Part shown: positions 1-64,000 of the stretch, in pieces
How the letters are laid out: each line of letters opens with the position of its first letter
How positions within the stretch are numbered: position 1 is the stretch's first letter
Source: Candidatus Staskawiczbacteria bacterium
GTDB lineage: Bacteria > Patescibacteriota > Minisyncoccia > Minisyncoccales > Staskawiczbacteraceae
Assembly (NCBI GenBank): GCA_041661545.1
Contig: JBAZUH010000001.1
Location: 467,877 to 531,876, forward strand
Direction: 5' to 3'
Length of the DNA stretch: 64,000 nucleotides
Made by a program: the position numbers and the translations under genes
The notes under the pieces: model-generated
The model's database searches: none
The model's input: the letters and a program-made list of their open reading frames with translations, nothing else
What the model was told of the DNA's origin: nothing

Positions 1-984
1 CACTACGACTGCAACAATTATTACTATAATAATCATCAGTCCAGATTGGTTTGATTTGTCTATTTCTTTAACTATCTCTGGTGCTACTACAACTTTTACT
101 TGGTAATTTTGAACTGATCCATCTTTAGCGGTAACTTTATAGATTACAGGATTAGTAAAATCTTGCACAACAAAAGATTCTGGTTGAATGGTAGTTTCTG
201 GAGTTACAACTATTCTTGGAGCTAAATTTTTTATATCTGTGCCATAAGGAACAGTTAATGTAATTACATAATTTTCATAATCTAATTCTCCTACAACTTC
301 GGGGTCTGAAATAAGATGAAAAGATGTAATTAATTTTTGACTATCTAAAACTTGCTGGTCTCCTGCTGGCAAATTTTCATCTACCGCCGGGGATCCATCG
401 GGATTTGCTTGGTCTTGGTTATCTGGAGTCAAGGGTGCTGGTGATATATTTGGCAAATAATCAAATATACTTTTATCTAATACAAGCGAAACATTAAATT
501 CTGTTCTTGCAGCCTCTCCCAAAGAGGAGCTAAAAGTTCCCACACTACTTACATATTTATTTTCTTCAAGAATTGCCACCTGTCTAGAAAAAGCATCCAT
601 ATCATCAGCTTCTCCAGTAAGTTGAAGCGCACTGTTTCTTTGATCTAAGTTAAATTGACTAAACCAAATATTAGGCATTGTTTGAGCCTGCATAAAAGCA
701 AAAGCATTAGAAGCAAATTCATGATTTTTTAATAACAAAGAAAAATCTCCAATTTTCTTCTGATAAACCATTACTTCTTTTTCATGTTCTTTTTGCATCA
801 ATGTTCCTACTTCTTGCAATTTTGTCATTTCTTCTTCTATTTGCATCTTTACCATTCCATTTTTAAATAAAAAAATAAAATATAAAAACACCGTGGCCAC
901 CAATGAAGAAACCACAAAATAAAAGATAACATCTAGCCACCAAAATTTCTTAGTTCGTAGTTGAAAAATTACAGAAAAATCCAT
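1..984 (-). CDS. PilN-like type IV pilus assembly membrane protein (partial, 3' end runs off the window)
   Basis: Own minus-strand translation: ATG at 984..982 preceded by an in-frame TAG. The protein starts MDFSVIFQLRTKKFWWLDVIFYFVVSSLVATVFLYFIFLF (short tail plus TM helix), followed by a coiled-coil-like segment and an Ig-like C-terminal part. The frame is open to position 1. It lies directly downstream of the pilM-like gene. It is absent from the ORF track because it has no stop codon in the window. Confidence 0.6.
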   Translation of the reverse strand, partial: MDFSVIFQLRTKKFWWLDVIFYFVVSSLVATVFLYFIFLFKNGMVKMQIEEEMTKLQEVGTLMQKEHEKEVMVYQKKIGDFSLLLKNHEFASNAFAFMQAQTMPNIWFSQFNLDQRNSALQLTGEADDMDAFSRQVAILEENKYVSSVGTFSSSLGEAARTEFNVSLVLDKSIFDYLPNISPAPLTPDNQDQANPDGSPAVDENLPAGDQQVLDSQKLITSFHLISDPEVVGELDYENYVITLTVPYGTDIKNLAPRIVVTPETTIQPESFVVQDFTNPVIYKVTAKDGSVQNYQVKVVVAPEIVKEIDKSNQSGLMIIIVIIVAVVV

Positions 985-1057
985 CTAATAAATTTAACTA
1001 TTTTTATTACTTTATTATACCTGCCTACCGTGGGGCAGGCAACAAATTTTATACACA

Positions 1058-2182
1058 CTATGTTTCTAATCCACCTAACGCCACCCCTGTTGCCACCGAA
1101 AAGCTTGGGGCTATTTTTTCTAAAGTATCTCCTAAAATTGGCGGGTACAAAAGCTCTGAAAAACAATTGGGAATTTCCACTTTTTTCTTTAAAACTTCTG
1201 AAAAATATTCTTTAAGGCCGGGCAATTTAGAAGTGCCACCAGTTAAATAAATTACATCTATATCTTTGCCCTCTTGTTGATAAACATCAGACATTACTCT
1301 TTTTATTTCAACTATTAATGGATCTATTAATAAATATAATGTTTTAGAAATTTCTTCTTTGGTAGAGGTTAAACCTTCTCTATTTTTTAATTCCTCTGCC
1401 TGATCATGTCCTAAGTCTAAAACCGAAGCAATACTATAAGTTAGCTGACCTCCTGCAAAATCAAAACTATAACTTTTCTTTAAAGAATTTTTATAAACTA
1501 TACTAATAGTTGTGCTTTGCACTCCTATATCTACTAGACAAGCATAGTTTCTATTTTCTTTAATTAAAGACCTAACCAATCCCATTGCTTCGGCTTCTAC
1601 TGCATATAAATCTACGCCTGCTAGCTGAGCGATTTTTTGATAGTCTTGTATTATTTGATTTGGTATTGCAACTAAAAATATTTTCAAAGCCGAGTGCTTA
1701 TCTCCAGGAGTTCCACCAGTTAATTGCCAGTCTAATGTTGTTTCAGCCACTGGCAATGGTATATATTGCGAAGCGTTATAATAAACTGCATCTTTTATTT
1801 CGTTAGCATTCATTGGAGGCAACTCAAAAGAAGTACAAAAAGTTGAAAAATCAGGAATTGAAAATATAGCTGCCTTAGTTCTTATTTTTGCTTCATCTAA
1901 AATTGCTCTAACTGCCCTAGAAACAAAATAATTAGAAAGCAAATAGCTTCCTTTTTCAACGCCATGAAACGGCTCTTTATAAAGGGCCGAGGATTTAATT
2001 TCTCCGTAGTTTTCTAATGTTTTTCCCTGACCCCATCTTGAAAGTTCAACTATTTTAATGCCCGCAGTACCAACATCAATGCCTACCATTTTTTTAGGAA
2101 AAAACATCTTCAAGGGATTGGAGAAAATATTTAACTTTTTAATCGATTCTATATTAAAACTGGACAAAGGATTTGAACTCAT
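1058..2182 (-). CDS. pilM: Type IV pilus assembly ATPase-fold protein PilM (actin/FtsA-like)
   Basis: Actin-fold motifs GIDVGTAGIKIVEL, DIGVQSTTISIV and LTGGTSKLPGL. About 370 aa, followed by a TM/coiled-coil PilN-like gene. An internal start (MFFPKKMVGIDVG) is possible. Confidence 0.7.
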   Translation of the reverse strand: MSSNPLSSFNIESIKKLNIFSNPLKMFFPKKMVGIDVGTAGIKIVELSRWGQGKTLENYGEIKSSALYKEPFHGVEKGSYLLSNYFVSRAVRAILDEAKIRTKAAIFSIPDFSTFCTSFELPPMNANEIKDAVYYNASQYIPLPVAETTLDWQLTGGTPGDKHSALKIFLVAIPNQIIQDYQKIAQLAGVDLYAVEAEAMGLVRSLIKENRNYACLVDIGVQSTTISIVYKNSLKKSYSFDFAGGQLTYSIASVLDLGHDQAEELKNREGLTSTKEEISKTLYLLIDPLIVEIKRVMSDVYQQEGKDIDVIYLTGGTSKLPGLKEYFSEVLKKKVEIPNCFSELLYPPILGDTLEKIAPSFSVATGVALGGLET

Positions 2183-2221
2183 AATTAATTAATTATACAA
2201 TTAAATAAATAAAACAACACT

Positions 2222-2971
2222 GTGGATAAGTCACCTAACAAATTTAAAGAATTTACTAAAGATTTGCTTTTTCCAAAGTCGTGTTTAGGGTGTCAAAAAG
2301 AAGGCCTTTATCTTTGCGATGATTGCCGAACTATTTTAGATATTAATGAATTTGATTATTGTCTTTGTAGCAAAAATCCTATTCGATTTTTGCCCGAACA
2401 AAAAATGGGCACGTGCAATAGGTGCCAAAATAGAAAACTTTCTGGTCTTTATTGTGCTCTTTCTTATAAAGACAAGCAATTAACGAAAAATTTAATTTAC
2501 CAATTTAAATATCCCCCACATTTAAAAGACTTAGCAAAAACATTAGCATCAATTTTAATTGAACATTTTGTGATTTCTGGCAAAAATACAAATGAAATTT
2601 GGGAAAACTCTATTTTGATTCCTGTTCCATTAGATAAAAATAAATTAAAAAATAGAGGGTATAATCAAGCCGAAGAATTAGCAAAAGAATTATCAAAAAT
2701 TTTACAAATTCCAGTAGTTTCTGATGTTTTAACAAAAATAAAACTCACTAAGGCTCAAGCAGAATCTAATAAAGAAGAACGAGAGAAAAATTTGCTGAAC
2801 GCTTTTTGTGTAAACAAAAATTTGGCTAAGTCGGACTTAGCCAAATTTTATAAAGTTTTTTTGGTTGATGATGTTTACACTACTGGCTCTACAATGGAAG
2901 AATGTGCTTCTGTTTTACGCCAAGCCGGTGCCAAACAAGTTTGGGGCATTTGTTTGGCACGCGAAGACTAA
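2222..2971 (+). CDS. comF: ComF family protein (phosphoribosyltransferase domain, competence-associated)
   Basis: N-terminal Cys pairs (CLGCQ..CDDC, CNRC) and a C-terminal PRTase motif VFLVDDVYTTGSTMEE. GTG start. Confidence 0.85.
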   Translation: MDKSPNKFKEFTKDLLFPKSCLGCQKEGLYLCDDCRTILDINEFDYCLCSKNPIRFLPEQKMGTCNRCQNRKLSGLYCALSYKDKQLTKNLIYQFKYPPHLKDLAKTLASILIEHFVISGKNTNEIWENSILIPVPLDKNKLKNRGYNQAEELAKELSKILQIPVVSDVLTKIKLTKAQAESNKEEREKNLLNAFCVNKNLAKSDLAKFYKVFLVDDVYTTGSTMEECASVLRQAGAKQVWGICLARED

Positions 2972-2973
2972 TT

Positions 2974-3366
2974 TTAAATTTTTTCTACAGTTGTCCAGTC
3001 ACCATCTACCCACAACATTACTATTTCAATTGGAAAACCAAATGAACCAATAACTTCTTTGCATTTTTTAAGTTGTTCAATTTGTTCTTCTTTTTCAGCT
3101 GGATTTCCAGCACATCCAAAGTGCCCAACAATTGCTAACTGCTTAGAACCGTGATGATGAACTGAAATTTCAACTCTTTTTTTAATATCATCAATAACTG
3201 CCATATCGCAATCATTTTTTTCGCATAAAATTTTATTTGGACCAGGCTCGGTTATCATGTCTACATAATCAACGCCATAATTTTTTTTCATATAATCTTT
3301 AACCGCATCTTGAACCCTACCGTCCATACAATTTATTGCACACGCAAAAGTTTTATCTGTTGTCAT
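2974..3366 (-). CDS. Hypothetical small protein with beta-carbonic-anhydrase-like CxDxR / HxxC motifs
   Basis: 130-aa ORF with host-like composition. Motifs NCMDGR and GHFGCAG are present. The functional call is tentative. Confidence 0.55.
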   Translation of the reverse strand: MTTDKTFACAINCMDGRVQDAVKDYMKKNYGVDYVDMITEPGPNKILCEKNDCDMAVIDDIKKRVEISVHHHGSKQLAIVGHFGCAGNPAEKEEQIEQLKKCKEVIGSFGFPIEIVMLWVDGDWTTVEKI

Positions 3367-3463
3367 AATTTAAAATTTAATTTTATATAAATAAAAATAT
3401 CATAAAAACTAATATTTTACAAATTGACTTTAGTGTATTTTGGGGTTAGAATAAAAACCACTT

Positions 3464-3548
3464 GGAGGAGTCGCATAGTGGCTATTGCACCGGTCTTGAA
3501 AACCGGAATCCTTCACAGGATTCGTGAGTTCGAGTCTCACCTCCTCCG
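3464..3548 (+). tRNA. tRNA-Ser(UGA)
   Basis: Hand-folded cloverleaf: acceptor GGAGGAG/CTCCTCC, anticodon loop CTTGAAA, long variable arm, T-loop TTCGAGT. Confidence 0.9.
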
Positions 3549-3613
3549 CCTTCGCCTCGCTGAAGCTCGGCTTCGGCGAGACAAAGTCCGCCGAGTTGAA
3601 AAAAATAAAAAAT

Positions 3614-3697
3614 GGAGAGGTCGTATAATGGTTATTACAAGAGATTGCTAATCTCTGCCCCTCACGGGGCCTGTGGGTTCGAGTCCCACCCTCTCCG
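3614..3697 (+). tRNA. tRNA-Ser(GCU)
   Basis: Acceptor GGAGAGG/CCTCTCC, anticodon stem-loop AGAGA-TTGCTAA-TCTCT, long variable arm GCCCCTCACGGGGCC, T-loop TTCGAGT. Confidence 0.9.
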
Positions 3698-3704
3698 CAC
3701 TGAT

Positions 3705-3776
3705 GCGCCCGTAGCTCAACGGATAGAGCGCAGCCCTGCGAAGGCTGAAATACCGGTTCGATTCCTGTCGGGCGCA
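3705..3776 (+). tRNA. tRNA-Arg(GCG)
   Basis: Acceptor GCGCCCG/CGGGCGC, anticodon stem-loop CAGCC-CTGCGAA-GGCTG. The T-stem has one C-T mismatch. Confidence 0.8.
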
Positions 3777-3810
3777 CACTTCGATAGGCTCAGCATAAAC
3801 TTAAAAATTT

Positions 3811-4548
3811 ATGAACTCAAAAAAAACTATCGTCTCGTTTATAATTTTTGTTGCTGTAATAATAGCAGGCGTTTTTGTATTTCAATCATATAAAGAAAAC
3901 AAGATTGAAAATATGTCTGGGTTGCTTAAAAAAATAACTATTGAAGACAAAAAAATAGAAGACAACACAAAGCCTTTTAAAATAAACGTTGTTTACCCCC
4001 AAATACCTGACGCAGAGGAATTTAATCAAATAGCAAGAGACCTTGTTAATAAAGAAATAGATAATTTTAAAAATAATTCTTTAGAAAACGATTCTTCTGT
4101 TGCAGAAACAGATCCAGAAAACTATGCTAGTTATCCCAGAGAATATGAGTTAAATATTTCTTATGAAAAAGGAGATGATTTAGACAACAATATTATTAGT
4201 ATAGTTTTTAACATTTATAGCTTTGAAGGTGGCGCCCATGGAGCTAGCTATTTTATACCGCTAAATTATAATTTAAAAACAAAAAGTAAAATTGCACTAG
4301 GCGATATATTCAAAAATCAGCCAAATTATGTGCAAAAAATATCTGAATTTTGCATTAAAGATTTAACAAGTCAAATAACTTCTAAATTGGGCAATACCGA
4401 GGGCACATGGATAGAACAAGGTGCTGGCCTAGAAGAAGAAAATTTTGCCGTATTTTTAATAAACAAAAAAAATATCGTTTTTTACTTTCCTCAATATCAG
4501 GTAGCTTTTGGCGCCGCCGGCGACTTCCGCGTCTCAATGCCCCGCTGA
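3811..4548 (+). CDS. DUF3298/DUF4163-like (RsiV/PdaC C-terminal-like) membrane-anchored protein
   Basis: N-terminal TM helix, FEGGAHGASY motif and C-terminal QVAFGAAGDF, as in DUF3298-type proteins. Confidence 0.65.
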   Translation: MNSKKTIVSFIIFVAVIIAGVFVFQSYKENKIENMSGLLKKITIEDKKIEDNTKPFKINVVYPQIPDAEEFNQIARDLVNKEIDNFKNNSLENDSSVAETDPENYASYPREYELNISYEKGDDLDNNIISIVFNIYSFEGGAHGASYFIPLNYNLKTKSKIALGDIFKNQPNYVQKISEFCIKDLTSQITSKLGNTEGTWIEQGAGLEEENFAVFLINKKNIVFYFPQYQVAFGAAGDFRVSMPR

Positions 4549-4609
4549 TCCCACACCTGTGCACCGGAGCACGGGTGCGCGCCGATATTATCTAAAATTT
4601 AAAAATACA

Positions 4610-4647
4610 AAAAAACCGTGCTGAGTTTATCGAAGCACGGTTTTTTG
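4610..4647. terminator. Bidirectional intrinsic terminator between convergent genes
   Basis: aaaaaaCCGTGCTgagtttatcgaAGCACGGtttttt. Confidence 0.8.
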
Positions 4648-5010
4648 TTACCTAGAAACGAATATTTTCTTTTTACCAAACTCTAAAAGTATGAGTGATA
4701 TAATACCTAAAATTATGCCAACAATTTTTGAAGCTGTAACTTCTTCCCCAAAAATCAGAACTCCCACAATTGTTAAAATTGTAACATTAAACATTACCAA
4801 AATAATTGAAGCCACTGGAATATCTTCGCCTTCATAACTTTTAATTAAAATTGCCATAGCAATTATATAAAAAATCATTGTTATAAAGTATAAAAATAAG
4901 CTTCCGCTGACTCTAACCCATTCTGTTGCAAATATATCTCCTAAAGTTAAAATTGCTCCTCCTATAAGAAGCATAATTAACGGGGATAATTTTTTCTTAT
5001 TTTTTTTCAT
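4648..5010 (-). CDS. Small 4-TM membrane protein, SMR/DMT-like (paired with the next gene)
   Basis: About 120 aa and highly hydrophobic. The start is placed at MKKNKKKLSPL (cat at 5008..5010), which avoids overlap with the upstream paralog. Confidence 0.55.
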   Translation of the reverse strand: MKKNKKKLSPLIMLLIGGAILTLGDIFATEWVRVSGSLFLYFITMIFYIIAMAILIKSYEGEDIPVASIILVMFNVTILTIVGVLIFGEEVTASKIVGIILGIISLILLEFGKKKIFVSR

Positions 5011-5018
5011 TTTTAAAT

Positions 5019-5324
5019 TTATAAAATAATAACGGCTATTAAGCCCACTATAATACCGCACAATTCAGTTTTTGTTATATTTTCTTTAAACAAAAACTTA
5101 CCAGCTATGGTTAAGGTTAATATATTAAAAATCTCCAAGGTGATAGAAGCTACAGCAATATTTTCAAATTTATAACTAAATATTAAAAAAGTTAATCCAA
5201 TTATATAAAAAACCATTACTGATAAATACAGCAATTTGGTTTTAGATTTTATGTATTTACCGGCAATTAAATCACCTATGGTTAAGGCGATTCCGCCAGC
5301 TAATAATAAATAAATGGGAAACAT
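5019..5324 (-). CDS. Small 4-TM membrane protein, SMR/DMT-like (paralog of the previous gene)
   Basis: 101-aa hydrophobic protein with the same LTxGD motif in TM1 as its neighbour. The layout is a tandem pair, as in heterodimeric SMR or ArnE/F-like systems. Confidence 0.55.
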   Translation of the reverse strand: MFPIYLLLAGGIALTIGDLIAGKYIKSKTKLLYLSVMVFYIIGLTFLIFSYKFENIAVASITLEIFNILTLTIAGKFLFKENITKTELCGIIVGLIAVIIL

Positions 5325-5380
5325 TAATATATTATAACATATTTATTGTTTTAATCCCCCACTTTTGATAAAATATATTT

Positions 5381-7591
5381 ATGATTACGTTATCAACAAA
5401 AATCGAAGAAATTCCAAAAGTTGGAACAGCTTACGCAAAAAAATTAAAAAAATTCGGCATAAAAACTGTGCAGGATTTGCTTTTTTATTTTCCTGCAAGA
5501 TATGACGATTTTTCAGAAATAATTTCTATTAAAAATGCCAAACAAAGATTAGGCGATACTGTTTGTGTGCAAGGAAGAATTACAAATATAGAAAGCACTC
5601 ATACTTTTAAAAAGTTTATGAACTTAACCGAGGTAACCATACAAGACGACACCGCAGAAATTAATGTTGTTTGGTTTAACCAGCCATATTTAGCAAAATC
5701 ACTCAAAGAAGATGATTTTATTTGTGTAGCTGGAAAAATAAGTTTGGGCAAAGATGGTATTTATTTTAACAGCCCAGCATATGAACGAATAAACCAAACA
5801 GCTGAAAAAGAAGAACTTACTCATACCGGTAGAATTGTGCCAGTTTATGCAGAAACAAGAGGTGTTACCTCGCGCTGGCTAAGATATGTAATAAAACCTT
5901 TGCTTTATCAATTTTGTGACCAAATACAAGAATCTTTACCAAAAGAAATCATAAAAAAATATAAATTTTTGCCTATACAAGAAGCTGTTTGGCAGTTACA
6001 CTTTCCCGATTCTTTTGAACATGCAGATGCTGCCAAAGCTAGATTTTCTTTTGAAGAATTATTTTTAATTCAACTTAATGTTTTAAAAGAAAAAATAAAA
6101 CTAATGGTAAAAAAGGCCCACGCCTGCCCAATGGATAATGACTTATTAAAAAAATTTACCGATTCTTTACCATTTCAGCTTACAGATTCACAAAAAAAAT
6201 GTGCCTATGCTATTTTAAAAGATTTAGAAAAAACAGTTCCAATGTCGCGGTTGCTAGAAGGAGATGTTGGAAGCGGTAAAACAGTTGTAGCAACAATGGC
6301 TATATTAAATGTGGTAAAAAGTAAACCAAACCTGCCTGCCGGCAGGCAGGTAGCTTTTATGGCACCAACAGAAATTTTAGCAAAACAACATTTTAAATCT
6401 GTTTCTGAAATGCTAAAACCATTTAATATTACCGTGGGCATGCTAACCGGCAAAGATGCTAGAATTTTTAGAGATGGCGAGGTTTTTGAAGTTTCTAAAA
6501 AAAGTTTTAACGGCGATTTAGAAAACGGGCAAATAGACGTGGCTATTGGCACACACTCTTTAATTCAAAAAAACATAAATTTTAAAGATTTAGCCTTAGT
6601 AGTTTTAGATGAACAACATCGTTTTGGCGTAGAACAAAGGGATCACTTAATAAAAAATAAAAAACTCGTGCCCCATTTATTATCTATGACTGCAACTCCA
6701 ATTCCTAGAACCCTGGCTTTAACTGTTTATGGCGATTTAGATCTATCTTTAATTGATGAAATGCCAGCTAACAGAAAAAAAATAAAAACAGTTATTGTTG
6801 AGCCTTCTCAAAGACAGGAAGCTTACAATTTTATTAAAAAAGAAGTAAGTGAGGGCAAAGGAGTTTTTGTTATTTTCCCTAAAATAGAAAGCGCTGCTTC
6901 AAAATTAGCTGAAACAATAAAAGAAAAAGGCGGAGTTATTGGTTCGGCAGGGTTTAATGTGCAAAACTATTCCCCGCTTTCTTTATCATCACTGGCTATT
7001 AACGAGGTTAAGGCTTTGAAAGAAGAGTATGAAAAATTATCAAAAGAAGTTTTTCCAGATTTACGAATAACTATGCTTCATGGAAAAATGAAATCCCCAG
7101 AAAAAGAAAGAATTATGTTAGATTTTAAGAGAGGCGAAATTGATATTTTACTTTCTACTTCGGTAGTAGAAGTTGGAGTTGATGTTCCAAGAGCTACTAT
7201 TATGATGATTGAAGGGGCTGAACGTTTTGGACTTAGCCAACTTCATCAGTTTCGCGGACGAGTTGGCCGAAGCGATATGCAATCTTATTGTTTTTTATTT
7301 ACCACAGACCCTAGTATGCTAAACAGAAAAAGATTAAAAGCCTTAGTAGAATCAAATAATGGCTTTGAATTAGCTGAAAAAGATTTGGAAATAAGGGGCC
7401 CAGGAAGTCTTTATGGCACACAGCAATGGGGCATTCCCGATATGGCTATGCAGGGTTTAAGTAATATATTTTTAGTTGAAAAAACACGAGCTGCTGCCAA
7501 AGAACTTTTAGAAAAAGACCCTGCGCTAAAAGATTACCCCGAGCTAAAAGAAAGATTAAAAGAGTTTGAAAAAAGAATACATTTTGAATAA
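5381..7591 (+). CDS. recG: ATP-dependent DNA helicase RecG
   Basis: GDVGSGKT (Walker A), DEQHRFG, MTATPIPRT, QLHQFRGRVGR, and an N-terminal wedge/OB region. It carries an in-frame palindrome insertion (LPAGRQV). Confidence 0.95.
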   Translation: MITLSTKIEEIPKVGTAYAKKLKKFGIKTVQDLLFYFPARYDDFSEIISIKNAKQRLGDTVCVQGRITNIESTHTFKKFMNLTEVTIQDDTAEINVVWFNQPYLAKSLKEDDFICVAGKISLGKDGIYFNSPAYERINQTAEKEELTHTGRIVPVYAETRGVTSRWLRYVIKPLLYQFCDQIQESLPKEIIKKYKFLPIQEAVWQLHFPDSFEHADAAKARFSFEELFLIQLNVLKEKIKLMVKKAHACPMDNDLLKKFTDSLPFQLTDSQKKCAYAILKDLEKTVPMSRLLEGDVGSGKTVVATMAILNVVKSKPNLPAGRQVAFMAPTEILAKQHFKSVSEMLKPFNITVGMLTGKDARIFRDGEVFEVSKKSFNGDLENGQIDVAIGTHSLIQKNINFKDLALVVLDEQHRFGVEQRDHLIKNKKLVPHLLSMTATPIPRTLALTVYGDLDLSLIDEMPANRKKIKTVIVEPSQRQEAYNFIKKEVSEGKGVFVIFPKIESAASKLAETIKEKGGVIGSAGFNVQNYSPLSLSSLAINEVKALKEEYEKLSKEVFPDLRITMLHGKMKSPEKERIMLDFKRGEIDILLSTSVVEVGVDVPRATIMMIEGAERFGLSQLHQFRGRVGRSDMQSYCFLFTTDPSMLNRKRLKALVESNNGFELAEKDLEIRGPGSLYGTQQWGIPDMAMQGLSNIFLVEKTRAAAKELLEKDPALKDYPELKERLKEFEKRIHFE

Positions 7592-7628
7592 AAAAAATCC
7601 GTTGAAATAATCTCGGGACGGCTACAAA

Positions 7629-7859
7629 TTAAGCAATTATCTCTATACGACCCCCGTCATTGCTCTGAATCAACTCGATATCTTCGGGGTGTAAAACATC
7701 CTCCACTGCGGTTAACTCCTGCTCAGGGTGACCTATGTCAAATATTCCATGAGACTTATCATGAATATTGACATGAAAGCCCCTCGCTCGAATATACTGC
7801 AAAAAATGCCTTATATTATATAGTAAATCGTCTGGCATGTGAACTCGAAGCTTACTCAT
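7629..7859 (-). CDS. Hypothetical small protein (76 aa), mid-GC orphan
   Basis: The ORF is visibly GC-richer than its flanks. On the minus strand, TTGACA-17-TAGAAT overlaps the upstream terminator hairpin. No recognisable motif. Confidence 0.4.
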   Translation of the reverse strand: MSKLRVHMPDDLLYNIRHFLQYIRARGFHVNIHDKSHGIFDIGHPEQELTAVEDVLHPEDIELIQSNDGGRIEIIA

Positions 7860-7888
7860 GAGGATCTTTGTTGCTTGTTTCTAATTGT

Positions 7889-7920
7889 AAAAGGGCGTGC
7901 TTATTCTAGCACGTCCTTTT
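7889..7920. terminator. Intrinsic terminator after giant gene 1
   Basis: aaaaGGGCGTGCTtattctAGCACGTCCtttt. Confidence 0.7.
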
Positions 7921-7938
7921 AACTTTGTCAAAACCCTT

Positions 7939-10900
7939 TTACTGACCTGCAAGATATAAGCTGACTAACGACACTAGCGCAGTTATAATTCTTTGATAAA
8001 TATTTATTATGACAATTCTATTTTCTTCTGTAGTTGGAGGAGTGGTTGGTGGAGTTGTTGGCTGTAAATTTGTTGGAGGTGGAGTTGTTGGCTGTGTGGG
8101 TATTTTATTGCTTGTGCCAAATAAGCTTAAAATAGATAATCTAATTTGATTTAAAGATTGGCCTATATAATCAAGTATTGCTTGAGGTGTAGTTTGGGTT
8201 GCAACTGGAATAATCGTAATAATTGGTTGACCTGGCGTTGCCCCACTACTTACGACCGTCTCTGTACAAGCATTGTTTGTACATGCAAATCCAAATTCAC
8301 AATCATCATCAACTGCACACGAGGTTCCTGCTCCGCCCACTGTTACCGTAATCTCTTCTTCACCATAAACAGCCGAGCCATCATTTGCCGTAGCTCGCAC
8401 AGTAACTGTTCCTACATCAGTAGCTGTCAATAAACCTGTTGAAGAATTAATGGTAGCAGACCCTGTTCCATTTGTTACAGACCACGTTACTGTTTTATCA
8501 TTTGCAATTGCTGGTAATACAGATTCGCTCATTTGCAAAGTTGCGCCGTTAACAACTTCTGTAGCATTGCCTGCGCCAGCAACTGTTATGCTTGTTACCA
8601 AGTAATTATAATAATTAACAGTTCCGTTGGCTGTTCCACCAATAGGATTTTCTGAAGGACTATAAACCTCGGCGTCATCAACTATTCCATCGTTATAAGC
8701 AGAATTTTTAAACGTGGCAACGCCTGTTACAATTCCAGTAGAATCGTTATATGTAGAAGCATAAAATGTAGCTGTTCCACCAATTGACCCTGCGTTATAC
8801 GCTGTATCGGTTCCATCTAAAACTCCAAAAACCGCGTTACCGGTTATAATTCCTGTAGCACCATTATATGAAGAAACTCCGGTACCCGTAAAAGTGTTCG
8901 TATCTGTAGTCCCATTATTTTTCTTTATTATTCCTAAGTTTGTTGTAACTGCTCCATTATTTGTGGTAACAGTTTTGCCCGAATTGTTAGTTACAACAGT
9001 CCCCGTATCAGAATTGGTTGTAACAGTTCCGTTGTTGGTGGTTACTGTAAGGTTGTTGGTAGTTACAGTTCCGCTGTTAGTAGTAACTATTCCGTTATTC
9101 GTGGTAACTGATCTACTCAAATTATTAGTTACAACAGTTCCTGTATCAGAGTTAGTTGTGACTGTTCCGTTGTTTGTAGTTACTGTGAGATTATTTGTGG
9201 TAACAATTCCGCTGTTAGTTGTAATAATTCCATTATTTGTGGTAACAGTTTTGCCTGAATTGTTGGTTACAACAGTTCCTGTAGCAGAATTGGTTGTAAC
9301 AGTTCCATTGTTTGTAGTTACTGTGAGATTATTTGTGGTAACAATTCCGCTGTTAGTGGTAACAGTAAGATTATTTGTAACAACTGTTCCCTCAGATGCG
9401 TTTGTAGTAACTATTCCATTGTTGGTGGTAACAGTAAGATTGTTGGTGGTTACTGTGCCTGTGGCAGAATTAGTTGTGACAGCTCCATTGTTTGTAGCTA
9501 CTGTAAGATCGTTTGTAGTAACTGTTCCATCAACACCGTTAGTTGATACAACCCCGCTGTTAGCGGTAATTGTGCTATTGTTGGTTGCTACAACGCCCGT
9601 AGCTCCATTTGAATTAAGCACCGCACTATTTGTTATAATATTTCCTAAGTTTGCGTTAGTTACTGCTCCTAAATTGTTTGTAATGGTTGCATCATATGGG
9701 TTTGTAGTAACAGTTCCTGTAGCAGAGTTGGTTGTAACAGTTCCGTTGTTGGTGGTTACTGTAAGGTTGTTGGTGGTTACGGTTCCGCCCGAATTGTTAG
9801 TTACGACAGTTCCGTTGTTGGTGGTAACTGTTCCATTATTTATGGTTATAATACCTGTAGCACCAACACTACAACTTCCTGTACCAGATAATTCTCCTAC
9901 TGTTCCCGTAATGGTTGTAACGGTACCATTATTATTATAAAGACCAATGCCAGCACCGTTATTAAGCAACAAGGTTCCACTAATATCTGTAATAGTGCCA
10001 ACATTATGTATTCCATAATTACTAGTATTATTATTTAAAGTTCCACTAATGTCAGTTATTATGCCCCCAGAATAATTAAATATTCCAGAAGTGCCATTAT
10101 TATTATTCAAAGTTCCACTAATATCAGCTATAACACCTTCGTTATAAATACCATAGCTGGCACTGTTATTATCAAAGGTTCCTGTAATATCAACAATTGT
10201 CCCTTGGTTTGTGATATAATATCCATTTGAAATAGCCACGTTACCAAGAGTAACCGAATTCCCATTTAGAATGAAAGGGCCATTAGAACCAGCACTAATT
10301 TCTACCGTAGCACCGTCTGAAGGCACTTGATTTTCTTGCCAATTACCTGCGGTGTTCCAATCTGTGGTGTCGCTACCATCCCAATGATAAGTAGGTTCTG
10401 CATCTACTGCTGTTATGTCAATTGTTAAGCCACTTCCATCTAATGCAACGCCCGTTGCCACACTATATCCAGTTCCTGGAGCACTTATGTCAATAGATGA
10501 GATAACCCCAGTCGTATCTACTGAATCCACATTTACTGTGCAACTATTCCCTGATCCACCAGATGTTGAAATGCCCGAACCTACGTTATATCCTGATCCT
10601 GCTGTATTTATTGAAACTGCTGTAACCATCCCAAGAGCTACGCCATTTATATCAACAGAGAAATCGTTATTCCCGCCACCATTTGTTGCTATCATAGACC
10701 CTGTACTATAGCCAGAACCTACAGAAGTCAACGTCCAGGCAGTTACCTCTCCACTCCCGCCCACACTATCAACATAAATAGTTGCATTATACGAACCAGC
10801 TTGAATTGTTAAAGTTTCACCACCTAAATACCCAGAACCCTGAGAATATGTTACTACAGATACAACAGCTCCAACAATACCATCAACACTATCAACATTA

Positions 10901-12708
10901 ACATAACCATTAAAGCTATCCGCATATACATTTAAAACATCACCCTGTTGATAACCAGAGCCCCCCGAGCTAAGAGACACGCTTGTTATTGCGTTAGTGG
11001 CTGAATTAGTTGCTGTTACTATAACGCTACCATCATTATTGCCCCCTGGCACTGAAAAAGTTTGACCTATTGGATAATTACTATATCCCGCATTACTCAA
11101 CGAAACACTCACCAATCCATTTGTATAAACTGGGTCTACAATATAATCAAAATCAACACTGCCTATTACTTTTAAATCAAACAGGTCTGTGGGGGTTTGA
11201 AGATTGGTTAATAAAACTTTTTGAGTTTTGGCTTCAGCAATGTTTTCAAATGTTGCAACTAGTGGGCCGTGAGTAACATTTCCATTTTCATCTGTGTACG
11301 CAGGGTAAACTTCAACTTTACCTGGGTTATTTAGGTTGGTTGCTTTAGCATGAATTGTATTATCTTTTGTATTGTCTAAAATGCCATCAAAGGTAACTCT
11401 TACATATTGATTGTTGGTGATGGTGATATAATTGTTGTCTTGGAATCTTACTGTATCATATATATCAGCTAGTATATTTTGTTGTTCATCTAAGTGGAAT
11501 GCTTGGGAGATAAAGATAATATTAAATACTTGGGTTGATAAATGAGGAACTGTCCATTCAACATAGTCTAGTTTACCATTGTTATCTGTGTCGTAGGCAT
11601 GAAATGCAACCTGCTGATTGCTTTCATTTTCCCATTGGATTTGTATTCTATTCTCTTGACCTACTTTAAATATTTCAGGAATCTTGGTTGAGGCTAATAC
11701 GTCGGTAATTGGAGCTGCTGGGTTTTCTTCTACCGAGGAAACTGTTACTTGTTGACCCAAGTCTGTAATTTCTGAAATTATTTCCGTAGTTTGAGTAATA
11801 TATTCTACAGCTACAAAATTTTCTTCTATGATTGGGTCTTCAGTTATGATTGGGTCTTCGGTTATTTCAGGAGCTACTATTGATTCTTCTATCGAAGTTT
11901 CCTGAACTGTTACTTCAGTTGATATTTCTGGTATTATTGGCTCTTCAGTTATAGTTTCTTCTGAAGTTATTGGTGAAACTTCTTGTTCGGTTGTTGGCAA
12001 AACTTCTTGTTCGCCTAAATTTTGTTCTAATAAAATTTCTGTAGGCAAGGCTTCAACAACTTCAGTTATTTCTGAAACTTCTTGTGATATATCAACATAT
12101 GTGGCCTCTGAGGTTTGAATAATTTCTTGAGCTTCTGAGTTGTTAGTAATTACTTCTGTGGCATTTTCTATAGATTCTGACAAATCAGCCGAGAAGTATT
12201 CATAAACATTATTTAAAAACCCCCAAATATCCTTATAAATAGGACTTAATGAAAACATAAATCCTTGATTATTTGAATTTTTCGATGGATATATTGCTAG
12301 CTGTTGTCGTTGAGCTAAAGATAATATATTTGTTGGCTTAGACAAAAGAATTTTATTTGCTGCATCTTTAGTAACTAAAGCTGTTTTTATATTCTTTGCA
12401 TCTTGGGGAAGCTTTACTAAATATTTTCCCTGCATAACTTCGCTCTTAGCTACTAGAGTAGTATATTTTACTTGCTGGCCTACTACAACTTGCTCTTGCA
12501 GTATGGTAGTTCCTGTTGCTATTTTATCTTTTGGTATTTTAGGAAGAAAAATAAAAACACCTATAATTAAAAACATTATTACAGATAGTGAAAATGTAGA
12601 GAGTAGAATGCGGTTGTTTCGTGTTTTCTTTTTTTGATAATTTCCAACAATATCTACAGAAGATATTTCTTTTGAAAATTTTTGATTTTTTATTTTTTTA
12701 TTTAACAT
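7939..12708 (-). CDS. Giant cell-surface protein 1 (N-terminal TM anchor, Thr/Asn-rich tandem repeats, Big_2-like Ig domain, conserved C-terminal tail)
   Basis: 1589 aa from the ATG at 12708 (the track ORF starts at a TTG at 12717). It has a TM helix LLSTFSLSVIMFLIIGVFIFL, about 46-aa TNNGTVTTNS repeats, a Big_2-like segment (ATLQMSESVLP..TVTWSVTNGTGSATINSSTGLLTA) and a Cys-rich knot CAVDDDCEFGFACTNNAC. Confidence 0.9.
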   Translation of the reverse strand: MLNKKIKNQKFSKEISSVDIVGNYQKKKTRNNRILLSTFSLSVIMFLIIGVFIFLPKIPKDKIATGTTILQEQVVVGQQVKYTTLVAKSEVMQGKYLVKLPQDAKNIKTALVTKDAANKILLSKPTNILSLAQRQQLAIYPSKNSNNQGFMFSLSPIYKDIWGFLNNVYEYFSADLSESIENATEVITNNSEAQEIIQTSEATYVDISQEVSEITEVVEALPTEILLEQNLGEQEVLPTTEQEVSPITSEETITEEPIIPEISTEVTVQETSIEESIVAPEITEDPIITEDPIIEENFVAVEYITQTTEIISEITDLGQQVTVSSVEENPAAPITDVLASTKIPEIFKVGQENRIQIQWENESNQQVAFHAYDTDNNGKLDYVEWTVPHLSTQVFNIIFISQAFHLDEQQNILADIYDTVRFQDNNYITITNNQYVRVTFDGILDNTKDNTIHAKATNLNNPGKVEVYPAYTDENGNVTHGPLVATFENIAEAKTQKVLLTNLQTPTDLFDLKVIGSVDFDYIVDPVYTNGLVSVSLSNAGYSNYPIGQTFSVPGGNNDGSVIVTATNSATNAITSVSLSSGGSGYQQGDVLNVYADSFNGYVNVDSVDGIVGAVVSVVTYSQGSGYLGGETLTIQAGSYNATIYVDSVGGSGEVTAWTLTSVGSGYSTGSMIATNGGGNNDFSVDINGVALGMVTAVSINTAGSGYNVGSGISTSGGSGNSCTVNVDSVDTTGVISSIDISAPGTGYSVATGVALDGSGLTIDITAVDAEPTYHWDGSDTTDWNTAGNWQENQVPSDGATVEISAGSNGPFILNGNSVTLGNVAISNGYYITNQGTIVDITGTFDNNSASYGIYNEGVIADISGTLNNNNGTSGIFNYSGGIITDISGTLNNNTSNYGIHNVGTITDISGTLLLNNGAGIGLYNNNGTVTTITGTVGELSGTGSCSVGATGIITINNGTVTTNNGTVVTNNSGGTVTTNNLTVTTNNGTVTTNSATGTVTTNPYDATITNNLGAVTNANLGNIITNSAVLNSNGATGVVATNNSTITANSGVVSTNGVDGTVTTNDLTVATNNGAVTTNSATGTVTTNNLTVTTNNGIVTTNASEGTVVTNNLTVTTNSGIVTTNNLTVTTNNGTVTTNSATGTVVTNNSGKTVTTNNGIITTNSGIVTTNNLTVTTNNGTVTTNSDTGTVVTNNLSRSVTTNNGIVTTNSGTVTTNNLTVTTNNGTVTTNSDTGTVVTNNSGKTVTTNNGAVTTNLGIIKKNNGTTDTNTFTGTGVSSYNGATGIITGNAVFGVLDGTDTAYNAGSIGGTATFYASTYNDSTGIVTGVATFKNSAYNDGIVDDAEVYSPSENPIGGTANGTVNYYNYLVTSITVAGAGNATEVVNGATLQMSESVLPAIANDKTVTWSVTNGTGSATINSSTGLLTATDVGTVTVRATANDGSAVYGEEEITVTVGGAGTSCAVDDDCEFGFACTNNACTETVVSSGATPGQPIITIIPVATQTTPQAILDYIGQSLNQIRLSILSLFGTSNKIPTQPTTPPPTNLQPTTPPTTPPTTEENRIVIINIYQRIITALVSLVSLYLAGQ

Positions 12709-12785
12709 AAACAACAATATATTCTTATTATATTATCATATAATAATTTTAAAAAGGAAGCAACAAATTTAAATATACAATTTCT

Positions 12786-12814
12786 TTGACATAATACAAA
12801 TAAAAGTGTAATAT
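12786..12814 (+). promoter_or_regulatory. Sigma70-type promoter of the C39-like/PEP-CTERM gene
   Basis: TTGACA (12786..12791), a 17-nt spacer, then TAATAT (12809..12814). Confidence 0.6.
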
Positions 12815-12871
12815 AAAGTTGCTTTTCTCGCCTCTTTGAAAATTCAACAACTAGAATGAAAGGAACGCTTT

Positions 12872-13675
12872 ATGAAACATAAGCATATGGTAGCGCTAGC
12901 AATGGCGCTAATGATTTCTTCGGCGAACGCCGTTGTAATAACGGGAGTACCGTCTTACACAAACTATCACGGCTGCTCACCAACTTCTGTCGGCATGATC
13001 CTGGGCTACTGGGATTTACAAGGTTATAGCAACCTTTTTACTGCCTCGGGTAGTGACGTGATGCTGACAACCAACGTCCAGGGCCAAATCTCCTCTGATG
13101 ATCACAATCTCAGATATGATTCAACTCCCGACAACACCACCATCCCAATTTCCTACACAAGCATCGCCGACTATCTTGGGACATCTGTTGATCCATTAGG
13201 ATATGGCGCAAGCTCAGTTGCTACTACAGGGGCAGCTACAGTGGCCTATGCTTCATCGCGTGGGTATACATTCACAACAGCAAACAAAACGTTTTCCAAC
13301 ACTTGGAATGCTCTTGTCGCAGAAGTCAATGCTGGACGGCCAATGCTGTTATTTGTTGATTCTAATGGCGACGGAACAGTTAACCATACCGTGACTGCCA
13401 TAGGTTATGACACCAACTACAATGGAAATGGACAATATTATTTCTGCTACAACACGGGGCATGAAGATGAAGCCATCGTTGATGCTTATAAATTTCAAAG
13501 CTATGTTGGTGGAGGTAAACCATTCGGAGTTTATGGTGGCATCACCGTTAACCCCGGAGTTATTCCCGAGCCAAACACTGCGATGGTTCTCATTGTTACC
13601 GCGATGGGACTTTCATTCATACGGCATCGTGCCGTTTCCCGGACCAACCTCAAGGCCCGGGCTTTTTTTAAATAA
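12872..13675 (+). CDS. Secreted papain-like (peptidase C39-like) protein with a PEP-CTERM-type C-terminal anchor
   Basis: Signal peptide MKHKHMVALAMALMISSANA. Candidate Cys motif GCSPTSVGMILGYW and His motif HTVTAIGYD. The C-terminus IPEPNTAMVLIVTAMGLSFIRHR follows the pattern PEP + TM + basic. Mid-GC composition. Confidence 0.65.
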   Translation: MKHKHMVALAMALMISSANAVVITGVPSYTNYHGCSPTSVGMILGYWDLQGYSNLFTASGSDVMLTTNVQGQISSDDHNLRYDSTPDNTTIPISYTSIADYLGTSVDPLGYGASSVATTGAATVAYASSRGYTFTTANKTFSNTWNALVAEVNAGRPMLLFVDSNGDGTVNHTVTAIGYDTNYNGNGQYYFCYNTGHEDEAIVDAYKFQSYVGGGKPFGVYGGITVNPGVIPEPNTAMVLIVTAMGLSFIRHRAVSRTNLKARAFFK

Positions 13676-13684
13676 ATATACATC

Positions 13685-13721
13685 AAAAAAAATACCCTGA
13701 CTTTACGTTAGGGTATTTTTT
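13685..13721. terminator. Bidirectional intrinsic terminator
   Basis: aaaaaaaATACCCTgactttacgttAGGGTATttttt. Confidence 0.8.
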
Positions 13722-13736
13722 ATTAAATTATAATAA

Positions 13737-16700
13737 TTATTGTGCAGACTCCCCACCAATATACATACCTAATATAGAAATTAAGGTATTTATAATTTTT
13801 TCATAAATATTTATAACTGCTGATCTATTTTCTTCGGACGTTGGTGTTGATGTTGGTGTTTGATTTAAAGGAAGCGTATTGGGTTGTAAATTATCAGGAC
13901 CAGTTGTTGGTTGAGCGGGCGTTATAAAGTTTAATCTTAACAAACCAATAGATTTTCTAATTTCGTCTAAAGCTTGGCCCATATAGATCATTATTGATTG
14001 AGAAGTAGTTTGAATTGCATCTATTGCTAATGGAACTATTGAAGTTGCTGTGTAAGAACCGCCGCCTCCACCACCAACTGTTGGAACTGTTATGGTGGCT
14101 GTAGCAGTATGGTCTCCGTCTGTGGTAGTTACTGTTATTGTGGCTGTTCCAGCTGATATTGCTGTTACTAATCCTGTGTCGCTAACTGTGGCAACCGATG
14201 TATTGCTTGAAGACCAGGTTACACTTGAGTCTGTTGCATTGTCTGGAGCAACTGTGCTTGTGAGTTGGTGAGTTGCATCAACTAAGATGCTGGCTGTGCT
14301 GTCATCTAATGTAACTCCTGTGACAGAAATATTTAAAGTTGTTACTGTAATTTCTAATTCTCCATATACATTAGAACCATCATTAGCTGTTGCTCGCACT
14401 GTTACTGCTCCTACGCCTGTTGCTGTTAACAACCCAGAAGAATTAATTGTAGCGGTTCCTGTTCCATCTGTTTTTGACCATGTTACAGTTTGGTCTGTTG
14501 CATCTACAGGTAAAATTGATACAGACATTTGTAAAGTTGAGCCGTTAACAACTGTTGTTGCTGATTCTGCGCCAGAGACGGTGATGCTAGAAACTAATGT
14601 ATCTTCTGGTGCAATTTCTGCACAAACCCCATCTGCGCATTCTAATCCAAAATCGCAATCATCATTAATTGCGCAAACCGAGCCTGCACTCATGTCTGAA
14701 CAATAACCATTGCTAGTGCAAAAAGCTGAACTACAATCACCTCCCACTGTACATGCTTCACCATTTGCTGCTGGTGGAGCAGGAGGTATCTCCACGCATT
14801 GATTTGTATCCCATGTATAACCCTCTGAACACAAATATGTTCCACTATAATCGGTTACTGTGGCGCCGGTAAAATCTGGAGGGCCATAAGCAGATCCGGT
14901 CATATCAATTGTTCCATAATTATCTACTGTGCTTGTATATGTTCCACCGTAAATAGTTCCTACGATTTGGTTAATTGCACTTACAACATAATTTCCTGCA
15001 TAGATATCACCCGAATTATCAATCCCCCAACCATCTCCCGTGTTAGTTAGTGTGCCCGTAATATTTGCGATACTTCCATGATTATCAATGCCATAACCAG
15101 TGAGAGTATTTGCAACAGTTCCCGAAATATCAGTAATTGCACCACCATTATAAATACCAGATCCGTTGTCACTATTATTAATGGTTCCTGAAATATTGGT
15201 GATAGTGCCACCATTAAATACGCCGTAGCTAGTATCACCGCTACTATTTATTGTTATAGAAGCAATTGTAACTCCCGTAACACTACCTGAAACATATACT
15301 CCACGGCCACTGCCTGATACATTAATAGAATATGAACTACCTCCACTCAACGTAACGTTGCTTGCGCTAATAACAATACAATTTCCACTAGATACAGACA
15401 AATCTGTGGTTAAGGTGTAAGTACCTGATGAAGTTATTGTTCCACAAGTGCCAACGCTAGTGGTAAGAGGCAATACACACATTGCGTTGCTTAAGTTATC
15501 TGCGCCCAACACTTTATTGATACTTGTACAATCAAAGCTAGTTACAGGGGTAACTGTTCCACTGTTGTTAGTAATTGTTCCAACAATTGTAAGGCCCGCA
15601 TTAAGGTTAAGAGTTCCAGCAGCTTCTACGGTTATATTGCCTGTAATAGTGCCCGCCCCATTAACAACCCCATCATAAACAACAAATCCCACCCCACTAC
15701 TAGTATTATTTATTGTAGCTGTATTGGTGACTGTAATTGTGCCAGAATTATATACACCATAGCCTGCACCACTGTTAGTAACTGTTCCTGAAATATTAGA
15801 AATCGTAGCACCATCATTATTCACAATACCATAACCACTTGCATCGGTGTTTTCAACAGCTCCTGAAATATTGGTAATTGTTCCCAAGTTATAAATACCA
15901 TAGTTATTGGCATTATTGGTGAAGGTTCCCGAAATGTCGGTGATAACAGCATTAGCGTTATTAGTAATACCAACGACACTAGTATTAGTAAATGTTCCTG
16001 AAATATCTGTAATGGTGCCGTAGTTACTAATACCACCATTAGAATTTATAACTGTTCCTGAGATATCGGTGATAATAGCATAAACATTGTTGACAATGCC
16101 ATTACCGCCACCACTAATTGTAAGAGCCCCTGAAATATCAGTTATTGTGCCATAGTTACTAATAATGTTACCTGCACCGCTATTTGTAATAGTGCCCGTA
16201 ATATCAGTAATAATTCCAGAGGTGTCATTATAAATACCAATATTACCAGAACTATTATCAAAAGTTCCGCTAATATTTGTAATTAATCCTTGGTTTAAGA
16301 TAGCTTGACTGGCCGAACCAGTAAAAGAAATCGTTCCGGTTATATCAACAATAGTGCCCTGGTTGATAAGATAATATCCCGATGAACTACTAATAGTTAA
16401 ATTTAAAATTGTGACTGAGGTACCACTTGGAATAACAGGGCTATTCATTGCACTATCTACAATTTGTACTGAAGTGCCCTCTGGAGGGACAACATAATCT
16501 TGCCAATTTGATGAATCGTTCCAATCTGTACTATAAGAACCTACCCAAGTGTAAAGGGGTTCTGCATCTACTGCTGTTATATCAATTGCTAAACCATTCA
16601 TATCTAACGAAACGCCACTTGTTACTGAATATCCAGTTCCCGGGGCACTTATTGAAATAGATGATATAGTTCCAGCAATAGAATCTATATTTATTGAACA

Positions 16701-18911
16701 GTCTGACCCAGAGCCACCAGTTGCTGAATTAGAACCTGTGCCATAGTTGCTTCCCCCAGAAGATAATGAAATACCAGTTACTGTTCCCTGACCTGCTGAT
16801 ATACTAACTTCAAATCCAGAACCACTCCCGCCAGACGTACCAACAAAGCTATTAGAAGAATAATTAGTTCCGCCGTATGATACTGAAAATGATGTTACCT
16901 CACCACTACTGCCCACGCCACTAATGTAAATCGTAGCGTTATAGTCTCCTGAACTAATTGTAACTTCATTGCCCTCAGTATAGCCACTTCCTGCCATATA
17001 GGTACTTGCATCATAAACTACGCCATAAGGTCCATCCACAGATGTTACAGTAACATATCCATCATAATTACCGCCTTGAACAGTCAAAGAATCATTTTCT
17101 TGGAACCCATAACCACCTGAGTTGAGAGAAACGCTTGATATGCTACCTGTTCCTCCAGAAATTTCTGCTACGCTTATACTGCCGTCGCTATTCCCACCTG
17201 GGACTGAAATAACTTGACCTACTGAATAATAGCCATATCCTGCACTATTTAACGAAACACTCACCAATCCACTTGTATAAACAGGGTCTACAATATAGTC
17301 TATGTCAACACTTCCGATAATTTTTAAGTCAAATAAGTCGGTGGGGGTTTGGAGGTTGGTCAATAAAACTTTGTGGGTTTTGGCTTCAGCAATATTTTCA
17401 AACGTTGCAACTAGTGGGCCGTGTGTGACATTTCCGTTTTCATCGGTGTATGCAGGATAAACCTCTATTCTAGCTGGGTTGTTTGGGTCAGTTGCTTTGG
17501 CATGAATTGTATTATCATTTGTATTATCTAAAATGCCATCAAATGTAACTCTTACATATTGATTGTTGGTGATGGTGGTATAGTTGTTGTCTTGGAATCT
17601 TACTGTATCATATATATCAGCTAGTATATTTTGTTGTTCATCTAAGTGGAATGCTTGGGAGATAAAGATAATATTAAATACTTGGGTTGATAAATGAGGA
17701 ACTGTCCATTCAACATAGTCTAGTTTACCATTGTTATCTGTGTCGTAGGCATGAAATGCAACCTGCTGATTGCTTTCATTTTCCCATTGGATTTGTATTC
17801 TATTCTCTTGACCTACTTTAAATATTTCAGGAATCTTGGTTGAGGCTAATACGTCGGTAATTGGAGCTGCTGGGTTTTCTTCTACCGAGGAAACTGTTAC
17901 TTGTTGACCACTGTCAGTTACTTCGGCCACTATTTCGGTAGCTACAGTAGTATATTCTATGGCTACAAATTCTTCTGGAACATTTTCAACCACTGGGGTT
18001 ATTGCTAATTCTTCGGCTGGTGCTTCAATAGGTGTTTCTGTTGATGTTCCAACAGAAGTTTCTGATGATATAGGCTCCTCGGCCTGCACTTCTTCGGCTG
18101 GAACTTGTGCTAACATTTGTTCCGGTATTTCTGGCATTATCAATTCTTGGGTTGTAGCTTCTTCTAAAACTGGGGCTTCTGTTTCTTGCTCACTTGAATT
18201 TTGCTCTAATATAGCCTCAACAATTGGGGTTGTTTCTATTTCTGGTGCAATAGTTGTTGCTTCCAACGATATATCAACATAAGTGGCTTCTGGGGTTTGA
18301 GTAATTTCTTGTGTTTCTGAGTTGTTAGTAACTACTTCTGTGGCATTTTCTATGGCCTCTGACAAATCAGCAGATAAATATTTATAAACATTATTTAAAA
18401 AACCAGATAAAAATTTAAAAGAAGGACTTAACGATGCTGAAAATATTTGATTATTATTATTTGTTGGCAAAATTGCCAATTGTTGCCTTTGTGCTAAAGA
18501 CAATATTTTATTTGGCTTAGATGATAAAATTTGATTGGCTGTATTATTATTAATTGTGCTTACCTTAATATTCTTTGCATTTTGAGGAAGTTTTGCTAAA
18601 TATTTTCCATTTATAACTTCGCTTTTTGCTACTAAAGTAGTATATTTTACTTGCTGGCCTGCTACAACTTGCTCTTGCGGTATGGTAGTTGAACTAGCCA
18701 CCTTGTCTTTGGGTATTTCAGGAAGAAAAACAAAAACACCAGCCACTAAAAATGCAACCAAAGATAATGAAAACGTTGAAAACAGAGTGCGGTTGTGCTG
18801 TTTTTTTTCTTTTTTATACTTATAGGCCTGGACTAACTCATCGGGTATAACTATCTCATCAGAGGATAAATTTATATTAGTATCTATTTTTTTATTTTTT
18901 TCAGAAGTCAT
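13737..18911 (-). CDS. Giant cell-surface protein 2 (paralog of giant gene 1; beta-helix-like ITDISGT repeats, two or three Big_2-like domains, Cys-rich knots)
   Basis: 1724 aa. The N-terminal 560 aa or so are homologous to giant gene 1, including a 326-nt identical block. Repeats of about 20 aa (GTITDISGTxTN), Big_2-like segments and the same type of C-terminal tail. Confidence 0.9.
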   Translation of the reverse strand: MTSEKNKKIDTNINLSSDEIVIPDELVQAYKYKKEKKQHNRTLFSTFSLSLVAFLVAGVFVFLPEIPKDKVASSTTIPQEQVVAGQQVKYTTLVAKSEVINGKYLAKLPQNAKNIKVSTINNNTANQILSSKPNKILSLAQRQQLAILPTNNNNQIFSASLSPSFKFLSGFLNNVYKYLSADLSEAIENATEVVTNNSETQEITQTPEATYVDISLEATTIAPEIETTPIVEAILEQNSSEQETEAPVLEEATTQELIMPEIPEQMLAQVPAEEVQAEEPISSETSVGTSTETPIEAPAEELAITPVVENVPEEFVAIEYTTVATEIVAEVTDSGQQVTVSSVEENPAAPITDVLASTKIPEIFKVGQENRIQIQWENESNQQVAFHAYDTDNNGKLDYVEWTVPHLSTQVFNIIFISQAFHLDEQQNILADIYDTVRFQDNNYTTITNNQYVRVTFDGILDNTNDNTIHAKATDPNNPARIEVYPAYTDENGNVTHGPLVATFENIAEAKTHKVLLTNLQTPTDLFDLKIIGSVDIDYIVDPVYTSGLVSVSLNSAGYGYYSVGQVISVPGGNSDGSISVAEISGGTGSISSVSLNSGGYGFQENDSLTVQGGNYDGYVTVTSVDGPYGVVYDASTYMAGSGYTEGNEVTISSGDYNATIYISGVGSSGEVTSFSVSYGGTNYSSNSFVGTSGGSGSGFEVSISAGQGTVTGISLSSGGSNYGTGSNSATGGSGSDCSINIDSIAGTISSISISAPGTGYSVTSGVSLDMNGLAIDITAVDAEPLYTWVGSYSTDWNDSSNWQDYVVPPEGTSVQIVDSAMNSPVIPSGTSVTILNLTISSSSGYYLINQGTIVDITGTISFTGSASQAILNQGLITNISGTFDNSSGNIGIYNDTSGIITDITGTITNSGAGNIISNYGTITDISGALTISGGGNGIVNNVYAIITDISGTVINSNGGISNYGTITDISGTFTNTSVVGITNNANAVITDISGTFTNNANNYGIYNLGTITNISGAVENTDASGYGIVNNDGATISNISGTVTNSGAGYGVYNSGTITVTNTATINNTSSGVGFVVYDGVVNGAGTITGNITVEAAGTLNLNAGLTIVGTITNNSGTVTPVTSFDCTSINKVLGADNLSNAMCVLPLTTSVGTCGTITSSGTYTLTTDLSVSSGNCIVISASNVTLSGGSSYSINVSGSGRGVYVSGSVTGVTIASITINSSGDTSYGVFNGGTITNISGTINNSDNGSGIYNGGAITDISGTVANTLTGYGIDNHGSIANITGTLTNTGDGWGIDNSGDIYAGNYVVSAINQIVGTIYGGTYTSTVDNYGTIDMTGSAYGPPDFTGATVTDYSGTYLCSEGYTWDTNQCVEIPPAPPAANGEACTVGGDCSSAFCTSNGYCSDMSAGSVCAINDDCDFGLECADGVCAEIAPEDTLVSSITVSGAESATTVVNGSTLQMSVSILPVDATDQTVTWSKTDGTGTATINSSGLLTATGVGAVTVRATANDGSNVYGELEITVTTLNISVTGVTLDDSTASILVDATHQLTSTVAPDNATDSSVTWSSSNTSVATVSDTGLVTAISAGTATITVTTTDGDHTATATITVPTVGGGGGGSYTATSIVPLAIDAIQTTSQSIMIYMGQALDEIRKSIGLLRLNFITPAQPTTGPDNLQPNTLPLNQTPTSTPTSEENRSAVINIYEKIINTLISILGMYIGGESAQ

Positions 18912-18935
18912 TGATTTAGTATTTAATAATAAAAA

Positions 18936-19424
18936 CTATTTTGTTATAATATTGCATTCATTTTCACTAAAAAATATTTTACACATATTATTTAACAAAC
19001 TCATTGTACTTTCTATTGGTAAATCGTTAGTGTTGGCCACTTCTTCTAATGATAACATCCCTTTTTGCAAATTTTCTAAAGAAATAATTTTTAAATTATC
19101 TAATCTTACCCACCCGGCTTTTTCAGACCAAACCCATCCAGAAACCATGCCATCTAAATTAACGCTTGCGCCTCCGTAATTAGGGTTAAAATTAATCCAT
19201 CCAACATTTTGCGAATATCCATAACCAATTAAATTGTTTTCGTTATCTTTTATAATTTTATAATCAATTAAATTACATGAATCTGTGTTTAAACAATTTA
19301 AAGATATCCAGCCTGCATTTTCAGAATAAATATACCCTACTATATCTTGGCTATTTGCGCTAACAAGAAAAGCAAAACTAATACTTATTAGTATAAAGAA
19401 TAATAGAATAGTTAATTTTGGCAT
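18936..19424 (-). CDS. Secreted repeat protein (SENxGWIxxN repeats)
   Basis: Signal peptide followed by three repeats: SENAGWISLN, SQNVGWINFN and SEKAGWVRLD. Confidence 0.55.
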   Translation of the reverse strand: MPKLTILLFFILISISFAFLVSANSQDIVGYIYSENAGWISLNCLNTDSCNLIDYKIIKDNENNLIGYGYSQNVGWINFNPNYGGASVNLDGMVSGWVWSEKAGWVRLDNLKIISLENLQKGMLSLEEVANTNDLPIESTMSLLNNMCKIFFSENECNIITK

Positions 19425-19516
19425 AAGTATAATTTTTATAAAAAACTTTTAAATATATTATATTATTATACGTCCTATATATTTTTTAGCAAGCATTACA
19501 CCTGTGCATAAACTAT

Positions 19517-19541
19517 AAAAAAACCCCGCTAAGCGGGGTTA
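19517..19541 (-). terminator. Intrinsic terminator of the GT2 gene
   Basis: Minus strand reads CCCCGCttagGCGGGG followed by a T-run. The same CCCCGCTAAGCGGGG core recurs at about 29900. Confidence 0.7.
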
Positions 19542-19563
19542 ATATTTTTTATAATATAGAAAA

Positions 19564-21102
19564 TTATTTCCTTACCTTCTCGGTAACCCAAAATCCCATG
19601 TATTTGCCTAACATTAAACGAATTTGTGCATCTAGCGCGGGCATAGAACCAAAAACAATTAAAGTAATGGGCAAAAATAGCCACTGCAAAAATACCGATG
19701 ATTTTTTAAACCATCTTATATACCACTTCATATTTTTGGGCACAGGGGGCAAAAGCATTGTACTTAAAATTGCAGAAATAAGCATGCCCACCATTGAAAA
19801 TGTCATAATTTGACCAGTTAAAATTGGTAAATTAAAAGACAAAACAGAAAAGTTAAATTGATTGCCACCTAACAATATAGGCAACCAACCTAACAAAAAT
19901 AAAAGTAAAGCAGCGGTTGCCCAAGACCAAAAACCGTCAATAATTGTATAAAGATGGCCTATTTTTTCTTTTAAAGGTATTTCTTTATTGTTTAAAAAAG
20001 CAAACATCAAATAAGGAATTTCGGCGCAACCCCATGCCCAGCGTTTTTGTTGCTTATATTGATTTAAAACTGTTTTCCATGAATTTTTTGCCATTACCGC
20101 ATCCATAGAAACCAAATAATATATAGGAACCACTCTATAATTTCCGTTGTAATACAAATAAGCTCGCCAAAAAATTCTAGAGTCATCTGAAACAACATTT
20201 GCAGGATATCCAACTTCAAAAAAAGTTTTTGCTGGCGTTGAGTGCGAAGAATAAGTTGTAAGTTTTTCCTCTCTTTCTTGCTGTATCATTTGCCAAAAAG
20301 TATTAGAAGTAGAAACCACTCTAGAAAAAAAGTTAACTGTCCAAATATTGTTATTATAAACTGGCACTGGCTGATAACTGGCAAATTCAGCATCTTTTTC
20401 TGTTAAATAATACCAAGTTAAGCAAGCAAAATACTGTGGAAAAATTTTTGTATCAACATCAAATGTTGAAATTAAAATATTTTCATAAGGAATATTTAAT
20501 TTATCTATAATTTTTTCTTTAACTTCTTTTCCTGCATGTGCAGTATTTGACCCCTTGCCACTTATTTCGCCCACCAATCCATCTGGATGTACAGAAACTA
20601 AAAATTTATAAAATTTGGTTGAATATTTATTAGCAATAATGTTGGCTTGGTCTTCAAAAAATTTTCCAGCTCTTTGTTCTACAGCTAAAACTATTATCAT
20701 TCTTTCTTTAGGATAATTAGATTCTATTAAAGTATTTAAACTCTCCTCTATAAGTTCTTTTCCTTCTCCATAGGTTGGAAGAATAATTACATGATAAATA
20801 TCTTTCCATCGTAACTGCTTTAAATCTTTTAACCAATCTTTTTTCATATGCAACTTAACTTTAAAATAACCTACTACTTGATGCAAAGAAAAATAAAAAA
20901 CTCTAAAAAGATAATAAAAACAAAAACATATAACAAAAATTGCCACTCCCGAAGGAAATAACCATGAAAAAACAAACACACCTAAAAGTGTGCCCAAACT
21001 TAACATTGCAGGAATCATTTCAAAAAATCTATATAATCTCCTGTCTTTTTTATTTTTTATATCTGAAGCTTTAGAAATGTCCAGATAATCTTTTTTCTCC
21101 AT
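19564..21102 (-). CDS. Processive family-2 glycosyltransferase (cellulose/chitin-synthase-like, multi-TM)
   Basis: VIILPTYGEG, FDVDT and the QQKRWAWG (QxxRW) motif, with flanking TM helices. Confidence 0.8.
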   Translation of the reverse strand: MEKKDYLDISKASDIKNKKDRRLYRFFEMIPAMLSLGTLLGVFVFSWLFPSGVAIFVICFCFYYLFRVFYFSLHQVVGYFKVKLHMKKDWLKDLKQLRWKDIYHVIILPTYGEGKELIEESLNTLIESNYPKERMIIVLAVEQRAGKFFEDQANIIANKYSTKFYKFLVSVHPDGLVGEISGKGSNTAHAGKEVKEKIIDKLNIPYENILISTFDVDTKIFPQYFACLTWYYLTEKDAEFASYQPVPVYNNNIWTVNFFSRVVSTSNTFWQMIQQEREEKLTTYSSHSTPAKTFFEVGYPANVVSDDSRIFWRAYLYYNGNYRVVPIYYLVSMDAVMAKNSWKTVLNQYKQQKRWAWGCAEIPYLMFAFLNNKEIPLKEKIGHLYTIIDGFWSWATAALLLFLLGWLPILLGGNQFNFSVLSFNLPILTGQIMTFSMVGMLISAILSTMLLPPVPKNMKWYIRWFKKSSVFLQWLFLPITLIVFGSMPALDAQIRLMLGKYMGFWVTEKVRK

Positions 21103-21115
21103 ATAAAAATGAAAG

Positions 21116-21190
21116 TGGCCCTACCGGGATTTGAACCCGGGTTTTATGCTTGAAAAGCACGCGTCCTAGACCAGGCTAGACGATAGGGCC
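21116..21190 (-). tRNA. tRNA-Glu(UUC)
   Basis: The reverse complement folds with acceptor GGCCCTA/TAGGGCC, anticodon loop TTTTCAA and T-loop TTCAAAT. Confidence 0.85.
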
Positions 21191-21269
21191 ATGTCTAATA
21201 TCTCATTAACAATAAATAAATCTTAACTTAAAAATTGAAAAAAGGCAAGTTCTATAGTATAACTACCCT

Positions 21270-22442
21270 ATGAAAATCCTATCAATAGAAACATCTTGCG
21301 ACGACACAGGAATTGCCGTTTTAGAAATCTCAAAAAATGGCGATTTTAACATTTTATCAAATATTGTTGCTTCTCAAATAAAAGTTCACCAAAAATATGG
21401 CGGGGTTTATCCTGCAATGGCAAAAAGAGAACACCAAAAAAATTTAATACCAACCTTTATTAAAGCCCTAAGAAAATCTAATTTACTAAAAAATAACGAG
21501 CTAAAACAAAATTTTGATTTTCAAAGTTTAAATAATATTTTAGAACGTGAGCCAGAACTATACAAAAACTTAGTTTCTTTTTTAAAAAAATACACAAAAC
21601 CAAACATAGATTTAATTGCTGTAACTAATGGCCCAGGTTTAGAGCCATGTTTATGGGTTGGAGTTAATTTTGCAAAAGCTATTTCTTTTGCATGGAATAT
21701 TCCCGTTGTGCCAGCAAATCATATTGAAGGTCATATTTTAGTTAACCTTCTAAACCCTAAACCCTACACCCTAAACCCTACTCTATTCCCTGCTATTGCA
21801 TTAGTGGTAAGCGGAGGTCATACGCAAATTATTTTGGTAAAAAAGATTGGCAGCTATAAAATACTTGGCGAAACAAGAGACGATGCAGCCGGAGAATGCT
21901 TTGATAAATGTGCAAAAATTTTAGGATTAGGTTATCCTGGCGGACCAATTATTGCTAAAATGGCAGAAAAAGTCGGTGGGATGTCGGACGTCCCACCGCT
22001 TCCACGCCCAATGATTAATACAAAAGATTACGATTTTAGTTTTTCTGGATTAAAAACTGCAGTTTTATACGCAGATAGAAAAGTTGACCCTTCGACACGG
22101 CTCAGGGCGAGCTATAAACGTAAAATGTCTGCCGAAGTTCAGCAAGCCATAATTGATGTTTTAATTAAAAAAACAATTAAAGCTGTAAAAGATTTTAAAG
22201 TAAAGTCTTTAATTTTAGGAGGAGGAGTTTCAGCTAATCAAGAATTAAAAAAACAATTTCAATTAGAAATTGAAAAAAATAAACTAAAAGTTAAATTAAT
22301 ATATCCAGCGCCTAATTTATCAACAGACAACGGAGCAATGATAGCAGTTGCAGGATTTTATCACCTGCCTGCCGGCAGGCAGGTAAAAAAACTCGCCAAC
22401 TGGAAAAAAATTAATGCCAATGGTAATTTACGAATAGATTAA
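21270..22442 (+). CDS. tsaD: tRNA N6-adenosine threonylcarbamoyltransferase TsaD (Kae1/Gcp)
   Basis: ILSIETSCDDTGIAV, HIEGH, VVSGGHTQI and GGGVSAN. It carries several GC-rich in-frame inserts. Confidence 0.9.
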   Translation: MKILSIETSCDDTGIAVLEISKNGDFNILSNIVASQIKVHQKYGGVYPAMAKREHQKNLIPTFIKALRKSNLLKNNELKQNFDFQSLNNILEREPELYKNLVSFLKKYTKPNIDLIAVTNGPGLEPCLWVGVNFAKAISFAWNIPVVPANHIEGHILVNLLNPKPYTLNPTLFPAIALVVSGGHTQIILVKKIGSYKILGETRDDAAGECFDKCAKILGLGYPGGPIIAKMAEKVGGMSDVPPLPRPMINTKDYDFSFSGLKTAVLYADRKVDPSTRLRASYKRKMSAEVQQAIIDVLIKKTIKAVKDFKVKSLILGGGVSANQELKKQFQLEIEKNKLKVKLIYPAPNLSTDNGAMIAVAGFYHLPAGRQVKKLANWKKINANGNLRID

Positions 22443-22445
22443 TTC

Positions 22446-24632
22446 GTGATAAAATTTAAAAATATGGAACTACCATCTTCTTATAACTCAAAAGAGGTTG
22501 AAGATAAAATTTATCAGCTTTGGGAAAAAAGCGGTTTTTTTAATCCAGACAAACTTGGCAAAAATTATAAAAAACCGTTTACAATAATAATGCCTCCAAC
22601 TAATGCCAACGGAAACTTACATGCCGGGCATGCTTTGGTTATGACAATAGAAGACATAATGACCCGCTATAAAAGAATGCAAGGTTTCAAAACTTTGTGG
22701 TTGCCAGGATTAGATCATGCTGGTTTTGAAACACAAGTAGTTTATGAAAAACAACTAGAAAAAGAAGGTAAAAGTAGATTTAAAATGACCCCCGAAGAAC
22801 TTTATAAAGAAATTGCTGAATTTACAGATAAAAATAAAAAAAATATCAATTCACAAGTAAAAAAAATGGGTTCTTCTTGCGACTGGTCACGAGAAAAATT
22901 TACATTAGATACTGATATAATAAAAATTGTTTACAATACGTTTGAAAAACTATATAAAGATAACTTAATTTATAAAGGTAAAAAAATAATAAATTGGTGC
23001 CCAAAACATCAAACTTCCCTATCAGATTTAGAAACCGCAGACACAGAAAAAAATGATAAATTTTATTATTTAAAATATGGGCCATTTACAATTGCCACCG
23101 CCCGTCCAGAAACAAAATTTGGTGATAAATATGTTGTAATGCATCCAAAAGATAAAAGATATTCAGATTATAAAAACGGTCAAAAAATAGAATTAGAGTG
23201 GATAAACGGGCCAATAACCGCCACCATTATAAAAGATGAAGCCATAGATATGGATTTTGGAACAGGAGTTATGACAATTACTCCTTGGCATGACGCCGTA
23301 GACTTTGAAATTGCCCAAAGACATACTTTAGAAAAAGAACAAATTATAGATTTTTATGGAAAACTTTTACCAATTGCAGGAGAGTTTTCTGGCATGAAAA
23401 TTTTAGAAGCCAGGCCATTAATTATTGAAAAATTACAAGCAAAAGGTTTGGTAGAAAAAATTGAAGAGAATTATAAACACGTTGTAAAAACTTGTTATAA
23501 ATGCAATTCATTAATTGAGCCTCAAATAAAAGAACAATGGTTTTTGAAAATGAAACCATTGGCTGAACCAGCTATAAAAGCCATAGAAAAAAATCAGATA
23601 AAAATTATTCCCGAGCATTATAAAAAAATTGCCCTGCATTGGCTAAATAACATTATAGATTGGAATATATCACGACAAATTGTTTGGGGCATACCAATAC
23701 CTGCAAAAACCTGCGAAAAATGTAAAGAAATTTATATTGATATTGAAAATAAATTCACAGAGTGCAAAAAATGTGGAGGAGCTCTAAAAAAAGAAACAGA
23801 TACTTTTGATACTTGGTTTTCTTCTGGGCAATGGCCTTATGCTGTTTTAGGTTTTCCAAAAAATAAAGATTTCAAAACTTTTTATCCAACCGATGTTATG
23901 GAAACCGGAGGAGATTTAATTTTCTTTTGGGTAAGCAGAATGATTATGTTTTCACTTTATAATACAGGCAAAATACCATTTAAAAATGTTTATTTGCACG
24001 GTTTGGTTATGGATGCCAAGGGGCAAAAAATGTCCAAATCTAAAGGAAATGTTATTAATCCTTTAGATTTAACGGAAAAATTTGGCACCGATGCTTTAAG
24101 AATGGCTTTAGTGGTTGGAAATACTCCTGGCACTTCCCTTCCATTAGATGAAAATAGAATAAAAGGATACAGAAATTTTGCCACAAAAATTTGGAACGCT
24201 TCAAGATTTGTATTAATGAATTTAGATGGCTACCCTTCGGCAAGCTCAGGGCAAGTAAAAATACTGTTTAGCGCAAATGACAAAAAATTAATAAGTGATT
24301 TTAAAAAACAATCAAAACAAATAACCAAAGAAATGGATGGTTTTAAATTTTATGTAGCATCAGAAAAAATATACCATTATTTTTGGCATACATTTTGCGA
24401 TAAAATTATTGAAGAGCAAAAACCACGATTATTGGGGCAAGACAAAAAAGAACGCATGGCTAGCCAGCATCTTTTAATTACCTTGCTATCTGAATCTTTA
24501 AAAATTTTACATCCCTTTATGCCTTTTATAACCGAAGAAATTTATCAACAGCTTCCTGTTAAGAACCTGCCTACCGGCAGGCAGGCAAAAAAAAGTTGCC
24601 TAATGATAGAAAATTGGCCTGCGACAAAATAA
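22446..24632 (+). CDS. valS: Valyl-tRNA synthetase (short form without the C-terminal coiled coil)
   Basis: PPTNANGNLHAGH (HIGH-type), DWNISRQIVWGIPIP and KMSKSKGN. An alternative ATG start exists at 22464. Confidence 0.9.
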   Translation: MIKFKNMELPSSYNSKEVEDKIYQLWEKSGFFNPDKLGKNYKKPFTIIMPPTNANGNLHAGHALVMTIEDIMTRYKRMQGFKTLWLPGLDHAGFETQVVYEKQLEKEGKSRFKMTPEELYKEIAEFTDKNKKNINSQVKKMGSSCDWSREKFTLDTDIIKIVYNTFEKLYKDNLIYKGKKIINWCPKHQTSLSDLETADTEKNDKFYYLKYGPFTIATARPETKFGDKYVVMHPKDKRYSDYKNGQKIELEWINGPITATIIKDEAIDMDFGTGVMTITPWHDAVDFEIAQRHTLEKEQIIDFYGKLLPIAGEFSGMKILEARPLIIEKLQAKGLVEKIEENYKHVVKTCYKCNSLIEPQIKEQWFLKMKPLAEPAIKAIEKNQIKIIPEHYKKIALHWLNNIIDWNISRQIVWGIPIPAKTCEKCKEIYIDIENKFTECKKCGGALKKETDTFDTWFSSGQWPYAVLGFPKNKDFKTFYPTDVMETGGDLIFFWVSRMIMFSLYNTGKIPFKNVYLHGLVMDAKGQKMSKSKGNVINPLDLTEKFGTDALRMALVVGNTPGTSLPLDENRIKGYRNFATKIWNASRFVLMNLDGYPSASSGQVKILFSANDKKLISDFKKQSKQITKEMDGFKFYVASEKIYHYFWHTFCDKIIEEQKPRLLGQDKKERMASQHLLITLLSESLKILHPFMPFITEEIYQQLPVKNLPTGRQAKKSCLMIENWPATK

Positions 24633-24713
24633 TGGGCTAGCTCTTGCACATATTTTGCAATTTACCTATAATAAAATAAAGATTATAAGCTAATAAACTT
24701 AAAAAATAAAATC

Positions 24714-25178
24714 ATGCCAAGAAAAACAAAAAAAGCAATCTTAGTTGAGGAACCAGAAACACCAACTGACGATACTACAACTACGCCAGTTGAAACACCA
24801 GTAGAAGCGCAAAGCGCTACTTCACCCGAAGGCATATTTGATCAAGACGGAGAACTTGTAGTAGATGTTTTTGAAACAAAAGCAGATTTTGTTGTTTTAG
24901 CAGCCATTGCTGGAGTGCAAATAAAAGATCTTGATATATCTTTAGAAAAAGAAATGATGATTATTAAAGGAAATAGGTGCGATCCAAACTCACATCCAGA
25001 TAAAAAATATTTTTATCAAGAATGTTATTGGGGGCCATTTTCCCGAAAAGTTGTTTTGCCAGAAAATATTGATATAGATGGTGCTGATGCACAAATTGAT
25101 AAAGGAATTTTAACAATTAAAATACCTAAAAACGAGCCCACCAATGGAAATGGAAAAATTGGCATAAAAGTAAGCTAA
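24714..25178 (+). CDS. Hsp20/alpha-crystallin family small heat-shock protein
   Basis: The ACD core (DVFETKADFVVLAAIAGV..., FSRKVVLPENID, GILTIKIPK). Confidence 0.9.
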   Translation: MPRKTKKAILVEEPETPTDDTTTTPVETPVEAQSATSPEGIFDQDGELVVDVFETKADFVVLAAIAGVQIKDLDISLEKEMMIIKGNRCDPNSHPDKKYFYQECYWGPFSRKVVLPENIDIDGADAQIDKGILTIKIPKNEPTNGNGKIGIKVS

Positions 25179-25225
25179 ACTTAAAAAAAATTCAAAAAGT
25201 CACTTTTAAAAGTGGCTTTTTATTT

Positions 25226-25310
25226 TGGTGCTCCTGAGAGGACTCGAACCTCTAACCCTTGCGGGACGTGCTTCTAAGGCACGCGCGTATACCAATTCCG
25301 CCACAGGAGC
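25226..25310 (-). tRNA. tRNA-Leu(UAG), CCA encoded
   Basis: Acceptor GCTCCTG/CAGGAGC, anticodon stem-loop CGTGC-CTTAGAA-GCACG, long variable arm. Confidence 0.9.
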
Positions 25311-25392
25311 AAAATAATAACTATTAAACATAGTATAACAAAATAAATAAATTTTATCAATTAAAATCATAAAAAAATAGATATAAAAATAC

Positions 25393-25422
25393 TTGACAGT
25401 TAAACATATAATATGATATAAT
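25393..25422 (+). promoter_or_regulatory. Extended -10 sigma70-type promoter of GC-rich cassette gene 1
   Basis: TTGACA (25393..25398), an 18-nt spacer, then TGaTATAAT (ending at 25422). It is followed by a leader hairpin TTTCTGACcagtgcGTCAGAAA. Confidence 0.65.
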
Positions 25423-25492
25423 CACACATCGTGGTTCATTGACATAAATAAAAGCTTTACCTTTTTCTGACCAGTGCGTCAGAAAGCTTTCC

Positions 25493-27289
25493 ATGCCAAC
25501 GAACCAACCCCAAACCGAAACCATGAAAACCATGATCCAATTGGCGACTTCGATCGCCCTGATGATCATTCTTGGTGCCTGCGGCCCTCGAGGTAGCAGC
25601 ACCAACAACGGCGACGAGAGCGGTGACCCCGCCCTCGCGAGAATCAACAACGACCTCAACAACCTGAGCAGGCGCTCCGAAGCCGCCACCTCAACGGTGG
25701 CCGAGCGGTCAAATGACGAACGGTTTGCGGCTCTCCAGCTGCAGCTGGCCGTCATTTCAAACCAGCTCGCCGTCAGTGGCGTCGCAGTTTCGCCGGTGTC
25801 GGACACCGACGAACTCATCATCGCCTCCTCCGCAACCCCCGCCGAACGCGGCATCGTGTTGGCCGGAACCGGTGATACGGTTCCAGGTGAGAATCGACCA
25901 AGATTAGGCACAGCCGCGGGCGGATTGATTCCGTCCCAGGCCACCCAAATCCCGGTTGCCGCAACAACGCCAACTGCACCAACCCAAACCGCACCGCAGC
26001 CAACCCCAACCGCACCAGCCGCGAGAACGGTGGTCCAAGCATGGACCTACCCAGTTGCACAGGGAGACACATACGAGGGCTTAGCCAAAGCCTTCGGCAT
26101 TCCCGAAGCCGCGCTTCGGCGGGCAAACAACGACGTGGTGCTCGAAGTCGGGCGCGTAATCGTTGTACCGATGCCGTTGGACACTACCGCCACCGCCACC
26201 GCCAACAACACCGAGCTAATTCGCGAAATCCGGGGCGGCAACATCGCCATCCTGGAGGTGCTGGAGGCGCTACGGGCGCAACAACAACAGGCTCAGCAAG
26301 CGCTGGCTCAAACGGAGAGACTGGGTGACCAGTCCTTCCGCGGGGTCTCAGCGGCCGAATACGCCGCCTGCCCAACCTGCCAAGCGGCACGGCAACCGAC
26401 GTATTATGCGCCGGAGCCGTCGTACGCCCAGCCGTATCAGCAACCCTACTGTCAGCCGAGCTACGGCTACCAACGGCCATATTACCAGGACTACGGCAGT
26501 TACGGTGGTGGCTACGGTGGAGGAAACAGCATTAGTATCAACTTGTCGCAGTCGCAACAGCAACAGCAACAGGGGTACTACCCCCAGCCGTGCCCAACGC
26601 CGACACCACAACCCCAACCGTACGATCCCTGCCCACCCGGCTCGCCGAGAAATCGGCAGTTGGGTTGGCAACCAGGTGATGGCCAATGGTGGAATAACGG
26701 CACCGGCAGGAATGCCGGAGCCGTGGCAGCGAGCTTAACCCCATACAGCAGCGGGGACTACCTCGCCGCTGCAAGCAGGTCAAGCTCCTCCAGCCCATCC
26801 GTTTCGGCATTGTCGCCAGGCGGAACGCCTTCACCAACCCGCCTAAATGGGGGCCTCAGAGCTCTCAACAACGGCGGAACTGGTGCGGCACCAACAGCGC
26901 GCGGTGGTGGTTACGACTACCGTGCAGCTTTGGCCAGCAGAACTCCGGCCGCAAGTCGGAGCACCGCAACGGCCAATAAGCCGGCAAGTCGGGTACAAAC
27001 CTACAAGCCGGCGACGAAGCCGTCAACGGCACGCGCGACACCCAGTCGTGCGGCACCCAGTCATGCGACATCGAGTCGGCAGACGATGAGTCGGGCGACA
27101 CCAAGTCGTACAACGATGAGTCGTGCACCCAGTAGGACTCCGAGTCGGCAGACGATGAGGACACCCAGTCGCACTCCGAGTCGGCAAACGATGAGGACCC
27201 CGAGTCGTGCGACAGTCAGTCGGGCACCGAGTCGTGCTCCGACGATGAGTCGGGGATCGTCAAGCGGCGGCATGATGCGCCGCAGGTAA
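25493..27289 (+). CDS. GC-rich LysM-domain lipoprotein with Gln/Tyr/Pro-rich and Ser-Arg repeat regions
   Basis: Lipobox MKTMIQLATSIALMIILGAC (alternative start at 25523). LysM-like segment YPVAQGDTYEGLAKAFGIPEAALRRANNDVVLEVGRVIVVP. C-terminal TPSRQTMRTPSR repeats. The opposite-strand ORFs are GC artefacts. Confidence 0.75.
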   Translation: MPTNQPQTETMKTMIQLATSIALMIILGACGPRGSSTNNGDESGDPALARINNDLNNLSRRSEAATSTVAERSNDERFAALQLQLAVISNQLAVSGVAVSPVSDTDELIIASSATPAERGIVLAGTGDTVPGENRPRLGTAAGGLIPSQATQIPVAATTPTAPTQTAPQPTPTAPAARTVVQAWTYPVAQGDTYEGLAKAFGIPEAALRRANNDVVLEVGRVIVVPMPLDTTATATANNTELIREIRGGNIAILEVLEALRAQQQQAQQALAQTERLGDQSFRGVSAAEYAACPTCQAARQPTYYAPEPSYAQPYQQPYCQPSYGYQRPYYQDYGSYGGGYGGGNSISINLSQSQQQQQQGYYPQPCPTPTPQPQPYDPCPPGSPRNRQLGWQPGDGQWWNNGTGRNAGAVAASLTPYSSGDYLAAASRSSSSSPSVSALSPGGTPSPTRLNGGLRALNNGGTGAAPTARGGGYDYRAALASRTPAASRSTATANKPASRVQTYKPATKPSTARATPSRAAPSHATSSRQTMSRATPSRTTMSRAPSRTPSRQTMRTPSRTPSRQTMRTPSRATVSRAPSRAPTMSRGSSSGGMMRRR

Positions 27290-27318
27290 AAGCAACCGAG
27301 GGGTAGCCCCCTCAATAT

Positions 27319-27356
27319 GGGCGGTCCAACAACGATGTTGGCCGCCCCCTTTTTTT
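27319..27356 (+). terminator. Intrinsic terminator
   Basis: GGGCGGTCCAACaacgatGTTGGCCGCCCcc followed by T8. Confidence 0.8.
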
Positions 27357-27513
27357 GAGTGCGGAATATATTTTTTCCTTACCCGCACGAAACCCCTTCA
27401 CCATTTTTACTGGTGATTTTTTATTACCACAATGACAGCCGAAGGCGCTTCGCAGATATAATTTTGTATTATTTATTACACAGATGAAAATGGTGTGGGG
27501 TTGTTTCCATCTC

Positions 27514-27542
27514 TTGACACGCGTCAAGTTATATGATATAAT
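27514..27542 (+). promoter_or_regulatory. Extended -10 sigma70-type promoter of GC-rich cassette gene 2
   Basis: TTGACA (27514..27519), a 17-nt spacer, then TGaTATAAT (ending at 27542). The -35 element lies in the inverted repeat TTGACacgcGTCAA. Confidence 0.65.
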
Positions 27543-27631
27543 AAAATTATTAGATGAGCATGATCGCTCATTGAAAATTCAACCAACCCCAACCACACCA
27601 ACACCAACCGCCCAAAACAGGGTATACGATT

Positions 27632-28540
27632 ATGGCAAGCAAGAAAAAAACCTCGCCGGCAGGGACGCCGGCAACACCACCGGCGAAACCGGCCCCCCGG
27701 CGACGCCCAGCGTCGTTGGCACCGGCGGCAACATCGCCGCTCGTGGCGACGACAACCCCGACACCCCCGCTACCCGCGGGGACAATCAGGCGGACGCCGA
27801 CACCGGCGCCCTCGGGTGCCACAACCCCAACTCCAACCCCGACGCCGCCAGCGCCCACTCCGGCACCGGCACCCGCAACGTTGACGACGGTGGCAACACC
27901 GGCGACAGCACCGGTACCGCCTGCGCCAACAACCCCAGCAGTAACACCGCCATCGCCGACTCCGGCACCCGCCGTCACCCCGACCCCGCCCGCCGCGGTC
28001 ACACCGCGCAGAGCAGGGAGACGAATGGTCGTCACCCGGGTTGTAGGTTTAGTGTTCGTCGTGCTGTTGATAAAATGGGCCTTCAGGTCCGACGAACCGG
28101 CGGCAACGGCGACAACCACCAACAACGCGGCGTACGTCACGGCGTTGGAAAAAGCCACCGCGCTCCTGAAAAAGCAAGCGGTGGAAATGGACCGCCTAAC
28201 GGCGGAGGTTGAAGCCCTCAAAAAGGGCAACACAACCCCGCCCAAGGGCGGCACCACCGCTGGTACTGGTGGCACCGGTACTACCAACCCCAACCCCCAA
28301 CCCCCAACCCCAGTAAACTATCGTCGGTCGGCACCGACGATAGAATCCGCCCATGTCCGCCAACTCCAGGCGGATATCATGGCCATGAAGGTCAAAGCTG
28401 CCCGGACTGTTCGGGCAGCTGCATGGGGTCCAATGGACCCCGACTCAAGGGCAGCAGCACAAGATCAGGTCAACGCCCTTGAAGTGGAGTTGGCCAATAT
28501 GGAGGCCGTCCTGGCTCACGCCAGGGCAACAGGAATGTGA
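27632..28540 (+). CDS. GC-rich Pro/Thr/Ala-rich single-pass membrane protein with a C-terminal coiled coil
   Basis: Basic N-terminus MASKKK, a long PTPAP-rich region, TM helix MVVTRVVGLVFVVLLIKWAF, and heptad-like ALEKATALLKKQAVEMDRLTAEVEALKK. Confidence 0.7.
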   Translation: MASKKKTSPAGTPATPPAKPAPRRRPASLAPAATSPLVATTTPTPPLPAGTIRRTPTPAPSGATTPTPTPTPPAPTPAPAPATLTTVATPATAPVPPAPTTPAVTPPSPTPAPAVTPTPPAAVTPRRAGRRMVVTRVVGLVFVVLLIKWAFRSDEPAATATTTNNAAYVTALEKATALLKKQAVEMDRLTAEVEALKKGNTTPPKGGTTAGTGGTGTTNPNPQPPTPVNYRRSAPTIESAHVRQLQADIMAMKVKAARTVRAAAWGPMDPDSRAAAQDQVNALEVELANMEAVLAHARATGM

Positions 28541-28563
28541 GAGGTTCTACCCCTCTCACTTAT

Positions 28564-28610
28564 GCGCCCCGAGATCGCCTAGCCAGCGAAATCGAGGGCG
28601 CCCTTTTTTT
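28564..28610 (+). terminator. Intrinsic terminator
   Basis: GCGCCCCGAGAT...ATCGAGGGCGC stem followed by T7. Confidence 0.65.
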
Positions 28611-28672
28611 AAATGAAAATCCCCAAAAATAGCGTTTTTTGACACAAAAAATGCTACCATTTTTGAGGGATA
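28611..28672 (+). repeat. Bulged hairpin repeat R1 (subfamily A)
   Basis: aaatgaaaATCCCCAAAAATAGCGTTTTTTGacaCAAAAAATGCTAccaTTTTTGaGGGAT. Confidence 0.85.
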
Positions 28673-28678
28673 AATAGG

Positions 28679-28741
28679 CATCCTTCCAAATATCGATTTG
28701 CGACACGCAAATTGATACCATTTGGGGGGATAAAATTTTTT
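28679..28741 (+). repeat. Bulged hairpin repeat R2 (subfamily B)
   Basis: CATCCTTCCAAATATCGATTTGCGacaCGCAAATTGATAccaTTTGGGGGGAT. It matches R3 at 51 of 52 positions. Confidence 0.85.
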
Positions 28742-28796
28742 GTAATAAAAATGGCCCGCAATAAGCAGGGCCATTTTAAAAAATAATATAAAATAA

Positions 28797-29156
28797 TTAT
28801 GTACCTTGTTCTAGGGCACTCTTTACTATGCCTTCTATTACTTTATAACTCCCAGCTGCAATTACTATCAAAACAGTTCCTATAATTGCTGCTATCATTG
28901 CTTGTTTAGCTGTTTTTACTTTTCCTGGATCACCTGCGGCCATTAAATATAAGATTCCTGCGATTACCCATCCTATAACCACAATTGCTCCTCCAAGCGT
29001 TACCATTAATGCTTGTATATTTGTTGCAATTTTGGTAGCTGTATCACCACCATTTGCAGTGTTCTCAAAAGCATTAGGATCTTGACCCAAAACTAATACA
29101 GGAGCTACTAACATTCCAAGCAATAAAATTGAAAATAATATTTTTTTATTCACCAT
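28797..29156 (-). CDS. TrbC/VirB2-like small pilin paralog 1
   Basis: Signal peptide, two TM helices and the conserved motif LMAAGDPGKVKTAKQAMIAAIIG. Confidence 0.6.
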   Translation of the reverse strand: MVNKKILFSILLLGMLVAPVLVLGQDPNAFENTANGGDTATKIATNIQALMVTLGGAIVVIGWVIAGILYLMAAGDPGKVKTAKQAMIAAIIGTVLIVIAAGSYKVIEGIVKSALEQGT

Positions 29157-29215
29157 TATTTTAGCAAACTTATATTATTATAAATTTCGTTTGCTATTTT
29201 TTATTATATAATTTT

Positions 29216-29539
29216 TTATTCTACGTTAATATTAAAAGCATTTCCAACTAGATAAACTGCAGATGAAGCCACTATAATTAATATTGTTCCAATGATTGAT
29301 GCAAATAATGCTTTTTTAGCCAAAGTAAGTTTTGATGGATCGCCCAGGGCTGTTAAAAATAAAATGCCTGTTACAACCCATAAAATAACCACTATGGCCC
29401 CACCAATATAAAGCGCTAACATTACGGCTGCGTCAATCATACTTTGAATTGTTATTCCTTCTCCTTGGGCTAAAACCATTCCCGGCAAAGCTAAGACACT
29501 TAAAATAATTAGAAACAATATTTTTTTATTCATATTCAT
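29216..29539 (-). CDS. TrbC/VirB2-like small pilin paralog 2
   Basis: The start is set at MNMNKKILFLIILS, by analogy with the paralogs. Motif LTALGDPSKLTLAKKALFASIIG. Confidence 0.6.
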   Translation of the reverse strand: MNMNKKILFLIILSVLALPGMVLAQGEGITIQSMIDAAVMLALYIGGAIVVILWVVTGILFLTALGDPSKLTLAKKALFASIIGTILIIVASSAVYLVGNAFNINVE

Positions 29540-29547
29540 ATTTATAA

Positions 29548-29877
29548 TTAATAAGTTGTTAAAACTCCTCCAATTATCCATAATATAGAGTAAGCAACAA
29601 TTCCAACTACCACTCCAGCAATTCCCCAAATTAAAGCAGACTTAGCTATTTTTAATTTTGCGGGGTCACCCATTGCTGTTAAAAAGAAAATGCCCGCAAT
29701 GACAAAACAAACTAATACAATAAATGCAAATATAACCCATATAGCCCATTCTAAAGAATATATAAAATCTTCGATTGTCATTGGCTCTAGGCCGTGAGAT
29801 ATTTGACCTAAAGAAACCAAGGGCATAGCCAAGGCCCCTAAAACTATTAAAAACAATATTTTTTTATTGATATTCAT
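29548..29877 (-). CDS. TrbC/VirB2-like small pilin paralog 3
   Basis: Starts MNINKKILFLIVLG. Motif LTAMGDPAKLKIAKSALIWGIAG. Confidence 0.6.
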   Translation of the reverse strand: MNINKKILFLIVLGALAMPLVSLGQISHGLEPMTIEDFIYSLEWAIWVIFAFIVLVCFVIAGIFFLTAMGDPAKLKIAKSALIWGIAGVVVGIVAYSILWIIGGVLTTY

Positions 29878-29950
29878 ATATTAAAAAATCGGTAGGTTTT
29901 TGCCCCCGCTAAGCGGGGACAAAAACCAAAATTCATACAATAAAAATTGA

Positions 29951-30283
29951 CTACACTCCCAACGCGGCACCTATTATATTCAATATCGAGAAGGCTAAAA
30001 TTCCAACTACCACTCCAGCAATTCCCCAAATTAAAGCAGACCTTGCTGCTTGAACTTTTTCTGGTTGTCCTTGAGCTGTTAAAAATAAAATACCAGCAAC
30101 AATAAACATAATAACTGCAATAGCACCAAACACCATCCACATAAGAATTTCTATCTGCTCTATTAATTTTGGCAAATCCTGTATTGAAGCTTCTCCAGGG
30201 GGATAATTTTTATCAAGAGCAAAAACTACAACTGGTAAAGTTAGTGCGGTGACTAAAATTGAATTTAATGTAAATTTATTCAT
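29951..30283 (-). CDS. TrbC/VirB2-like small pilin paralog 4
   Basis: Motif LTAQGQPEKVQAARSALIWGIAG. A long hairpin (core CCCCGCTAAGCGGGG, about 29893..29925) lies downstream. Confidence 0.6.
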   Translation of the reverse strand: MNKFTLNSILVTALTLPVVVFALDKNYPPGEASIQDLPKLIEQIEILMWMVFGAIAVIMFIVAGILFLTAQGQPEKVQAARSALIWGIAGVVVGILAFSILNIIGAALGV

Positions 30284-30295
30284 TTTTTAGATAAA

Positions 30296-30347
30296 CATCC
30301 TCCCAAATATCGATTTGCGACACGCAAATTGATACCATTTGGGGGGA
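30296..30347 (+). repeat. Bulged hairpin repeat R3 (subfamily B)
   Basis: CATCCTCCCAAATATCGATTTGCGacaCGCAAATTGATAccaTTTGGGGGGA. Its minus strand reads ...TTTGGGAGGATG, 13 nt upstream of the start of pilin paralog 4. Confidence 0.85.
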
Positions 30348-30393
30348 ATATTTCTACTTATTTTTATAATTTGTGTAATCGACCTTTATAAAA

Positions 30394-30945
30394 TTATTGA
30401 GTAATTTCTTTTAGTATAGCAACAATTGTATTGGCTGCCAACCCTACGGCAATACCAATAATAGAATATATTAAAGCTGTTTTAGCAGTTTTTATTTTTT
30501 GCGGATCGCCAGCCGACAAAAGGTAAAGAATTCCAGAAACAATGATCATTATAGCTCCGGCTGCCACCATAACAATTCCAAACTGAGTAGCTATGCTTTC
30601 AATAATCTTTTCAATGGTTTCTCCCTTCACTCCTGTTTCTATTATTTCAACTATTGCTTGAGCAGTAAGACCAACTACTATACCTATTATTGCATAAGTT
30701 AAAGCTGATTTAGCAGTTTTTATTCTCTGTGGGTCACCAGCTGAAATTAAATATAGAAAACCAGCCACTATAATCATTAACCCTCCTAAAACTGTTATAA
30801 ATGCACCCAATTTTCCAGCTATACCTGCAAGAAGATCTGGAAAACTTGTATAACTTGTTGTCGGCTCAATTTGAGCAAAAGTTAAAGGAGCTATACAAAA
30901 TAGGCTGATAAATAGAATTAAACCGAAAGCATAAAGTTTTTTCAT
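30394..30945 (-). CDS. Tandem-fused double TrbC/VirB2-like pilin (two pilin modules in one ORF)
   Basis: The start is set at MKKLYAFGLILFISLF (cat at 30943..30945). The motif occurs twice: LISAGDPQRIKTAKSALTYAIIG and LLSAGDPQKIKTAKTALIYSIIG. Confidence 0.6.
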   Translation of the reverse strand: MKKLYAFGLILFISLFCIAPLTFAQIEPTTSYTSFPDLLAGIAGKLGAFITVLGGLMIIVAGFLYLISAGDPQRIKTAKSALTYAIIGIVVGLTAQAIVEIIETGVKGETIEKIIESIATQFGIVMVAAGAIMIIVSGILYLLSAGDPQKIKTAKTALIYSIIGIAVGLAANTIVAILKEITQ

Positions 30946-31024
30946 ATTATATATATTATACAACTTTACACAAAAAATATGCAATGTTTCTAGCTGTGAA
31001 TAAAACCTAAGCCGGATCGACGGG

Positions 31025-33715
31025 CTAGTCTTTGAGGCATGCCCCCGATGCAACTTTGTCTCCTTCATCTAATCTCATTATTCTAACTCCTTGGGTATCT
31101 CGCCCTAAAAGAGATATAGACTTTATACTTGTTCTTATAACTTGCCCTTGCTGAGAAATAACAATTAAATCTTCCTCTTCTGCTACATCTTCTACAATAG
31201 CCGACATAATAATATGGCCTGTTTTGCTTGTTATTTTTGCTGTTTTAATTCCCGAGCCTCCCCTGCCTTGAGTTTTATATTGCCCAATATCTGTTCTTTT
31301 ACCATAACCATTTTCCATAACAATCAAAAAATATTTCTTTATTTTTTTTCCTTTGTCCGCCGTAGCTTCAGCGGAGGAGGATACAACATCCATTCCAATT
31401 ACTTCATCACCCTTTTTCAAACTAATACCTTTAACCCCGGCAGCTCCTCGGCCCATTGGTCTTATATCTTTTTCTTTAAATCTAATAGAAATTCCATTTT
31501 TAGTTGCTAAAATTAGGTCATCTTCACCAGTTGTTTTAACAACTTTTTTTAACGCATCTCCTTTTTCTAATTTTATAGCAATAATTCCACTTTTTCTAAC
31601 ATTTTCAAATTCTGACAAATCAGTTTTTTTGATTCTGCCATTTTTTGTAATCATTACCAAAAATTTATCTCCGCTTTGTTGCCTGGCTTGCCCCGCCGTA
31701 GCTTTAGCGGAGGAGGGCATTGGAATTAATGACAAAACTTTTTCTTCGTTTGATATTTCTAAAAAGTTTAGCAAACCTCGGCCACGAGCAACTCTATTGC
31801 CTTCTGGTATTTCATAAACTTGTGTTTGAAAAACTTTTCCAGAATCAGTAAAAAACATTAAATTATCATGGGTTGAAGCAGTCAAAAAGTGCTCTACAAT
31901 ATCATCTTGCATTGTTTTCATACCCATTAAACCCTTTCCTCCTCGTTTTTGTAATTTATAAGTAGCTGGATTTATTCTTTTTATGTAACCGCCTGTAGTT
32001 AAAGTTATAATTGTTTCTTCTAGTGGAACCAAATCAACTTCGGTAATTTCTCCCAGTTTCCCTTTAACAACTTTTGTTTTTCTTTTATCACCAAACTTTT
32101 CTCTTATATCTAAAAGCTCTTTTTTGATAATGGCTTTTAATTTTTCTGGACTTTTTAAAATAGCCAATAATTCTTTTATTGCTTCTAAAATTGCTTTTAG
32201 TTCGTCTTCTATTTTTTTTCTTTCTAATCCTGCTAATGTTTGCAACCTCATTTCTAAAATTGCTACTGCTTGCCTTTCGGTTAATTTAAATTTTTTAATT
32301 AAATTAGCTCTTGCTTCTTCTTTATCTGCAGATTTTTTAATTGTTTGAATAACTGCATCAATGTTTTTTAATGCAATCATTAAACCCTCTAATATATGGG
32401 CTCTTTCTTTGGCTTTTTCTAAATCAAATTGTGTTCTGCGAGTAACAACCTCTTCTCTGTGTTTAATAAAATATTTTAAAACATCGGCCAAAGATAAAAT
32501 TTCTGGCTGAATGCCATCTACTAATGCCAACAAATTTAAGTGAAAAGTTTTTTGAAGGCTAGTAAACTTGTATAATCTATTTAAAATTCTTTGTGGCTGA
32601 TAGCTTTTTTTAACATCAATTACAATGCGCATGCCTTCTCTGTCAGATAAATCTCTTATATCTTTTATTCCCTCAACCTTTTTTTCAGAAACCAATTCTG
32701 CCATTTGCTCTACCAAAGTAGATTTTAAAACTTGATAAGGAATTTCTGTAATTATAATTTGTTCTGCTCCATCTTTTTTTTCTACAACATCTGCTTTTCC
32801 ACGCATTAAAATAGCCCCCTTACCCTGAGAATAAGCAGTAATTATTTCTTTTTGGTCATAAATTATACCACCAGTTGGAAAATCAGGGCCCTGCACAAAT
32901 TCAAACAAATCTTCTGTTTCTGCTTTTGGGTGCTCTAGCACATATATAGAGGCATCAACAACTTCGGTTAAATTATGAGGTGGAATATTTGTTGCCATGC
33001 CAACGGCAATGCCCAAAGAACCATTTAAAAGCAATTGTGGCAATGGACTTGGCAAAACAGTTGGCTCGGTTGTCATGCCGTCATAGTTGTCAACAAATTT
33101 TACAGTATCTTTTTCAATATCTTTTAACATTTCGTCTCCTAGCTTTGTTAGCCTACATTCTGTATACCTAGCAGCAGCAGCTCCATCACCATCTATAGAA
33201 CCAAAGTTTCCTTGGCCATCTACCAATGTGTATCGCATATTAAAATCTTGCGCCATACGCACCAAACTTTCATAAACAGCTGTATCACCATGAGGGTGAT
33301 AACTTTTCAAAACCTCTCCAACTACCGCCATAGACTTTCTGTGTTTTGTGTTAGACCTTAAACCAGATTGCATCATTGCATATAAAATTCTTCTGTGAAC
33401 TGGTTTTAAACCATCTCTAACATCGGGCAGAGCACGTGCAACAATAACCGACATTGCATAATCAATGTATGATTCTTTAAGCTCGGTTACCATTTCGCGC
33501 TGAGTCACATTTCCCCTATTACTGTCGCCATGTTTTCCATCTTCTTGAGCTTTAGCCCTCGATTTTTTTTCTTCGCCCTTTTCTTCCTTATCTCCCTTTT
33601 CTTCACTTTTTTCATCCTTCTCCTCGGCTTCCTCGCCCGCCGAAGCCTCGGCGGAGGCTGGGTCTATTTCATCGTCAAGCTCCTCGTTAGATTTTGATTT
33701 TTTTATTTTGGCCAT
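31025..33715 (-). CDS. gyrA: DNA gyrase subunit A
   Basis: YAMSVIVARALPDVRDGLKPVHRRILY and C-terminal beta-pinwheel repeats. There is an acidic N-terminal extension and three in-frame GC-rich hairpin inserts. Confidence 0.95.
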   Translation of the reverse strand: MAKIKKSKSNEELDDEIDPASAEASAGEEAEEKDEKSEEKGDKEEKGEEKKSRAKAQEDGKHGDSNRGNVTQREMVTELKESYIDYAMSVIVARALPDVRDGLKPVHRRILYAMMQSGLRSNTKHRKSMAVVGEVLKSYHPHGDTAVYESLVRMAQDFNMRYTLVDGQGNFGSIDGDGAAAARYTECRLTKLGDEMLKDIEKDTVKFVDNYDGMTTEPTVLPSPLPQLLLNGSLGIAVGMATNIPPHNLTEVVDASIYVLEHPKAETEDLFEFVQGPDFPTGGIIYDQKEIITAYSQGKGAILMRGKADVVEKKDGAEQIIITEIPYQVLKSTLVEQMAELVSEKKVEGIKDIRDLSDREGMRIVIDVKKSYQPQRILNRLYKFTSLQKTFHLNLLALVDGIQPEILSLADVLKYFIKHREEVVTRRTQFDLEKAKERAHILEGLMIALKNIDAVIQTIKKSADKEEARANLIKKFKLTERQAVAILEMRLQTLAGLERKKIEDELKAILEAIKELLAILKSPEKLKAIIKKELLDIREKFGDKRKTKVVKGKLGEITEVDLVPLEETIITLTTGGYIKRINPATYKLQKRGGKGLMGMKTMQDDIVEHFLTASTHDNLMFFTDSGKVFQTQVYEIPEGNRVARGRGLLNFLEISNEEKVLSLIPMPSSAKATAGQARQQSGDKFLVMITKNGRIKKTDLSEFENVRKSGIIAIKLEKGDALKKVVKTTGEDDLILATKNGISIRFKEKDIRPMGRGAAGVKGISLKKGDEVIGMDVVSSSAEATADKGKKIKKYFLIVMENGYGKRTDIGQYKTQGRGGSGIKTAKITSKTGHIIMSAIVEDVAEEEDLIVISQQGQVIRTSIKSISLLGRDTQGVRIMRLDEGDKVASGACLKD

Positions 33716-33717
33716 TT

Positions 33718-34266
33718 TTATTTTTTTATGAATTTATCACTAGCTTGCAAGTTTAATGGTGCGAGCTTTTCCCATGTTATATTATAAGATTTATCTAAAG
33801 AAAACAACAAGTCTCCATTGTTGTGCTTTGCAGATTGCCCATTTTGGGATTTATAAGAATCAAAAAATACATTTATCTTATTATCGGCCTCTAATATATA
33901 AGCATTAGCGCTAAAATAATATTGAATACCATATGCCTCCAAGTTCGCCTTTAAACTAGACGTATTAGGGTCGTTATAAATCTCTAAATTATAAAATCTA
34001 GATTCATCCCCAAAAGAAGATACTTCCTCATTTTTATAAGTCCCTACCCAATTAAACTCTTGAGGTATTTGGCTCTGATCATCAACAGACAAATCTGGAA
34101 TAAATTGTGCTTCGCCTATTTTAGAAAAAGTATTTAAAGCTCCATTAATCCAAAAAAATAACATTGGCAAAGCTATAATCACAACAATTGTCCACAAAAT
34201 AATTTTCTTCTGCGTGTCAGGAAGATTTTGAAGTTTATTTAAAAATTGAGAAATTGAAAAATTCAT
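33718..34266 (-). CDS. Hypothetical membrane-anchored protein
   Basis: 182-aa ORF with an N-terminal TM helix (ILWTIVVIIALPMLFFWI) and host-like composition. It abuts the gyrA start. Confidence 0.6.
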   Translation of the reverse strand: MNFSISQFLNKLQNLPDTQKKIILWTIVVIIALPMLFFWINGALNTFSKIGEAQFIPDLSVDDQSQIPQEFNWVGTYKNEEVSSFGDESRFYNLEIYNDPNTSSLKANLEAYGIQYYFSANAYILEADNKINVFFDSYKSQNGQSAKHNNGDLLFSLDKSYNITWEKLAPLNLQASDKFIKK

Positions 34267-34301
34267 TGAAAATTGAAAATTATAAATTGAAAATTCAGTC
34301 G

Positions 34302-34961
34302 TTACGGCTGTAATACTACTATTTCCATTGCTCCTTCTTTTGGCATTGTGCTTTCTTTAACTATTAATTTATCTTGCGGTGCAACAGATTGCTTTCCCAT
34401 GGCTTTTAAAAATTTTGAAACATCATCTAAATCCACTTTTAATTTAGGTAAATTATAATGCATAGGAATTACAATTCTTGGTTCTATTTCAGAAATTATT
34501 TTTTGTGCTGCCGAAGAATCAATTGTATAACCACCACCAACAGGAATCATTAAAACATCAATTCCATCTATTTTTTCTAACTGTTCATCTGTTAATTCTT
34601 TTTGACCCAAATCTCCCAAATGGCAAAATTTCATATCTTCGGCCTCAATTATATAAATTGTATTTTTGCCTCTTTCTTTTCCCTCTTTATCATCATGATA
34701 TGAAGTAATGCCTCTTACAAAAATGCCCTTTATTTCATATTCACCAGGTCCATCTATAACAATGGGGTCACCTTTTACATCTTTTACATTATTATGGTCA
34801 TGATGATCGTGAGATACTAAAACCATATCAGCTGAAAAATTAGGAATTTTAAGTCCTGTTTTTTCATCAAAAGGATCAATTACTATATCTGCTGAATGAT
34901 CTCTTGAGTTAGAAACTGAAATTTGAAAGCAGGATTGCCCTGCCCAATAAATTTTTGCCAT
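34302..34961 (-). CDS. Metallo-beta-lactamase-fold hydrolase (UPF0173-like)
   Basis: VLVSHDHHDHNN (HxHxDH motif), 219 aa. Confidence 0.8.
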   Translation of the reverse strand: MAKIYWAGQSCFQISVSNSRDHSADIVIDPFDEKTGLKIPNFSADMVLVSHDHHDHNNVKDVKGDPIVIDGPGEYEIKGIFVRGITSYHDDKEGKERGKNTIYIIEAEDMKFCHLGDLGQKELTDEQLEKIDGIDVLMIPVGGGYTIDSSAAQKIISEIEPRIVIPMHYNLPKLKVDLDDVSKFLKAMGKQSVAPQDKLIVKESTMPKEGAMEIVVLQP

Positions 34962-34973
34962 GAATTATTTTTA

Positions 34974-35252
34974 TTATCTGTTTATTTCTTTCTTTACAAC
35001 CACAAATCTTTTAATGCCGTATGAAAATAATACTACCCCTAGCATTATCGCTATAGTTGATAAAAGCGTAGAATATATTGAAGGATAAATTTTAAATACA
35101 AAAAAACCTAAAGCAAATAATGCTAAAGATGTTCGCAAATAAGACAAACATGTTCTCTCATTGGCTAAATGAGTTCTATACTTTGCCAATACATTTATAT
35201 TATAAATATCTTCCATTTTTATTATTTTATCATAAACTATTTTCCACTTCAA
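34974..35252 (-). CDS. DUF202 (YidH-like) small membrane protein
   Basis: LANERTCLSYLRTSLAL motif followed by two TM helices. An internal start at MEDIY is possible. Confidence 0.65.
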   Translation of the reverse strand: MKWKIVYDKIIKMEDIYNINVLAKYRTHLANERTCLSYLRTSLALFALGFFVFKIYPSIYSTLLSTIAIMLGVVLFSYGIKRFVVVKKEINR

Positions 35253-35355
35253 CCCCCAAAATCTTAGTCAATATTTTTTTAAAAAAAGAAGCCCACATAA
35301 AGCAGGCCATTAGAAGAAGCTGATCGGCTATCAGCAATCAAAATCATGTCCGAAT

Positions 35356-35541
35356 TTAATGACCTGGTTGAAGAGAAAGCTCCCTGTCAACCTCGGCTAC
35401 AAGCACATCAATTGCCAAGGCGACGCTTTCATGCCCCATTCCGTGGAAAGTCGTATCTGCTTTTTTCGTCAAGTAATCTCTGACAATCCTCAACTCATCT
35501 TTCTTGCTCAATATTCTTCTTATGGCATTTATGGGATTCAT
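35356..35541 (-). CDS. Hypothetical small protein (61 aa), mid-GC, paralogous N-domain to the next gene
   Basis: KKDELRIVRDYL...LVAEVDREL aligns with KREKLQIVKEWL...ELVDREI of 35581..35964. Confidence 0.45.
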   Translation of the reverse strand: MNPINAIRRILSKKDELRIVRDYLTKKADTTFHGMGHESVALAIDVLVAEVDRELSLQPGH

Positions 35542-35580
35542 GACAGTTTTTTTGTTTTGTGCTTTGGAGGCAGAGCGTTT

Positions 35581-35964
35581 TTAAGGGCTATGTGCGGGCG
35601 CTTGGACGGGTTGCTCGGGCAACAATTCAAATTCGTCTAGTGTAACAGCCCTCGACTCTTCTTTAATGCGGTAAAAATCGCGCCCTATCAAAGTACTAAT
35701 TGTTACTGTTTGTCCCATCAGATGGCAAATACAAGTTCTATTTCCAGAAATATGATGACAAGCTCCGCAATGTATTATCTTTGCCTTTCTACCAACAAAA
35801 TCGCCCTTGTCGACATTCTTGGTTGCTTCTAGCTGTTGAGTAATCTCGCGGTCAACGAGCTCTATTAACAAACCAATTGTTTCCTTATGGCTACAACCCA
35901 ATCTCTGCAACAACAACCACTCCTTAACTATCTGGAGCTTTTCGCGCTTGCTAATTGTGTTCAT
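35581..35964 (-). CDS. Hypothetical protein (127 aa), mid-GC, Cys/His-rich centre
   Basis: HCGACHHISGNRTCICH cluster. No recognised family. Confidence 0.5.
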   Translation of the reverse strand: MNTISKREKLQIVKEWLLLQRLGCSHKETIGLLIELVDREITQQLEATKNVDKGDFVGRKAKIIHCGACHHISGNRTCICHLMGQTVTISTLIGRDFYRIKEESRAVTLDEFELLPEQPVQAPAHSP

Positions 35965-36193
35965 GATATTTTTCTTTCAGTTATTTTGTGATTTTCGCTC
36001 AATATTTACCTGACAACGAGCTACTTGCACATTACATTAAAAAATATTTTTTGTAAAGAATACTTTGGGGTTGCAAAAATTATTAAATAGTGTATATTAA
36101 GTACATTAGTAAATTAACACTGCTGGCCTGCAGCAGAACCCCGCCTTGGCGGGGGAAACAAATAAACAGGTGTTTTTTATTCTATAAAAAATT

Positions 36194-37267
36194 ATGATAA
36201 AAGATACAAAAAAAATAGACGACGCAAATGCCCCTCTTAATATTGGTTCAACCGTAGAGGGCAAAGTTGTGGCCAGAGATAGGTCTTCTCTTTATATTGA
36301 TTTAGGAATTCACGGCACTGGTATAATATATGGCCGAGAATTTTACAATGTAAAAGATATGGTAAAAAATTTAGAAACAGGAGATAAAGTTTTTGCCAAA
36401 ATTGTTGAAATGGAAAATGATGAAGGCTATAAAGAGCTTTCATTAAGAGATGCCACCAAAGAAATTGGCTGGCAAAGATTAAAAGATTTACGAGATGCTG
36501 GCACAATTTTAAGTGTTAGAATAAGTGGCGTAAACAAAGGCGGATTATTAACAAGTTTAGACGGCATACAAGCATTTTTGCCTGTTTCTCAATTGTCTGC
36601 TGAGCACTACCCTCGCGTGGCTGATGCTGACAAAGCAAAAATTTTAAAAGAATTACAAAAATTTATTGGCAAAACATTAGAAGTAAAAGTTTTAGATTTG
36701 TTAGCTGAAGAAAATAAATTAATTCTTTCAGAAAAAGCCAAGTCCGAAGAGAAAACAAAAGAAACTCTAAAAAATTATAAGAAAGGTGATATTGTTGAAG
36801 GACAAATAACTGGTATTGCTGATTTTGGAGCTTTTATAAAATTTCCATTTCCAATAGAAGATGAAAATGAACAAATTGAAGGATTAATTCATATTTCAGA
36901 ATTAGATTGGCAATTGGTTGAAAACCCAACCGAAGTTGTAAAAGTTGGTGAAGCTGTTAAAGCTCAAATTATCAACATAAACAATAATCAAGTTTTTCTT
37001 TCATTAAAATCTTTAAAGAAAAATCCTTGGGAAGAAATTGAAAAAGAATATAAAAAAGACGATGTTATAAAAGGAAAGGTAACTAAGTTTTCAACATTTG
37101 GAGCTTTTGTAGAAATTGCGCCAAAAATTAGAGGGCTTTGCCACATTTCTGAATTTGAGAGCAAAGAAAAAATGGAAGAACAATTAGAAATTGGCAAAAC
37201 TTATAACTTTCAAGTTATATCAATAGAACCAAGAGAACACAGAATGAGTTTAAAACTCGTAAAATAA
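36194..37267 (+). CDS. rpsA: 30S ribosomal protein S1 (short, four S1 domains)
   Basis: Four repeats of the S1 OB-fold pattern (GxxVxGxVxxxxxxGxFVxL...G..HISE). Confidence 0.85.
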   Translation: MIKDTKKIDDANAPLNIGSTVEGKVVARDRSSLYIDLGIHGTGIIYGREFYNVKDMVKNLETGDKVFAKIVEMENDEGYKELSLRDATKEIGWQRLKDLRDAGTILSVRISGVNKGGLLTSLDGIQAFLPVSQLSAEHYPRVADADKAKILKELQKFIGKTLEVKVLDLLAEENKLILSEKAKSEEKTKETLKNYKKGDIVEGQITGIADFGAFIKFPFPIEDENEQIEGLIHISELDWQLVENPTEVVKVGEAVKAQIININNNQVFLSLKSLKKNPWEEIEKEYKKDDVIKGKVTKFSTFGAFVEIAPKIRGLCHISEFESKEKMEEQLEIGKTYNFQVISIEPREHRMSLKLVK

Positions 37268-37282
37268 ATTACTTACGAAAAC

Positions 37283-37312
37283 AAAAAAAATGGGCACTCG
37301 CCCATTTTTTTT
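37283..37312 (+). terminator. Intrinsic terminator of rpsA
   Basis: aaaaaaaaTGGGCactcGCCCAtttttttt. Confidence 0.85.
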
Positions 37313-37323
37313 ATCTGCAGACC

Positions 37324-37352
37324 TTGACAATTTTTGAATATATTGATACATT
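37324..37352 (+). promoter_or_regulatory. Putative promoter of the NYN cassette
   Basis: TTGACA (37324..37329), a 17-nt spacer, then TACATT. The leader contains the direct repeat GAACCAGCCCGAC twice. Confidence 0.5.
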
Positions 37353-37409
37353 AAACAAGTTCACTTGCAATTTGACAAATAGAACCAGCCCGACAGAACC
37401 AGCCCGACC

Positions 37410-38009
37410 ATGAATATATTTAAAAAACGACCAACCTTGAGCCAGTTCGGGTTCCCTACTTCAAAGGAAGAACAAGTAATCTGGCTTATTGATTGGGAGA
37501 ACCTTTGGTACAGCTTAATGACACAATTTGGAGTTGAAGGCATAGATCTTAGCAGAAGAATTCAGGCTGTAAAAACTTGGCTCAAAAAAATTGGGGACTT
37601 ACTGGGTGGGCATGGATATGTTTTTGCACCCGAGCACCTTTCTGCAGTTCACCAGCAAATTTGCGTTGACAATGGGTTGTGGATTATAACTTGCCCCAAA
37701 AAGCAGTTACTTATTCCGCAAGAAAACCCTAAAACCGGTAGGCTGGAAGAACGGGTTGACACTGTTGACCAAACTATCATGGATTTTGCCAAGGCTTGGT
37801 TGGGCCATCCAAACTTTAAGACAATTTGTCTGGTTTCAGGAGACAAGGACTACATTCCGCTCTTTGAAGAACTTGCCCAGCATGGCATAAGAAGGGCTTT
37901 GGCTTTACCAACGCTTGGTTCTTTGTCACGCGACAAAAAGCTACTTGATTCGGTTGATACAAACCTAGCAACGGGCAGAAAAATGCTTTTGATGCTCGAC
38001 CGGGTTTAA
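37410..38009 (+). CDS. NYN-domain (LabA/DUF88-like) predicted ribonuclease
   Basis: VIWLIDWENL, TVDQTIMDFA and ICLVSGDKDYIPLFEELAQHGIR match the NYN acidic-residue pattern. Confidence 0.7.
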   Translation: MNIFKKRPTLSQFGFPTSKEEQVIWLIDWENLWYSLMTQFGVEGIDLSRRIQAVKTWLKKIGDLLGGHGYVFAPEHLSAVHQQICVDNGLWIITCPKKQLLIPQENPKTGRLEERVDTVDQTIMDFAKAWLGHPNFKTICLVSGDKDYIPLFEELAQHGIRRALALPTLGSLSRDKKLLDSVDTNLATGRKMLLMLDRV

Positions 38010-38018
38010 CTGAGGTAT

Positions 38019-38050
38019 GCGGCGATGAAAATTTCACGCTGCTTTTTTTT
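38019..38050 (+). terminator. Intrinsic terminator
   Basis: GCGGCGatgaaaatttcaCGCTGC followed by T8. Confidence 0.6.
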
Positions 38051-38065
38051 AAATGAATATCCCCC
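38051..38065 (+). repeat. Truncated 5' stub of a subfamily A hairpin repeat
   Basis: AAATGAATATCCCCC matches the first 14 nt of R5 and R1, then runs directly into the next promoter. Confidence 0.6.
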
Positions 38066-38075
38066 GCTCAAACTA

Positions 38076-38103
38076 TTGACATCTTTCTATTTTTATGTAT
38101 AAT
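38076..38103 (+). promoter_or_regulatory. Sigma70-type promoter of the GC-rich 503-aa gene
   Basis: TTGACA (38076..38081), a 16-nt spacer, then TATAAT (38098..38103). Confidence 0.65.
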
Positions 38104-38207
38104 TAAACTAGCTCATTTACTCATATAACGTTTTGATAAACACCGTCAGCCTACAGACACCCAACAAACCAACAACACCAACAACCGCCCGCAAGGGCCC
38201 TACCAAA

Positions 38208-39716
38208 GTGAAAGCAACCAAAAAAGCCGCGAAACAAGCGGCAGACACCAACGCCGTGCAAGCGGCGCCCGCAGAAGAAACCACCCCCGTGGTGGCCACC
38301 AAGACCAAGCCAGTTGCCAAGGGTGGCGCGAAAGCCCGCCCCAAAACGACTGTGCTCAGCAGTGCCAACTCCAACCCGTTCGCCAACTTGGGTGACGCCT
38401 TGACCGAATTGAGCCTCGGCGTGCCCGACCTCGACTCGCTCGCCGACGTTGACAGCGTTGGGCAAGGCCTCGAGGCCAAGAAGGCCGCCGCCGTCAAAGT
38501 GCGCGAAGGCATCGCCAATGCCCTCAAGTTCCTGCTTGGTCTTTTCCGCCGGCTTGCCGGTTGCGAAGACCGCATCGAGAAGCGGTTCATCCAGGAGGAG
38601 CTCCAAGAGTCGGAAGACAATGCCCGGGGTTACTTGGGCAAAGTGCTCAACCTCAAGGGCGCCCTCCGCACCATCGCCGCCGGCACGTACCTCAAAACCG
38701 TGCTCACCATGGACTACTCCTCGCCCGACGAGGTCGCCATGATGCTCCGGAATTTGGTGGACAATGGGCTCATCGTCTCCAAGGGTGAAGGCCCCTGCGT
38801 GACCATTGGGTATCAGGTGTATCGCCTTGGTGACTTCGGCTTCGACGCCGAGGATGTCAGGGAAATCACCGGCGTGATTGAGCAGTTCTCCCGCGTGGTG
38901 AAAACGAAGGAACGCGAACGGAGGGCGCAACTCCAGAAGGAAATCGCGGGGCAATCCCAGATTTCCCTGCAAGAAGCGCTTGACGGGAAAACCGGCAAAT
39001 GCCTGGTGACTGTTCCGGCCGAATCGTTCATCGACCGCTCCACCAAAAAGCCCGTGTGGCGTGGAGGTGGCGAGGTCCTATTCGACTTTGCCGACAAGCT
39101 CATCAAACCAATCCGCGCCAGCGGGTCGGTGGAACGCTTGGTCGGCGACCTCGCTGACCGTGGTGGGAGAATCACCCGCCACTCGCTTACGTGGGAGAAG
39201 GCCTCCGGACTGAACGGACTGGCGCAGGGCATCCAGCGGAAACTGGATGTCTCATGGAGTGATGCCCAGGATTTGGCCCGCGACTTCCTCACCATTTGGC
39301 ACCTCCTCAACCGTGGCATTCGCCACGCCGAGGAAGTCGTCAAGCAGGCTGACGAGCTGGCCCAACTGACTGCGAAGGCCGAGATCACCGCCGTGCAGTT
39401 CTTCGGGCTCAACGGCACCAAGGACGGCAAGCCCATCGAGGGCAAGCCTGCTCTCCTGCAACTCCAGGGAGTGGTCCGCTTGGAGGACCGCAACCTGTAC
39501 AATCCGTTCTTTCTCGCCAGGAGGATGACGGAAGAAGGCAAGGAGCTCGTCGAGGCGCTGGAAATTCCGGCATACCTCGAGGGATACCTTGAAACCGGGA
39601 AGAAATTCCCAATCGATCGCTGGAACACCCCTGTCGGCGACCTGATTCAAAAGATCAAGGGGCAAACCGAGATGACTGTCGCGACCGCGGCCGCCATCGC
39701 CAACCCGGCCGAGTGA
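38208..39716 (+). CDS. GC-rich protein of unknown function with a Lys/Ala-rich (histone H1-like) N-terminus
   Basis: The long ORF opens at a TTG at 38133. GTG at 38208 is favoured because the CCAAC-rich leader plus AAGGG resembles the leader of 27632. Amino-acid composition is balanced on the + strand. The minus-strand ORFs are GC artefacts. Confidence 0.7.
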   Translation: MKATKKAAKQAADTNAVQAAPAEETTPVVATKTKPVAKGGAKARPKTTVLSSANSNPFANLGDALTELSLGVPDLDSLADVDSVGQGLEAKKAAAVKVREGIANALKFLLGLFRRLAGCEDRIEKRFIQEELQESEDNARGYLGKVLNLKGALRTIAAGTYLKTVLTMDYSSPDEVAMMLRNLVDNGLIVSKGEGPCVTIGYQVYRLGDFGFDAEDVREITGVIEQFSRVVKTKERERRAQLQKEIAGQSQISLQEALDGKTGKCLVTVPAESFIDRSTKKPVWRGGGEVLFDFADKLIKPIRASGSVERLVGDLADRGGRITRHSLTWEKASGLNGLAQGIQRKLDVSWSDAQDLARDFLTIWHLLNRGIRHAEEVVKQADELAQLTAKAEITAVQFFGLNGTKDGKPIEGKPALLQLQGVVRLEDRNLYNPFFLARRMTEEGKELVEALEIPAYLEGYLETGKKFPIDRWNTPVGDLIQKIKGQTEMTVATAAAIANPAE

Positions 39717-39763
39717 TCGGCCACCCTCGTAGAGCTGACTCAACCAGTTAGCCTGCGACCTAT

Positions 39764-39807
39764 GGGGATGTGCGCGTAGCAATACGCGTGCATCCCCCCT
39801 TTTTTTG
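39764..39807 (+). terminator. Strong intrinsic terminator
   Basis: GGGGATGTGCGCGTAgcaaTACGCGTGCATCCCCcc followed by T7. Confidence 0.85.
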
Positions 39808-39813
39808 CACAGG

Positions 39814-39866
39814 CATCCTCCCAAATAGCATTTTTTGACACAAAAAATGTTACCATTTGGGGGGAT
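39814..39866 (+). repeat. Bulged hairpin repeat R4 (subfamily B)
   Basis: CATCCTCCCAAATAGCATTTTTTGacaCAAAAAATGTTAccaTTTGGGGGGAT. Confidence 0.85.
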
Positions 39867-39952
39867 TTTTCATTTATAGAAGACTTTCGTATAATATTTG
39901 AATAAATTTAAAAATTATGATAAACTATATTTATTAATACAGAAAAAAATAT

Positions 39953-41821
39953 ATGAAAAAAGTACAGACAAATTTACTTTTAAAAAATTTTATATTTGTT
40001 GTTTTAATAATTTTAGTTATTGGAGCAATTTTTAGTTTACTTTATTATCCTGCTACAACTCCCAACGAAATATCTATTACTAAATTAATATCTGATATAA
40101 ATAGCAATAATGTTAAAAAAATTACTACTGCAGGAGATGTTTTAAACATTACTTATACAGATGATAAAACTGCTACTTCATTAAAAGAATCTGGAGTTGG
40201 CATAACTGATTTATTAATAAATTTAAATGTTAATAAAGATAGCCTATCAAAAGTTGAAATATCAAACGAAGTTGCAAAAGAAGATTTATGGTCATGGCTA
40301 ACCCCCATTTTAATTTTTGGAATTTTGCCTTTAGTTGTGTTTGGATTCTTTTTCTGGACAATGATAAAACAAGCAAAAACAGGAGCTGGTCAAGCATTTG
40401 ATTTTACAAAAGCAAAAGCAAGATTATTTGGAGCCGAAGGTCATGGAAAAGAAAAAATAACCTTTAAAGATGTTGCAGGATTAAAAGAAGCAAAAGAAGA
40501 ATTAGTTGAAATTGTAGACTTTTTAAAATTTCCAAAAAAATATTTGGCAATGGGAGCTAAAATTCCAAGAGGAGTTTTGCTTGTAGGAAGTGCTGGAGTT
40601 GGAAAAACTTTATTGGCAAGGGCTGTTGCAGGAGAAGCTAATGTTCCCTTTTTATCAGTTTCGGGATCAGAGTTTGTAGAAATGTTTGTAGGTGTAGGTT
40701 CAGCCCGTGTAAGAGACTTATTTGCCACAGCAAAAAAATCTTCTCCTTCTATAATTTTTATTGACGAATTAGACGCAATAGGCAGACACAGAGGTGCAGG
40801 AATTGGCGGTGGCCACGACGAAAGAGAGCAAACTTTAAACCAAATTTTAGTTGAAATGGATGGTTTTGAAAAAGAAACAGGAGTTATAATTTTAGCTGCC
40901 ACAAACAGACCAGATATTTTAGACCCTGCCCTATTAAGACCAGGCAGGTTTGATAGAAAAATTGTTTTAGATCCACCAGATGTTCACGACAGAGAAGAAA
41001 TTTTAAAAATTCACTCAAAAGATAAACCTTTAGGAAAAGATATTAATTTTAAAGAAACCGCAGAAAGAACTCCTGGATTTTCTGGAGCTGATTTAGCAAA
41101 TGTTGCAAACGAAGCTGCTTTGTTAGCTGCCCGTCAAAATAAAACACAAATTGACCAAAGAGAATTTTTAGAAGCAATTGAAAAAGTTTTACTTGGACCA
41201 GAAAGAAAATCACATATTTTGTCTAAAAAAGAAAAAGAAATTACCGCTTACCACGAAGCAGGACACGCTTTAGTTTCTACATTTATGCCAGACACCGAGC
41301 CCGTAAGAAAAATATCTATTATTGCACGTGGCATGGCCGCAGGATATACATTGCAAGTTCCTTCAGAAGCTAGAAAAATGAAAACAAAAACTGGTTTTAT
41401 ATCAGAAATTGCCACACTTTTAGGAGGATGCTCAGCAGAAAAAATAAAATTTGGAGAAATGACAACAGGCGCTTCAAATGATTTGATGCGTGCTTCTGAA
41501 ATGGCCAGAAAATTAGTAAAAGAATACGGCATGTCTTCGCTAGGACTTATTGCATTTGGCGAAAAAGATGATATGGTATTTTTAGGAAGAGAAATTTCTG
41601 AACAAAGAAATTACTCTGAAAAAATTGCCGAAAGAATAGACAATGAAGTTGATATCATTATAAAAGAAGCTCAAAAACAAGCAGAAATAATTTTGATAAA
41701 GAATAAAGTATTATTAGAAAAAGTAGCAAAAGCATTGGTTGAAAAAGAAATAATAGAAAGAGAAGAATATGAAAAATTAGTAGGAAAAGTAGGCAATTTA
41801 AAAGACGGCAGAAAAGCCTAA
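39953..41821 (+). CDS. ftsH: ATP-dependent zinc metalloprotease FtsH
   Basis: AAA+ Walker [10 protein letters not shown], an SRH region and the HEAGHAL zinc motif, with two N-terminal TM helices. Confidence 0.95.
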
Positions 41822-41948
41822 ATTTATTTAGGCCAAGGGCGCATAGCTCCCGCCTTTGGCGAGGCTCGCCCCGCTTTGCAGGGCGGCAGTTGGCACCCTA
41901 AAGAATTTTAATAGCAATAAAAGCCGTATCTGATAAATATTCAAATAC

Positions 41949-42021
41949 GGGCGCATAGCTCAGTTGGTAGAGCGCGGAGCTTATACCTCCGTGGTCCTAG
42001 GTTCGAGTCCTAGTGCGCCCA
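41949..42021 (+). tRNA. tRNA-Ile(UAU)
   Basis: Acceptor GGGCGCA/TGCGCCC, anticodon stem-loop CGGAG-CTTATAC-CTCCG (anticodon TAT). Confidence 0.8.
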
Positions 42022-42032
42022 CTCGTTAATTC

Positions 42033-42105
42033 GGGCGGTTAGCTCAGTTGGTAGAGCATCTACTTGACGTGTAGAGGGTCATAGGTTCGAGTCCTATACC
42101 GCCCA
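42033..42105 (+). tRNA. tRNA-Val(GAC)
   Basis: Acceptor GGGCGGT/ACCGCCC, anticodon loop TTGACGT. Confidence 0.9.
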
Positions 42106-42107
42106 CA

Positions 42108-42812
42108 ATGGATATAAAAATAATTTATGAAGATAGCAATGTTTTAGTTGTTGATAAACCAGCAGGAATTGTTGTATTTCCAGAAGGCAAAACTACCGAA
42201 TATACACTAATTGATGAGCTAGTTAAACAATTTCCTAAACTAAAAGATGTTGGAGAAACACCTAGATATGGAATTGTGCACAGATTAGATAAAGACACTT
42301 CGGGGGTTTTATTAGTGGCAAAATCGGGACAGGGCTTGATTTTTTTGCAAAAACAGTTTAAAAATAGAGAGGTAGAAAAGAAATATGTTTGTTTGGTAGA
42401 AGGGGTCATAAAAACTGATTCTGGAAGAATTGAAACATTAATAGGCAGGGCTCCTGGTGACAAAAGAAAACAAAAAGCTTATTCCCTGGGCGATCCCAAC
42501 CCTATTGGAAAACGAGACGCAATTACAAAATATAAAGTTTTAAATCGCTATCAAGACTACACATTGTTAGAAGTTGAAATTAAAACAGGTAGACGTCACC
42601 AAATAAGGTGTCATTTTTCTTATTTACAGCACCCAATTGTAGGAGATAAATTATACGCTTTTAAAAATTCGAAAATCCCGGCAGGACTAACAAGACAATT
42701 TTTACACTCGGCATATTTAAAAATCCAATTGCCAAGCGAAGAAACTAAAGAGTTTAAGTCAGAACTGCCAGAAGAATTAGAACAAGTAATTAATAATTTA
42801 GTGAAACAATAA
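42108..42812 (+). CDS. RluA/RluD-family pseudouridine synthase (no S4 domain)
   Basis: [15 protein letters not shown] and KTGRRHQIR. The ATG lies 2 nt after the tRNA-Val end. Confidence 0.9.
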
Positions 42813-42816
42813 TATT

Positions 42817-43275
42817 ATGACAACATTATTAGAAAAATTTAATAAAGACCAAGAGAAAAAAGTTCCAGATTTAAAACCTGGCGATACAATTAAAGTACAC
42901 CAAAAAATTAAAGATGGCGACAAAGAAAGAATCCAAATATTTGAAGGAATAATTATTGCTAAAAAACATGGCAAAGGAATTTCTGGCACAATAACTGTTA
43001 GAAAAGTTGTTGATGGTGTTGGAGTTGAAAGAATTTTTCCAATTAACTCCCCTGCTATAGAAAAAATAGAAGTTGTAAGACATGGAAAAGTAAGAAGATC
43101 AAAACTTTATTACTTAAGAACAGCCAAAGGTAAAAAAGCAAAATTAAAGAGAAAAGATTTTGCAGCAGCAATTGCTCCAGAGCCCGAACAAAATTCTTTA
43201 GATGCTGAAACCAACGAAGAGCCAGCTGTTTCTGAAAAAACTGAAACAACCGAAACAAAAGAAGTAGCAGAATAG
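42817..43275 (+). CDS. rplS: 50S ribosomal protein L19 with an acidic C-terminal extension
   Basis: [31 protein letters not shown]...[10 protein letters not shown]. Confidence 0.95.
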
Positions 43276-43341
43276 AATATTGCTTTTACAAACAATATGG
43301 CGGACTTTGTCTCGCCGTAGGTTCGCTACGGCGAACCGTAG

Positions 43342-43422
43342 GCGGACGTGGCGAAATGGCATACGCACTACCTTGAGGTGGTAGCGCCGCAAGGCATGAG
43401 GGTTCGACTCCCTCCGTCCGCA
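43342..43422 (+). tRNA. tRNA-Leu(GAG)
   Basis: Acceptor GCGGACG/CGTCCGC, anticodon stem-loop CTACC-TTGAGGT-GGTAG, long variable arm. Confidence 0.9.
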
Positions 43423-43447
43423 CAAGGACATATTGCCATGCCTTTTA

Positions 43448-43520
43448 GGACGATTAGCTCAGTTGGTAGAGCATCTCATTTACACTGAGAGGGTCACAGG
43501 TTCGAGTCCTGTATCGTCCA
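43448..43520 (+). tRNA. tRNA-Val(UAC)
   Basis: Acceptor GGACGAT/ATCGTCC, anticodon loop TTTACAC. Confidence 0.9.
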
Positions 43521-43555
43521 CACTTCCTGCATCAGTGCAGGCACAAATAAAAAGC

Positions 43556-43630
43556 GCCGGGGTAGCTCAGTGGTAGAGCACTGCTCTGAAAAAGCAGTGG
43601 TCGAAGGTCCGATTCCTTTCCCCGGCACCA
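43556..43630 (+). tRNA. tRNA-Phe(GAA), CCA encoded
   Basis: Acceptor GCCGGGG/CCCCGGC, anticodon loop CTGAAAA, T-loop TCCGATT. Confidence 0.9.
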
Positions 43631-43689
43631 TGTGATTATCGCCTTCGCAAATTCTGGCGGGCTTTGCCCGCCGAAGCTAGCAAGCGTAG

Positions 43690-43761
43690 GCGGGTGTCGT
43701 ATAGTGGCTATTATGTAACCTTGCCAAGGTTAAGACGGCAGTTCGATTCTGCTCACCCGCT
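43690..43761 (+). tRNA. tRNA-Gly(GCC)
   Basis: Acceptor GCGGGTG/CACCCGC, anticodon stem-loop TAACC-TTGCCAA-GGTTA. Confidence 0.9.
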
Positions 43762-43762
43762 C

Positions 43763-43925
43763 AAAGAAAAAAATCCAGAGTATTTCTGGTTTTTTTTATT
43801 TGATTGAGCAGAATCGAACTGCAGGATGGGGTCGGGAAGGAGACATCCTTCCCGTATAGGAAATTATTCAAAACCGAGGGTTTTGAAAGAGCGAAGCGAC
43901 AAGTTCCATTTCTGCTCACCCGCTC
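43763..43925 (-). mobile_element. Miniature insertion bounded by a 16-nt direct repeat of the tRNA-Gly(GCC) 3' end; conserved structured core, copy A
   Basis: TTCTGCTCACCCGCTC occurs at 43747..43762 and 43910..43925. The interior holds a terminator hairpin, an inverted T-arm fragment (43805..43824), hairpin CGGGAAGGAgacaTCCTTCCCG (43833..43854) and hairpin TTCAAAACCgagGGTTTTGAA (43867..43887). Confidence 0.6.
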
Positions 43926-44007
43926 CAATAAAAACCGCCTAATTTTAGGCGGTTTTTTGTTGTTTTTGTCCACTTGACAGCTGACCATATTTTATGTTGT
44001 AACTATT

Positions 44008-44041
44008 GACACAGAGCCCTTTCTATGCTAATATATACCCA
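44008..44041 (+). promoter_or_regulatory. Putative promoter of the 3D-domain gene
   Basis: TTGACA, a 17-nt spacer, then TAATAT. An SD-like AAGGGAG lies upstream of the ATG at 44067. Confidence 0.55.
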
Positions 44042-44066
44042 TACTTCCGAAAGGGAGTTTTTAATT

Positions 44067-44561
44067 ATGAATACATTAAAACACGTAAAAAATAGCCTTG
44101 CTTTAGTGGTCAAAACCCGCTTAGCTGGCTCTATATTTGCAAGCATTGTAATTGCTATTTGCGCTGTAGGCATAATCTTGCCTCAAGCCATATATGCTGA
44201 CCCTGCCAATACAGCAAGCGCTTCTTATGTGGCAAAAAATAGTAATGAGATAAAATCAAATGCTATTAAAACTATCAAGGTTAAGGTTACTGCTTATTCA
44301 AGCACTGCAGACCAAACTGATGATACTCCCTTTATAACCGCCTCAGGTAAAAGGGTAAAAGATGGTATAATAGCAAACAACTTATTACCTTTTGGAACAA
44401 AAATTAAAATTCCAAAATTATATGGTGATAAAATATTTACCGTGCAAGATAGAATGAATAAAAAGAAAGGCAACTTCCATATAGATATATGGATGCCAAC
44501 TAGAGGATTGGCACTTAACTTTGGATCCAAAACTGCTGAGATATTAGTTCTAGCAGATTAA
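44067..44561 (+). CDS. 3D-domain (MltA/RlpA-like fold) secreted cell-wall protein
   Basis: VTAYSSTADQTDDTPFITASGKRVKDGIIANNLLPFGTKIKIP...FTVQDRMNKKKGNFHIDIWM. The start is set at MNTLKHV because the upstream ATG at 44025 lies inside the promoter. Confidence 0.8.
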   Translation: MNTLKHVKNSLALVVKTRLAGSIFASIVIAICAVGIILPQAIYADPANTASASYVAKNSNEIKSNAIKTIKVKVTAYSSTADQTDDTPFITASGKRVKDGIIANNLLPFGTKIKIPKLYGDKIFTVQDRMNKKKGNFHIDIWMPTRGLALNFGSKTAEILVLAD

Positions 44562-44608
44562 GCAATAAACAAAAAACACCCCGACTTGCGTCGTGGGTGT
44601 TTTTTTAT

Positions 44609-44776
44609 GTGCCCGAGGCGGGACCGCTACGCTAGAACCCGTCGCTCTGCTCCTTCAAAACCCTCGGTTTTGAATAATTTCCTACACGGGAGGAAATGCT
44701 TTCCTCCCGACCCCTCCTTGGGGTTCGACTCCCGCACATTTAAAAAGAACACTATAAATAGTGTTCTTTTTTAATG
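44609..44776 (+). mobile_element. Miniature insertion bounded by a 15-nt direct repeat of the tRNA-Leu(UAA) 3' end; conserved structured core, copy B
   Basis: GTGCCCGAGGCGGGA occurs at 44609..44623 and 44777..44791. Hairpins TTCAAAACCctcGGTTTTGAA (44654..44674) and CGGGAGGAAAtgcTTTCCTCCCG (44687..44709), a T-arm fragment at 44720..44737 and a terminator hairpin at 44741..44773. Confidence 0.6.
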
Positions 44777-44860
44777 GTGCCCGAGGCGGGAGTCGAACCC
44801 ACATGAACTTTCGCTCAAAGGATTTTAAGTCCTTCGTGTATACCATTCCACCACTCGGGC
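44775..44860 (-). tRNA. tRNA-Leu(UAA), CCA encoded
   Basis: Acceptor GCCCGAG/CTCGGGC, anticodon stem-loop AAGGA-CTTAAAA-TCCTT, long variable arm. Confidence 0.9.
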
Positions 44861-44877
44861 ATAAATTTTCAATTGTG

Positions 44878-44949
44878 AGGCCGAGGCGGGAATTGAACCC
44901 ACGTATAAGGGATTTGCAGTCCCTTGCATTACCACTTTGCTACTCGGCC
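44878..44949 (-). tRNA. tRNA-Cys(GCA)
   Basis: Acceptor GGCCGAG/CTCGGCC, anticodon stem-loop AGGGA-CTGCAAA-TCCCT. Confidence 0.9.
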
Positions 44950-44973
44950 ATTAAATATAATTTACCAGTTTTT

Positions 44974-45333
44974 TTATTCTTTTTCAATATCTAAATACTT
45001 ACTATCTTTTGCAAGCAGCTCTTCAATTCTGGCGGCACTAGCAATTTCTTTTTCTTTTATAAATCTTATTTTAGGAATTGGTCGCATTTTCAAAATTCTG
45101 TTTATTTCATATTGGATATCATAAACTGATTTTTGTAATGCATTTAAAATTCCGTCTAATTTTTCTTCAGGAAAAACAGAAATATATGCTTTAGCATCTA
45201 TCATATTTGAAGAAGTTTCAACCCTAGTTAAAGTAACTAAAATATCTGGCGCAAAAGTAAAGTCCCTGCGGATAATTTTCCCCACTTCATGTTCTAACAA
45301 TGAATTTACTTTTTCAACTCTATTCGTTGACAT
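44974..45333 (-). CDS. rbfA: Ribosome-binding factor A
   Basis: MSTNRVEKVNSLLEHEVGKIIRRD...LTRVETSSNMIDAKAYISV. The start is set at cat 45331..45333. Confidence 0.85.
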   Translation of the reverse strand: MSTNRVEKVNSLLEHEVGKIIRRDFTFAPDILVTLTRVETSSNMIDAKAYISVFPEEKLDGILNALQKSVYDIQYEINRILKMRPIPKIRFIKEKEIASAARIEELLAKDSKYLDIEKE

Positions 45334-45399
45334 TTTATTTATTATTTTATATTGTATAATTAGCTTCATTAACAATCAATTGCAGAAAGAACCACGCTC

Positions 45400-45645
45400 A
45401 TGTCACTCACCATAGAAGACATCAAGACCATTGCAAAAGAAGTTATTTCTCCAGTTCACCCACTTAGGGGGTGTTCGCTGATTGATCCACCCTTGTGCCT
45501 GCGTTGTCAAAAAAAATATGCTAGCGCCGTTAAAAGGGGTGACATTGTCCATGTGGACATCTTTGATCCTGACCAATCACCCCACGCTGTCCATCTTATG
45601 GAAAAAAGCATCTGGGCCCCAGTTGAAAACTTCGAGCTTACGTAA
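45400..45645 (+). CDS. Hypothetical small protein (81 aa), mid-GC orphan
   Basis: The ORF is visibly GC-richer than its flanks and is followed by its own terminator and hairpin repeat R5. It contains a CSLIDPPLCLRC cluster. Confidence 0.45.
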   Translation: MSLTIEDIKTIAKEVISPVHPLRGCSLIDPPLCLRCQKKYASAVKRGDIVHVDIFDPDQSPHAVHLMEKSIWAPVENFELT

Positions 45646-45652
45646 TCCTTTG

Positions 45653-45679
45653 TCCAGGCACATTGTCTGGATTTTTTTT
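45653..45679 (+). terminator. Intrinsic terminator
   Basis: TCCAGgcacattgtCTGGA followed by T8. Confidence 0.75.
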
Positions 45680-45740
45680 AAATGAATATCCCCAAAAATA
45701 GCGCTTTTCGTCACGAAAAGTGCTACCATTTTTGAGGGAT
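45680..45740 (+). repeat. Bulged hairpin repeat R5 (subfamily A)
   Basis: aaatgaatATCCCCAAAAATAGCGCTTTTCGtcaCGAAAAGTGCTAccaTTTTTGaGGGAT. Confidence 0.85.
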
Positions 45741-45743
45741 GCT

Positions 45744-47264
45744 TTAAAGTTCTCCTTTTTTACGTTCTTCAATATAAGCTACTATAATATCTCCTTTTTC
45801 AATTTTTATATTACCCTCAAAAAGTATTCCTGCTTCGTCACCCTTTCTAAGTTTGTCTATATCTTTTTTATCACGTTGTAAATTAATTATTCTTCCCGAA
45901 CCCACTTTTATGCTCTCTCTCATAACTTCTAATTTTAAACCTTTTTTAAATTCTCCTTCTGTAATTTTTCCTCCCACAATTTGTCTATTTTTTTCTCCCC
46001 AAAAAACTAATATTGTTCTTAGTTTTCCAACATCTGTTCTTACAATTTCTGCTTCTAATGTTTTTTCTAAACTATTTCTTACGTCTTGTATTAACTCATA
46101 AATTACACTAAAGGTTTTAATTCTCAATTTTTTTTCTGTATCATTTTTCATAAACTGCACAACTGTTGGGCTAATTTTAACCCTAAAACCAATTATTATA
46201 GATTTCGACATCTCAGCTAATTTTGCGTCAGATTCTGAAATATCTCCAACTTCTGATTTTAAAATACGCAAAATAACTTTATCTTGAGGAAGACTTTTTA
46301 ACATAGCCTCAACTGCTTCTAATGAACCAAAAACGTCTCCTTTAACAATTATATTTAAAACTTTTTTGTTGGGATCATTATCTAAAACAGTCTGGCCAAT
46401 TTCTCTTTTAGGAGCTTCTTTTTTTATGTTAGCTAAAGCTTCTTCTGCAGTTTTGTAGCTCTTAAATTTTTCTCCTACTGCAGGCACAGACTCAAAACCT
46501 AAAATAATAACAGGTTGCGAAGGATGAGCTTCTTTTATGGGCAACCACTTAAAATCTTCTAAATGTTTTACTTTAGCCATGGCTAAATCTGTAGCAATAA
46601 TATCTTTATCTCTTAAAATACCTTTTGTTACAATAGCAGTTGCTATGGGCCCTTTTTTACCATCCATATAAGACTCAATAATTAAGCCTTGTGCTGGCAC
46701 ATCTATTTCAGCTTTCAATTCTTGTAATTCAGCCACCAATAATATAACTTCTAATAATTCATCAATTCCTGTTTTTTCTTTTGCCGAAACTTCTACCGAT
46801 GGTATTTTACCACCAAAAGATTCTACTAAAACATCTATTTTAGATAATTCTCCAATTATTTTTTGGGGGTTAGCATTGGGTAAATCAATTTTATTTAAAA
46901 CAACAATCATAGGAATTTCAGCCCTTTTTATAGCCATTATTGCCTCTTTTGTTTGCGGTTGCACACTTTGAGCTGCATCTACCACTAACAATGCAATATC
47001 AGCCACTTCGGCGCCTCTGGCACGCATTGCAGAAAATGCTTCGTGCCCAGGAGTATCAATAAACGTTATTTTGTGCCCCTTGTCTTCCACCTCATAAGCT
47101 CCAATATGTTGGGTAATTCCACCCGACTCTTTTGCAGTTATTTTAAAATCTCTTATAGCTTCCAAAAGCGAACTTTTTCCGTGGTCAACATGCCCCAAAA
47201 CAACCACCACCGGTGGTCGAGATTGTAAATTCTCTTTATTTTTTGGTTGTTTTTTTGCTACCAT
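45744..47264 (-). CDS. infB: Translation initiation factor IF-2 (short N-terminus)
   Basis: VVVVLGHVDHGKSSLLEAIR, DTPGHEAF and LNKID, with the C-terminal IF-2 domains. Confidence 0.95.
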   Translation of the reverse strand: MVAKKQPKNKENLQSRPPVVVVLGHVDHGKSSLLEAIRDFKITAKESGGITQHIGAYEVEDKGHKITFIDTPGHEAFSAMRARGAEVADIALLVVDAAQSVQPQTKEAIMAIKRAEIPMIVVLNKIDLPNANPQKIIGELSKIDVLVESFGGKIPSVEVSAKEKTGIDELLEVILLVAELQELKAEIDVPAQGLIIESYMDGKKGPIATAIVTKGILRDKDIIATDLAMAKVKHLEDFKWLPIKEAHPSQPVIILGFESVPAVGEKFKSYKTAEEALANIKKEAPKREIGQTVLDNDPNKKVLNIIVKGDVFGSLEAVEAMLKSLPQDKVILRILKSEVGDISESDAKLAEMSKSIIIGFRVKISPTVVQFMKNDTEKKLRIKTFSVIYELIQDVRNSLEKTLEAEIVRTDVGKLRTILVFWGEKNRQIVGGKITEGEFKKGLKLEVMRESIKVGSGRIINLQRDKKDIDKLRKGDEAGILFEGNIKIEKGDIIVAYIEERKKGEL

Positions 47265-47282
47265 ATTATTCTAAAACTAATT

Positions 47283-47747
47283 TTAACCTCTAATTGCCTT
47301 ATTGACTGCTTCTACTTCTTCTTCAGAAAGTGTATGATCTGATTTTCCCTGCTTTATAGACTTGGCATAAACTCTATTGCTATCGTTTACAAATAAACTA
47401 GAAATTATAAACCCATTATTTTTATTATCTAACATAGCCACAATAAAGCTTTGATTTCCACCCATATTATTAAAAGGATTAAATCTTACTACACCTACTT
47501 TTCTTATGGTAATTTCCGATATATTTTCTAAATTTTTAATTTTTAAAAAAGCCTCTTTGATCTGCTCTTCAAGGCTGTCATTTTTATTCTTTTGTGATAA
47601 AAAAACTTCTTTAAATTCTTTAATTTTCCCTTTTTCCAATAAATTATCAATTTGTTTAGTGGTTCTGTAGAAATAAGTAAGCAAAAAGATATTAACTATT
47701 AACATAGCTACTCCCAATATAATTAAAAAAATAAGGAGAATATCCAT
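47283..47747 (-). CDS. DUF4446-like membrane-anchored protein
   Basis: N-terminal TM helix, then VGVVRFNPFNNMGGNQSFIVAMLDNKNNGFIISSL...VYAKSI. The start is set at MDILLIF. Confidence 0.65.
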   Translation of the reverse strand: MDILLIFLIILGVAMLIVNIFLLTYFYRTTKQIDNLLEKGKIKEFKEVFLSQKNKNDSLEEQIKEAFLKIKNLENISEITIRKVGVVRFNPFNNMGGNQSFIVAMLDNKNNGFIISSLFVNDSNRVYAKSIKQGKSDHTLSEEEVEAVNKAIRG

Positions 47748-47792
47748 ATTTGATATAATACAACAAATTTGATAAAACTTCAACCCCTAAAT

Positions 47793-48806
47793 TTATTTTA
47801 ACGTAGCCCAAATTTCAGGGTCTTCTACGCCTAAAACCCATGCTGAGAAACCTCTAAAGTTGTTTTGCTTTGTAATATCTAGTTTATTTTGAAAGCTTTG
47901 TTTATCTTGATACCAAAGCTTATATTGTCTGTCTTGCCAAAAATATGTTAACCAAGATGCTCCCAAAGAAGCGTCGTAACCTTTACTATGTTGAAAATTA
48001 TTCATTATGCCCGACAATCTACTATAAGACCCAGATGCTGTTATTTTTTTAAATGGATCTGTGCTCCACCCCCAATAATATAAGGGTATTCCAAACGATA
48101 ACTTATGAGATGGAATTTTATTTTTTACATAAGCTAAAACATTATTAATAAATGGCAAAGAAGCTACGGGCCCTATAGAGCTAGGGTCGTCATAGGTCAT
48201 TAAACTTATAAAATCAACTGCCTCAGCTAGCCTTGCATAATCAAAAACTCCACTCCAATTTTTAAAAGCAACTGTATTTTCATAATCTACATATCTAGAC
48301 ACAACAGCCACACTCAAAATTAAATTATTTTTATGAAAAGCTTTGGCTGTTTTTTCAACAAACGCAGAATATAAATCTTTATCTTTATAACTTATATTTT
48401 CAAAATCAAACTGCCAACCAATATATTTTTCTTTTTTAGCTATATCAACCAAAGATTTAATTATCTTGTCTTGTGCCTTAGGAGATTTTAATAAATTGTG
48501 AATAACACTTTGTTTAAATCCAGCATTAGCCACCAAAGGCATTACCTTTAAATTTTTATTTTTAACTTGAGCCTGTTGAATAGTCTTTTTTAAATTATCA
48601 TCCAAACCACCCTCTAATTTTAAACTACTAGAAACTCCATAAAATTGCGGAGCTATAATATCAATTTTATCTGCATTCTTTTCTAAACTAATAATCCCCT
48701 CTTTTTCCTTTAGGTTAGACATATAAAATATATTCTCTCTAGCCAAACCAGAAAACGGTATCGCAAATAATACAAAAAATAAAATTAAAATAAAATATTT
48801 CTTCAT
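47793..48806 (-). CDS. Glycoside hydrolase family 18-like secreted protein
   Basis: Signal peptide. YIGWQFDFENIS matches the GH18 DxxDxDxE region. TIM-barrel-sized. Confidence 0.7.
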   Translation of the reverse strand: MKKYFILILFFVLFAIPFSGLARENIFYMSNLKEKEGIISLEKNADKIDIIAPQFYGVSSSLKLEGGLDDNLKKTIQQAQVKNKNLKVMPLVANAGFKQSVIHNLLKSPKAQDKIIKSLVDIAKKEKYIGWQFDFENISYKDKDLYSAFVEKTAKAFHKNNLILSVAVVSRYVDYENTVAFKNWSGVFDYARLAEAVDFISLMTYDDPSSIGPVASLPFINNVLAYVKNKIPSHKLSFGIPLYYWGWSTDPFKKITASGSYSRLSGIMNNFQHSKGYDASLGASWLTYFWQDRQYKLWYQDKQSFQNKLDITKQNNFRGFSAWVLGVEDPEIWATLK

Positions 48807-48901
48807 ACTTATATTATACTAAAAAATCGCCAGCTAGGCGAATCATTGAGCTTCTCAACAGTTTATGATAATATTTTTATAGAACCTTTCCAACTGACAT
48901 C

Positions 48902-49303
48902 ATGAAAATTATCGTCAAATTCTGTCTTGCGGGCATACCGGGGGTAATTTTATACTACCTGGTCCTATGGGCACTAACTGATCTGATGGGTCTTTGGTAT
49001 ATGTTTTCAGCTATTATAGCTTCCATAATCAACCATACATCCAATTTTATTCTTCAAAAAATTTGGACATTCGAAAATAAAAACATCAAACATATTCACA
49101 AACAGGCCGTTAAATATTTCTTACTAGCCTTGTTTCAATTTACAACTAACCTAGTTTTGCTCAACAGACTGGTTGAGTGCTTACACCTTTGGTACCTCGC
49201 CGCCCAGGCCATAGTCACCGTGGTACTAACAATAACTAGCTTCATCATCTCAAAGAAAATTTTCAACCACCAGCCTCAATTGCTAAATTCCATCAGTAGT
49301 TGA
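48902..49303 (+). CDS. GtrA-family small membrane protein
   Basis: Four TM helices and the GtrA-like motif NFILQKIWTF. Confidence 0.7.
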   Translation: MKIIVKFCLAGIPGVILYYLVLWALTDLMGLWYMFSAIIASIINHTSNFILQKIWTFENKNIKHIHKQAVKYFLLALFQFTTNLVLLNRLVECLHLWYLAAQAIVTVVLTITSFIISKKIFNHQPQLLNSISS

Positions 49304-50320
49304 GGATTTTTTTTGGAAATTTTTAATTACCTTTCTAGCCTCTTTAGTGTTTTTTACTTTCATAAGTTGGTCGCGCAAGTCTTTGGCACCATAGAAACCT
49401 TTTGTATAGGCGTGAAAATGTTTTTTTAAGCTCTCAAATCTTTTATAATGGCCATTTATTACTTTTTCGTCTTTGTGTAATTTATCGAAAATTTCCGCAT
49501 GCTCTATTATAGCTTTTAATCTTTCTTTTACACTGGGGAACCCCACTTCGCCAAGGCTTCGCGGAGCAAAGAACCACGGGTCACCAATAAGCGCCCTACC
49601 TATCATAATGCCATCTAAGTTTAAGTCTTTAGCCATTTTTTTAGCTTGCTTTAAAGATTTAACATCGCCATTTCCAATAATTAAAGTTTCTGGTGAATAT
49701 TTATCGCGCAATTTTAATATTTCTTTAGCTAATTCCCAATTAGCACTGGTTGCATAAGTATCATTTCTAGTTCTAAAATGAACAGTTAAAACAGCTGGCT
49801 GTTCTTTTAAAATTTCTGGAATCCATTCTTTAATCTGATTTTTATTATAGCCAATTCTTGTTTTCACAGAAACCGGCATGCTAACCTGTTTACCCTGAGC
49901 GCCTCGAAGGGCGCCCCGTTTAGTTGCTCTTATAATTTCTCTGGCCAAACTAGGACTTTTAATTAATGCTGCCCCTGCCCCCTTATTTTCTATAGCCCTG
50001 TCTGGGCACCCCATATTAATATCAATGCCGTCAAAACCCAACTCTTGCATTAAGCAAGCTGATTTTTCAAAGCATAGCGGGTCAGATCCAAATAATTGAG
50101 CTACAATAGGTTTTTCTTTTCTAGAAAATTCTAAAACTTTCATACAAAACTTTCTCCCCCTTGGATGAAGCAACCCTTCAGCTGAAGCAAATTCTGTCCA
50201 AAAAACATTGGGCCTGCCATACTTTAAAAGCATAAGGCGAAAAGCTTCGTCTGTTACCCCAGACATTGGGGCCATTACCATAATTGGCTTCTTTAATTTT
50301 TTCCAAAATCCTAATTCCAT
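49283..50320 (-). CDS. dus: tRNA-dihydrouridine synthase
   Basis: MAPMSGVTDEAFR, DINMGCP and the TIM-barrel flavin pattern. It carries two GC-rich in-frame inserts. Confidence 0.9.
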   Translation of the reverse strand: MELGFWKKLKKPIMVMAPMSGVTDEAFRLMLLKYGRPNVFWTEFASAEGLLHPRGRKFCMKVLEFSRKEKPIVAQLFGSDPLCFEKSACLMQELGFDGIDINMGCPDRAIENKGAGAALIKSPSLAREIIRATKRGALRGAQGKQVSMPVSVKTRIGYNKNQIKEWIPEILKEQPAVLTVHFRTRNDTYATSANWELAKEILKLRDKYSPETLIIGNGDVKSLKQAKKMAKDLNLDGIMIGRALIGDPWFFAPRSLGEVGFPSVKERLKAIIEHAEIFDKLHKDEKVINGHYKRFESLKKHFHAYTKGFYGAKDLRDQLMKVKNTKEARKVIKNFQKKSSTTDGI

Positions 50321-50324
50321 AAAT

Positions 50325-51521
50325 TTAAATTATTGTTTGGTCATTTTGAGCTTTTACCCCCACATCAAATTTATCCATTTTCTTTCTATTAAAATATAAA
50401 ATTGCCAAAGAAATTAAAGAAAATATTCCGCTAAAAATGAAAGGGAGATTACTATAATATATAAAAAGTGCACCAGCTAGAAATGGCCCCGCAATCATTG
50501 CCAAAGACATGATTGAAGTCATTGCTCCGAATATCTCTCCCTTTTTTTCAGAAGCATTTCCAACAATTTGCGATGTTAAGACTATTCGTAAAATTGACTG
50601 ACCAAAAGTTACTCCAATAAGACCTACTATAAATATACCTAGCACAGAGGTGCTTAACAAAAAGAAACCCGTAGCAAAAACTAGCATCATAAAAATCTCT
50701 AAATCTTTTTCTTTAAATTTTTTTAACCAAAAATTTGATAATAATAATCCTTGGTTCAAAATAATAATAATTCCTACGCCAGTCATAAAAATTCCCGAAG
50801 CAAATGCTCCTAACAGAAATTCCTTGCCCAAATACAAAGCGAAAACCGCTTGTTGGATATGAACTGCCAAGCCAAACAAAAACCAAACTAAAAACCCTGG
50901 CAATATTTTTTTATCATTTAGAATGTTTACAATTGGAACAAAAGGATTCAATGAAATTTTAGTATTTTTATTTCTGTTTAAATGAGACTCTGGCAAATTA
51001 AAATATGCATTGATAGCATTTAACATGGCTAATGCACCAACAAACCAAAATGGAAATGTTGGAGAAATTTGACTTAACAGCCCTCCCAATGCAGGCCCCA
51101 CAATTAAGGCTACACCAAAAGTTGCTCCAATTACACCTAAATTTTTTGTTCTTTCTTTGTCATCTTTAGCAATATCTGTTAAATAACTTTGCGCAGTAGA
51201 AAAATTCCCAGCAGCTATGCCATCTATAGACCTCCCTAAAAATAAAAACCAAATATTTTGAGCACTAGCAAAAACTAACCAGCCCAAAGCAGTACTGCAA
51301 ATGCTTAATATCATTATTGGCCTACGACCAATTTTATCAGACAAAGATCCTAAAAATGGAGCACTAAAAAATGCAAAAAATGCAAAAATAGAGAATAAAA
51401 GCGTTACGGTTAAAGCAGATGCACCAAAAGATTCCACGTAAAATGGCAAAGTAGGTATAATGATACCCATGCCAAGCACATCTATAAAAACAGTGGTTAT
51501 AATAATAAATTTTTTACTCAT
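50325..51521 (-). CDS. MFS transporter (12 TM, DHA1/TetA-like)
   Basis: GSLSDKIGRRP loop motif and 12 predicted TM helices. Confidence 0.85.
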   Translation of the reverse strand: MSKKFIIITTVFIDVLGMGIIIPTLPFYVESFGASALTVTLLFSIFAFFAFFSAPFLGSLSDKIGRRPIMILSICSTALGWLVFASAQNIWFLFLGRSIDGIAAGNFSTAQSYLTDIAKDDKERTKNLGVIGATFGVALIVGPALGGLLSQISPTFPFWFVGALAMLNAINAYFNLPESHLNRNKNTKISLNPFVPIVNILNDKKILPGFLVWFLFGLAVHIQQAVFALYLGKEFLLGAFASGIFMTGVGIIIILNQGLLLSNFWLKKFKEKDLEIFMMLVFATGFFLLSTSVLGIFIVGLIGVTFGQSILRIVLTSQIVGNASEKKGEIFGAMTSIMSLAMIAGPFLAGALFIYYSNLPFIFSGIFSLISLAILYFNRKKMDKFDVGVKAQNDQTII

Positions 51522-51523
51522 AT

Positions 51524-52408
51524 TTATATAGAAAATTTTCCTAATTTTGTTCTTTTAATAGAAAAAGCTAAGGCTGGTATACCAATTTTTTCTCCCAAAG
51601 AGTTGGCTATTGCCCGCATATAAGTTCCGCTTGTGCATTTTATTCTAAAATCCGCAACATAAAATATATTTCTATTACACAACTTTTTTTTCCAAATTCT
51701 TAATATTTCTTTTTGCCTAAAATCACCTTTTACTTTTTTAATCCTTTTCTCAATATTTTCTAGTAATTTTTTATTATTAATTTTTCTAATTTTTTCTAAA
51801 TTTATTTTTTTAATAAGAATATTTCTTTCTGGAATCTCAACATCCTCTCCGCTTCTTGCATAACTAAAAAGGGGTTTTCCCTTTACTGTTTTAGAAGAAT
51901 AAATGGGATATTTTTGTTTTAATTTACCTTTAAAATATTTTAAATTCTTTTTTATAAGCGAGCCAAATAAATTTTTGCCCGAAGCGAGATAATGAATTCG
52001 AAGCGTACCCTGCAGGCAATTTTGTTTGGTCCCGCGAAGCGGGAAAATTGCCGAAGCCTGAGTGAGCCCGCGCTGGTGGGCGAACGCTAGCGGAGAATCA
52101 TTATCGAGCAAAGAAAAGAACTCATTGCCGAGCGGCCTTTCGACGACTTTTCCTAAAATATCATACGTGTCTGTGCTAAAACCAAACAAAACACTAAAAT
52201 TATACTCTTTATCTAAAGCTAAATATTTTTCTTTATTTTTTGCTTCTTCTCCAGCCAACAAAACTAACACCCCACTAGCCATTGGGTCTAACCTGCCAGC
52301 ATAAGTTATGGGTATATTAAAATATTTAGGATTTTTCTTCCTAAAGTTTTCAAGAGCAGAAAGAGGCGTCTCTCCTTCTTTTTTATTTAGTATAATTACT
52401 TTTTTCAC
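51524..52408 (-). CDS. truB: tRNA pseudouridine-55 synthase TruB with a GC-rich insertion of about 45-58 aa
   Basis: GRLDPMASGVLVLL and YPIYSSKTVKGKPLFSYARSG. The insert spans about 51965..52138. Confidence 0.85.
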   Translation of the reverse strand: MKKVIILNKKEGETPLSALENFRKKNPKYFNIPITYAGRLDPMASGVLVLLAGEEAKNKEKYLALDKEYNFSVLFGFSTDTYDILGKVVERPLGNEFFSLLDNDSPLAFAHQRGLTQASAIFPLRGTKQNCLQGTLRIHYLASGKNLFGSLIKKNLKYFKGKLKQKYPIYSSKTVKGKPLFSYARSGEDVEIPERNILIKKINLEKIRKINNKKLLENIEKRIKKVKGDFRQKEILRIWKKKLCNRNIFYVADFRIKCTSGTYMRAIANSLGEKIGIPALAFSIKRTKLGKFSI

Positions 52409-52412
52409 AAGG

Positions 52413-52497
52413 CGGAGGGGGTGAGATTCGAACTCACGAGGCTCTTGCGAGCTACGGTTTTCGAAACCGTTCCATTGAACCGCTCTGGCACCCCTCC
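52413..52497 (-). tRNA. tRNA-Ser(CGA)
   Basis: Acceptor GGAGGGG/CCCCTCC, anticodon stem-loop ACGGT-TTCGAAA-ACCGT, long variable arm. Confidence 0.9.
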
Positions 52498-52525
52498 AAT
52501 GAATTTATATTATCACACTTTTATT

Positions 52526-52559
52526 AAAAGTGCTCCGACGTTACATCGGAGCACTTTTT
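52526..52559. terminator. Bidirectional intrinsic terminator
   Basis: aaaaGTGCTCCGAcgttacaTCGGAGCACttttt. Confidence 0.8.
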
Positions 52560-52571
52560 GAATATCAATTT

Positions 52572-52991
52572 CTAATTTGCTTCTTTTTTTATAAAAACTT
52601 TATGCCAATCATTAAAATCATACATATCATGAGCAATAATTCCTATTACTACTCCTAAAAAGAATCTTGGAAGATAAAAATAATCAAGAACTCCTGCAAG
52701 TATCAACAGCAATGTTCCTAAAATCCAATGATGCAAGTGTAGCTTATATTTACCGCAATCTATATATATACAATCAACTTTTCCGCTTTCAAGTAAATAT
52801 TTTGAAAATATTTTTGAACCAATATACCCCAAGGCTAATCCTAATGCTATAAGCGAAGAATAATAGAACACTCCTACCATTACAACTGCTGGTAAATACT
52901 TCCTAACTTTTGAATTTTTATTGTCGCTTTTTGCTAGCTCTAAATCTATTAACTTGTCGTTTATATCGTTTAATTCACCGCTATTTTCCAT
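52572..52991 (-). CDS. Hypothetical multi-TM membrane protein
   Basis: 139-aa ORF with three or four hydrophobic helices and host-like composition. Confidence 0.55.
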   Translation of the reverse strand: MENSGELNDINDKLIDLELAKSDNKNSKVRKYLPAVVMVGVFYYSSLIALGLALGYIGSKIFSKYLLESGKVDCIYIDCGKYKLHLHHWILGTLLLILAGVLDYFYLPRFFLGVVIGIIAHDMYDFNDWHKVFIKKEAN

Positions 52992-53136
52992 AAAATAATG
53001 TCAGTTTCCTCATAGAAACTGTCTAATTTTTGCTACTCTAACGTTAAATTTACTATTAGACTATTTTATCATCTATAAGCGCCCCTGTCCAGCATCAGGG
53101 GCCCTTTTTATCCCCACCTCAAAACAGGTGAAAATG

Positions 53137-53208
53137 TGCCCTCACCAGGAATCGGACCTGGATTTGCTCGTTAGGAGTGAGCTGTTCTATCCATTGAACT
53201 ACGAGGGC
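53137..53208 (-). tRNA. tRNA-Arg(CCU)
   Basis: Acceptor GCCCTCG/TGAGGGC (one G-U pair), anticodon loop CTCCTAA, T-loop TCCGATT. Confidence 0.8.
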
Positions 53209-53290
53209 CATTTGCTGTATGTTAACAAAAATTTGGCTTGTTTTCAATGGTGGTTCTGTTATAATAAATAAAAATTAAAATTCACAAAAT

Positions 53291-54307
53291 ATGAAATCTT
53301 CAATTGTTTCTATAGCCAAAAAAGTTTGCCCTGCAGTTGTCACGGTTATTGTTTCAAAAAATTTACCTAAAGCCGAAAGTTTATATTCTCTTCCCTACTC
53401 TGAAAAAGAACAAAAATCGCCAAAAGGTTTTTCTTTACAAAAAACACAAATTGGTGGTGGCTCTGGCTTTATTGTTTCAGAAAATGGTTATGTTTTAACT
53501 TCAAATCATGTAGTTTCAGACACAACTGCCGACTATACTGTAATTTTAGATCCAAAACACAAATATCATGCAAAGGTTTTATCTCGCAATCCTATTAACG
53601 ACACTGCTGTTTTAAAAATTGAAGGAAATAAATTTCCATATTTAAAAATGGCAGATTCTAATAAAATTGAACTGGGCGAAAGTGTTGTTGCAGTTGGAAA
53701 CGCATTGGGCGAATTTACCGACACTTTATCAACTGGAATTGTTTCTGGATTATCAAGATTTATAACTGCTTTTGGCGGAGTTGACCATCAAATGCAAAAC
53801 TTGCGAGGTTTGATACAAACAGATGCTGCAATTAACCCCGGCAATTCTGGTGGACCATTAATTAATATGAATTGTAAGGTTATAGGAATTAATACGGCTA
53901 TGATAGCAGGAGCCCAAAATATAGGGTTTGCAATTCCTATAGGTTATGCCAAAAAAGACTTAGAAGAAGTTAAAAAATATGGGAAAATAATGATGCCATT
54001 TTTAGGAGTAAAATATGTTTTAATTTCTAAAGATATAGCAGAAGCAAATAAATTACCCGTAAATGATGGCGCTTTAGTAGTAAGAGAACAATTGGGCGAG
54101 CCACCAGTAATAAAAGGCTCTTCTGCAGATTTAGCTGGAATTAAAGAATGGGACATAATTACAGAATGCAATAATGAAAAAATTACAATAAAAACTCCTT
54201 TGGCAGAAATTTTACAAAAATGTAAAATTGGCGAAAAAACCAACTTAACTGTTTTGCGCGATGGCCAAACTTTAAATTTAGCCGTAAAATTAGAAGAAAA
54301 AAATTAA
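53291..54307 (+). CDS. htrA: HtrA/DegP-family serine protease (trypsin-like domain plus PDZ)
   Basis: GSGFIVSENGYVLTSNHVV, TDAAINPGNSGGPLIN and a C-terminal PDZ-like region. Confidence 0.9.
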   Translation: MKSSIVSIAKKVCPAVVTVIVSKNLPKAESLYSLPYSEKEQKSPKGFSLQKTQIGGGSGFIVSENGYVLTSNHVVSDTTADYTVILDPKHKYHAKVLSRNPINDTAVLKIEGNKFPYLKMADSNKIELGESVVAVGNALGEFTDTLSTGIVSGLSRFITAFGGVDHQMQNLRGLIQTDAAINPGNSGGPLINMNCKVIGINTAMIAGAQNIGFAIPIGYAKKDLEEVKKYGKIMMPFLGVKYVLISKDIAEANKLPVNDGALVVREQLGEPPVIKGSSADLAGIKEWDIITECNNEKITIKTPLAEILQKCKIGEKTNLTVLRDGQTLNLAVKLEEKN

Positions 54308-54331
54308 TTAACAGGAGGTTATCTCAAAATT

Positions 54332-54796
54332 ATGCAAGAAAACAAATTAGAAAATTTTTTCAAAGGGAACAAACCAAAAATTATTATTTGGATTGTTGTA
54401 GTAATTGTTATAATCGCAATTGGGTATTATTCAACTATTGCCTATTTGCAATGGAAAATTAAAACTAGCTACGAAACATTACAAACCGAATGTGCTAAAA
54501 TATCTGAAAACTTTACAAAAGAAATGCAAAAAGATGTTAGCAACATAAAATATACCCAAACCAGCCACTACAGCACAAATCTTAGCAAATGTTACACTTT
54601 AATTCATGGCGAAGGAATTATTGAAGTTGGAACTACCGACATATTAATAGACCTTTCGGCCAGCAAAGATGTTGCTATTTGTGAATCGCACTCCACTGCT
54701 CCAGAAATAGACTATTGTAAATATAACGAGTCAAAAAGTGCCTACAACATTAACGACTTCAATAATTTTATTAAGTCGTATATGGAAAATAAATAG
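54332..54796 (+). CDS. Hypothetical membrane-anchored protein
   Basis: 154-aa ORF with an N-terminal TM helix (IIIWIVVVIVIIAIGYY). Confidence 0.55.
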   Translation: MQENKLENFFKGNKPKIIIWIVVVIVIIAIGYYSTIAYLQWKIKTSYETLQTECAKISENFTKEMQKDVSNIKYTQTSHYSTNLSKCYTLIHGEGIIEVGTTDILIDLSASKDVAICESHSTAPEIDYCKYNESKSAYNINDFNNFIKSYMENK

Positions 54797-54802
54797 ATTG
54801 TT

Positions 54803-55993
54803 TTAATTTTGACCAGGAACAGCTGTTTGTGTATAAATATTAGCCGCATTCCACAACATAAAACCATTATATTGGCCTCCTAGTGCGTCCTGAGTAGCTT
54901 TTATTTCAGCTTTTATCATGTCAGCTGTGTAGCTTGCTCCCATATCAAAATCTTGAAGCCATGGCCTAAATTTTGACCTAATAACAAGTGGGTCTTTTTG
55001 ATTATAAAAAGTATTTTGTCTTGCCAAAGCAGTGCTCATTGCGTATTTTACCACTTCATATGGATGTTCGGCGGGATTAGCAAATTTCATAAAATTTTTA
55101 ACGTAATGTGAAGGATAAATCATTGGCGAAATATAATCAAAATTTTCAAAAGAACTTTCTAATAATTGCCCTATTCCCATGTCATCTTTATTGGTTGTTA
55201 CTTGACCAAACAAATCTACTGAAATTTTTTCTCTGGCCAATTGCTCTCTTAAATAATGAAAAAACTCATTTATAACATCTGATTTTAACTTTACTCTGTC
55301 CCAAAATGGATATCCAGCTTCTTTTGTTTTGCCATCAGAAGGAAATCTAACATAATCAAAATTAATTTCATCAAATCCGTGATAAAACGCATCTTTGGCT
55401 AAGGCTATATTATAATCCCATGCATCTTTTGAAGCTGGGTCTAACCAAAATAATTTGTTATTATCTTGCCACAAAGTTAAATTATTTTTATCATAAACTG
55501 CTATTTCTGGTCTTGCTTTTGCATATAAAGGGTCTTCAAAAACAGCTATTCGGCCTATTACATAAATATTTTTTTCGTGGAAAAATTTAACTAAGTTATC
55601 TATATTTTTAATGGCCCCTCTATATAAATTATACTTTTTAACATCGGGCACTCCCGAGGCATAAAAAACCTCCCCACTACTTCCTTTTATATCAATTACT
55701 ACTGCATTTATTTCTGTGTTTATAAAAAGGTTACTTAAATAATTAAGATATTTTTTAGAACCAGCCGAATATCCTGTAACATAAATAGCTTTTATAATTT
55801 CTGGAGGGTTACTTAATTTTTGAGGTGGTGTATATTTAAAAGCATTACTGCTTACAGTTTTTATACTTTCTGAAACAGCTGCTACCTGATCTGAGAAATT
55901 GCTATTATTATTTAAAATTAAAGAAAAATCAACTGCTAAAATTTCAAGCACCATAAATGCTACCAAAAAAATTTTCCACCTAGAAAATTCCAT
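54803..55993 (-). CDS. Putative glycoside hydrolase (DUF4015/GHL-like TIM barrel)
   Basis: N-terminal TM helix, then AVVIDIKGSSGEVFY and FDEINFDYVRFPSDG. Confidence 0.6.
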   Translation of the reverse strand: MEFSRWKIFLVAFMVLEILAVDFSLILNNNSNFSDQVAAVSESIKTVSSNAFKYTPPQKLSNPPEIIKAIYVTGYSAGSKKYLNYLSNLFINTEINAVVIDIKGSSGEVFYASGVPDVKKYNLYRGAIKNIDNLVKFFHEKNIYVIGRIAVFEDPLYAKARPEIAVYDKNNLTLWQDNNKLFWLDPASKDAWDYNIALAKDAFYHGFDEINFDYVRFPSDGKTKEAGYPFWDRVKLKSDVINEFFHYLREQLAREKISVDLFGQVTTNKDDMGIGQLLESSFENFDYISPMIYPSHYVKNFMKFANPAEHPYEVVKYAMSTALARQNTFYNQKDPLVIRSKFRPWLQDFDMGASYTADMIKAEIKATQDALGGQYNGFMLWNAANIYTQTAVPGQN

Positions 55994-55996
55994 TTA

Positions 55997-56395
55997 TTAT
56001 TCTGTTGTTTTACCGTCAAATTCTGGACCATTTGCTTCGGCCTCGGCTTTTGTTTTTCTTACAACTCCATCTTGGTGATGAGCTGGGCAATAAATTGTAT
56101 AAAGTTTCAAGCTATCACTTGCAGAAGTATTCACAACATTATGTTGGGCTCCCGAGGGCACGATAACTGCAGAACCATCAGAAACTTGGTATTCATTGCC
56201 GTCAATAATAACTTTTCCTTGCCCTTTTTCAAATCTAAAAAATTGGTCGTTGTCTGCGTGAGTTTCCACTCCAATTTCTTCATTTGGTAAAAGCGTCATT
56301 AAAACTAATTGACTGTGCTTTCCTGTATATAAAACTTTTCTAAAATTCTCATTTTCTAAAGTATCTTTTTCTATATTTGAACAAAATCCCTTCAT
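55997..56395 (-). CDS. Cupin-domain protein
   Basis: GVETHADNDQFFRFEKGQGKVIIDG...VIVPSGAQHNVVN. Confidence 0.8.
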   Translation of the reverse strand: MKGFCSNIEKDTLENENFRKVLYTGKHSQLVLMTLLPNEEIGVETHADNDQFFRFEKGQGKVIIDGNEYQVSDGSAVIVPSGAQHNVVNTSASDSLKLYTIYCPAHHQDGVVRKTKAEAEANGPEFDGKTTE

Positions 56396-56434
56396 ATATT
56401 TTGTGTATCGTTAATATTAATAATTATTTATAAA

Positions 56435-57136
56435 TTAAGACTTAAAACTTTCTGGCATATCTTTTCCATATAAAACGCGGTAAAGCTCTTCAAAATCTTC
56501 TTCTTTCCACATGAAAAATCCCTCTGCTTTGCCCCTTCTTGCCTTTGATGAAAACATTATTTGATTATTATAAAGCCAACTACTATCCCCGATATTTTTT
56601 ATTTCCGGCAGAAGTTCTTTAATTTTTTCTTTTACTGTTCCGCTGGCAGATTTTGCTCTTTCTTTAATATCTTTAATTGTTTTACCATCTCTTTCCCGTT
56701 TTTCTGGTTTAACTTTTTCGAGTTTTTCAGAACCAATAGCGTCGTGTTGCTTACCACCACCATATAAAACATCGCGAAGCTCTTCTATCTCTTCTCTACT
56801 CCAATCTGAATAGTGTTCTTGTATTATAGAGTCGTCATCAAAATCACTCTGAATTCTCGATAGCCAATCCCCGGCCACCTTACCAAGATCCATTATTCTC
56901 GAAATAAATCTTTCTTCTACTCTTTGTTTTACTTTTTCGCTGGCAGACTCTGCTCTTTTTCTAATTTCCTTAATCAATTTAGTATCACTGGGCTTTTCGC
57001 CCTCTCCCTCTTTTTTAGCTTGTGGCTCAACCGCTTCTCCTCGCGCCATTTGTTGTAACTGCTCAGAAACCGCTTTTTGCTCAGCAGTTTCACTTGAATC
57101 ATTTTCTGGCGTTTCTATTTTTTCTTGGTCTACCAT
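56435..57136 (-). CDS. Hypothetical protein with an internal two-fold duplication
   Basis: IKEIRKRAESASEKVKQRVEE...WSREEIEELRDVLYGG and IKDIKERAKSASGTVKEKIKE...WKEEDFEELYRVLYGK. Confidence 0.55.
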   Translation of the reverse strand: MVDQEKIETPENDSSETAEQKAVSEQLQQMARGEAVEPQAKKEGEGEKPSDTKLIKEIRKRAESASEKVKQRVEERFISRIMDLGKVAGDWLSRIQSDFDDDSIIQEHYSDWSREEIEELRDVLYGGGKQHDAIGSEKLEKVKPEKRERDGKTIKDIKERAKSASGTVKEKIKELLPEIKNIGDSSWLYNNQIMFSSKARRGKAEGFFMWKEEDFEELYRVLYGKDMPESFKS

Positions 57137-57153
57137 AGATTTATTTTTTAGTA

Positions 57154-57639
57154 TTAATGATTAATTATAACATGCTTTAATAAAAAACGGTGGCCTTCGG
57201 GGAGGCGAAATTTTTCTAGTTCTTCTGAACTCAACCAAACGCACTCATGATTTTTTTGCTCATCTTCCGAAATAGGTTCTCGCTCATCATTTTCTAATTC
57301 AAAAAGAAATGAGCAAAAATGAGCAAAACGATTAACGCCTTTTGGATGGTGATAAAATTTAGAATGAAATCTTGGCAATTCGGCAATTAGTTTTAAATTT
57401 TTATAACCAGTTTCTTCTAAAACTTCTGCGCGCGCTGCTTGTTCTGGAGTTTGTCCAGGCTCTACGCCACCAGTAACAAAAGTATCCCAATCTACTTTTT
57501 TCCATTTTAACCCAAGATATTTATTTGTTTTTGGGTCAAACACAATTGCAGTAATCGCTTGGCGTTCCACAAAAGGAAGTTCTACGCGTGGCGTATCATT
57601 CCCCTCTGCCACAAACAACGGCTCATTATTATATTCCAT
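57154..57639 (-). CDS. NUDIX hydrolase
   Basis: Nudix box GGVEPGQTPEQAARAEVLEETGY. Confidence 0.9.
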   Translation of the reverse strand: MEYNNEPLFVAEGNDTPRVELPFVERQAITAIVFDPKTNKYLGLKWKKVDWDTFVTGGVEPGQTPEQAARAEVLEETGYKNLKLIAELPRFHSKFYHHPKGVNRFAHFCSFLFELENDEREPISEDEQKNHECVWLSSEELEKFRLPEGHRFLLKHVIINH

Positions 57640-57643
57640 AATT

Positions 57644-58255
57644 TTATAAATCTAAAGTTTTTATATAATCTAAAAAAGATTCTGCATTTGTATATAGAAA
57701 ACCATTAATCCCTAAATTTATCGCTCCATCAATGTTTATTTGACGGTCATCAATAAATAAAGATTCTTCTGGTTTTGAATTAATTTTGTTAAGACCATAT
57801 AAATAGATATCTTTGCCGGGCTTTGTCATCTCCACTTCAGAAGAAATAATAATTTCATCAAAAAGACTTTTAAATTGCGGGTATTTAGAATAAACCAACC
57901 GATTAAAAAAAGAAGCGTTTGCATTAGACAAAAGCATTGTTTTAAAACCTTTATTTTTTAATTCCAAAATAATATCCGCCAGTTTAACGTCTAATTTTAA
58001 ATAACTGTCTATGTCTTTTCTAAGTTCTTCTCTGGTAGCATTAATGCCCTCATATTTTAAAAAATATGAAAGAAGACTATCTTCAGATATTTTTCCTAAA
58101 TCAAATTGTTCTAAAATAGCCATTAAATTTTCATCTACTTTTCCGCGCTTTATCATATTGTCTTTATACCAGGCACCCACAACCGAGCCACAAATAACGC
58201 CAAAGCAATCAAATATAAAAGTATTTATTTTTTTATTCATAAAATTATTATTCAA
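57644..58255 (-). CDS. HAD-superfamily hydrolase-like protein
   Basis: FIFDCFGVI (motif I variant), LLSNAN and FIDDRQINIDGA. Confidence 0.7.
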   Translation of the reverse strand: MNNNFMNKKINTFIFDCFGVICGSVVGAWYKDNMIKRGKVDENLMAILEQFDLGKISEDSLLSYFLKYEGINATREELRKDIDSYLKLDVKLADIILELKNKGFKTMLLSNANASFFNRLVYSKYPQFKSLFDEIIISSEVEMTKPGKDIYLYGLNKINSKPEESLFIDDRQINIDGAINLGINGFLYTNAESFLDYIKTLDL

Positions 58256-58306
58256 TTATCTTATCAAAAAAGCGTCCCGATGTACATCGGGACGCTTTTA
58301 AAAATG

Positions 58307-58379
58307 GGCGGCTAACGGGATTCGAACCCGTACTGGGACTGCCACAGAGTCCTGTGCTAACCATTACACCATAGCCGCC
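58307..58379 (-). tRNA. tRNA-His(GUG) with an encoded G-1
   Basis: G-1 followed by GCGGCTA/TAGCCGC, anticodon stem-loop GGACT-CTGTGGC-AGTCC, discriminator C. Confidence 0.9.
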
Positions 58380-58380
58380 A

Positions 58381-58455
58381 TGGTGCCCTCGGTTGGAATC
58401 GAACCAACATCTAAACCTTAGAAGGGTTCTATTCTATCCATTGAACTACGAGGGC
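58381..58455 (-). tRNA. tRNA-Arg(UCU), CCA encoded
   Basis: Acceptor GCCCTCG/CGAGGGC, anticodon loop CTTCTAA. Confidence 0.9.
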
Positions 58456-58500
58456 ATAAACCTTTCTGATTAACTAATATATTATCATGAAAATCTTCCT

Positions 58501-58529
58501 TTGACAATATGCCTTTTTTGAGATATTAT
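58501..58529 (+). promoter_or_regulatory. Putative promoter of the tRNA-Pro/tRNA-Gly operon
   Basis: TTGACA (58501..58506), a 17-nt spacer, then TATTAT (58524..58529). Confidence 0.55.
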
Positions 58530-58553
58530 CTATAATATACATTAAGTATATAT

Positions 58554-58624
58554 CGGGGTATTGTGTAACGGTAGCACGAATCGTTTGGGACGATTTAGTC
58601 TCGGTTCAAATCCGAGTACCCCGA
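58554..58624 (+). tRNA. tRNA-Pro(UGG)
   Basis: Acceptor CGGGGTA/TACCCCG, anticodon stem-loop AATCG-TTTGGGA-CGATT. Confidence 0.9.
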
Positions 58625-58635
58625 CATAAATTAAC

Positions 58636-58706
58636 GCAGGTATCGTATATCGGTATTACCTTAGCTTTCCAAGCTAATGAGAGGGGTTCGACTCCCCTTA
58701 CCTGCT
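58636..58706 (+). tRNA. tRNA-Gly(UCC)
   Basis: Acceptor GCAGGTA/TACCTGC, anticodon stem-loop TTAGC-TTTCCAA-GCTAA. Confidence 0.9.
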
Positions 58707-58708
58707 CA

Positions 58709-58966
58709 ATGTATTCAGTATATATTTTACAAAGCTTAAAAGACAATAAAACATATACCGGATTTTCAGAAAATGCGCACGCTAGATTAATTGAGCACAA
58801 TTCTGGTAAAGTTGATGCGACCAAAAATAGAAGGCCGCTTAAAATTTTATTTATCGAAGAGGCAGAATGCCTAAGTATTGCCAAAAAGCGAGAGAAATAT
58901 TGGAAAAGCGGCGCAGGCAGGCGCAAATTAAAGATTTTTTTTGAAAAGGGGTTCCCGCCCATTTAA
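58709..58966 (+). CDS. GIY-YIG nuclease-domain protein (UPF0213-like, 85 aa)
   Basis: YSVYILQSLKDNKTYTGFSEN...RLIEHNSG...KREKYWKS. The ATG lies 2 nt after the tRNA-Gly(UCC) end. Confidence 0.8.
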   Translation: MYSVYILQSLKDNKTYTGFSENAHARLIEHNSGKVDATKNRRPLKILFIEEAECLSIAKKREKYWKSGAGRRKLKIFFEKGFPPI

Positions 58967-59023
58967 ATGGGCGAGGCTCGCTCAAATTATATAATTTGAG
59001 CGGCGACTCCCCTTACCTGCTCA
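58709..59023 (+). mobile_element. 315-bp GIY-YIG insertion bounded by a 20-nt direct repeat of the tRNA-Gly(UCC) 3' end
   Basis: CGACTCCCCTTACCTGCTCA occurs at 58689..58708 and 59004..59023. The interior holds perfect palindromes GCCCATTTAAATGGGC (58957..58972) and GCTCAAATTATATAATTTGAGC (58980..59001). Confidence 0.7.
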
Positions 59024-59061
59024 CTTAAAAACAACACCGCAAAAGGCGGTTTTTGATTATT

Positions 59062-60078
59062 ATGATTCCAAATAAAAAAACAAAAGTTATCGCAACAATT
59101 GGGCCATCATCAGAACAAGAAAAAATATTAGAAAAATTAATTTCTCTTGGTATTGATTGCGCAAGATTAAATTTTTCTCATGGAAGCCATCAAGAACAAG
59201 GCAATAGAATAAAACTTATAAGAAAACTTGAAAAAAAATTTAAAAGAAGCGTTGCTATAATTGCCGACATTCAAGGGCCCAAAATAAGAATAGGAAATTT
59301 ACCAGAATGCGGAATAGAACTAAAAAATGGCCAAGAAATAACCATTGATACTGGCACTAGAGAGTATTATAGCAACAGAATCCCCCTCCCATCATTAATG
59401 TTTCGTGATGGAACAAAAGAAGGTCATCTTATTTTATTAGATGACGGAAACTTACAAATTAAAATAACTAGCAAATATGGAGGGCTCTTCAAAGCTATTG
59501 TAACCAGGGGTGGTACTTTATTTTCTAAAAAAGGGGTCAATGTTCCCGATTTAGACAACAATTCTTCCATTCTAAACGCCAAAGATAAAGCCGACATACA
59601 ATTTGCAGTAAAATCTAAAGCAGATTATATAGCTCTTTCTTTTATAAGAACTGCAAAAGATCTTAAAGGAGTAAAAAAGTTTTTAGGAAAATCAAAAATA
59701 AAAATAATTGCTAAAATAGAAAGACCAGAAGCACTTTACAACCTAGAAGAAATTATAAACGAGGCTGATATGGTAATGATTGCCCGAGGAGACCTAGGTA
59801 TTGAAACCCCACTTTGGGAACTTCCCGTAAGACAAAAAGAAATAATAGAACTCGTAAAAAAAGGAAAAAAACAGGTAATTGTGGCCACGCAAATGCTTGA
59901 TTCTATGATAAGAAATCCCATTCCCACAAGAGCTGAAGTTTCCGATGTAGCAAATGCTGTTTTTGAAGAAGCTGATTATGTTATGCTCTCGGGAGAAACG
60001 GCCTCTGGCAAATATCCACTTGAAGCAGTGGCAATGATGAAAAAAATCATAGACTCAGCCCAAAAATACCATTTCTAA
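59062..60078 (+). CDS. pyk: Pyruvate kinase, truncated form lacking the C-terminal regulatory domain
   Basis: KTKVIATIGPSS, ARLNFSHGS, MIARGDLGIE and MLSGETASGKYP. It is 338 aa from the ATG at 59062 (the track ORF starts at a TTG at 59053). Confidence 0.85.
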   Translation: MIPNKKTKVIATIGPSSEQEKILEKLISLGIDCARLNFSHGSHQEQGNRIKLIRKLEKKFKRSVAIIADIQGPKIRIGNLPECGIELKNGQEITIDTGTREYYSNRIPLPSLMFRDGTKEGHLILLDDGNLQIKITSKYGGLFKAIVTRGGTLFSKKGVNVPDLDNNSSILNAKDKADIQFAVKSKADYIALSFIRTAKDLKGVKKFLGKSKIKIIAKIERPEALYNLEEIINEADMVMIARGDLGIETPLWELPVRQKEIIELVKKGKKQVIVATQMLDSMIRNPIPTRAEVSDVANAVFEEADYVMLSGETASGKYPLEAVAMMKKIIDSAQKYHF

Positions 60079-60175
60079 ATCCTATCTATTTGTGTATTAT
60101 TATCTATCTCATTTTTTATCTTGATTAAGATAAGTTTTTGGATTAATATAAAATATACTAATTAATTAAAAACTT

Positions 60176-60709
60176 ATGAATAAATATTTAGATTTATATG
60201 ACTTTATAGACTTTGCCAAGGGCAACAGAAAATACCCCGAAAATACGGCCAATGGCTTAAAGTCTGCATTAAAAATATTTGAAAAGGAGCTCAATATAGA
60301 TGAGCTTGGCTCTGTAGATTTAGTTGAAGATAATATAGAAGAAATTTTTGTAAGCGTAGTAGGCAAAAATAAAGATAAAAGTATTGGATCTTTAAACACT
60401 TATAAAGCCCGCATATTAAAAGTAATAAAAGACTATCAAAGATATGGCACTAATCCAAGCAAAATACAGGGTTGGAACACAAAAATAAACAAGCCCGCCG
60501 AGCCAAAATTACCAAAGATAGATAATCAAGATAAAAATACAGATAAATCCCAGATAGCTCTATCTGACCATATTAACACCCCTGTGCATAAGATTGAGCT
60601 ATCCCTACGCGATAATGTAAAATCTGTAATAATAGTGCCAAAAGATATAACAGCCAAAGAAATCAAAATTTTCAAAAACATGCTCGATTCTCTAGTTACC
60701 GATGACTAG
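60176..60709 (+). CDS. Hypothetical protein
   Basis: 177-aa ORF with host-like composition and no recognised motif. Confidence 0.5.
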   Translation: MNKYLDLYDFIDFAKGNRKYPENTANGLKSALKIFEKELNIDELGSVDLVEDNIEEIFVSVVGKNKDKSIGSLNTYKARILKVIKDYQRYGTNPSKIQGWNTKINKPAEPKLPKIDNQDKNTDKSQIALSDHINTPVHKIELSLRDNVKSVIIVPKDITAKEIKIFKNMLDSLVTDD

Positions 60710-60787
60710 CCAAAGTTTTTACACTGCCTGCCCTGAATGCCAGTTGAAGGGAGCTTACCAAGGTGCTAAAATACATAAACATATTAA

Positions 60788-61558
60788 ATGAATATCTATT
60801 CTGCCATCATTCCATTTTTATTAACTTTGCTAGCCGGCTTATCAACCGTTTTGGGCAGTTTTATTTTTCTTAATAATATTTTTCGTGGAAAAAAATTTCT
60901 TGGATTTTTTTTAGGACTCTCTGCTGGAGTAATGGTTTCACTCTCTTTTTTAGAATTACTACCATATGCTATAAAAATTATAGGTTTTACCAACGCTAAT
61001 ATCTTTTTTTTCTTAGGCATTATATTTATGGCTTTAATTGACTTTTTTATTCCTCACCGATATTTAGAAGAAAAAGTATATCAACAGAATAGCACAATTA
61101 ATCGTAAAATGTTATCTACTGGATTGGTTGTTACTATTGGGCTCGCTATTCATAATTTTCCAGAAGGAATGGCCGTTTTTTTAAGCTCATTTTCTGATAT
61201 TAAGCTCGGAGTTCTTTTAGCGTTGGCTATAGCTGTTCACAATATTCCAGAAGGAATTGCTGTGGCCGCTCCAATATTCCATGCAACACACAATAAGATG
61301 AAAGCAATAAAATATGCTTTTATTGCTGGCATGGCCGAACCTCTTGGAGCGATTATTGCATATTTTATACTTGCTCCATATTTATCTCAAAATACTTTAT
61401 CATATATTTTTGCTTTAGTGGCAGGAATTATGGTATATATTAGTTTTGATGAACTTCTGCCAGCATGCTTTAAAGACGAATGCGGAAATGGTCATCGTTC
61501 AGTTTTAGGAGTTATGATTGGAATGGGAATTGTTTCTTTAAGCTTATTATTTTTATAA
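60788..61558 (+). CDS. zupT: ZIP-family zinc transporter ZupT
   Basis: HNFPEGMAVF and HNIPEGIAVA, with 8 TM helices. Confidence 0.9.
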   Translation: MNIYSAIIPFLLTLLAGLSTVLGSFIFLNNIFRGKKFLGFFLGLSAGVMVSLSFLELLPYAIKIIGFTNANIFFFLGIIFMALIDFFIPHRYLEEKVYQQNSTINRKMLSTGLVVTIGLAIHNFPEGMAVFLSSFSDIKLGVLLALAIAVHNIPEGIAVAAPIFHATHNKMKAIKYAFIAGMAEPLGAIIAYFILAPYLSQNTLSYIFALVAGIMVYISFDELLPACFKDECGNGHRSVLGVMIGMGIVSLSLLFL

Positions 61559-61586
61559 TCAAAAATTAATTTAAAAATTTTTTAAT

Positions 61587-61925
61587 ATGGACGTAGAAAA
61601 AACCGCAGAAGAAAGAATTACAAAAACAATCGAACATTTAAAACAACTAAACGCATGGTCAGATGAAGTGCCCAATGAAATTTTAGATGGCTCTATGGGG
61701 CCCCTAGAATTTAAAGTTAGAAAAAATTGGTGGCATGGGCTTTATAACGATCTTGATGTTTTAATAGAAAGCGGGAGATTACCGCAAGACATTGCCAAAG
61801 ACGCTAAAGACTTGATGGTAAAAATTAAAAGCAACGAATTTATGGATAGGCTTACAACAGCAACAGATATCACCGAGGCCAATGCCATTATTGCTAAAAT
61901 ATTAGAGGCAGAAAAAGAAACATAA
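61587..61925 (+). CDS. Hypothetical protein
   Basis: 112-aa ORF followed by a strong terminator. Confidence 0.5.
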   Translation: MDVEKTAEERITKTIEHLKQLNAWSDEVPNEILDGSMGPLEFKVRKNWWHGLYNDLDVLIESGRLPQDIAKDAKDLMVKIKSNEFMDRLTTATDITEANAIIAKILEAEKET

Positions 61926-61938
61926 AACTTCATAAAAT

Positions 61939-61967
61939 AAAAAACCGCCCGAGAGGGCGGTTTTTTT
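61939..61967. terminator. Bidirectional intrinsic terminator
   Basis: aaaaaaCCGCCCgagaGGGCGGttttttt. Confidence 0.85.
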
Positions 61968-62086
61968 GTTTAGCTTGAGCGAGGCAATGAGATTTTTCGA
62001 AGCTTGTTGTGCGAAGCGAATAAGTGCGTAGAAAAATTTTATTGCCGAGCGAAGAAAATAGCAAAACATTGAAAACCAGGAGGTCT

Positions 62087-64000
62087 CTAAGGTGCTATGT
62101 ATCTAATAATAAGTTTAGGATGTTGAGTGGCTGTTGCTGCTTCACCAGAAGCAAATTGTTCACCATCACCAGTAGCCAAATCAGTTGCCTCAAGCAACCA
62201 TCCATAATTAGTATATGTTCCACTAACCCATCCCTGAACAGTTGCAAGGCTCATGTTATTCCTAACAGTAGCAACAATAGTATCAAGAGTAATTCCATTA
62301 CGATTATCTTCAGCAGTAGCAGCCTCAACATCATCATTATCAACTCCAGCAGTCAAAGAGTTATAAGTGCTACTTTCATTCCAATCAACAAGCATTCTAT
62401 GTATCTTCCAACCCTGACCTTCGGTTGATATGTATAAATCTAATTCAACGCCAACTATTGTTGACCCAGCTGGAATACTTGAAATATCAAATTTAAGAAG
62501 ACCCTTGCGCTGATCAGTTTCAACTCCAACAGCTGGGTCTACAACAAATGAAGTTGCTGTGCCATAATCAACAGCTGGATTTGTATCCCAAATATATGTA
62601 TCTAAAGTTCCAGCATATCCTGCTGTTGGGTACACACCATCTTGAAACGTGACAGTAGTTGGCGTTCCTGATAACCTGTTATATTTAAACAAAGGATAAC
62701 GTGTGGCGGTAGAGCCCTCAGTAGAAACATATTCTGATGCTGTATAATAATTCTCACCATTATAATCAAAAGTAACTGCTTCGCCTTGAGGTTCTTGAGA
62801 AGGATGAGATCTTCTAAAAGTTGTAGAACCACCACCAACATATCCGTCAACAGTTGTTGGAGTTGCTTGTAAAGCTTGCATAATTGTTTGCGTATTTTTA
62901 TCGCGAGAGAATAAATACATTACGTTATAACTTTTTACAAGTATTTCTTTGCCACTAGGAGAAATGTTACCTCCCACAGCATTACCAGTTGCAGACACAG
63001 ATGCAAAATCGGGAATATCATACATATCTCCCAAATCAGTCATTGTTTGAGTTCCAGCATAACTTGCAGCATGAGCTAAATAATAGACGCCAGGAACAGC
63101 TTCTCGTTTTGTAATAACATACATATCACCCGTGTCAGGATCAACTAAAAGAGTTTCTGCATCTTTATGCGGGGGCAAACTTCCTGCTGGATATTCCATA
63201 GTAATTGTTTCAATATCTTCAACAGGAACAGTGTCATTGCTACCTGTTACTGCTGGTTCTTTTATCCTATAAATAATTATGGTGCTTCTTGCATTAGCAT
63301 TGTCGCCAAAATCAGCTAAATAAATATATGACTGACTATTTACTCTTGCACTAGATAAATCTTCATAATCAACTCCATTAATACCAGTCAATGTCCATTC
63401 TCCTTGATTAGAAGCATTAACCGTAGAAACAGCAAAAAGCTTATCAACAGAACCATCAGATTGCATCCATAAATAAGAAGAATTGGCAACTAAGGTTGAT
63501 TGGGTGATACCACTAATCTCCTGCCAATCTGCTGTTGAAGTTAAATTTCCTACTGATGCACCATCTGCCCAATAAGGAAGATAATCTGTCGCAGGAAATA
63601 CAGCTGTAATCACTCCAGAGTCAGCAGAATTTGTAGCTGATCCAGTTGTGCCAGCAATTGTAAATTGATTTTCAGTTACACCTGTTAAAGTATATCCCTC
63701 TGTGGCAGTAAGACTAATTGTAGCAGTGTAAACTGTGGCTGGAGCAAAAGTTACAGGGTCTCCATTCCAAGTAACAGTGCCCGTATAGCCTGTGCCAGCA
63801 GTAACAGTTGTTACTGGCGTAGCACCAGTAACAGGAGGCGTGACTCCAGCAATGGCTGTGGCAGAGATAATGGTGGCGGCGGTCGCAGGAAATACAGCTG
63901 TAATCACTCCAGAGTCAGCAGAATTTGTAGCTGATCCAGTTGTGCCAGCAATTGTAAATTGATTTTCAGTTACACCTGTTAAAGTATATCCCTCTGTGGC
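62087..64000 (-). CDS. Large secreted/surface protein (5' end outside the window): 98-aa repeats, a central beta-propeller-like region and a C-terminal DNRLRE-like domain
   Basis: The frame is open to the window edge. The ITAVFPAT...TGYTGTVTWNGDPVTF repeat unit is present at least twice (294-nt period). The C-terminus has DQRKGLLKFDISSIPAGSTIVGVELDLY, as in DNRLRE-type domains. Confidence 0.75.
   Translation of the reverse strand, partial: ATEGYTLTGVTENQFTIAGTTGSATNSADSGVITAVFPATAATIISATAIAGVTPPVTGATPVTTVTAGTGYTGTVTWNGDPVTFAPATVYTATISLTATEGYTLTGVTENQFTIAGTTGSATNSADSGVITAVFPATDYLPYWADGASVGNLTSTADWQEISGITQSTLVANSSYLWMQSDGSVDKLFAVSTVNASNQGEWTLTGINGVDYEDLSSARVNSQSYIYLADFGDNANARSTIIIYRIKEPAVTGSNDTVPVEDIETITMEYPAGSLPPHKDAETLLVDPDTGDMYVITKREAVPGVYYLAHAASYAGTQTMTDLGDMYDIPDFASVSATGNAVGGNISPSGKEILVKSYNVMYLFSRDKNTQTIMQALQATPTTVDGYVGGGSTTFRRSHPSQEPQGEAVTFDYNGENYYTASEYVSTEGSTATRYPLFKYNRLSGTPTTVTFQDGVYPTAGYAGTLDTYIWDTNPAVDYGTATSFVVDPAVGVETDQRKGLLKFDISSIPAGSTIVGVELDLYISTEGQGWKIHRMLVDWNESSTYNSLTAGVDNDDVEAATAEDNRNGITLDTIVATVRNNMSLATVQGWVSGTYTNYGWLLEATDLATGDGEQFASGEAATATQHPKLIIRYIAP

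Follow-up and report, generated by a model that had tools for sequence, protein, structure and literature searches.

The gene at positions 12872..13675 (+ strand) of the 64-kb stretch of DNA analysed here (the window) codes for a putative clan CA cysteine peptidase of 267 amino acids with a predicted signal peptide and a C-terminal tail that is homologous to PEP-CTERM sorting signals. In related CPR genomes this gene is a constant neighbour of genes for giant surface proteins. The explanation that we regard as probable is that the product is an anciently acquired, surface-tethered peptidase which works with the giant proteins and whose PEP-CTERM tail serves as an anchor without exosortase.

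Peptidase gene and catalytic domain

The region highlighted in the original prediction, 12786-13721, extends from the promoter through the terminator, and the ORF within it proved to be real. An identical protein is present in NCBI under the name 'C39 family peptidase [Candidatus Staskawiczbacteria bacterium]'. The strand of the gene is opposite to that of all its neighbours. Its description as a mid-GC gene was accurate, given a GC content of 46.6% and a GC3 of 0.44 versus about 0.22-0.23 in the flanking genes. A gene that differs in composition from its flanks might reflect an assembly chimera or contamination, i.e. a diderm fragment misjoined into a CPR contig. We assign next to no probability to this explanation, which is refuted by independent assemblies: the Logan assembly of SRR18595301, which is independent of the contig studied here, contains the peptidase gene in the same context and with the same junctions, and the same arrangement occurs in several MAGs of other studies. 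Moreover, only the ORF itself shows the GC shift, the promoter and terminator being AT-rich and host-like. Elsewhere in the window there are further clearly foreign GC-rich ORFs. The ORF at 31025..33715 codes for GyrA and not for VirB4.

The promoter and terminator that had been attributed to the gene were both found. A pattern scan located a σ70-like promoter, TTGACA-17-TAATAT, at 12786..12814 (+ strand; 10 of 12 matches), and a 25-nt stretch around it recurs with 92% identity upstream of the orthologue in the related CPR locus L082. Downstream of the gene, a strong hairpin between an A-run and a T-run (13687..13721) lies between convergent genes and is likely to act as a bidirectional terminator. 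RNA folding yielded -18.5 kcal/mol with a z of -5.8, and none of 200 shuffled sequences folded as well. The leader contains the 13-mer TTGAAAATTCAAC (12836..12848, + strand), exact copies of which were found at 12836 and 27571. This identity holds, but the link drawn from it to a GC-rich cassette gene at 27632 is at chance level. An exact 13-mer is common to 5 of the 1485 pairs of 100-nt leaders within the window, which is background, and with up to two mismatches allowed 11 matches were found versus 8.4 expected; the idea of a regulatory element in common with the gene at 27632 was rejected on these grounds. At the same place in its leader the L082 orthologue has TTGAAAATTAAAC, so that the 13-mer is retained through common ancestry rather than for a palindromic structure.

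The protein starts with a predicted Sec-type signal peptide, MKHKHMVALAMALMISSANA (12872..12931, + strand; read from the sequence), with putative cleavage after ANA. A hydrophobic N-terminal segment is present in all aligned homologues, and pLDDT in the AlphaFold2 model is low for residues 1-20. The catalytic domain with predicted papain fold comprises residues 21-228 (12932..13555, + strand). Residues 31-183 matched the Peptidase_C39_2 profile (PF13529) with 40.1 bits (cut-off 24; E = 6.8e-10). When 33 homologues were aligned, Cys35 (HGC; codon 12974-12976) was kept in at least 90% of them and His172 (codon 13385-13387) was invariant. The conserved His is part of a D/N-H motif followed by G-Y, and His172 aligns with DHAV of dionain-1, which is the papain His159 motif. 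Asn175 of papain aligns to T195, close to which E198 and E200 are nearly invariant.

In the AlphaFold2 model (pLDDT 89.8) Cys35 is located at the N-terminus of helix 35-49. The top PDB matches obtained with Foldseek all belong to clan CA (IdeS/Mac-1, UfSP, the papain family and staphopain; probability 0.9-1.0), and a C39-like type VI effector domain (9jdd) was matched as well. As TM-scores to solved structures are low (0.35-0.43), no specific substrate class is readable from these fold matches. The original assignment as a C39-like papain-fold cysteine peptidase is thus borne out by the PF13529 match, the pair Cys35/His172, and the model with its clan CA matches. The clan CA fold also includes amidases, transglutaminases and cell-wall hydrolases. 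The term 'peptidase' is itself inferred in view of these non-protease members, and the product is best described as a putative clan CA cysteine peptidase.

PEP-CTERM-type tail and search for an exosortase

The C-terminus of the peptidase, read directly, is ...GVIPEPNTAMVLIVTAMGLSFIRHRAVSRTNLKARAFFK. The tail (13559..13642, + strand) is made up of V-I-P-E-P (PEP codons 13565-13573), a hydrophobic helix N235-I250 and the basic residues R251, H252, R253 and R257. The layout is that of IPEP followed by a 16-residue hydrophobic stretch and RHR..R, in a protein which also carries a signal-peptide-like segment at its N-terminus; the structural model has a helix over residues 236-266. The whole protein was not reported by the PEP-CTERM HMMs TIGR02595 and PF07589. 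With TIGR02595 (cut-off 16), a 46-aa tail scored 14.7 bits and a 29-aa tail 16.3 bits, and with PF07589 (cut-off 20.7) the tail alone scored 13.2-14.9 bits. Of the PEP-CTERM signal that had been predicted, the pattern and the homology to accepted tails stood, while the HMM support is borderline.

In nearly all diderm homologues the C-terminus consists of [VI]PEP, a helix and RRR. Such PEP-type tails were found in 45 of 75 short cluster representatives, and 16 of 33 homologues have a precomputed PF07589 match. TIGR02595 scores were 26-30 bits for diderm tails and 9.5-29.3 bits for the tails of CPR copies. Because nearly all homologues have canonical tails, that of the window protein is, as judged by sequence relationship, PEP-CTERM by descent, i.e. 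a true relative and not a chance look-alike.

Each of the seven tail-bearing copies from loci with CPR-type context, which share 37-71% domain identity, retains the PEP tripeptide as [IV]PEP, whereas the sequence of the helix is freely variable; P232 is invariant in the 10-sequence alignment of the clade. Some CPR copies are altered: the tail is lost or replaced in L083/P0008, and so is the basic cluster in L085. The window copy ends in a lineage-specific C-terminal extension (..SRTNLKARAFFK; 13638..13672, + strand) which arose by read-through into a former terminator. In a BLAST comparison of the window copy with L082 at the 3' end of the gene, positions 13638-13668 were identical at 29 of 31 sites to L082 4879-4909, a segment that starts 22 nt past the L082 stop codon; 36 nt carrying the ancestral stop are absent from the window copy. 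The extra residues of the tail, 11-12 past the basic cluster and 10 past R257, are explained by this read-through.

All polytopic membrane ORFs of the window (64 kb) are MFS, ZIP, VirB2-like pilins or similar; no exosortase was found among them, and none was found in the tested polytopic ORFs of the related locus L163 or in the precomputed Pfam matches for called genes of the CPR loci. A 263-aa protein of L163 with seven predicted membrane helices, encoded 3 kb from the peptidase gene, was considered as a candidate; it matched none of the NCBIfam models at a cut-off as lax as E <= 10, and neither the window nor the other CPR loci contain a homologue. Further xPEP tails numbered 0 in 203 kb of CPR DNA (the window plus nine other CPR loci; partial genomes) and six in ten diderm loci (207 kb). 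PEP-CTERM proteins have been reported only from bacteria with both membranes, with a median of 8 per genome (Haft et al. 2006, PMC1569441), and Patescibacteria are described as monoderm (PMC11665869). A literature search revealed no paper tying exosortase or PEP-CTERM to Patescibacteria; the sole co-mention was an entry in a reference list.

These results bear on the possibility of true exosortase-type sorting in the CPR lineage, whereby an unrecognised or distant exosortase-like enzyme would cleave at PEP and transfer or release the peptidase. The exact [IV]PEP next to a freely varying helix and the invariant P232 speak in its favour. So does a membrane protein encoded near the module (19564..21102), which weakly resembles GT2 and has a motif of the QxxRW type; PEP-CTERM systems accompany exopolysaccharide genes (PMC1569441). 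However, the proposal that this membrane protein is a processive GT2, made by eye from QQKRW, was rejected, the Pfam matches (E = 0.14-0.47) being far below threshold. In view of the exosortase searches in the window and CPR flanks, the number of additional PEP-CTERM proteins (none in 203 kb versus the usual median), the degraded or replaced tails of some CPR copies, the read-through in the window copy and the outcome of the literature search, we consider sorting of this type unlikely.

Slightly more credit, though still little, is given to a different reading of the intact motif. PEP may be kept by selection in the Staskawiczbacteria-like CPR, although these are monoderm and may have no exosortase at all, the tail being read by a different membrane enzyme or having acquired a new role such as docking onto the C-terminal module of the giant proteins. 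Peptidase and giants would then form a CPR-specific surface-maturation module which is important for the episymbiotic lifestyle. The most likely role of the tail is nevertheless that of an anchor only, which is backed by the searches for an exosortase and for a second PEP-CTERM protein, the altered CPR tails, the read-through and the monoderm host. A feature that points the other way is the intact PEP beside a variable helix, which hints at recognition by some enzyme.

Origin of the gene and its association with giant surface proteins

The closest copies of the peptidase occur in other Staskawiczbacteria-like CPR genomes; they share 37-71% identity and form one clade. The best 80 of the 113 GTDB loci belonged, with few exceptions, to Planctomycetota, Desulfobacterota, Cyanobacteria, Acidobacteriota and similar diderms, and the best GTDB match among those loci was another Staskawiczbacteria genome. 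A scan of metagenomes for nearer CPR relatives yielded mainly diderm copies (31-48% identity) and added only L091 and L107. In a neighbour-joining tree, the CPR copies formed one clade with moderate support (bootstrap 68/100) beside a diderm sequence; this clade includes several cluster representatives of unassigned host. Membership in a diderm family and the atypical composition support an ultimately foreign origin of the gene.

The peptidase gene lies between the genes of two giant surface proteins, both on the - strand, which are 51-63% identical to each other. Giant A (1592 aa; 7939..12717) is divergent from the peptidase gene and has its C-terminal module at 7942-8271. Giant B (1724 aa; 13737..18911) is convergent with it and contains an N-terminal membrane anchor, repeats, Big_2 domains (92 bits) and a C-terminal module at 13740-14069. 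A predicted secreted protein of 162 aa (18936..19424, - strand) travels with the giant genes: it is 45% identical over its full length to a 162-aa ORF located between the two giants of L163. This small protein had no family match.

In eight of eight CPR loci (window, L082, L001, L083, L085/L107, L091, L161 and L163) the peptidase gene adjoins a gene for a protein with this C-terminal module. An HMM of the module matched, among 160 loci, only CPR peptidase loci and none of about 150 diderm loci; in L164 and L165, whose relatives of the giants share only the N-terminal module, neither the C-terminal module nor the peptidase is present. A database search with an alignment of the module (A3) gave no match at E <= 0.001. 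This conserved synteny supports a link between the peptidase and the giants. Constant adjacency across related genomes makes the giants a likely, if unproven, partner and not a freak of chance, and the peptidase may cleave or process them; part of the synteny may be due to inheritance.

The same observations bear on when the gene arrived. It had been proposed that the peptidase gene splits an otherwise tandem pair of giant genes, in line with horizontal acquisition. In its strict form this would be a recent and functionally unconnected insertion between paralogues. Its location on the opposite strand between the two giants is as described, and so is the foreign character of the gene. Atypical GC and GC3, the gene's own promoter and terminator, its strand and the other foreign GC-rich ORFs in the window are all in line with such an event. 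However, orthologues with 71%, 53%, about 50% and 37% identity adjoin homologous giants in other CPR genomes, promoter and leader are conserved with L082, and the 13-nt link to the cassette is not above chance. Gene, promoter and neighbour have thus been kept at 37-71% identity, and a recent insertion cannot be read from the position beside a giant. L163 has its two giants in tandem, followed by the peptidase, and L082 has only one giant; it was therefore the giants that were rearranged, about a peptidase already in place. The L082 locus also has two small ORFs between its RecG and peptidase genes; they were considered as remnants of giant A, which they are not. Recent insertion is thus largely refuted by synteny, and we hold it to be very improbable. 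Old acquisition, which we prefer, has to accommodate a contrary finding, namely that GC3 of the peptidase gene is still elevated despite the old divergence.

Synteny also bears on the likely target of the enzyme. It could be an outward-facing hydrolase, for instance an amidase of the cell wall or a protease of the host surface or of Ig-like domains, directed against the host or prey of the episymbiont instead of its own giants. This would agree with the structural matches to IdeS/Mac-1 and to the type VI effector domain (9jdd), and the family occurs in many architectures as well as in free-living diderms without a giant partner. Yet the low TM-scores leave the substrate class unreadable, and the constant adjacency in CPR genomes to one specific C-terminal module would be left unexplained. 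We therefore judge an outward-directed role to be improbable compared with one that involves the giants.

Proposed role and comparison with known systems

In the model that we favour, the papain-fold cysteine peptidase (clan CA, Peptidase_C39_2) would leave the cell via Sec and stay tethered to the outside of its single membrane through the C-terminal helix, with the basic end in the cytoplasm. The gene was probably acquired long ago by an ancestor of the Staskawiczbacteria-like Parcubacteria, the PEP-CTERM tail being inherited from the mainly diderm family. In the CPR it would be maintained as a small module together with one or two giants, surface proteins that are anchored by their N-terminus and characterised by the specific C-terminal module. 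These giants are the most likely substrates or partners of the peptidase at the cell surface, be it in their maturation, trimming or shedding, and the tail of the peptidase is in this host most likely a plain membrane anchor which undergoes no processing by an exosortase.

So far, PEP-CTERM has been regarded as indicative of bacteria that have two membranes, make exopolysaccharide and encode an exosortase. The giant surface proteins of the CPR, for their part, are presumed to attach these bacteria to their host cells. An enzyme with a PEP-CTERM tail that has long been resident in a monoderm, genome-reduced lineage would offer a natural opportunity to see how the tail functions when its usual machinery is missing. 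Of greater use is the strict pairing of the peptidase with a defined subclass of giants, which nominates a candidate enzyme-substrate pair. If the pairing is inherited synteny and the tail a mere anchor, this would be an ordinary case of old horizontal transfer.

Among known systems, Peptidase_C39_2 is the closest with respect to the catalytic domain: the window protein resembles it in its above-threshold score, the Cys that opens the central helix, and the predicted papain-like fold. For this architecture we know of no member with a known substrate, and to our knowledge a pairing with giant surface proteins, as seen here in the CPR copies, has not been described before for the family. Peptidase C39 proper, i.e. 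the domain with which ABC transporters of the ComA and LagD type process bacteriocins, belongs to the same clan and has the same Cys/His chemistry. In contrast to that cytoplasmic, transporter-fused domain, the window protein is stand-alone and predicted to be extracytoplasmic; it had no match to the Peptidase C39 Pfam model at E <= 10, no ABC transporter gene lies beside its gene, and no double-glycine leader substrate is evident.

The best structural matches are IdeS/Mac-1/IdeC (C66) and the staphopains (C47), with Foldseek probabilities of about 1. These enzymes are secreted and cut large extracellular proteins with Ig-like domains, and giant B has Ig-like domains of the Big_2 type. All of them come from Gram-positive bacteria, and IdeS/Mac-1 are proteases of host proteins. 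Identities of 8-13% and TM-scores of 0.36-0.43 to the window protein give no sign of a common specificity.

With respect to the tail, LPXTG/sortase signals, the usual means of anchoring in single-membrane bacteria, follow the same tripartite logic of motif, helix and basic end, but their motif is LPXTG and that of the window tail is PEP. Models of LPXTG/sortase signals did not match the window tail at E <= 10, and only two homologue tails were matched, at 13-19 bits and below the cut-offs. The PEP-CTERM/exosortase (EpsH) system usually resides in a diderm host and serves many targets, whereas the host here is a monoderm CPR bacterium, and neither an exosortase nor a further target was found in the CPR DNA covered (203 kb). 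The window copy also departs from that system in scoring at or below the HMM cut-offs and in its extra residues past the basic cluster. Its tail is nonetheless homologous to bona fide tails of the same family in Planctomycetota, Desulfobacterota, Cyanobacteria and others.

Catalytic domain and C-terminal tail

The gene at 12872..13675 (+ strand) encodes a protein of 267 aa whose assignment as a C39-like cysteine peptidase was borne out. It matched Pfam Peptidase_C39_2 with 40.1 bits (gathering score 24). Alignment of the Cys and His motifs with the catalytic dyad had been set beforehand as the test that could refute the assignment, and the dyad does align: among 33 aligned homologues, all share His172 and 90% or more share Cys35 (motif YHGC). 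In the family profile, the His172 region aligns with DHAV..GY of dionain-1, an enzyme of the papain family, at the position of papain's catalytic histidine. An alignment-based AlphaFold2 model (mean pLDDT 89.8) is papain-like, with helix 35-49 beginning at Cys35. The solved structures that match it best all belong to clan CA (IdeS/Mac-1/IdeC, UfSP, papain-family enzymes, staphopains), with probabilities of 0.9-1.0 but TM-scores of just 0.35-0.43. We conclude that the predicted papain-fold, C39-like peptidase, a member of Peptidase_C39_2 and clan CA, is genuine. Its N-terminus, MKHKHMVALAMALMISSANA, resembles and reads as a predicted Sec signal peptide with an AXA cleavage site, a feature present in all homologues.

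The tail consists of V-I-P-E-P, 16 hydrophobic residues (N235-I250) and R-H-R-A-V-S-R-T-N-L-K-A-R-A-F-F-K. The original prediction of a PEP-CTERM signal found borderline support in curated HMMs. The whole peptidase gave no reported match to them; TIGR02595 (cut-off 16) scored 14.7 bits for the last 46 residues and 16.3 bits for a 29-residue piece, and PF07589 (cut-off 20.7) scored the tail at 13-15 bits. These scores by themselves leave room for chance resemblance, and it is homology that settles the matter. A precomputed PF07589 match exists in 16 of 33 database homologues, and [VI]PEP, a helix and RRR form the aligned C-terminus of almost all homologues encoded in diderm genomes, with TIGR02595 scores of 26-30 bits for diderm tails; such tails also occur in 45 of 75 short cluster representatives. 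Because its homologues carry canonical tails at the aligned position, the tail is, as judged by descent, a diverged PEP-CTERM domain, although borderline by score.

The unusual length of the tail is simply explained by read-through into a former terminator. Positions 13638-13668 (CCCGGACCAACCTCAAGGCCCGGGCTTTTTT) share 29 of 31 nucleotides with the hairpin and T-run of the closest orthologue, L082, which start 22 nt beyond the end of its stop codon. Relative to L082, 36 nt holding the ancestral stop are absent from the window, so that the last 11-12 residues represent the translated terminator.

Origin and residence of the gene

As predicted, the gene has its own signals. A pattern scan found TTGACA-17-TAATAT at 12786-12814 (+ strand), a Shine-Dalgarno-like AAAGGAA stretch precedes the ATG, and a hairpin with an A-run and a T-run on its flanks (13687-13721; -18.5 kcal/mol, z = -5.8) is probably a bidirectional terminator serving convergent genes. 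The mid-GC character was likewise confirmed (GC 46.6%, GC3 0.44, compared with a GC3 near 0.22 in the window's ordinary genes). An assembly chimera is excluded, since both junctions between the peptidase and the giant genes were recovered in an independent Logan assembly of SRR18595301. The identical protein is listed at NCBI on a 737,971-bp contig as 'MAG: C39 family peptidase [Candidatus Staskawiczbacteria bacterium]'.

The domain family comprises 2149 cluster representatives (E <= 0.001), and relatives are encoded at 113 loci (one genome per GTDB species). The best 80 of these derive almost entirely from Planctomycetota and the PVC group, Desulfobacterota, Cyanobacteria, Acidobacteriota, Zixibacteria and similar diderm groups. 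The top GTDB match is a second Staskawiczbacteria genome (53% identity). Further copies lie in L082 (71%; order RecG, peptidase, giant), in L083 (about 50%; S10, EF-Tu, EF-G, S7, S12 and M50 genes ahead of the giant) and in L163 (37%; 844-kb scaffold). CPR-type context was also seen for L085, L086 and L107 (580-kb scaffold, 28% GC) and for the close copies in L091 and L161. In a neighbour-joining tree all copies with CPR context form a single clade (bootstrap 68/100), beside which stands a sequence from a contig of 62% GC that is diderm, as it encodes Kdo kinase and heptosyltransferase. When cluster representatives were added, the clade held and gained members of unknown host. The simplest reading is a single old transfer from a diderm to Parcubacteria, followed by long residence. 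Long residence also follows from conservation between the window and L082 of the promoter region (92% over 25 nt) and leader (94% over 16 nt). Thus, the peptidase is long resident in Staskawiczbacteria-like CPR genomes, and its PEP-CTERM tail is inherited from a diderm family.

GC content of the peptidase gene equals that of its flanks in diderm loci and exceeds it in CPR loci. GC3 is 10-22 points above neighbouring genes in most CPR copies (window, L082, L001, L161, L085, L091), and these are only 37-71% identical, yet syntenic; for L087, the diderm sister locus, GC3 of the gene falls 20 points short of its neighbours. The raised GC3 sits oddly with old divergence and conserved synteny.

A proposed link to a GC-rich gene through a 13-nt leader motif was abandoned, and the match is treated as coincidence. 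Exact copies lie at 12836 and 27571, but of the window's 1485 pairs of 100-nt leaders, 5 have an exact 13-mer in common, relaxed matching there showed no enrichment (11 found, 8.4 expected), and the orthologous leader of L082, TTGAAAATTAAAC, disrupts the small palindrome.

GC-rich ORFs (60-65% GC in a genome of roughly 32%) occupy 25350-28600 and 38030-39870 and have the look of foreign DNA inserted recently. Of these, 25493..27289 (598 aa) has a signal peptide and LysM, 27632..28540 (302 aa) is rich in Pro, Thr and Ala, and 38133..39716 (527 aa) matches no family. All three are preceded by an AT-rich TTGACA/TATAAT-like promoter, two (27632, 38133) have a CA-rich leader, and the first island starts directly after tRNA-Leu (25226-25310). 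Palindromic repeats of 60-68 nt (CCCCAAAAATAGCG..TTTTTTGACACAAAAAA..GCTACCATTTTTGAGGG; 67-93% alike) occur at 28604-28730, 30282-30349, 39800-39867 and 45673-45740; of the five copies, the two at 28604-28730 and the one at 39800 immediately follow GC-rich ORFs. Adjoining the first island, 28797-31068 encodes a set of five small paralogs, all membrane proteins; four match the Mbov_0395 (VirB2-like) family of conjugal pilins, in keeping with the monoderm-type type IV secretion system reported for Patescibacteria. Elsewhere, 57-nt inverted repeats (43850-43906 and 44635-44691; 89% complementary) surround a 178-aa ORF (44025..44561) adjoining a tRNA cluster, and an exact 119-nt direct repeat (63588-63706 and 63882-64000; 294-nt period) lies within ORF 62087..63907 at the window end.

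Pairing with giant surface proteins

The peptidase gene is the sole + strand gene among - strand genes spanning 7939 to 21102. It lies between giant A (7939..12717, - strand, 1592 aa) and giant B (13737..18911, - strand, 1724 aa), paralogs with 51-63% identity across most of their length. Wherever a CPR locus offers sufficient flanking sequence, a large protein adjoins the peptidase. These partners have an N-terminal membrane anchor and a conserved C-terminal module, in which a helix-like segment, in many cases joined by a linker rich in Pro and Thr (..NLQPT.PP..), precedes N[RKQ]....I.IY[QE]K[IL][IL]..L..[LI][LI]... An HMM of this module, run on 160 loci, matched nine ORFs, all in CPR loci, and none among roughly 150 diderm loci; both giants of L163 match it as well.

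Gene order varies: giant A, peptidase, giant B, 162-aa ORF in the window; giant, 162-aa ORF, giant, peptidase in L163; giant, peptidase, small ORF, giant in L083; and the peptidase convergent with one partner in L082, L001, L085, L091 and L161. Therefore, the giants were duplicated and shuffled about a resident peptidase, which replaces the earlier view of an insertion splitting a tandem pair. In L163 (4128-15013) each giant is present as two ORFs, N-terminal module (545/548 aa) and body (1216/1097 aa); the identical ends of the paired ORFs suggest that a tandem duplication took place recently.

The N-terminal 560 residues of giant B constitute a widespread surface-protein module of Patescibacteria, joined to many C-terminal domains. 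Two relatives of it, in L164 and L165, lack both the C-terminal module and a peptidase, so the association is specific to the C-terminal module. These surface proteins (L164 10001-14310, L165 9593-13931) end in Lcl_C or FISUMP, and their bAvd and reverse transcriptase neighbours suggest diversity-generating retroelements. The peptidase is thus consistently paired with giants bearing a particular C-terminal module, a partner worth testing. That it may process the giants, as originally proposed, has its best available support in this specific synteny, from which the action itself is inferred. Just past the giants, 19564-21102 (- strand) encodes a 512-aa membrane protein in which QQKRW occurs as a motif; its GT2 matches are very weak (E = 0.14-0.47), and it may be a divergent processive glycosyltransferase.

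Role of the tail in a CPR host

Exosortase models did not match any polytopic membrane ORF in the window; these ORFs are MFS, ZIP, VirB2-like pilins, small transporters or unassigned. The exosortase family is also absent from precomputed Pfam matches of called genes in the CPR loci. A 263-aa, seven-helix protein of L163 was dismissed as a candidate, as it matched nothing and has no counterpart elsewhere. Beyond the peptidase's own, no xPEP tail was found within 203 kb of CPR DNA, whereas 207 kb of diderm loci held six extra ones. PEP-CTERM has been found solely in two-membrane bacteria, where EpsH is invariably present and copies are usually numerous (Haft et al., PMC1569441); Patescibacteria are described as monoderm (PMC11665869), and literature searches returned no paper tying exosortase or PEP-CTERM to them. 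Taken together, these results point to an orphan tail that would serve as a plain anchor. This fits with L083 and the peptidase copy P0008, which have another domain in place of the tail, with L085, which lacks the basic cluster, and with the window copy, translated past its former stop. Speaking against a plain anchor, all seven CPR copies that retain the tail have an intact PEP tripeptide despite a variable helix, as would be expected if some enzyme recognised the tail; processing by such an enzyme is conceivable, but no exosortase turned up in the scanned window and CPR loci, nor did further tails.

Compared with a working PEP-CTERM/exosortase system, the peptidase has neither the many paralogues (203 kb of CPR DNA) nor the diderm host, and it is a known kind of peptidase in a host where one was not expected, accompanied by a conserved partner.

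Follow-up and report, generated by a model that had tools for sequence, protein, structure and literature searches.

A lineage-specific family of strand-oriented hairpin repeats in Candidatus Staskawiczbacteria

REP, BIME and REPIN repeats are short imperfect palindromes in intergenic DNA, often located after the 3' ends of genes or between convergent genes, and they are clustered, lineage specific and homogeneous within a genome, with a hairpin conserved on one strand (PMC3116915, PMC3337134, PMC5581495). RAYT genes are flanked by copies of their own REP (PMC3116915, PMC5581495). For IS200/IS605 elements, the enzyme recognizes only the top strand, through an imperfect hairpin with a bulge. 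These elements are inserted in one fixed orientation, directly 3' of a short target, and have neither the usual terminal inverted repeats nor a clear target duplication (PMC3201880, PMC5027513). In integrons, the integrase cuts at 7-bp core sites, R' (GTTRRRY) and R'' (RYYYAAC), at the foot of the attC stem (PMC8876359). Class C (IIC) group II introns are inserted after intrinsic terminator motifs, in a fixed orientation (PMC4424553).

Here, a stretch of 64,000 nt from Candidatus Staskawiczbacteria (GCA_041661545.1, JBAZUH010000001.1, positions 467,877 to 531,876, forward strand) was analyzed, which is referred to as the window. It contains a hairpin repeat family with five full copies (R1 to R5) and one stub, all of them on the + strand. 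Neither the literature nor Rfam offered a description or a family matching the hairpin, and full-text searches for repeats or hairpin elements of the Patescibacteria (Candidate Phyla Radiation) gave nothing relevant. We know of no repeat family of this kind in Patescibacteria, whose genomes are tiny. Among 185,579 species genomes and a metagenome set, the family occurred in Staskawiczbacteria-like DNA only, and additional copies were obtained from three related genomes and 11 metagenome contigs. When viral contigs were searched with a relaxed pattern, 16 matches were returned, none of which was able to form the hairpin. The hairpin repeats are a previously undescribed, lineage-specific family of Candidatus Staskawiczbacteria.

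The family resembles REP, BIME and REPIN repeats in all of the properties listed above, and a RAYT-like Y1 gene exists in this clade. However, it has no conserved 5' GTAG head, its clusters are head-to-tail direct repeats with a 61-nt period instead of inverted pairs, its units are linked to a T-run at the 5' end, and the RAYT-like gene of the clade is not flanked by this hairpin (39.5 kb around three genes). The fixed orientation directly 3' of a short target is shared with IS200/IS605 elements. Those elements have distinct left and right subterminal hairpins with cleavage tetranucleotides, whereas a single hairpin per unit and a homopolymer target were observed here, and no TnpA (Y1) was found within the window. 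As in attC sites, the hairpin is formed by one DNA strand, the outer stem is conserved, one arm carries unpaired bases, the inner part varies but stays paired, and the sequence types are specific to the genome. In contrast to attC sites, they carry no GTTRRRY/RYYYAAC core (PMC8876359), the scan of window ORFs gave no integrase, the genes beside them are resident, syntenic and self-promoted, and hairpins also form gene-less arrays or stand before housekeeping genes. Insertion after terminators in a fixed orientation is reminiscent of class C introns, but the unit here is ~60 nt long, has no ribozyme domains or reverse transcriptase and also occurs at T-runs that are not terminators. Some B-type copies look like intrinsic terminators, with a stable stem followed by U-rich sequence. 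Unlike terminators, the family has a 23-bp stem with a conserved bulge and sequence, repeated at unrelated loci, and A-type copies have no U-tail and are located behind a separate canonical terminator, with the T-run on the 5' side.

Unit layout and hairpin structure

A unit is made up of an 8-nt linker and a bulged hairpin of 52-53 nt, behind which there is often a short (A/T)TTCNNTTA tail. Across the family, the linker reads AAATGAAA, GCATAGGC or AGATAAAC. Two subfamilies, A and B, had been distinguished in a preliminary description of the window; both are present, and a third outer-stem type, ATACTGTT.../...AGCAGTAT, was found in related DNA. The positions given there for R1 to R5 and the stub were right to within a few bases, and so was the single orientation: the pattern ATCCNNNNAAATANCN{14,24}TGNTACCATTT matched the window five times, on the + strand only (at 28619, 28680, 30297, 39815 and 45688), and matched none of 100 shuffles of the window. 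The left flank TAAATGAAWATCCCC occurred exactly at 28610, 38050 (the stub) and 45679. The covariance-model scan that had been suggested was run on the window and returned no copies beyond the known ones, and half-site searches for extra remnants in the window gave the same result. A GCACAGG after a minus-strand terminator at ~19.5 kb was considered as a remnant and rejected as not significant. All five window copies are intergenic (5 in 64 kb); copies were counted from the 64-kb window and individual loci of relatives, and the counts are not per-genome totals.

R1, an A-type unit at 28611-28671, has the linker AAATGAAA (28611-28618) and a 53-nt hairpin (28619-28671) with the outer stem ATCCCCAAAAAT/ATTTTTGAGGGAT and the inner stem TTTTTTG/CAAAAAA. 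It directly follows a T7 run (28604-28610, + strand), which reads as the terminator tail of a GC-rich gene of 302 aa. R2, a B-type unit at 28672-28731 (linker AAATAGGC, 52-nt hairpin at 28680-28731), stands in tandem with R1 at the 61-nt period. Its stem contains three G.U/G.T wobbles that pair on the + strand only, and its folding energy is -26.3 kcal/mol for the top strand versus -17.7 for the bottom strand. The B-type copy R3 (30283-30348) comprises CAT, a T-run, the linker AGATAAAC (30289-30296) and the hairpin (30297-30348). The CAT at its left end is the start codon of a minus-strand pilin-like gene (29951-30283), and the copy is flanked by two T4SS-pilin genes, both on the minus strand.

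The stub lies within 38043-38065, where the T8 terminator tail of the NYN gene (38043-38050) is followed by AAATGAAT-ATCCCCC (38051-38065). It is the 5' end of a truncated A-type unit, and the promoter of the next gene begins 10 nt downstream. R4, of the B-type (39800-39876), comprises a T7 tail (39800-39806), the linker GCACAGGC (39807-39814), the hairpin (39815-39866) and the 3' flank TTTTCATTTA, and is located between the terminator of the GC-rich gene X and the conserved ftsH promoter region. R5, of the A-type (45672-45740), comprises a T8 tail (45672-45679), the linker AAATGAAT (45680-45687) and the hairpin (45688-45740), and lies between a convergent 81-aa gene and infB.

In each window copy, a 23-bp stem is closed by a 3-nt loop and interrupted on its 3' arm by a 3-nt bulge; the folding energies are -22 to -28 kcal/mol, with z-scores of -6 to -7.5. 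The bulge had been described as an unpaired CCA, which is acceptable; its register is ambiguous (ACC or CCA). In all copies, the arms follow ATCC(Y/G)(Y/G)(M)AAAT ... ATTT(K)(K)G(R)GGAT. Most copies were retrieved by a sequence pattern fixing TG.TACCATTT, and the conservation of this segment therefore looks inflated.

Stem covariation, claimed at first from the window copies, became stronger as copies were added. In 24 copies, 93.8% of stem cells paired and the covariation score was 0.395 versus 0.171 in shuffles, a score attained by none of 500 shuffles. When the partner columns were slid out of register, pairing in these 24 copies fell to 38-51%. For 29 distinct copies drawn from the window, three related genomes and metagenome contigs, and aligned by fitting to the covariance model, which favors pairing, 94.9% of cells paired, with two-sided changes in 13 of the 23 pairs; the inner helix was 98.1% paired, with two-sided changes in 8 of its 11 pairs. 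What is conserved is the hairpin structure: the outer stem and bulge region are kept in sequence, and the inner stem varies as long as it remains paired.

The top strand was the better folder in 24 of 28 distinct copies (mean of -24.5 versus -20.9 kcal/mol), and the same preference was obtained with DNA parameters in all six pairs tested. The G.U/G.T wobble pairs occur on the top strand only, and the opposite strand folds worse because they turn into C.A mismatches there. The structured repeat family of the preliminary description is genuine, and the one-strand DNA hairpin that it proposed is a reasonable type of object. Two other structural readings were rejected. A K-turn would have G.A pairs beside the bulge, and none are present. 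The idea of a tRNA-like minihelix with an ACCA end was dropped in view of the ambiguous bulge register, the AGT found in its place in the L130 copy, and the antisense position of start-codon copies relative to their neighbors.

Placement at T-runs

The position of the units is as regular as their orientation. A T-run of at least 5 stands just before the linker in 20 of 26 independent copies, against a background of 3.4% (binomial tail of ~1e-24), and an A-run in none of the 26. The T-runs are of two kinds, namely, the tail of a terminator or the complement of an A-rich leader before a start codon on the opposite strand. For R1, R4, R5 and the stub, the proposed position straight after a terminator T-run was borne out by the sequence. 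The proposed association with GC-rich or mid-GC genes held inside the window and was not general outside it, where most copies precede AT-rich housekeeping genes on the opposite strand, such as rplO, mreB, lemA and a ferredoxin gene. In a related MAG, the majority of hairpins adjoin housekeeping genes on the other strand. GC skew, considered for comparing hairpin orientation with replication direction, was uninformative for this purpose: in the window it tracks the gene strand, except in the GC-rich genes.

Gain, loss and homogenization of copies

The presence of hairpins differed between related genomes at conserved sites. R5 corresponds to a 58-nt gap in the aligned relative L105, with conserved flanks and no gene attached. 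At the site between NYN and gene X, four relatives (L106, L107, L110 and L111) are empty, L105 has no family copy, L109 and L130 have a full copy, and the window has the stub. At the site between gene X and ftsH, the copy is full in the window, deleted in its inner part in L109 and absent from L105, L106, L107, L110 and L111. Filled sites begin immediately after the terminator T-run. The genomes compared as empty and filled are ~10% apart in GyrA protein, which makes the exact ends and any target duplication unreadable, and single-site differences may reflect deletion instead of insertion.

The stub had been interpreted as a recombination cut within the site. Decay fits better, since the NYN/X site is full in relatives: in one of them, a shorter stub unlike that of the window stands behind a full copy, and a second relative also has a full copy. 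The outer stem at this same site is CCTCCC/GGGGAG in L109 versus CCTGGC/GTCAGG in L130, and each matches the other copies of its own genome. Judged from these sequences, the hairpin copies are homogenized within a genome; that is, they undergo concerted evolution. Head-to-tail arrays with the 61-nt period were found as A-B-C-A-B-C-A in L081 and as A-B-A plus half-units in L109. No ORF lies between the hairpins of the tandem arrays (R1-R2 in the window, L081 and L109).

The preliminary description had regarded the GC-rich genes as mobile cassettes with attC-like sites and had proposed to compare cassette content between strains. This did not hold: gene X is resident and syntenic, and the hairpins are gained and lost without genes. 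Gene X, which is GC-rich and lies at 38.1-39.7 kb, stands between NYN and ftsH in eight genomes including the window. In five of them, there is a hairpin at neither flank, and hairpins are present in three; gene X persists while the hairpins vary. Gene X has 40-55% identity to three of its homologues and gave no Pfam or PHROG match and no PDB fold match with an E-value of <0.1, and its AlphaFold model has a pLDDT of 69. The GC-rich genes flanking hairpins have their own perfect promoters, with 12 of 12 consensus positions.

Mobilizing enzyme and alternative explanations

With Pfam, 43 window ORFs were scanned (42 of the 51 that reach 150 aa, and three smaller ones); the ORFs outside the scan were mostly overlapping frames inside GC-rich genes, plus two giant repeat ORFs. 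No integrase, recombinase or transposase domain, including DDE, was detected in the 43 ORFs, in agreement with the earlier claim that neither an integrase nor a Y1 transposase lies in the window. Likewise, tblastn with the Y1 protein of a relative gave no match in the window. A RAYT-like Y1 gene was found in relatives of this clade, and the window's 737,971-bp contig was not among the contigs listed for the 120 best Y1 homologues. In L112 and L113, the gene is flanked by GTCGGTGGGGTGTCSGACATCCCACCGAC, a different GC-rich palindrome. The hairpin model had no match over the 39.5 kb around three Y1 genes, and in hairpin-carrying genomes the Y1 gene is absent at the syntenic site. As the mobilizer of the hairpins, this gene was rejected, with its own flanking palindrome and no hairpins nearby at the loci examined.

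On balance, we favor the view that the repeat is a strand-specific, non-autonomous hairpin element that behaves like a REP or an IS200/IS605 element and is not the boundary of movable gene cassettes. Units come and go at otherwise conserved intergenic sites, amplify locally into head-to-tail arrays, homogenize within a genome and decay to stubs. The element would be recognized and moved as a single-stranded DNA hairpin of the top strand by a trans-acting enzyme encoded elsewhere. Such handling would resemble the treatment of IS200/IS605 elements and REPs by HUH Y1 enzymes, with a fixed orientation 3' of a short target. With the T-run as the target, terminator-tail and start-codon-leader sites would both be accounted for. 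More speculatively, the preferred targets may be T-runs made single-stranded by RNA polymerase, as happens where the transcription of very strongly promoted genes terminates and where leaderless genes form open complexes. If so, the window copies might cluster behind GC-rich genes because the promoters of these genes are perfect consensus. The element might benefit the host, for example by acting on supercoiling, mRNA ends or antisense termination in a REP-like way. The most far-reaching form of this proposal is a previously unknown DNA-moving route in candidate-phyla bacteria. In this form, which we regard as a long shot, the hairpin and its 8-nt linker would be inserted strand specifically at polymerase-exposed T-runs (at the terminators of genes with very high expression and in leaderless-gene open complexes) by an enzyme that is no recognizable Y1, DDE or integrase protein, and the GCCTATGC-AAAAAT end on the opposite strand would provide a ready-made leader for the gene behind the insertion.

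Alternatively, the hairpin could be a functional RNA element of the + strand, spread by its usefulness as a second terminator, a 3'-end stabilizer or a protein-binding hairpin on read-through transcripts, although we consider this unlikely. The strong stem covariation is in line with such a role, and the G.U wobbles favor RNA of the + strand. B-type copies are often followed by U-rich sequence, GGAU-UUUUCAUUUAU or AUUCUUUUAUUUUU, and could terminate + strand transcripts. REP elements stabilize upstream mRNA, which also counts in favor of an RNA function. However, the copies at terminators stand behind strong terminators (9-15-bp GC-rich stems and 7-8 T) and would therefore rarely be transcribed, and the A-type copies have no U-tail. 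The start-codon copies are antisense to both neighboring genes, which are of unrelated kinds, so that a + strand RNA would need an unexplained promoter inside a coding region. In addition, orthologous genes lack the hairpin in most relatives, and there was no Rfam match: with Rfam 15 at the gathering score, only tRNAs were found in the window, and E-values of up to 10 added only generic hairpin matches far below the cutoffs. No consistent role of the hairpin in a transcript was found.

The opposite strand might instead be the working one, with the reverse-complement hairpin followed by GCCTATGC-AAAAAT as a portable leader before start codons and the adjacent minus-strand ATG just after GCCTATGCAAAAAT. 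Its role could be that of a leaderless-mRNA promoter, a site for ribosome loading or a site of intercistronic processing, and the terminator copies would be by-products. Of the 14 copies standing before a start codon, 11 have that codon at 5-7 nt from the linker. A bare T-run rule would predict a looser spacing, which counts against our favored view and is a hint that an expression signal on the other strand is being selected or supplied. At the opposite end, the stop codon of the upstream gene abuts the element in 7 of the 14 (0-18 nt), so that the element fills the whole spacer. The string CATATTTTTGCATAGG is identical in six copies. Shine-Dalgarno sites are lacking in the organism, and -10 boxes are often found 6-10 nt ahead of the ATG, an arrangement that suggests leaderless mRNAs. 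Start codons in the window do not usually have the context AAAAAT-ATG, which may therefore be provided by the element.

Nevertheless, we consider this leader rather improbable. In its TATGCA, TATCTA and TATATA, the final T conserved in -10 boxes is missing, and direct reading showed no -35 box at 16-18 nt. One copy stands before rplO inside a ribosomal protein operon, where a promoter is not needed. The strand in question is the worse folder in 24 of 28 copies, and no opposite-strand gene start lies beside four of the five window copies or beside any copy of L080, L081 and L098. A promoter inside the element was also rejected, as direct reading gave no sigma-70-type box pair in either orientation. 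No -10 partner accompanies the TTGACA of the R1 and R4 inner stems, and with the TTGCCA of the opposite-strand arm as a -35 box, the -10 box would fall on the start codon.

There is little to recommend a classical double-strand MITE, in which the hairpin arms would be terminal inverted repeats used by a DDE transposase and the T-run would be the target duplication. The outer arms are conserved in sequence as such repeats are, the L109 copy at the NYN/X site has T8 on both sides, and another T-run follows the hairpin at a distance of 0-13 nt in many copies. However, the orientation is fixed, as T-runs precede 20 of 26 copies and A-runs none, whereas double-strand cut-and-paste would insert both ways. 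A DDE element would have no need of an inner stem kept perfectly paired through two-sided changes, the two strands differ consistently in stability, and no DDE transposase was found among the window ORFs scanned.

An integron-like system, in which a single-strand-specific recombinase would use the hairpins as attC-type sites at the 3' ends of mobile GC-rich cassettes, is largely refuted already and very improbable: the attC-like layout with one strand folding better, the copies of the window, L098 and L109 that follow GC-rich or mid-GC genes with their own promoter and terminator, and the absence of the LysM/302-aa gene pair from some relatives are outweighed by the synteny of gene X, the gain and loss of hairpins without genes, the arrays without ORFs, the many copies beside other-strand housekeeping genes, the missing integrase domain, the different palindrome at the Y1 gene of relatives, perfect promoters that are atypical for integron cassettes, and a direct reading in which the GTTRRRY/RYYYAAC core was at neither stem foot, on either strand, in any copy.

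With this, a tempting but wrong reading of integron-like cassettes in these bacteria is removed. An orientation-specific repeat that is gained, lost, arrayed and homogenized shows that an active process works on DNA hairpins in these genomes, and its strict placement behind T-runs amounts to a target rule that can be tested. The element could be used as a marker of strain-level variation in Staskawiczbacteria and as a handle on the responsible enzyme via genes that co-occur with it across genomes. A separate puzzle was exposed by the GC-rich genes: a few resident genes have ~70% GC at third codon positions and perfect promoters, compared with a genome figure of ~20%.

Hairpin copies and constraint on their structure

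At about 32-35% GC, the window is an AT-rich stretch of chromosome with 19 tRNA genes and the housekeeping genes gyrA, ftsH, infB, tsaD, recG, an S1 protein gene and an aminoacyl-tRNA synthetase gene. Re-inspection of the sequence bore out the positions of five full hairpin copies (R1 to R5, in units starting at 28611, 28672, 30289, 39807 and 45680) and one stub (38051-38065) named in a preliminary description. Their uniform orientation also held, as a degenerate pattern gave five matches, all on the + strand, and none in 100 shuffles. No extra copy was found in the window by covariance-model search. Every window copy forms a bulged hairpin, with 23 bp in the stem and 3 nt each in loop and bulge (folding z-scores of -6 to -7.5). 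R1, R5 and the stub share an identical A-type left flank.

When 185,579 species genomes and a metagenome collection were scanned, true relatives were confined to Staskawiczbacteria-like DNA, with seven loci in two MAGs plus eleven metagenome contigs. The remaining matches arose by chance or from coding sequence, and the viral contigs searched contained no family copy. Additional copies were obtained from syntenic loci reached via GyrA homologues. One related locus, L109, carries five full copies, a further copy with its inner part deleted, and fragments, and another, L130, carries one copy. The repeats are real; Rfam has no family matching the hairpin, and a full-text literature search returned nothing on such a repeat. 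Among bacterial hairpin repeats, they belong to the REP/MITE-like class, here in a candidate-phylum lineage.

The stem covariation first proposed from the window copies was upheld in larger alignments. With 24 copies, 93.8% of cells were paired, compared with only 38-51% in slid-partner controls, and the covariation score was 0.395 versus 0.171 in shuffles (0 of 500 reached 0.395). With 29 distinct copies, in an alignment fitted to the model and therefore biased toward pairing, 94.9% of cells were paired, with both-side changes in 13 of 23 pairs; the inner helix was 98.1% paired, with both-side changes in 8 of its 11 pairs. Thus, the hairpin structure is under constraint. Sequence is conserved in the outer stem and around the bulge (AAATAGC / GCTACCATTT), while the 7-bp inner stem varies freely. 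Conservation at TG.TACCATTT must be read with caution, since most copies were retrieved with a pattern fixing it; ACC is also present in the L109 copies, which the model alone retrieved, and the L130 copy has AGT instead.

The hairpin is also asymmetric between strands. Its wobbles are G.U/G.T on the + (hairpin) strand, where the opposite strand would have C.A mismatches. Folding favored the top strand in 24 of 28 distinct copies (mean of -24.5 versus -20.9 kcal/mol) and, under DNA parameters, in all six pairs so folded.

Placement of units 3' of T-runs

Two types of site were found. At the first, a same-strand gene ends in a strong intrinsic terminator, and the unit lies directly 3' of its T7-8 tail. 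R1, R4, R5 and the stub are of this type, in agreement with their earlier placement behind terminator T-runs, as are copies in L080, L081, L098, L109 and L130. At the second, the unit lies 3' of CAT, the start codon of an opposite-strand gene, plus 5-7 nt, mostly T. These opposite-strand genes are of unrelated kinds (rplO, mreB, lemA and genes for a ferredoxin and a pilin), and in 7 of 14 such copies 0-18 nt separate the other end from the stop codon of the preceding gene. The tight spacing to start codons would suit a second, opposite-strand role of the element as a portable leader, which we consider improbable.

The feature that unites both site types is five or more consecutive T immediately before the 8-nt linker of the unit. 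Of 26 independent copies, 20 had such a T-run (background of 3.4%; binomial tail of about 1e-24) and none an A-run. A single-transcript role does not fit both site types together, whereas a strand-specific rule at the DNA level fits both.

R3 lies inside a cluster of small paralogous ORFs (28797-31068, - strand), in which a 224-aa gene (30394-31068) matches the T4SS_pilin family, as do the relatives' syntenic genes beside gyrA.

Turnover of units around resident genes

The hairpins, lying mostly at the 3' ends of GC-rich cassettes, had been likened to integron attC sites or to REP/PATE and IS200/IS605 hairpins. The cassettes proved to be resident genes, with hairpins turning over independently of them. 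GC-rich gene X (38208-39716) lies between an NYN gene and ftsH in eight genomes, with homologues at 40-55% identity. In the spacer between the NYN gene and gene X, the window has the A-type stub, L130 a full copy, and L109 a full copy followed by ATTA-T8-AAACG, a second, shorter stub. L106, L107, L110 and L111 have the terminator, a T-run, about 10 nt and CTTGACA; in L105 the spacer is longer and contains an unrelated hairpin. In the spacer between gene X and ftsH, the window has R4, L109 the outer stem only, L130 a 604-nt spacer, and L105, L106, L107, L110 and L111 no family copy. Around R5, both flanks align with L105, which has a 58-nt gap exactly at the unit. Hairpin units have thus been both gained and lost, and the stub, previously taken for a crossover product, is better explained as a decay product, as judged from L109 and the other states of its spacer.

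Hairpins are also homogenised within genomes. The copy between the NYN gene and gene X has the outer stem CCTCCC/GGGGAG in L109 and CCTGGC/GTCAGG in L130, in each case the type of that genome's other copies, owing either to concerted evolution or to a hot spot where copies are repeatedly replaced. Units also recur every 61 nt in arrays (A-B-C-A-B-C-A in L081, A-B-A in L109 and R1-R2 in the window); together with half-units, these arrays reveal local amplification and breakage.

Only three 12/12 TTGACA-N16-18-TATAAT consensus promoters (25393-25422, 27514-27542 and 38076-38103) occur in the 24-44 kb stretch, all belonging to GC-rich genes (25493-27289, 27632-28540 and gene X). The GTTRRRY core at which integron integrases cut (PMC8876359) is in none of the copies, and Pfam detected a recombinase domain in none of 43 window ORFs scanned, consistent with the absence of an integrase noted before. 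With resident syntenic genes, their own promoters, no core, no recombinase domain and a decayed stub, the family is not an integron-like cassette system.

The three GC-rich genes have C-rich coding strands. GC3 of gene X is 0.67-0.77 in seven syntenic genomes, and that of its neighbours ftsH, gyrA, S1 and infB is 0.16-0.32. Gene X has no Pfam or PHROG match, and its AlphaFold model (pLDDT of 69) has no PDB fold match. Such inverted codon composition, held by a resident gene across this divergence, may merit separate study. The other two GC-rich genes, a LysM-domain gene and a 302-aa Pro/Thr/Ala-rich gene, at 62-65% GC, occur only in a subclade.

In L130 (2212-4310), ftsH was called as two overlapping pieces, with a small GIY-YIG gene just upstream, between gene X and ftsH; L105 has two small GIY-YIG genes nearby as well. 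These features suggest homing-endonuclease activity or assembly frameshifts.

Proposed mechanism and comparison with known elements

Most likely, the unit is a non-autonomous element whose top DNA strand is handled as a hairpin and which is put in 3' of T-runs in fixed orientation; this would involve a single-strand intermediate and a trans-acting enzyme. IS200/IS605 elements show the same fixed-orientation behavior 3' of short targets (PMC3201880, PMC5027513), and class C group II introns make a similar choice of terminator motifs (PMC4424553). More speculatively, the element might favor T-runs that RNA polymerase leaves exposed, either where transcription of a very strongly promoted gene terminates or where the open complex forms at a leaderless gene; such exposure would account for the clustering behind GC-rich genes. 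Start codons in the window lack a Shine-Dalgarno sequence, and in several genes a TATAAT-like box precedes ATG by only 6-10 nt (for example, 1058-2182 on the - strand, 5381, 21270, and 47793-48806 on the - strand), which suggests frequent use of leaderless mRNAs in this bacterium.

Between the S1 gene and a lactamase-fold gene, some relatives have a conserved Y1 (RAYT-like) gene in single copy (L108, 34-759; L111, 10001-10735; L112, 1469-2200). It scores higher than the gathering threshold of Pfam Y1_Tnp; in NCBIfam it comes closest to the REP-associated tyrosine transposase, without reaching the cut-off of that model. It has more than 1000 homologues, with identities of 62-100% among the best 120. 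A GC-rich palindrome of its own, GTCGGTGGGGTGTCSGACATCCCACCGAC, flanks the gene in L112 and L113; the 23-nt core of this palindrome recurs inside tsaD, exactly in L112 and with one mismatch in the window (21975-21997). A model search found no family hairpin in 39.5 kb around three Y1 genes, and the Y1 gene is absent from the S1/lactamase-fold site in the window, L109 and L130. Given the different palindrome, the lack of hairpins near Y1 and the absence of Y1 at this site, the REP/RAYT model is a functional analogy rather than demonstrated membership.

The window counterpart of the spacer that contains Y1 in relatives includes a mid-GC patch (35290-35964) that gave no tblastn match with the Y1 protein; its 127-aa ORF (35581-35964, - strand) has no Pfam or PHROG match. 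In L081, palindrome AGTAGCTTTTTTGGCTCGAGCCAAAAAAGCTACT (reverse complement, about 1443-1476) lies just upstream of a gene whose product, judged by eye, is similar to the PaaX/Cas2-like fold family, with a near-identical copy just downstream (about 2040-2075); both adjoin the seven-unit hairpin array.

Elsewhere in the window, an exact 119-nt direct repeat (63588-63706 and 63882-64000, spaced by 294 nt, the second copy ending with the window) falls inside a 606-aa ORF (62087-63907, - strand) or at its end; this ORF has no Pfam match. Two very large paralogous ORFs (7939-12717, 1592 aa, and 13737-18911, 1724 aa, both - strand) share long stretches at 72-82% identity, about 6.1-6.2 kb apart, and each has many internal repeats, with periods of 66-72 nt.

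Follow-up and report, generated by a model that had tools for sequence, protein, structure and literature searches.

Three in-frame segments in gyrA of a Candidatus Staskawiczbacteria bacterium are probably copies of a short, dispersed REP-like stem-loop repeat

The gyrA gene of a Candidatus Staskawiczbacteria bacterium contains three short, GC-rich segments of related sequence, which raises the question whether these are ordinary loops of the protein or copies of a repeat that came to lie within an essential gene. The gene was studied within a 64-kb stretch of the 738-kb genome, and this stretch is referred to here as the window. Its product could be assigned to GyrA by phmmer (E=4e-223 to E. 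coli GyrA structures) and is a 100% match to P0001, a Ca. Staskawiczbacteria protein with the name DNA gyrase subunit A.

An earlier note on this DNA had reported a motif that occurs three times in-frame in gyrA. Indeed, the pattern CCGCCGWAGCNTNRGCGGAGG was found exactly three times in the window, at positions 31357-31377, 31693-31713 and 33637-33657 of the + strand, and all three copies are in codon phase 0, whereas the number of matches expected by chance was 0 (100 dinucleotide-preserving shuffles of the window). The copy positions given previously were accurate to ∼4 nt. The full conserved blocks are listed in Table 1. Each block consists of 30 nt, exactly 10 codons, and encodes the peptide SSSAEATADK (copy 1, aa 779-788), PSSAKATAGQ (copy 2, aa 667-676) or PASAEASAGE (copy 3, aa 19-28). 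The peptides can be summarized as x-S-[SA]-A-[EK]-A-[ST]-A-[GD]-x.

Table 1. Position of gyrA and of the members of the 30-nt repeat family in the window.
Feature	Position	Strand	Evidence
gyrA, 896 aa, carries all three blocks	31025-33715	minus	ORF and homology
Copy 1, TCCTCC-TCCGCTGAAGCTAC-GGCGGA-CAAA	31352-31381	minus	R1 45.6 bits, E=8e-9
Copy 2, CCCTCC-TCCGCTAAAGCTAC-GGCGGG-GCAA	31688-31717	minus	R1 38.6 bits, E=4e-7
Copy 3, CCAGCC-TCCGCCGAGGCTTC-GGCGGG-CGAG	33632-33661	minus	R1 28.3 bits, E=1.2e-4
Intergenic family member between tRNA-Phe and tRNA-Gly	43660-43697	minus	R1 26.5 bits, E=3e-4
Weaker intergenic member with enlarged loop, by tRNA-Ser	3542-3588	+	R1 18.1 bits, E=0.035

The blocks in gyrA belong to a larger family. 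A covariance model of this family (R1) was constructed from 120 copies, all of which came from other genomes, and in the window it retrieved the three copies of gyrA as well as two that flank tRNA genes. The family unit of 30 nt is composed of a stem arm YCCKCC, a 14-nt loop TYCGCTRAAGCTWC, the second arm GGMGGR and a 3' tail CARG, which is unpaired and reads CYTG on the opposite strand, and the conserved block in the family alignment spans 30 columns. The tetranucleotide GTAG is found inside the loop only, where it alternates with GAAG. The stem has 6 bp, and 93% of cells are paired. In the alignment, which was derived from an exact-core scan with a 20-nt core, two variable stem pairs covary (CG 53/UA 40 and GC 56/UA 38), and the covariation score was reached by none of 500 shuffles.

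An exact scan of the GTDB species genomes resulted in at least 120 matches, and 42 matches were found in IMG/VR viral contigs, with 0 for the reversed control pattern. Besides viral contigs, the family was seen in CPR bacteria, Pseudomonadota (Alpha- and Gamma-), Acidobacteriota, Nitrospirota, Bacteroidota, Verrucomicrobiota, Planctomycetota, Omnitrophota and Elusimicrobiota. Together with the absence of the pattern from the shuffled windows, this dispersal across genomes places the motif far above chance in the frequency comparison that the earlier note had proposed. Copies are intergenic, often adjoining tRNA genes, or lie in-frame in long ORFs, and valyl-tRNA-synthetase-like genes elsewhere also carry them. 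Five copies are present in the window and ∼27 in ∼1.1 Mb of related CPR loci. The copies in CPR loci are singletons, those in Acidobacteriota sometimes occur as inverted pairs, and in one locus (L109) a 30-nt copy is nested in the loop of a second copy. No consistent orientation of the intergenic copies relative to the flanking genes could be observed.

The previous claim that the motif of gyrA also flanks tRNA genes was borne out by the two intergenic members that R1 identified in the window. The 3' arm of the member between tRNA-Phe and tRNA-Gly overlaps the first bases of tRNA-Gly (43690-43762), and the member near tRNA-Ser (3464-3550) begins within the last bases of this tRNA, at its 3' end.

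A search with 4227 Rfam covariance models gave no match at E<=10 for the 91-nt stretch around copy 2, and no match at E<=1 was obtained at the family element in eight loci. In the L200 locus a near-match to Acido-Lenti-1 was obtained at a position away from the element; it has no relation to the family. The consensus does not occur in 5,426 E. coli genomes or in the INPHARED phages, and among PLSDB plasmids only a weak partial match was identified, in Thermus. In a full-text literature search no description of the 30-nt family was found.

In the protein, all three blocks fall in gaps of the alignment with E. coli GyrA or in the N-terminal extension. Copy 1 is located in a loop of the C-terminal beta-pinwheel that is a gap in E. 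coli GyrA, and copy 2 in the equivalent loop of the neighbouring blade, where E. coli GyrA has a 10-residue gap. The site of copy 3 is an acidic, disordered N-terminal extension that is absent from E. coli GyrA. In an AlphaFold prediction of full-length GyrA, which had a low overall confidence (mean pLDDT 55) and served solely to assign strands and coil in the C-terminal domain, copy 1 is coil between the strands 772-778 and 794-800 (pLDDT <50 at 781-789) and copy 2 is coil between the strands 660-666 and 685-690 (pLDDT <50 at 668-680); residues 1-71 were predicted as coil with a pLDDT of ∼26. Among 120 GyrA relatives with 80-92% identity, the three insert sites are length-variable, hypervariable columns. 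The mapping to alignment and structure that had been suggested earlier thus places the segments outside the conserved residues, in loops and in the extension.

A unit of ten codons, of which 4 of the 6 frames are open and contain no stop codon, leaves the gene unbroken when it is inserted. Of 46 copies from low-GC genomes, 22 are located within ORFs of ≥120 aa. Among the 17 copies in ORFs of ≥299 aa, 11 are read in the PSFAKATAGK frame, 5 in the antisense Ala-rich frame and 1 in another frame, so that two Ala-rich frames account for 16/17 copies in long ORFs. This bias agrees with the proposed filtering for frame-compatible insertions.

It is concluded that the segments in gyrA probably represent a REP-like repeat, a short, dispersed stem-loop whose copies are kept at permissive in-frame sites. 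The variable sites, the above-chance family, the polymorphism described below and the frame bias all support the earlier reading, in which a dispersed element is filtered for in-frame insertions that the gene tolerates. In the proposed scenario, copies would have been inserted, or copied by recombination from other copies, into three tolerant places of GyrA, of which one is the disordered extension at the N-terminus and two are loops of the C-terminal beta-pinwheel. Selection would then keep permissive sites and those frames that yield a small, polar peptide rich in Ala/Ser/Thr/Gly, and the copies may later have drifted under the AT-biased mutation of the host.

The presence/absence polymorphism that the earlier note had proposed to look for was found in the nearest relative compared at the DNA level (L201, the DNA of P0002), of which the gyrA shows 84% nt and 92% aa identity. 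R1 had no match in this gene, and all three copies are absent. Copy 3 is a clean, exact 30-nt indel relative to L201, and an exact 10-codon indel relative to P0002/P0003. At the site of copy 1 the gap in L201 is 9 codons, 27 nt and not 30, and copy 2 is a same-length replacement and not an insertion; both observations count against the insertion reading. The sites vary independently, since P0004 carries site 2 only and P0057, P0008, P0016 and others carry site 1 only. Partly AT-decayed copies are present in relatives, e.g., in L002 and L008.

Part of this pattern would also be expected if the copies were placed mainly by homologous recombination or gene conversion, with loop cassettes swapped among Staskawiczbacteria gyrA alleles and between the two loops. 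Both the SSFAEATEDKGKK-like allele of site 1 and another hairpin allele (AIAPSNDGVK) have a scattered distribution on the GyrA tree, copy 2 is common to P0004 and absent from the closer P0002 and P0003, and the equal length of the replacement at site 2 points in the same direction. In addition, copies 1 and 2 have a derived TCCGC variant and a CCTCC/GGCGG mismatch in common. Because these two copies share derived bases, intragenic copying between the two loops is possible, and the scattered site-1 allele could result from recombination of loop segments between lineages rather than from repeated insertion. However, recombination accounts for the spread of the copies and not for their origin, for which insertion somewhere is still required. 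Copy 3 is a clean indel at a position that differs from that of the N-terminal copies in other relatives, and the 30-nt unit is also found in unrelated genes and in intergenic DNA. Placement mainly by recombination is considered unlikely.

Alternatively, the hairpins might be kept as cis-elements of gyrA, which as mRNA structures would pause translation between blades, or as REP-like DNA sites would be bound by gyrase or another regulator of gyrA. REPs of E. coli are gyrase-binding sites, two of the copies lie in equivalent loops of consecutive blades, and gyrA holds 3 of the 5 family copies of the window, a clustering that also counts against the insertion reading. Intragenic REPs have moreover been reported to be enriched in replication/repair genes, and are found in genes for tRNA synthetases as well (PMC3733652). 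However, the nearest relative encodes a GyrA with 92% aa identity that lacks all three copies, and each site is independently present or absent among relatives. The stems are also degraded: the gyrA copies have the canonical family stem with one mismatch, and the previous description of each copy as a GC hairpin was only partly right, since the folds of the single sequences are modest (z=-3.0 for copy 1, and ∼0 and -0.7 for copies 2 and 3, respectively). That the latter two fold no better than shuffles counts against the insertion reading too. The AT-decayed copies in L002 and L008 are as expected without structural constraint. A role as retained cis-elements is regarded as very unlikely, and the intragenic copies are probably without a function of their own in gyrA.

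The composition of the blocks differs from that of their host gene. GC contents of 0.60, 0.67 and 0.80 were calculated for copies 1, 2 and 3, compared to 34% for gyrA, and GC3 is 0.6-0.8 in the blocks and 0.22 in the remaining gyrA. The codon TCC occurs 6 times in the blocks and is used for 0/42 Ser codons in the rest of the gene; ACG occurs twice in the blocks and is used for 0/49 Thr codons elsewhere. When GC islands were mapped in gyrA of 69 relatives, inserts could not be discriminated from other islands, because conserved Gly/Ala/Arg motifs are GC-rich as well. That the segments are ordinary low-complexity Ala/Ser/Gly loops which evolved in place by slippage or point mutation, with the palindrome as a by-product of GCN/TCN/GGN codons, would fit the hypervariability of these loops in all relatives and the other GC islands of gyrA, which are explained by conserved Gly/Ala/Arg/Pro motifs (MGRGAAGV, QGRGGSG), but it is hardly tenable, as a model from unrelated genomes matches all three copies (E=8e-9 to 1e-4), the block codons TCC, ACG and GCG are otherwise avoided by gyrA, the same 30-nt block is also intergenic by tRNAs in the window and across phyla, and the nearest relative shows an exact 30-nt indel.

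The copies of the dispersed repeat would have arrived by transposition-like insertion, and the element may be 'mobile or recombinogenic', as the earlier note had argued. The analogy with REP/RAYT and IS200/IS605 would make a single-strand HUH (Y1) transposase the likeliest agent, although its involvement is rather doubtful. Neither a transposase gene nor any other gene for mobilisation is linked to the 30-nt family, and no target-site consensus or duplication is visible in the family alignment; both count against the insertion reading. A RAYT-like Y1 transposase gene is located two genes upstream of gyrA in L201, where it is flanked by another hairpin, GGTGGGACGTC-N-GACGTCCCACC. The hairpins neighbouring the RAYT-like genes in L201 and L049 are lineage-specific and do not belong to the 30-nt family, and there is no Y1 gene in the region of the window that is syntenic to the L201 locus. 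ORFs between paired family copies in four loci were ordinary genes, and no transposase was seen from their translations. A tblastn search with an approximate IS608 TnpA query gave no match in 1.95 Mb, a result that carries no weight.

Several known systems resemble the family. Short GC-rich palindromic mobile sequences, the GC clusters, occur in the very AT-rich mitochondrial genome of yeast and are occasionally tolerated in-frame; the likeness is by description only, as they belong to another domain of life and have another sequence. REPs, like the 30-nt family, are GC-rich stem-loops of 20-40 nt with an unpaired, conserved tetranucleotide at one end, and most of their dispersed copies are intergenic while some lie in-frame in genes, as described for GTAG- and CGTC-tagged REPs (Di Nocera et al., 2013, PMC3733652). 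The intragenic REPs hit replication/repair and tRNA synthetase genes, and the family gyrA and valyl-tRNA-synthetase-like genes; the inverted dimers in some family-bearing genomes are a further likeness. The family shares with REPs the short GC-rich palindrome, but its tag is CARG at the 3' end instead of GTAG or CGTC (Di Nocera et al., 2013), and it is not confined to extragenic DNA, as shown by the three window copies in gyrA and the low-GC copies inside ORFs. Whereas REPs are usually lineage-specific and have loops of 2-3 nt, the family loop of 14 nt is conserved across phyla, and no adjacency of the family to a RAYT gene was found. REPs are further marked by a high copy number, tens to hundreds per genome. 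None of the family's peptides is included in the supplementary intragenic REP peptide lists of PMC3733652.

The inverted hairpin pairs in Acidobacteriota are reminiscent of REPIN/RAYT systems (Bertels and Rainey, 2011, PMC3116915), as are the RAYT-like Y1 transposase genes flanked by GC hairpins in this clade. A REPtron has a cognate RAYT flanked by its own repeat, while in L201 and L049 it is different hairpins that lie beside the RAYT-like genes. RPEs of Rickettsia (Ogata et al., 2000, as cited in PMC3733652) are in-frame palindromes in essential genes of a small, AT-rich genome, like the gyrA copies. They add a peptide without disrupting the fold and also have non-coding copies (PMC3733652 and general background), and the in-frame location at permissive positions is shared by the gyrA copies, which are in phase 0, in coil or disordered segments and in gaps of E. 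coli GyrA. RPEs are ∼100-150 nt long and known only from Rickettsia, whereas the family unit has 30 nt (10 aa), an unrelated sequence, a host in Ca. Staskawiczbacteria and a distribution over many phyla. The 30-nt family fits the definition of neither intragenic REPs nor RPEs.

It is tentatively proposed, as a possibility, that the family represents an undescribed, phylum-spanning 30-nt hairpin that lands precisely at the ends of tRNA genes. The conservation of its loop suggests recognition by some widely shared machinery and, being exactly ten codons long, the unit would quite generally supply essential proteins with cassettes of 10 residues. A loop conserved across distant phyla and the adjacency to tRNA genes are unusual for REP-like repeats and suggest that the mechanism of recognition is conserved.

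Palindromes inserted in-frame into essential genes have been described for Rickettsia and for a few REP-rich bacteria, and no description of them in CPR bacteria was found in the literature. In relatives, the gyrA loops in question are also occupied by other hairpin families, which are found in-frame in RecG and TsaD of the window as well. As at least three hairpin families are in-frame in core genes of the window (gyrA, recG and tsaD), hairpin repeats seem to contribute regularly to the length variation of proteins in minimal CPR genomes. They account for many odd GC-rich 'words' in CPR proteins, and such blocks may mislead alignments, gene trees and domain boundaries of metagenome-derived proteins.

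The window, which derives from Candidatus Staskawiczbacteria, a member of the CPR/Parcubacteria, is AT-rich (GC ~31-41% outside two GC-rich islands). The motif CCGCCGWAGCNTNRGCGGAGG could be identified exactly three times in it, always within gyrA, and none was expected from dinucleotide-preserving shuffles. Each match lies in a block that starts at a codon boundary and is ten codons long. The three in-frame copies described in the earlier note are confirmed. The blocks could clearly be distinguished from the remaining gyrA by GC (60-80% compared with 34%) and by GC3 (0.6-0.8 compared with 0.22). The codon TCC is used six times inside the blocks and for none of the 42 Ser codons outside, ACG twice and for none of the 49 Thr codons, and GCG three times and for 3 of the 54 Ala codons.

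With looser searches of ~1.1 Mb of related CPR loci, the motif could be identified both within further genes and between genes. When one genome per GTDB species was scanned for exact matches to the core CTYCGCTRAAGCTWCGGMGG, at least 120 were obtained, compared to a rough chance expectation of ~17. Among the matches listed are CPR lineages, Alphaproteobacteria including cultured Bradyrhizobium and Mesorhizobium, Gammaproteobacteria, Acidobacteriota, Nitrospirota, Bacteroidota, Verrucomicrobiota, Planctomycetota, Omnitrophota and Elusimicrobiota. In IMG/VR viral contigs 42 matches were obtained, versus 0 for a reversed control pattern. The unit reads YCCKCC - TYCGCTRAAGCTWC - GGMGGR - CARG, 30 nt in total; the bases flanking the scanned core are conserved and complementary though they lay outside the search pattern, and alignment columns beyond the block show no conservation. 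The stem is paired in 93% of cells and covaries at two variable positions (C-G 53 versus U-A 40; G-C 56 versus U-A 38), to an extent reached by 0 of 500 shuffles.

A covariance model built exclusively from the 120 listed GTDB matches scored gyrA copies 1, 2 and 3 at 45.6, 38.6 and 28.3 bits, respectively. Since a model from other genomes finds all three, the gyrA segments are true members of the family and no look-alikes. Relative to the consensus, they have TCCGC for TTCGC, which replaces Phe by Ser, and a CCTCC/GGCGG mismatch in the stem; these departures explain their modest single-sequence folding scores. The hairpin proposed in the earlier note thus applies to the family, but is imperfect in the gyrA copies themselves. 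Tandem arrays of a 45-nt unit with the family loop motif (..CGCCGAAGCTTTAGCTGAGGCGAGAGAAGAGT..) were observed downstream of gyrA in the CPR contig L035.

Features of the window and of loci from other genomes (L handles)
Feature	Sequence	Position	Strand	Remark
gyrA	window	31025-33715	minus	896 aa; E=4e-223 against E. coli GyrA structures
gyrA copy 1	window	31352-31381	minus	TCCTCCTCCGCTGAAGCTACGGCGGACAAA (coding strand); SSSAEATADK, aa 779-788
gyrA copy 2	window	31688-31717	minus	CCCTCCTCCGCTAAAGCTACGGCGGGGCAA (coding strand); PSSAKATAGQ, aa 667-676
gyrA copy 3 (N-terminal)	window	33632-33661	minus	CCAGCCTCCGCCGAGGCTTCGGCGGGCGAG (coding strand); PASAEASAGE, aa 19-28
tRNA-adjacent copy	window	3542-3588		
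tRNA-adjacent copy	window	43660-43697		
tRNA-end copy	L141	758-899		
tRNA-end copy	L143	2679-2788		
tRNA-end copy	L147	6314-6415		
tRNA-end copy	L148	1968-2090		
tRNA-end copy	L088	2110-2212		
tRNA-end copy	L095	2854-2961		
tRNA-end copy	L159	5503-5621		
tRNA-end copy	L090	6649-6766		
tRNA-Ile	window	41949-42022		
Copy of tRNA-Ile 5' end	window	41836-41850		GGGCGCATAGCTC, 13 nt
GC-rich hairpin cluster	window	41831-41890		
Nested units	L109	3318-3375		
Nested units	L094	~4080-4160		contig end
45-nt-unit arrays	L035	6834-6959; 7545-7670		
Y1 gene	L201	34-762		242 aa
Y1-associated hairpin	L201	236-259; 775-799		GGTGGGACGTC-N-GACGTCCCACC
Y1 gene	L049	436-1062		
Y1-associated hairpin	L049	28-48; 358-378; 568-588; 1094-1114		RACGAGGGTC-N-GACCCTCGTW
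RecG palindrome	window	6331-6354		CCTGCCTGCCGGCAGGCAGG, in ORF 5381-7591
TsaD hairpin	window	21985-22009		GGTGGGAYGTC-N-GACGTCCCACC, in ORF 21270-22442
GC islands	window	25500-28600; 38100-39750		55-61% GC
GC-island ORF	window	25493-27289		LysM domain
GC-island ORF	window	38133-39716		527 aa
S1-like gene	window	36194-37267		
S1-like gene	L003	6299-7378		
S1-like loop	L056	~5655-5677		
ValRS-like ORF	L110	2-2629		
ORF	L137	3-1667		

In alignments with E. coli GyrA, the copy 2 and copy 1 segments correspond to C-terminal-domain gaps (10 and 11 residues, respectively), and the first 60-70 residues of the window GyrA have no counterpart. The length-variable places among 120 relatives (80-92% identity) are the three block sites. 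An AlphaFold model was obtained with alignment sequences of 77 of these relatives; its overall confidence is low (mean pLDDT 55), but the strand pattern of the C-terminal domain is clear. Copy 2 is predicted to occupy a coil segment flanked by strands 660-666 and 685-690, and copy 1 one flanked by strands 772-778 and 794-800; pLDDT is <50 for both, and residues 1-71 are predicted to be unstructured. The location in loops expected in the earlier note is borne out by these comparisons for copies 1 and 2.

In a tree of conserved columns, the window GyrA clusters with the related proteins P0002, P0003 and P0004 at an amino-acid distance of 4.6-6.1%. P0002 and P0003 lack all three segments and P0004 carries only the one at site 2 (PASAKASAGQARQQS); site-1-like segments (SSFAEATEDKGKK and variants) are scattered across the tree, in P0057, P0008, P0016, P0007, P0067, P0076 and P0052. 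Compared with L201, the DNA of P0002 (84% nucleotide identity in gyrA), the N-terminal copy forms an indel of exactly 10 codons (30 nt) and site 1 a gap of 9 codons, and site 2 is of equal length with unrelated sequence; no match to the family model was found in gyrA of L201. Presence/absence differences anticipated by the earlier note are thus found between close relatives. The same loops hold other GC hairpins in other relatives, for example CCCCGTCGAATGACGGGG (peptide APSNDGV) at site 1 of L005/L006 and, at the L004 N-terminus, CTGCCTGCCGGCAGGCAGG (LPAGRQ), and gyrA of L002 and L003 carries variants of the 30-nt family at a different N-terminal position.

Two further variable features were observed in and near gyrA. 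Matches of 3.6-4.0 kb, ~1.2 kb longer than others, occur in L014, L035-L037, L056, L061 and L063-L065; as the 1279-aa GyrA P0110 contains an intein domain (PF14890), inteins probably interrupt gyrA in the CPR lineages with long genes. An S1 ribosomal-protein-like gene near gyrA has one variable loop (FPFPIEDENEQ, FPADAEDKNDQ, FPSSAKAKKDKEEQ), of which the L056 version matches the family model weakly.

In locus L109, a complete unit follows GCT in the loop of another, and removal of the inner copy restores a canonical one; similar nesting, apparently of three levels, is seen in L094. In Acidobacteriota, copies form abutting inverted pairs. Read directly from sequence, the consensus has stop codons in two of six frames. 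In genomes of <46% GC, 22 of 46 copies lie inside ORFs of at least 120 aa; for 17 of them the ORF has a length of 299 aa or more. In these longer ORFs, the sense frame P-[SA]-F-A-[KE]-A-[ST]-[AE]-[GD]-K is used by 11 copies, an antisense Ala-rich frame by 5 and another frame by 1. Carrier ORFs include valyl-tRNA-synthetase-like and DNA-ligase-like genes, assigned by eye from conserved motifs. Beside the family, L110 and L137 contain extra GC-rich, repeat-typical peptide words (CHCEEWSEAERRGNPENRASDSGLLRVARNDK, VIPAEAGIHGSR), which suggests further in-frame hairpin families in CPR aminoacyl-tRNA-synthetase-like genes.

Other hairpins and islands were observed in the window. An in-frame perfect GC palindrome in RecG, distinct from the 30-nt family, encodes LPAGRQ, a word also present near the TsaD C-terminus and in the GyrA N-terminus of L004 (MAGEKDLPAGRQ). 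Two GC islands with low-complexity Pro/Thr/Ala-rich ORFs, in a genome of ~35% GC, have the appearance of either a recent foreign acquisition or a chimeric assembly; the 527-aa ORF has no Pfam match.

The association with tRNA genes claimed in the earlier note was recovered with the family model, and 2 of the 5 copies in the window abut or overlap a tRNA gene end. At least eight copies in several phyla abut or overlap such ends by 0-6 nt, at both 5' and 3' ends, and in L141 a tRNA-Ala has a copy on either side. Copies at tRNA ends are far more frequent than under random placement. A short copy of the tRNA-Ile 5' end was observed ~110 nt upstream of that gene, in a GC-rich hairpin cluster.

It is established that the 30-nt family is a discrete unit, that it is dispersed through coding and non-coding DNA, that it is missing from the nearest GyrA orthologue and foreign in composition to gyrA, and that the intragenic copies that survive show a bias in both position and frame. 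Loop-segment recombination between gyrA alleles, or between two equivalent loops, may explain part of the distribution. The mobile or recombinogenic, frame-filtered element of the earlier note is supported in substance; that a transposition-like event brought the copies to gyrA is what we infer.

As a hairpin with a conserved tetranucleotide that stays unpaired, the unit is reminiscent of HUH (Y1) transposase substrates. In L201, a RAYT-like Y1 gene is located two genes upstream of gyrA; its product scores 31 bits against Pfam Y1_Tnp and 31 bits against NCBIfam 'REP-associated tyrosine transposase', under the 80-bit cut-off. The gene is flanked by a non-family hairpin, which also interrupts it in-frame; this arrangement resembles a REPtron. 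The same hairpin was observed in-frame in TsaD of the window, encoding VGGMSDVPP. A homologous gene upstream of gyrA in L049 (GyrA identity to the window 57%, versus 92% for L201) is flanked by another hairpin. Both hairpins have 10-12-bp stems and are lineage-specific. REP/RAYT-type systems thus exist in these CPR bacteria, with lineage-specific cognate repeats other than the 30-nt family, for which no RAYT adjacency was found there.

The closest descriptions are those of intragenic GTAG-/CGTC-tagged REPs, for which a preference for replication/repair genes and tRNA synthetases was reported (PMC3733652), and of Rickettsia palindromic elements. General behaviour is common to all three, but the family fails to show the defining features of either: its tag is CARG instead of GTAG or CGTC, it has a long loop whose conservation extends across phyla, no RAYT adjacency was found, and its unit is 30 nt compared to 100-150 nt in Rickettsia. 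No match was found in Rfam 15 (stretch around copy 2; element in eight loci), and no prior description in the literature searched, which leaves out most subscription journals. The finding is a variation on an already-known phenomenon, in which essential genes tolerate in-frame palindromic repeats. The broad, sequence-conserved distribution of the family is unexpected and, together with the association with tRNA ends, is the part most worth pursuing.
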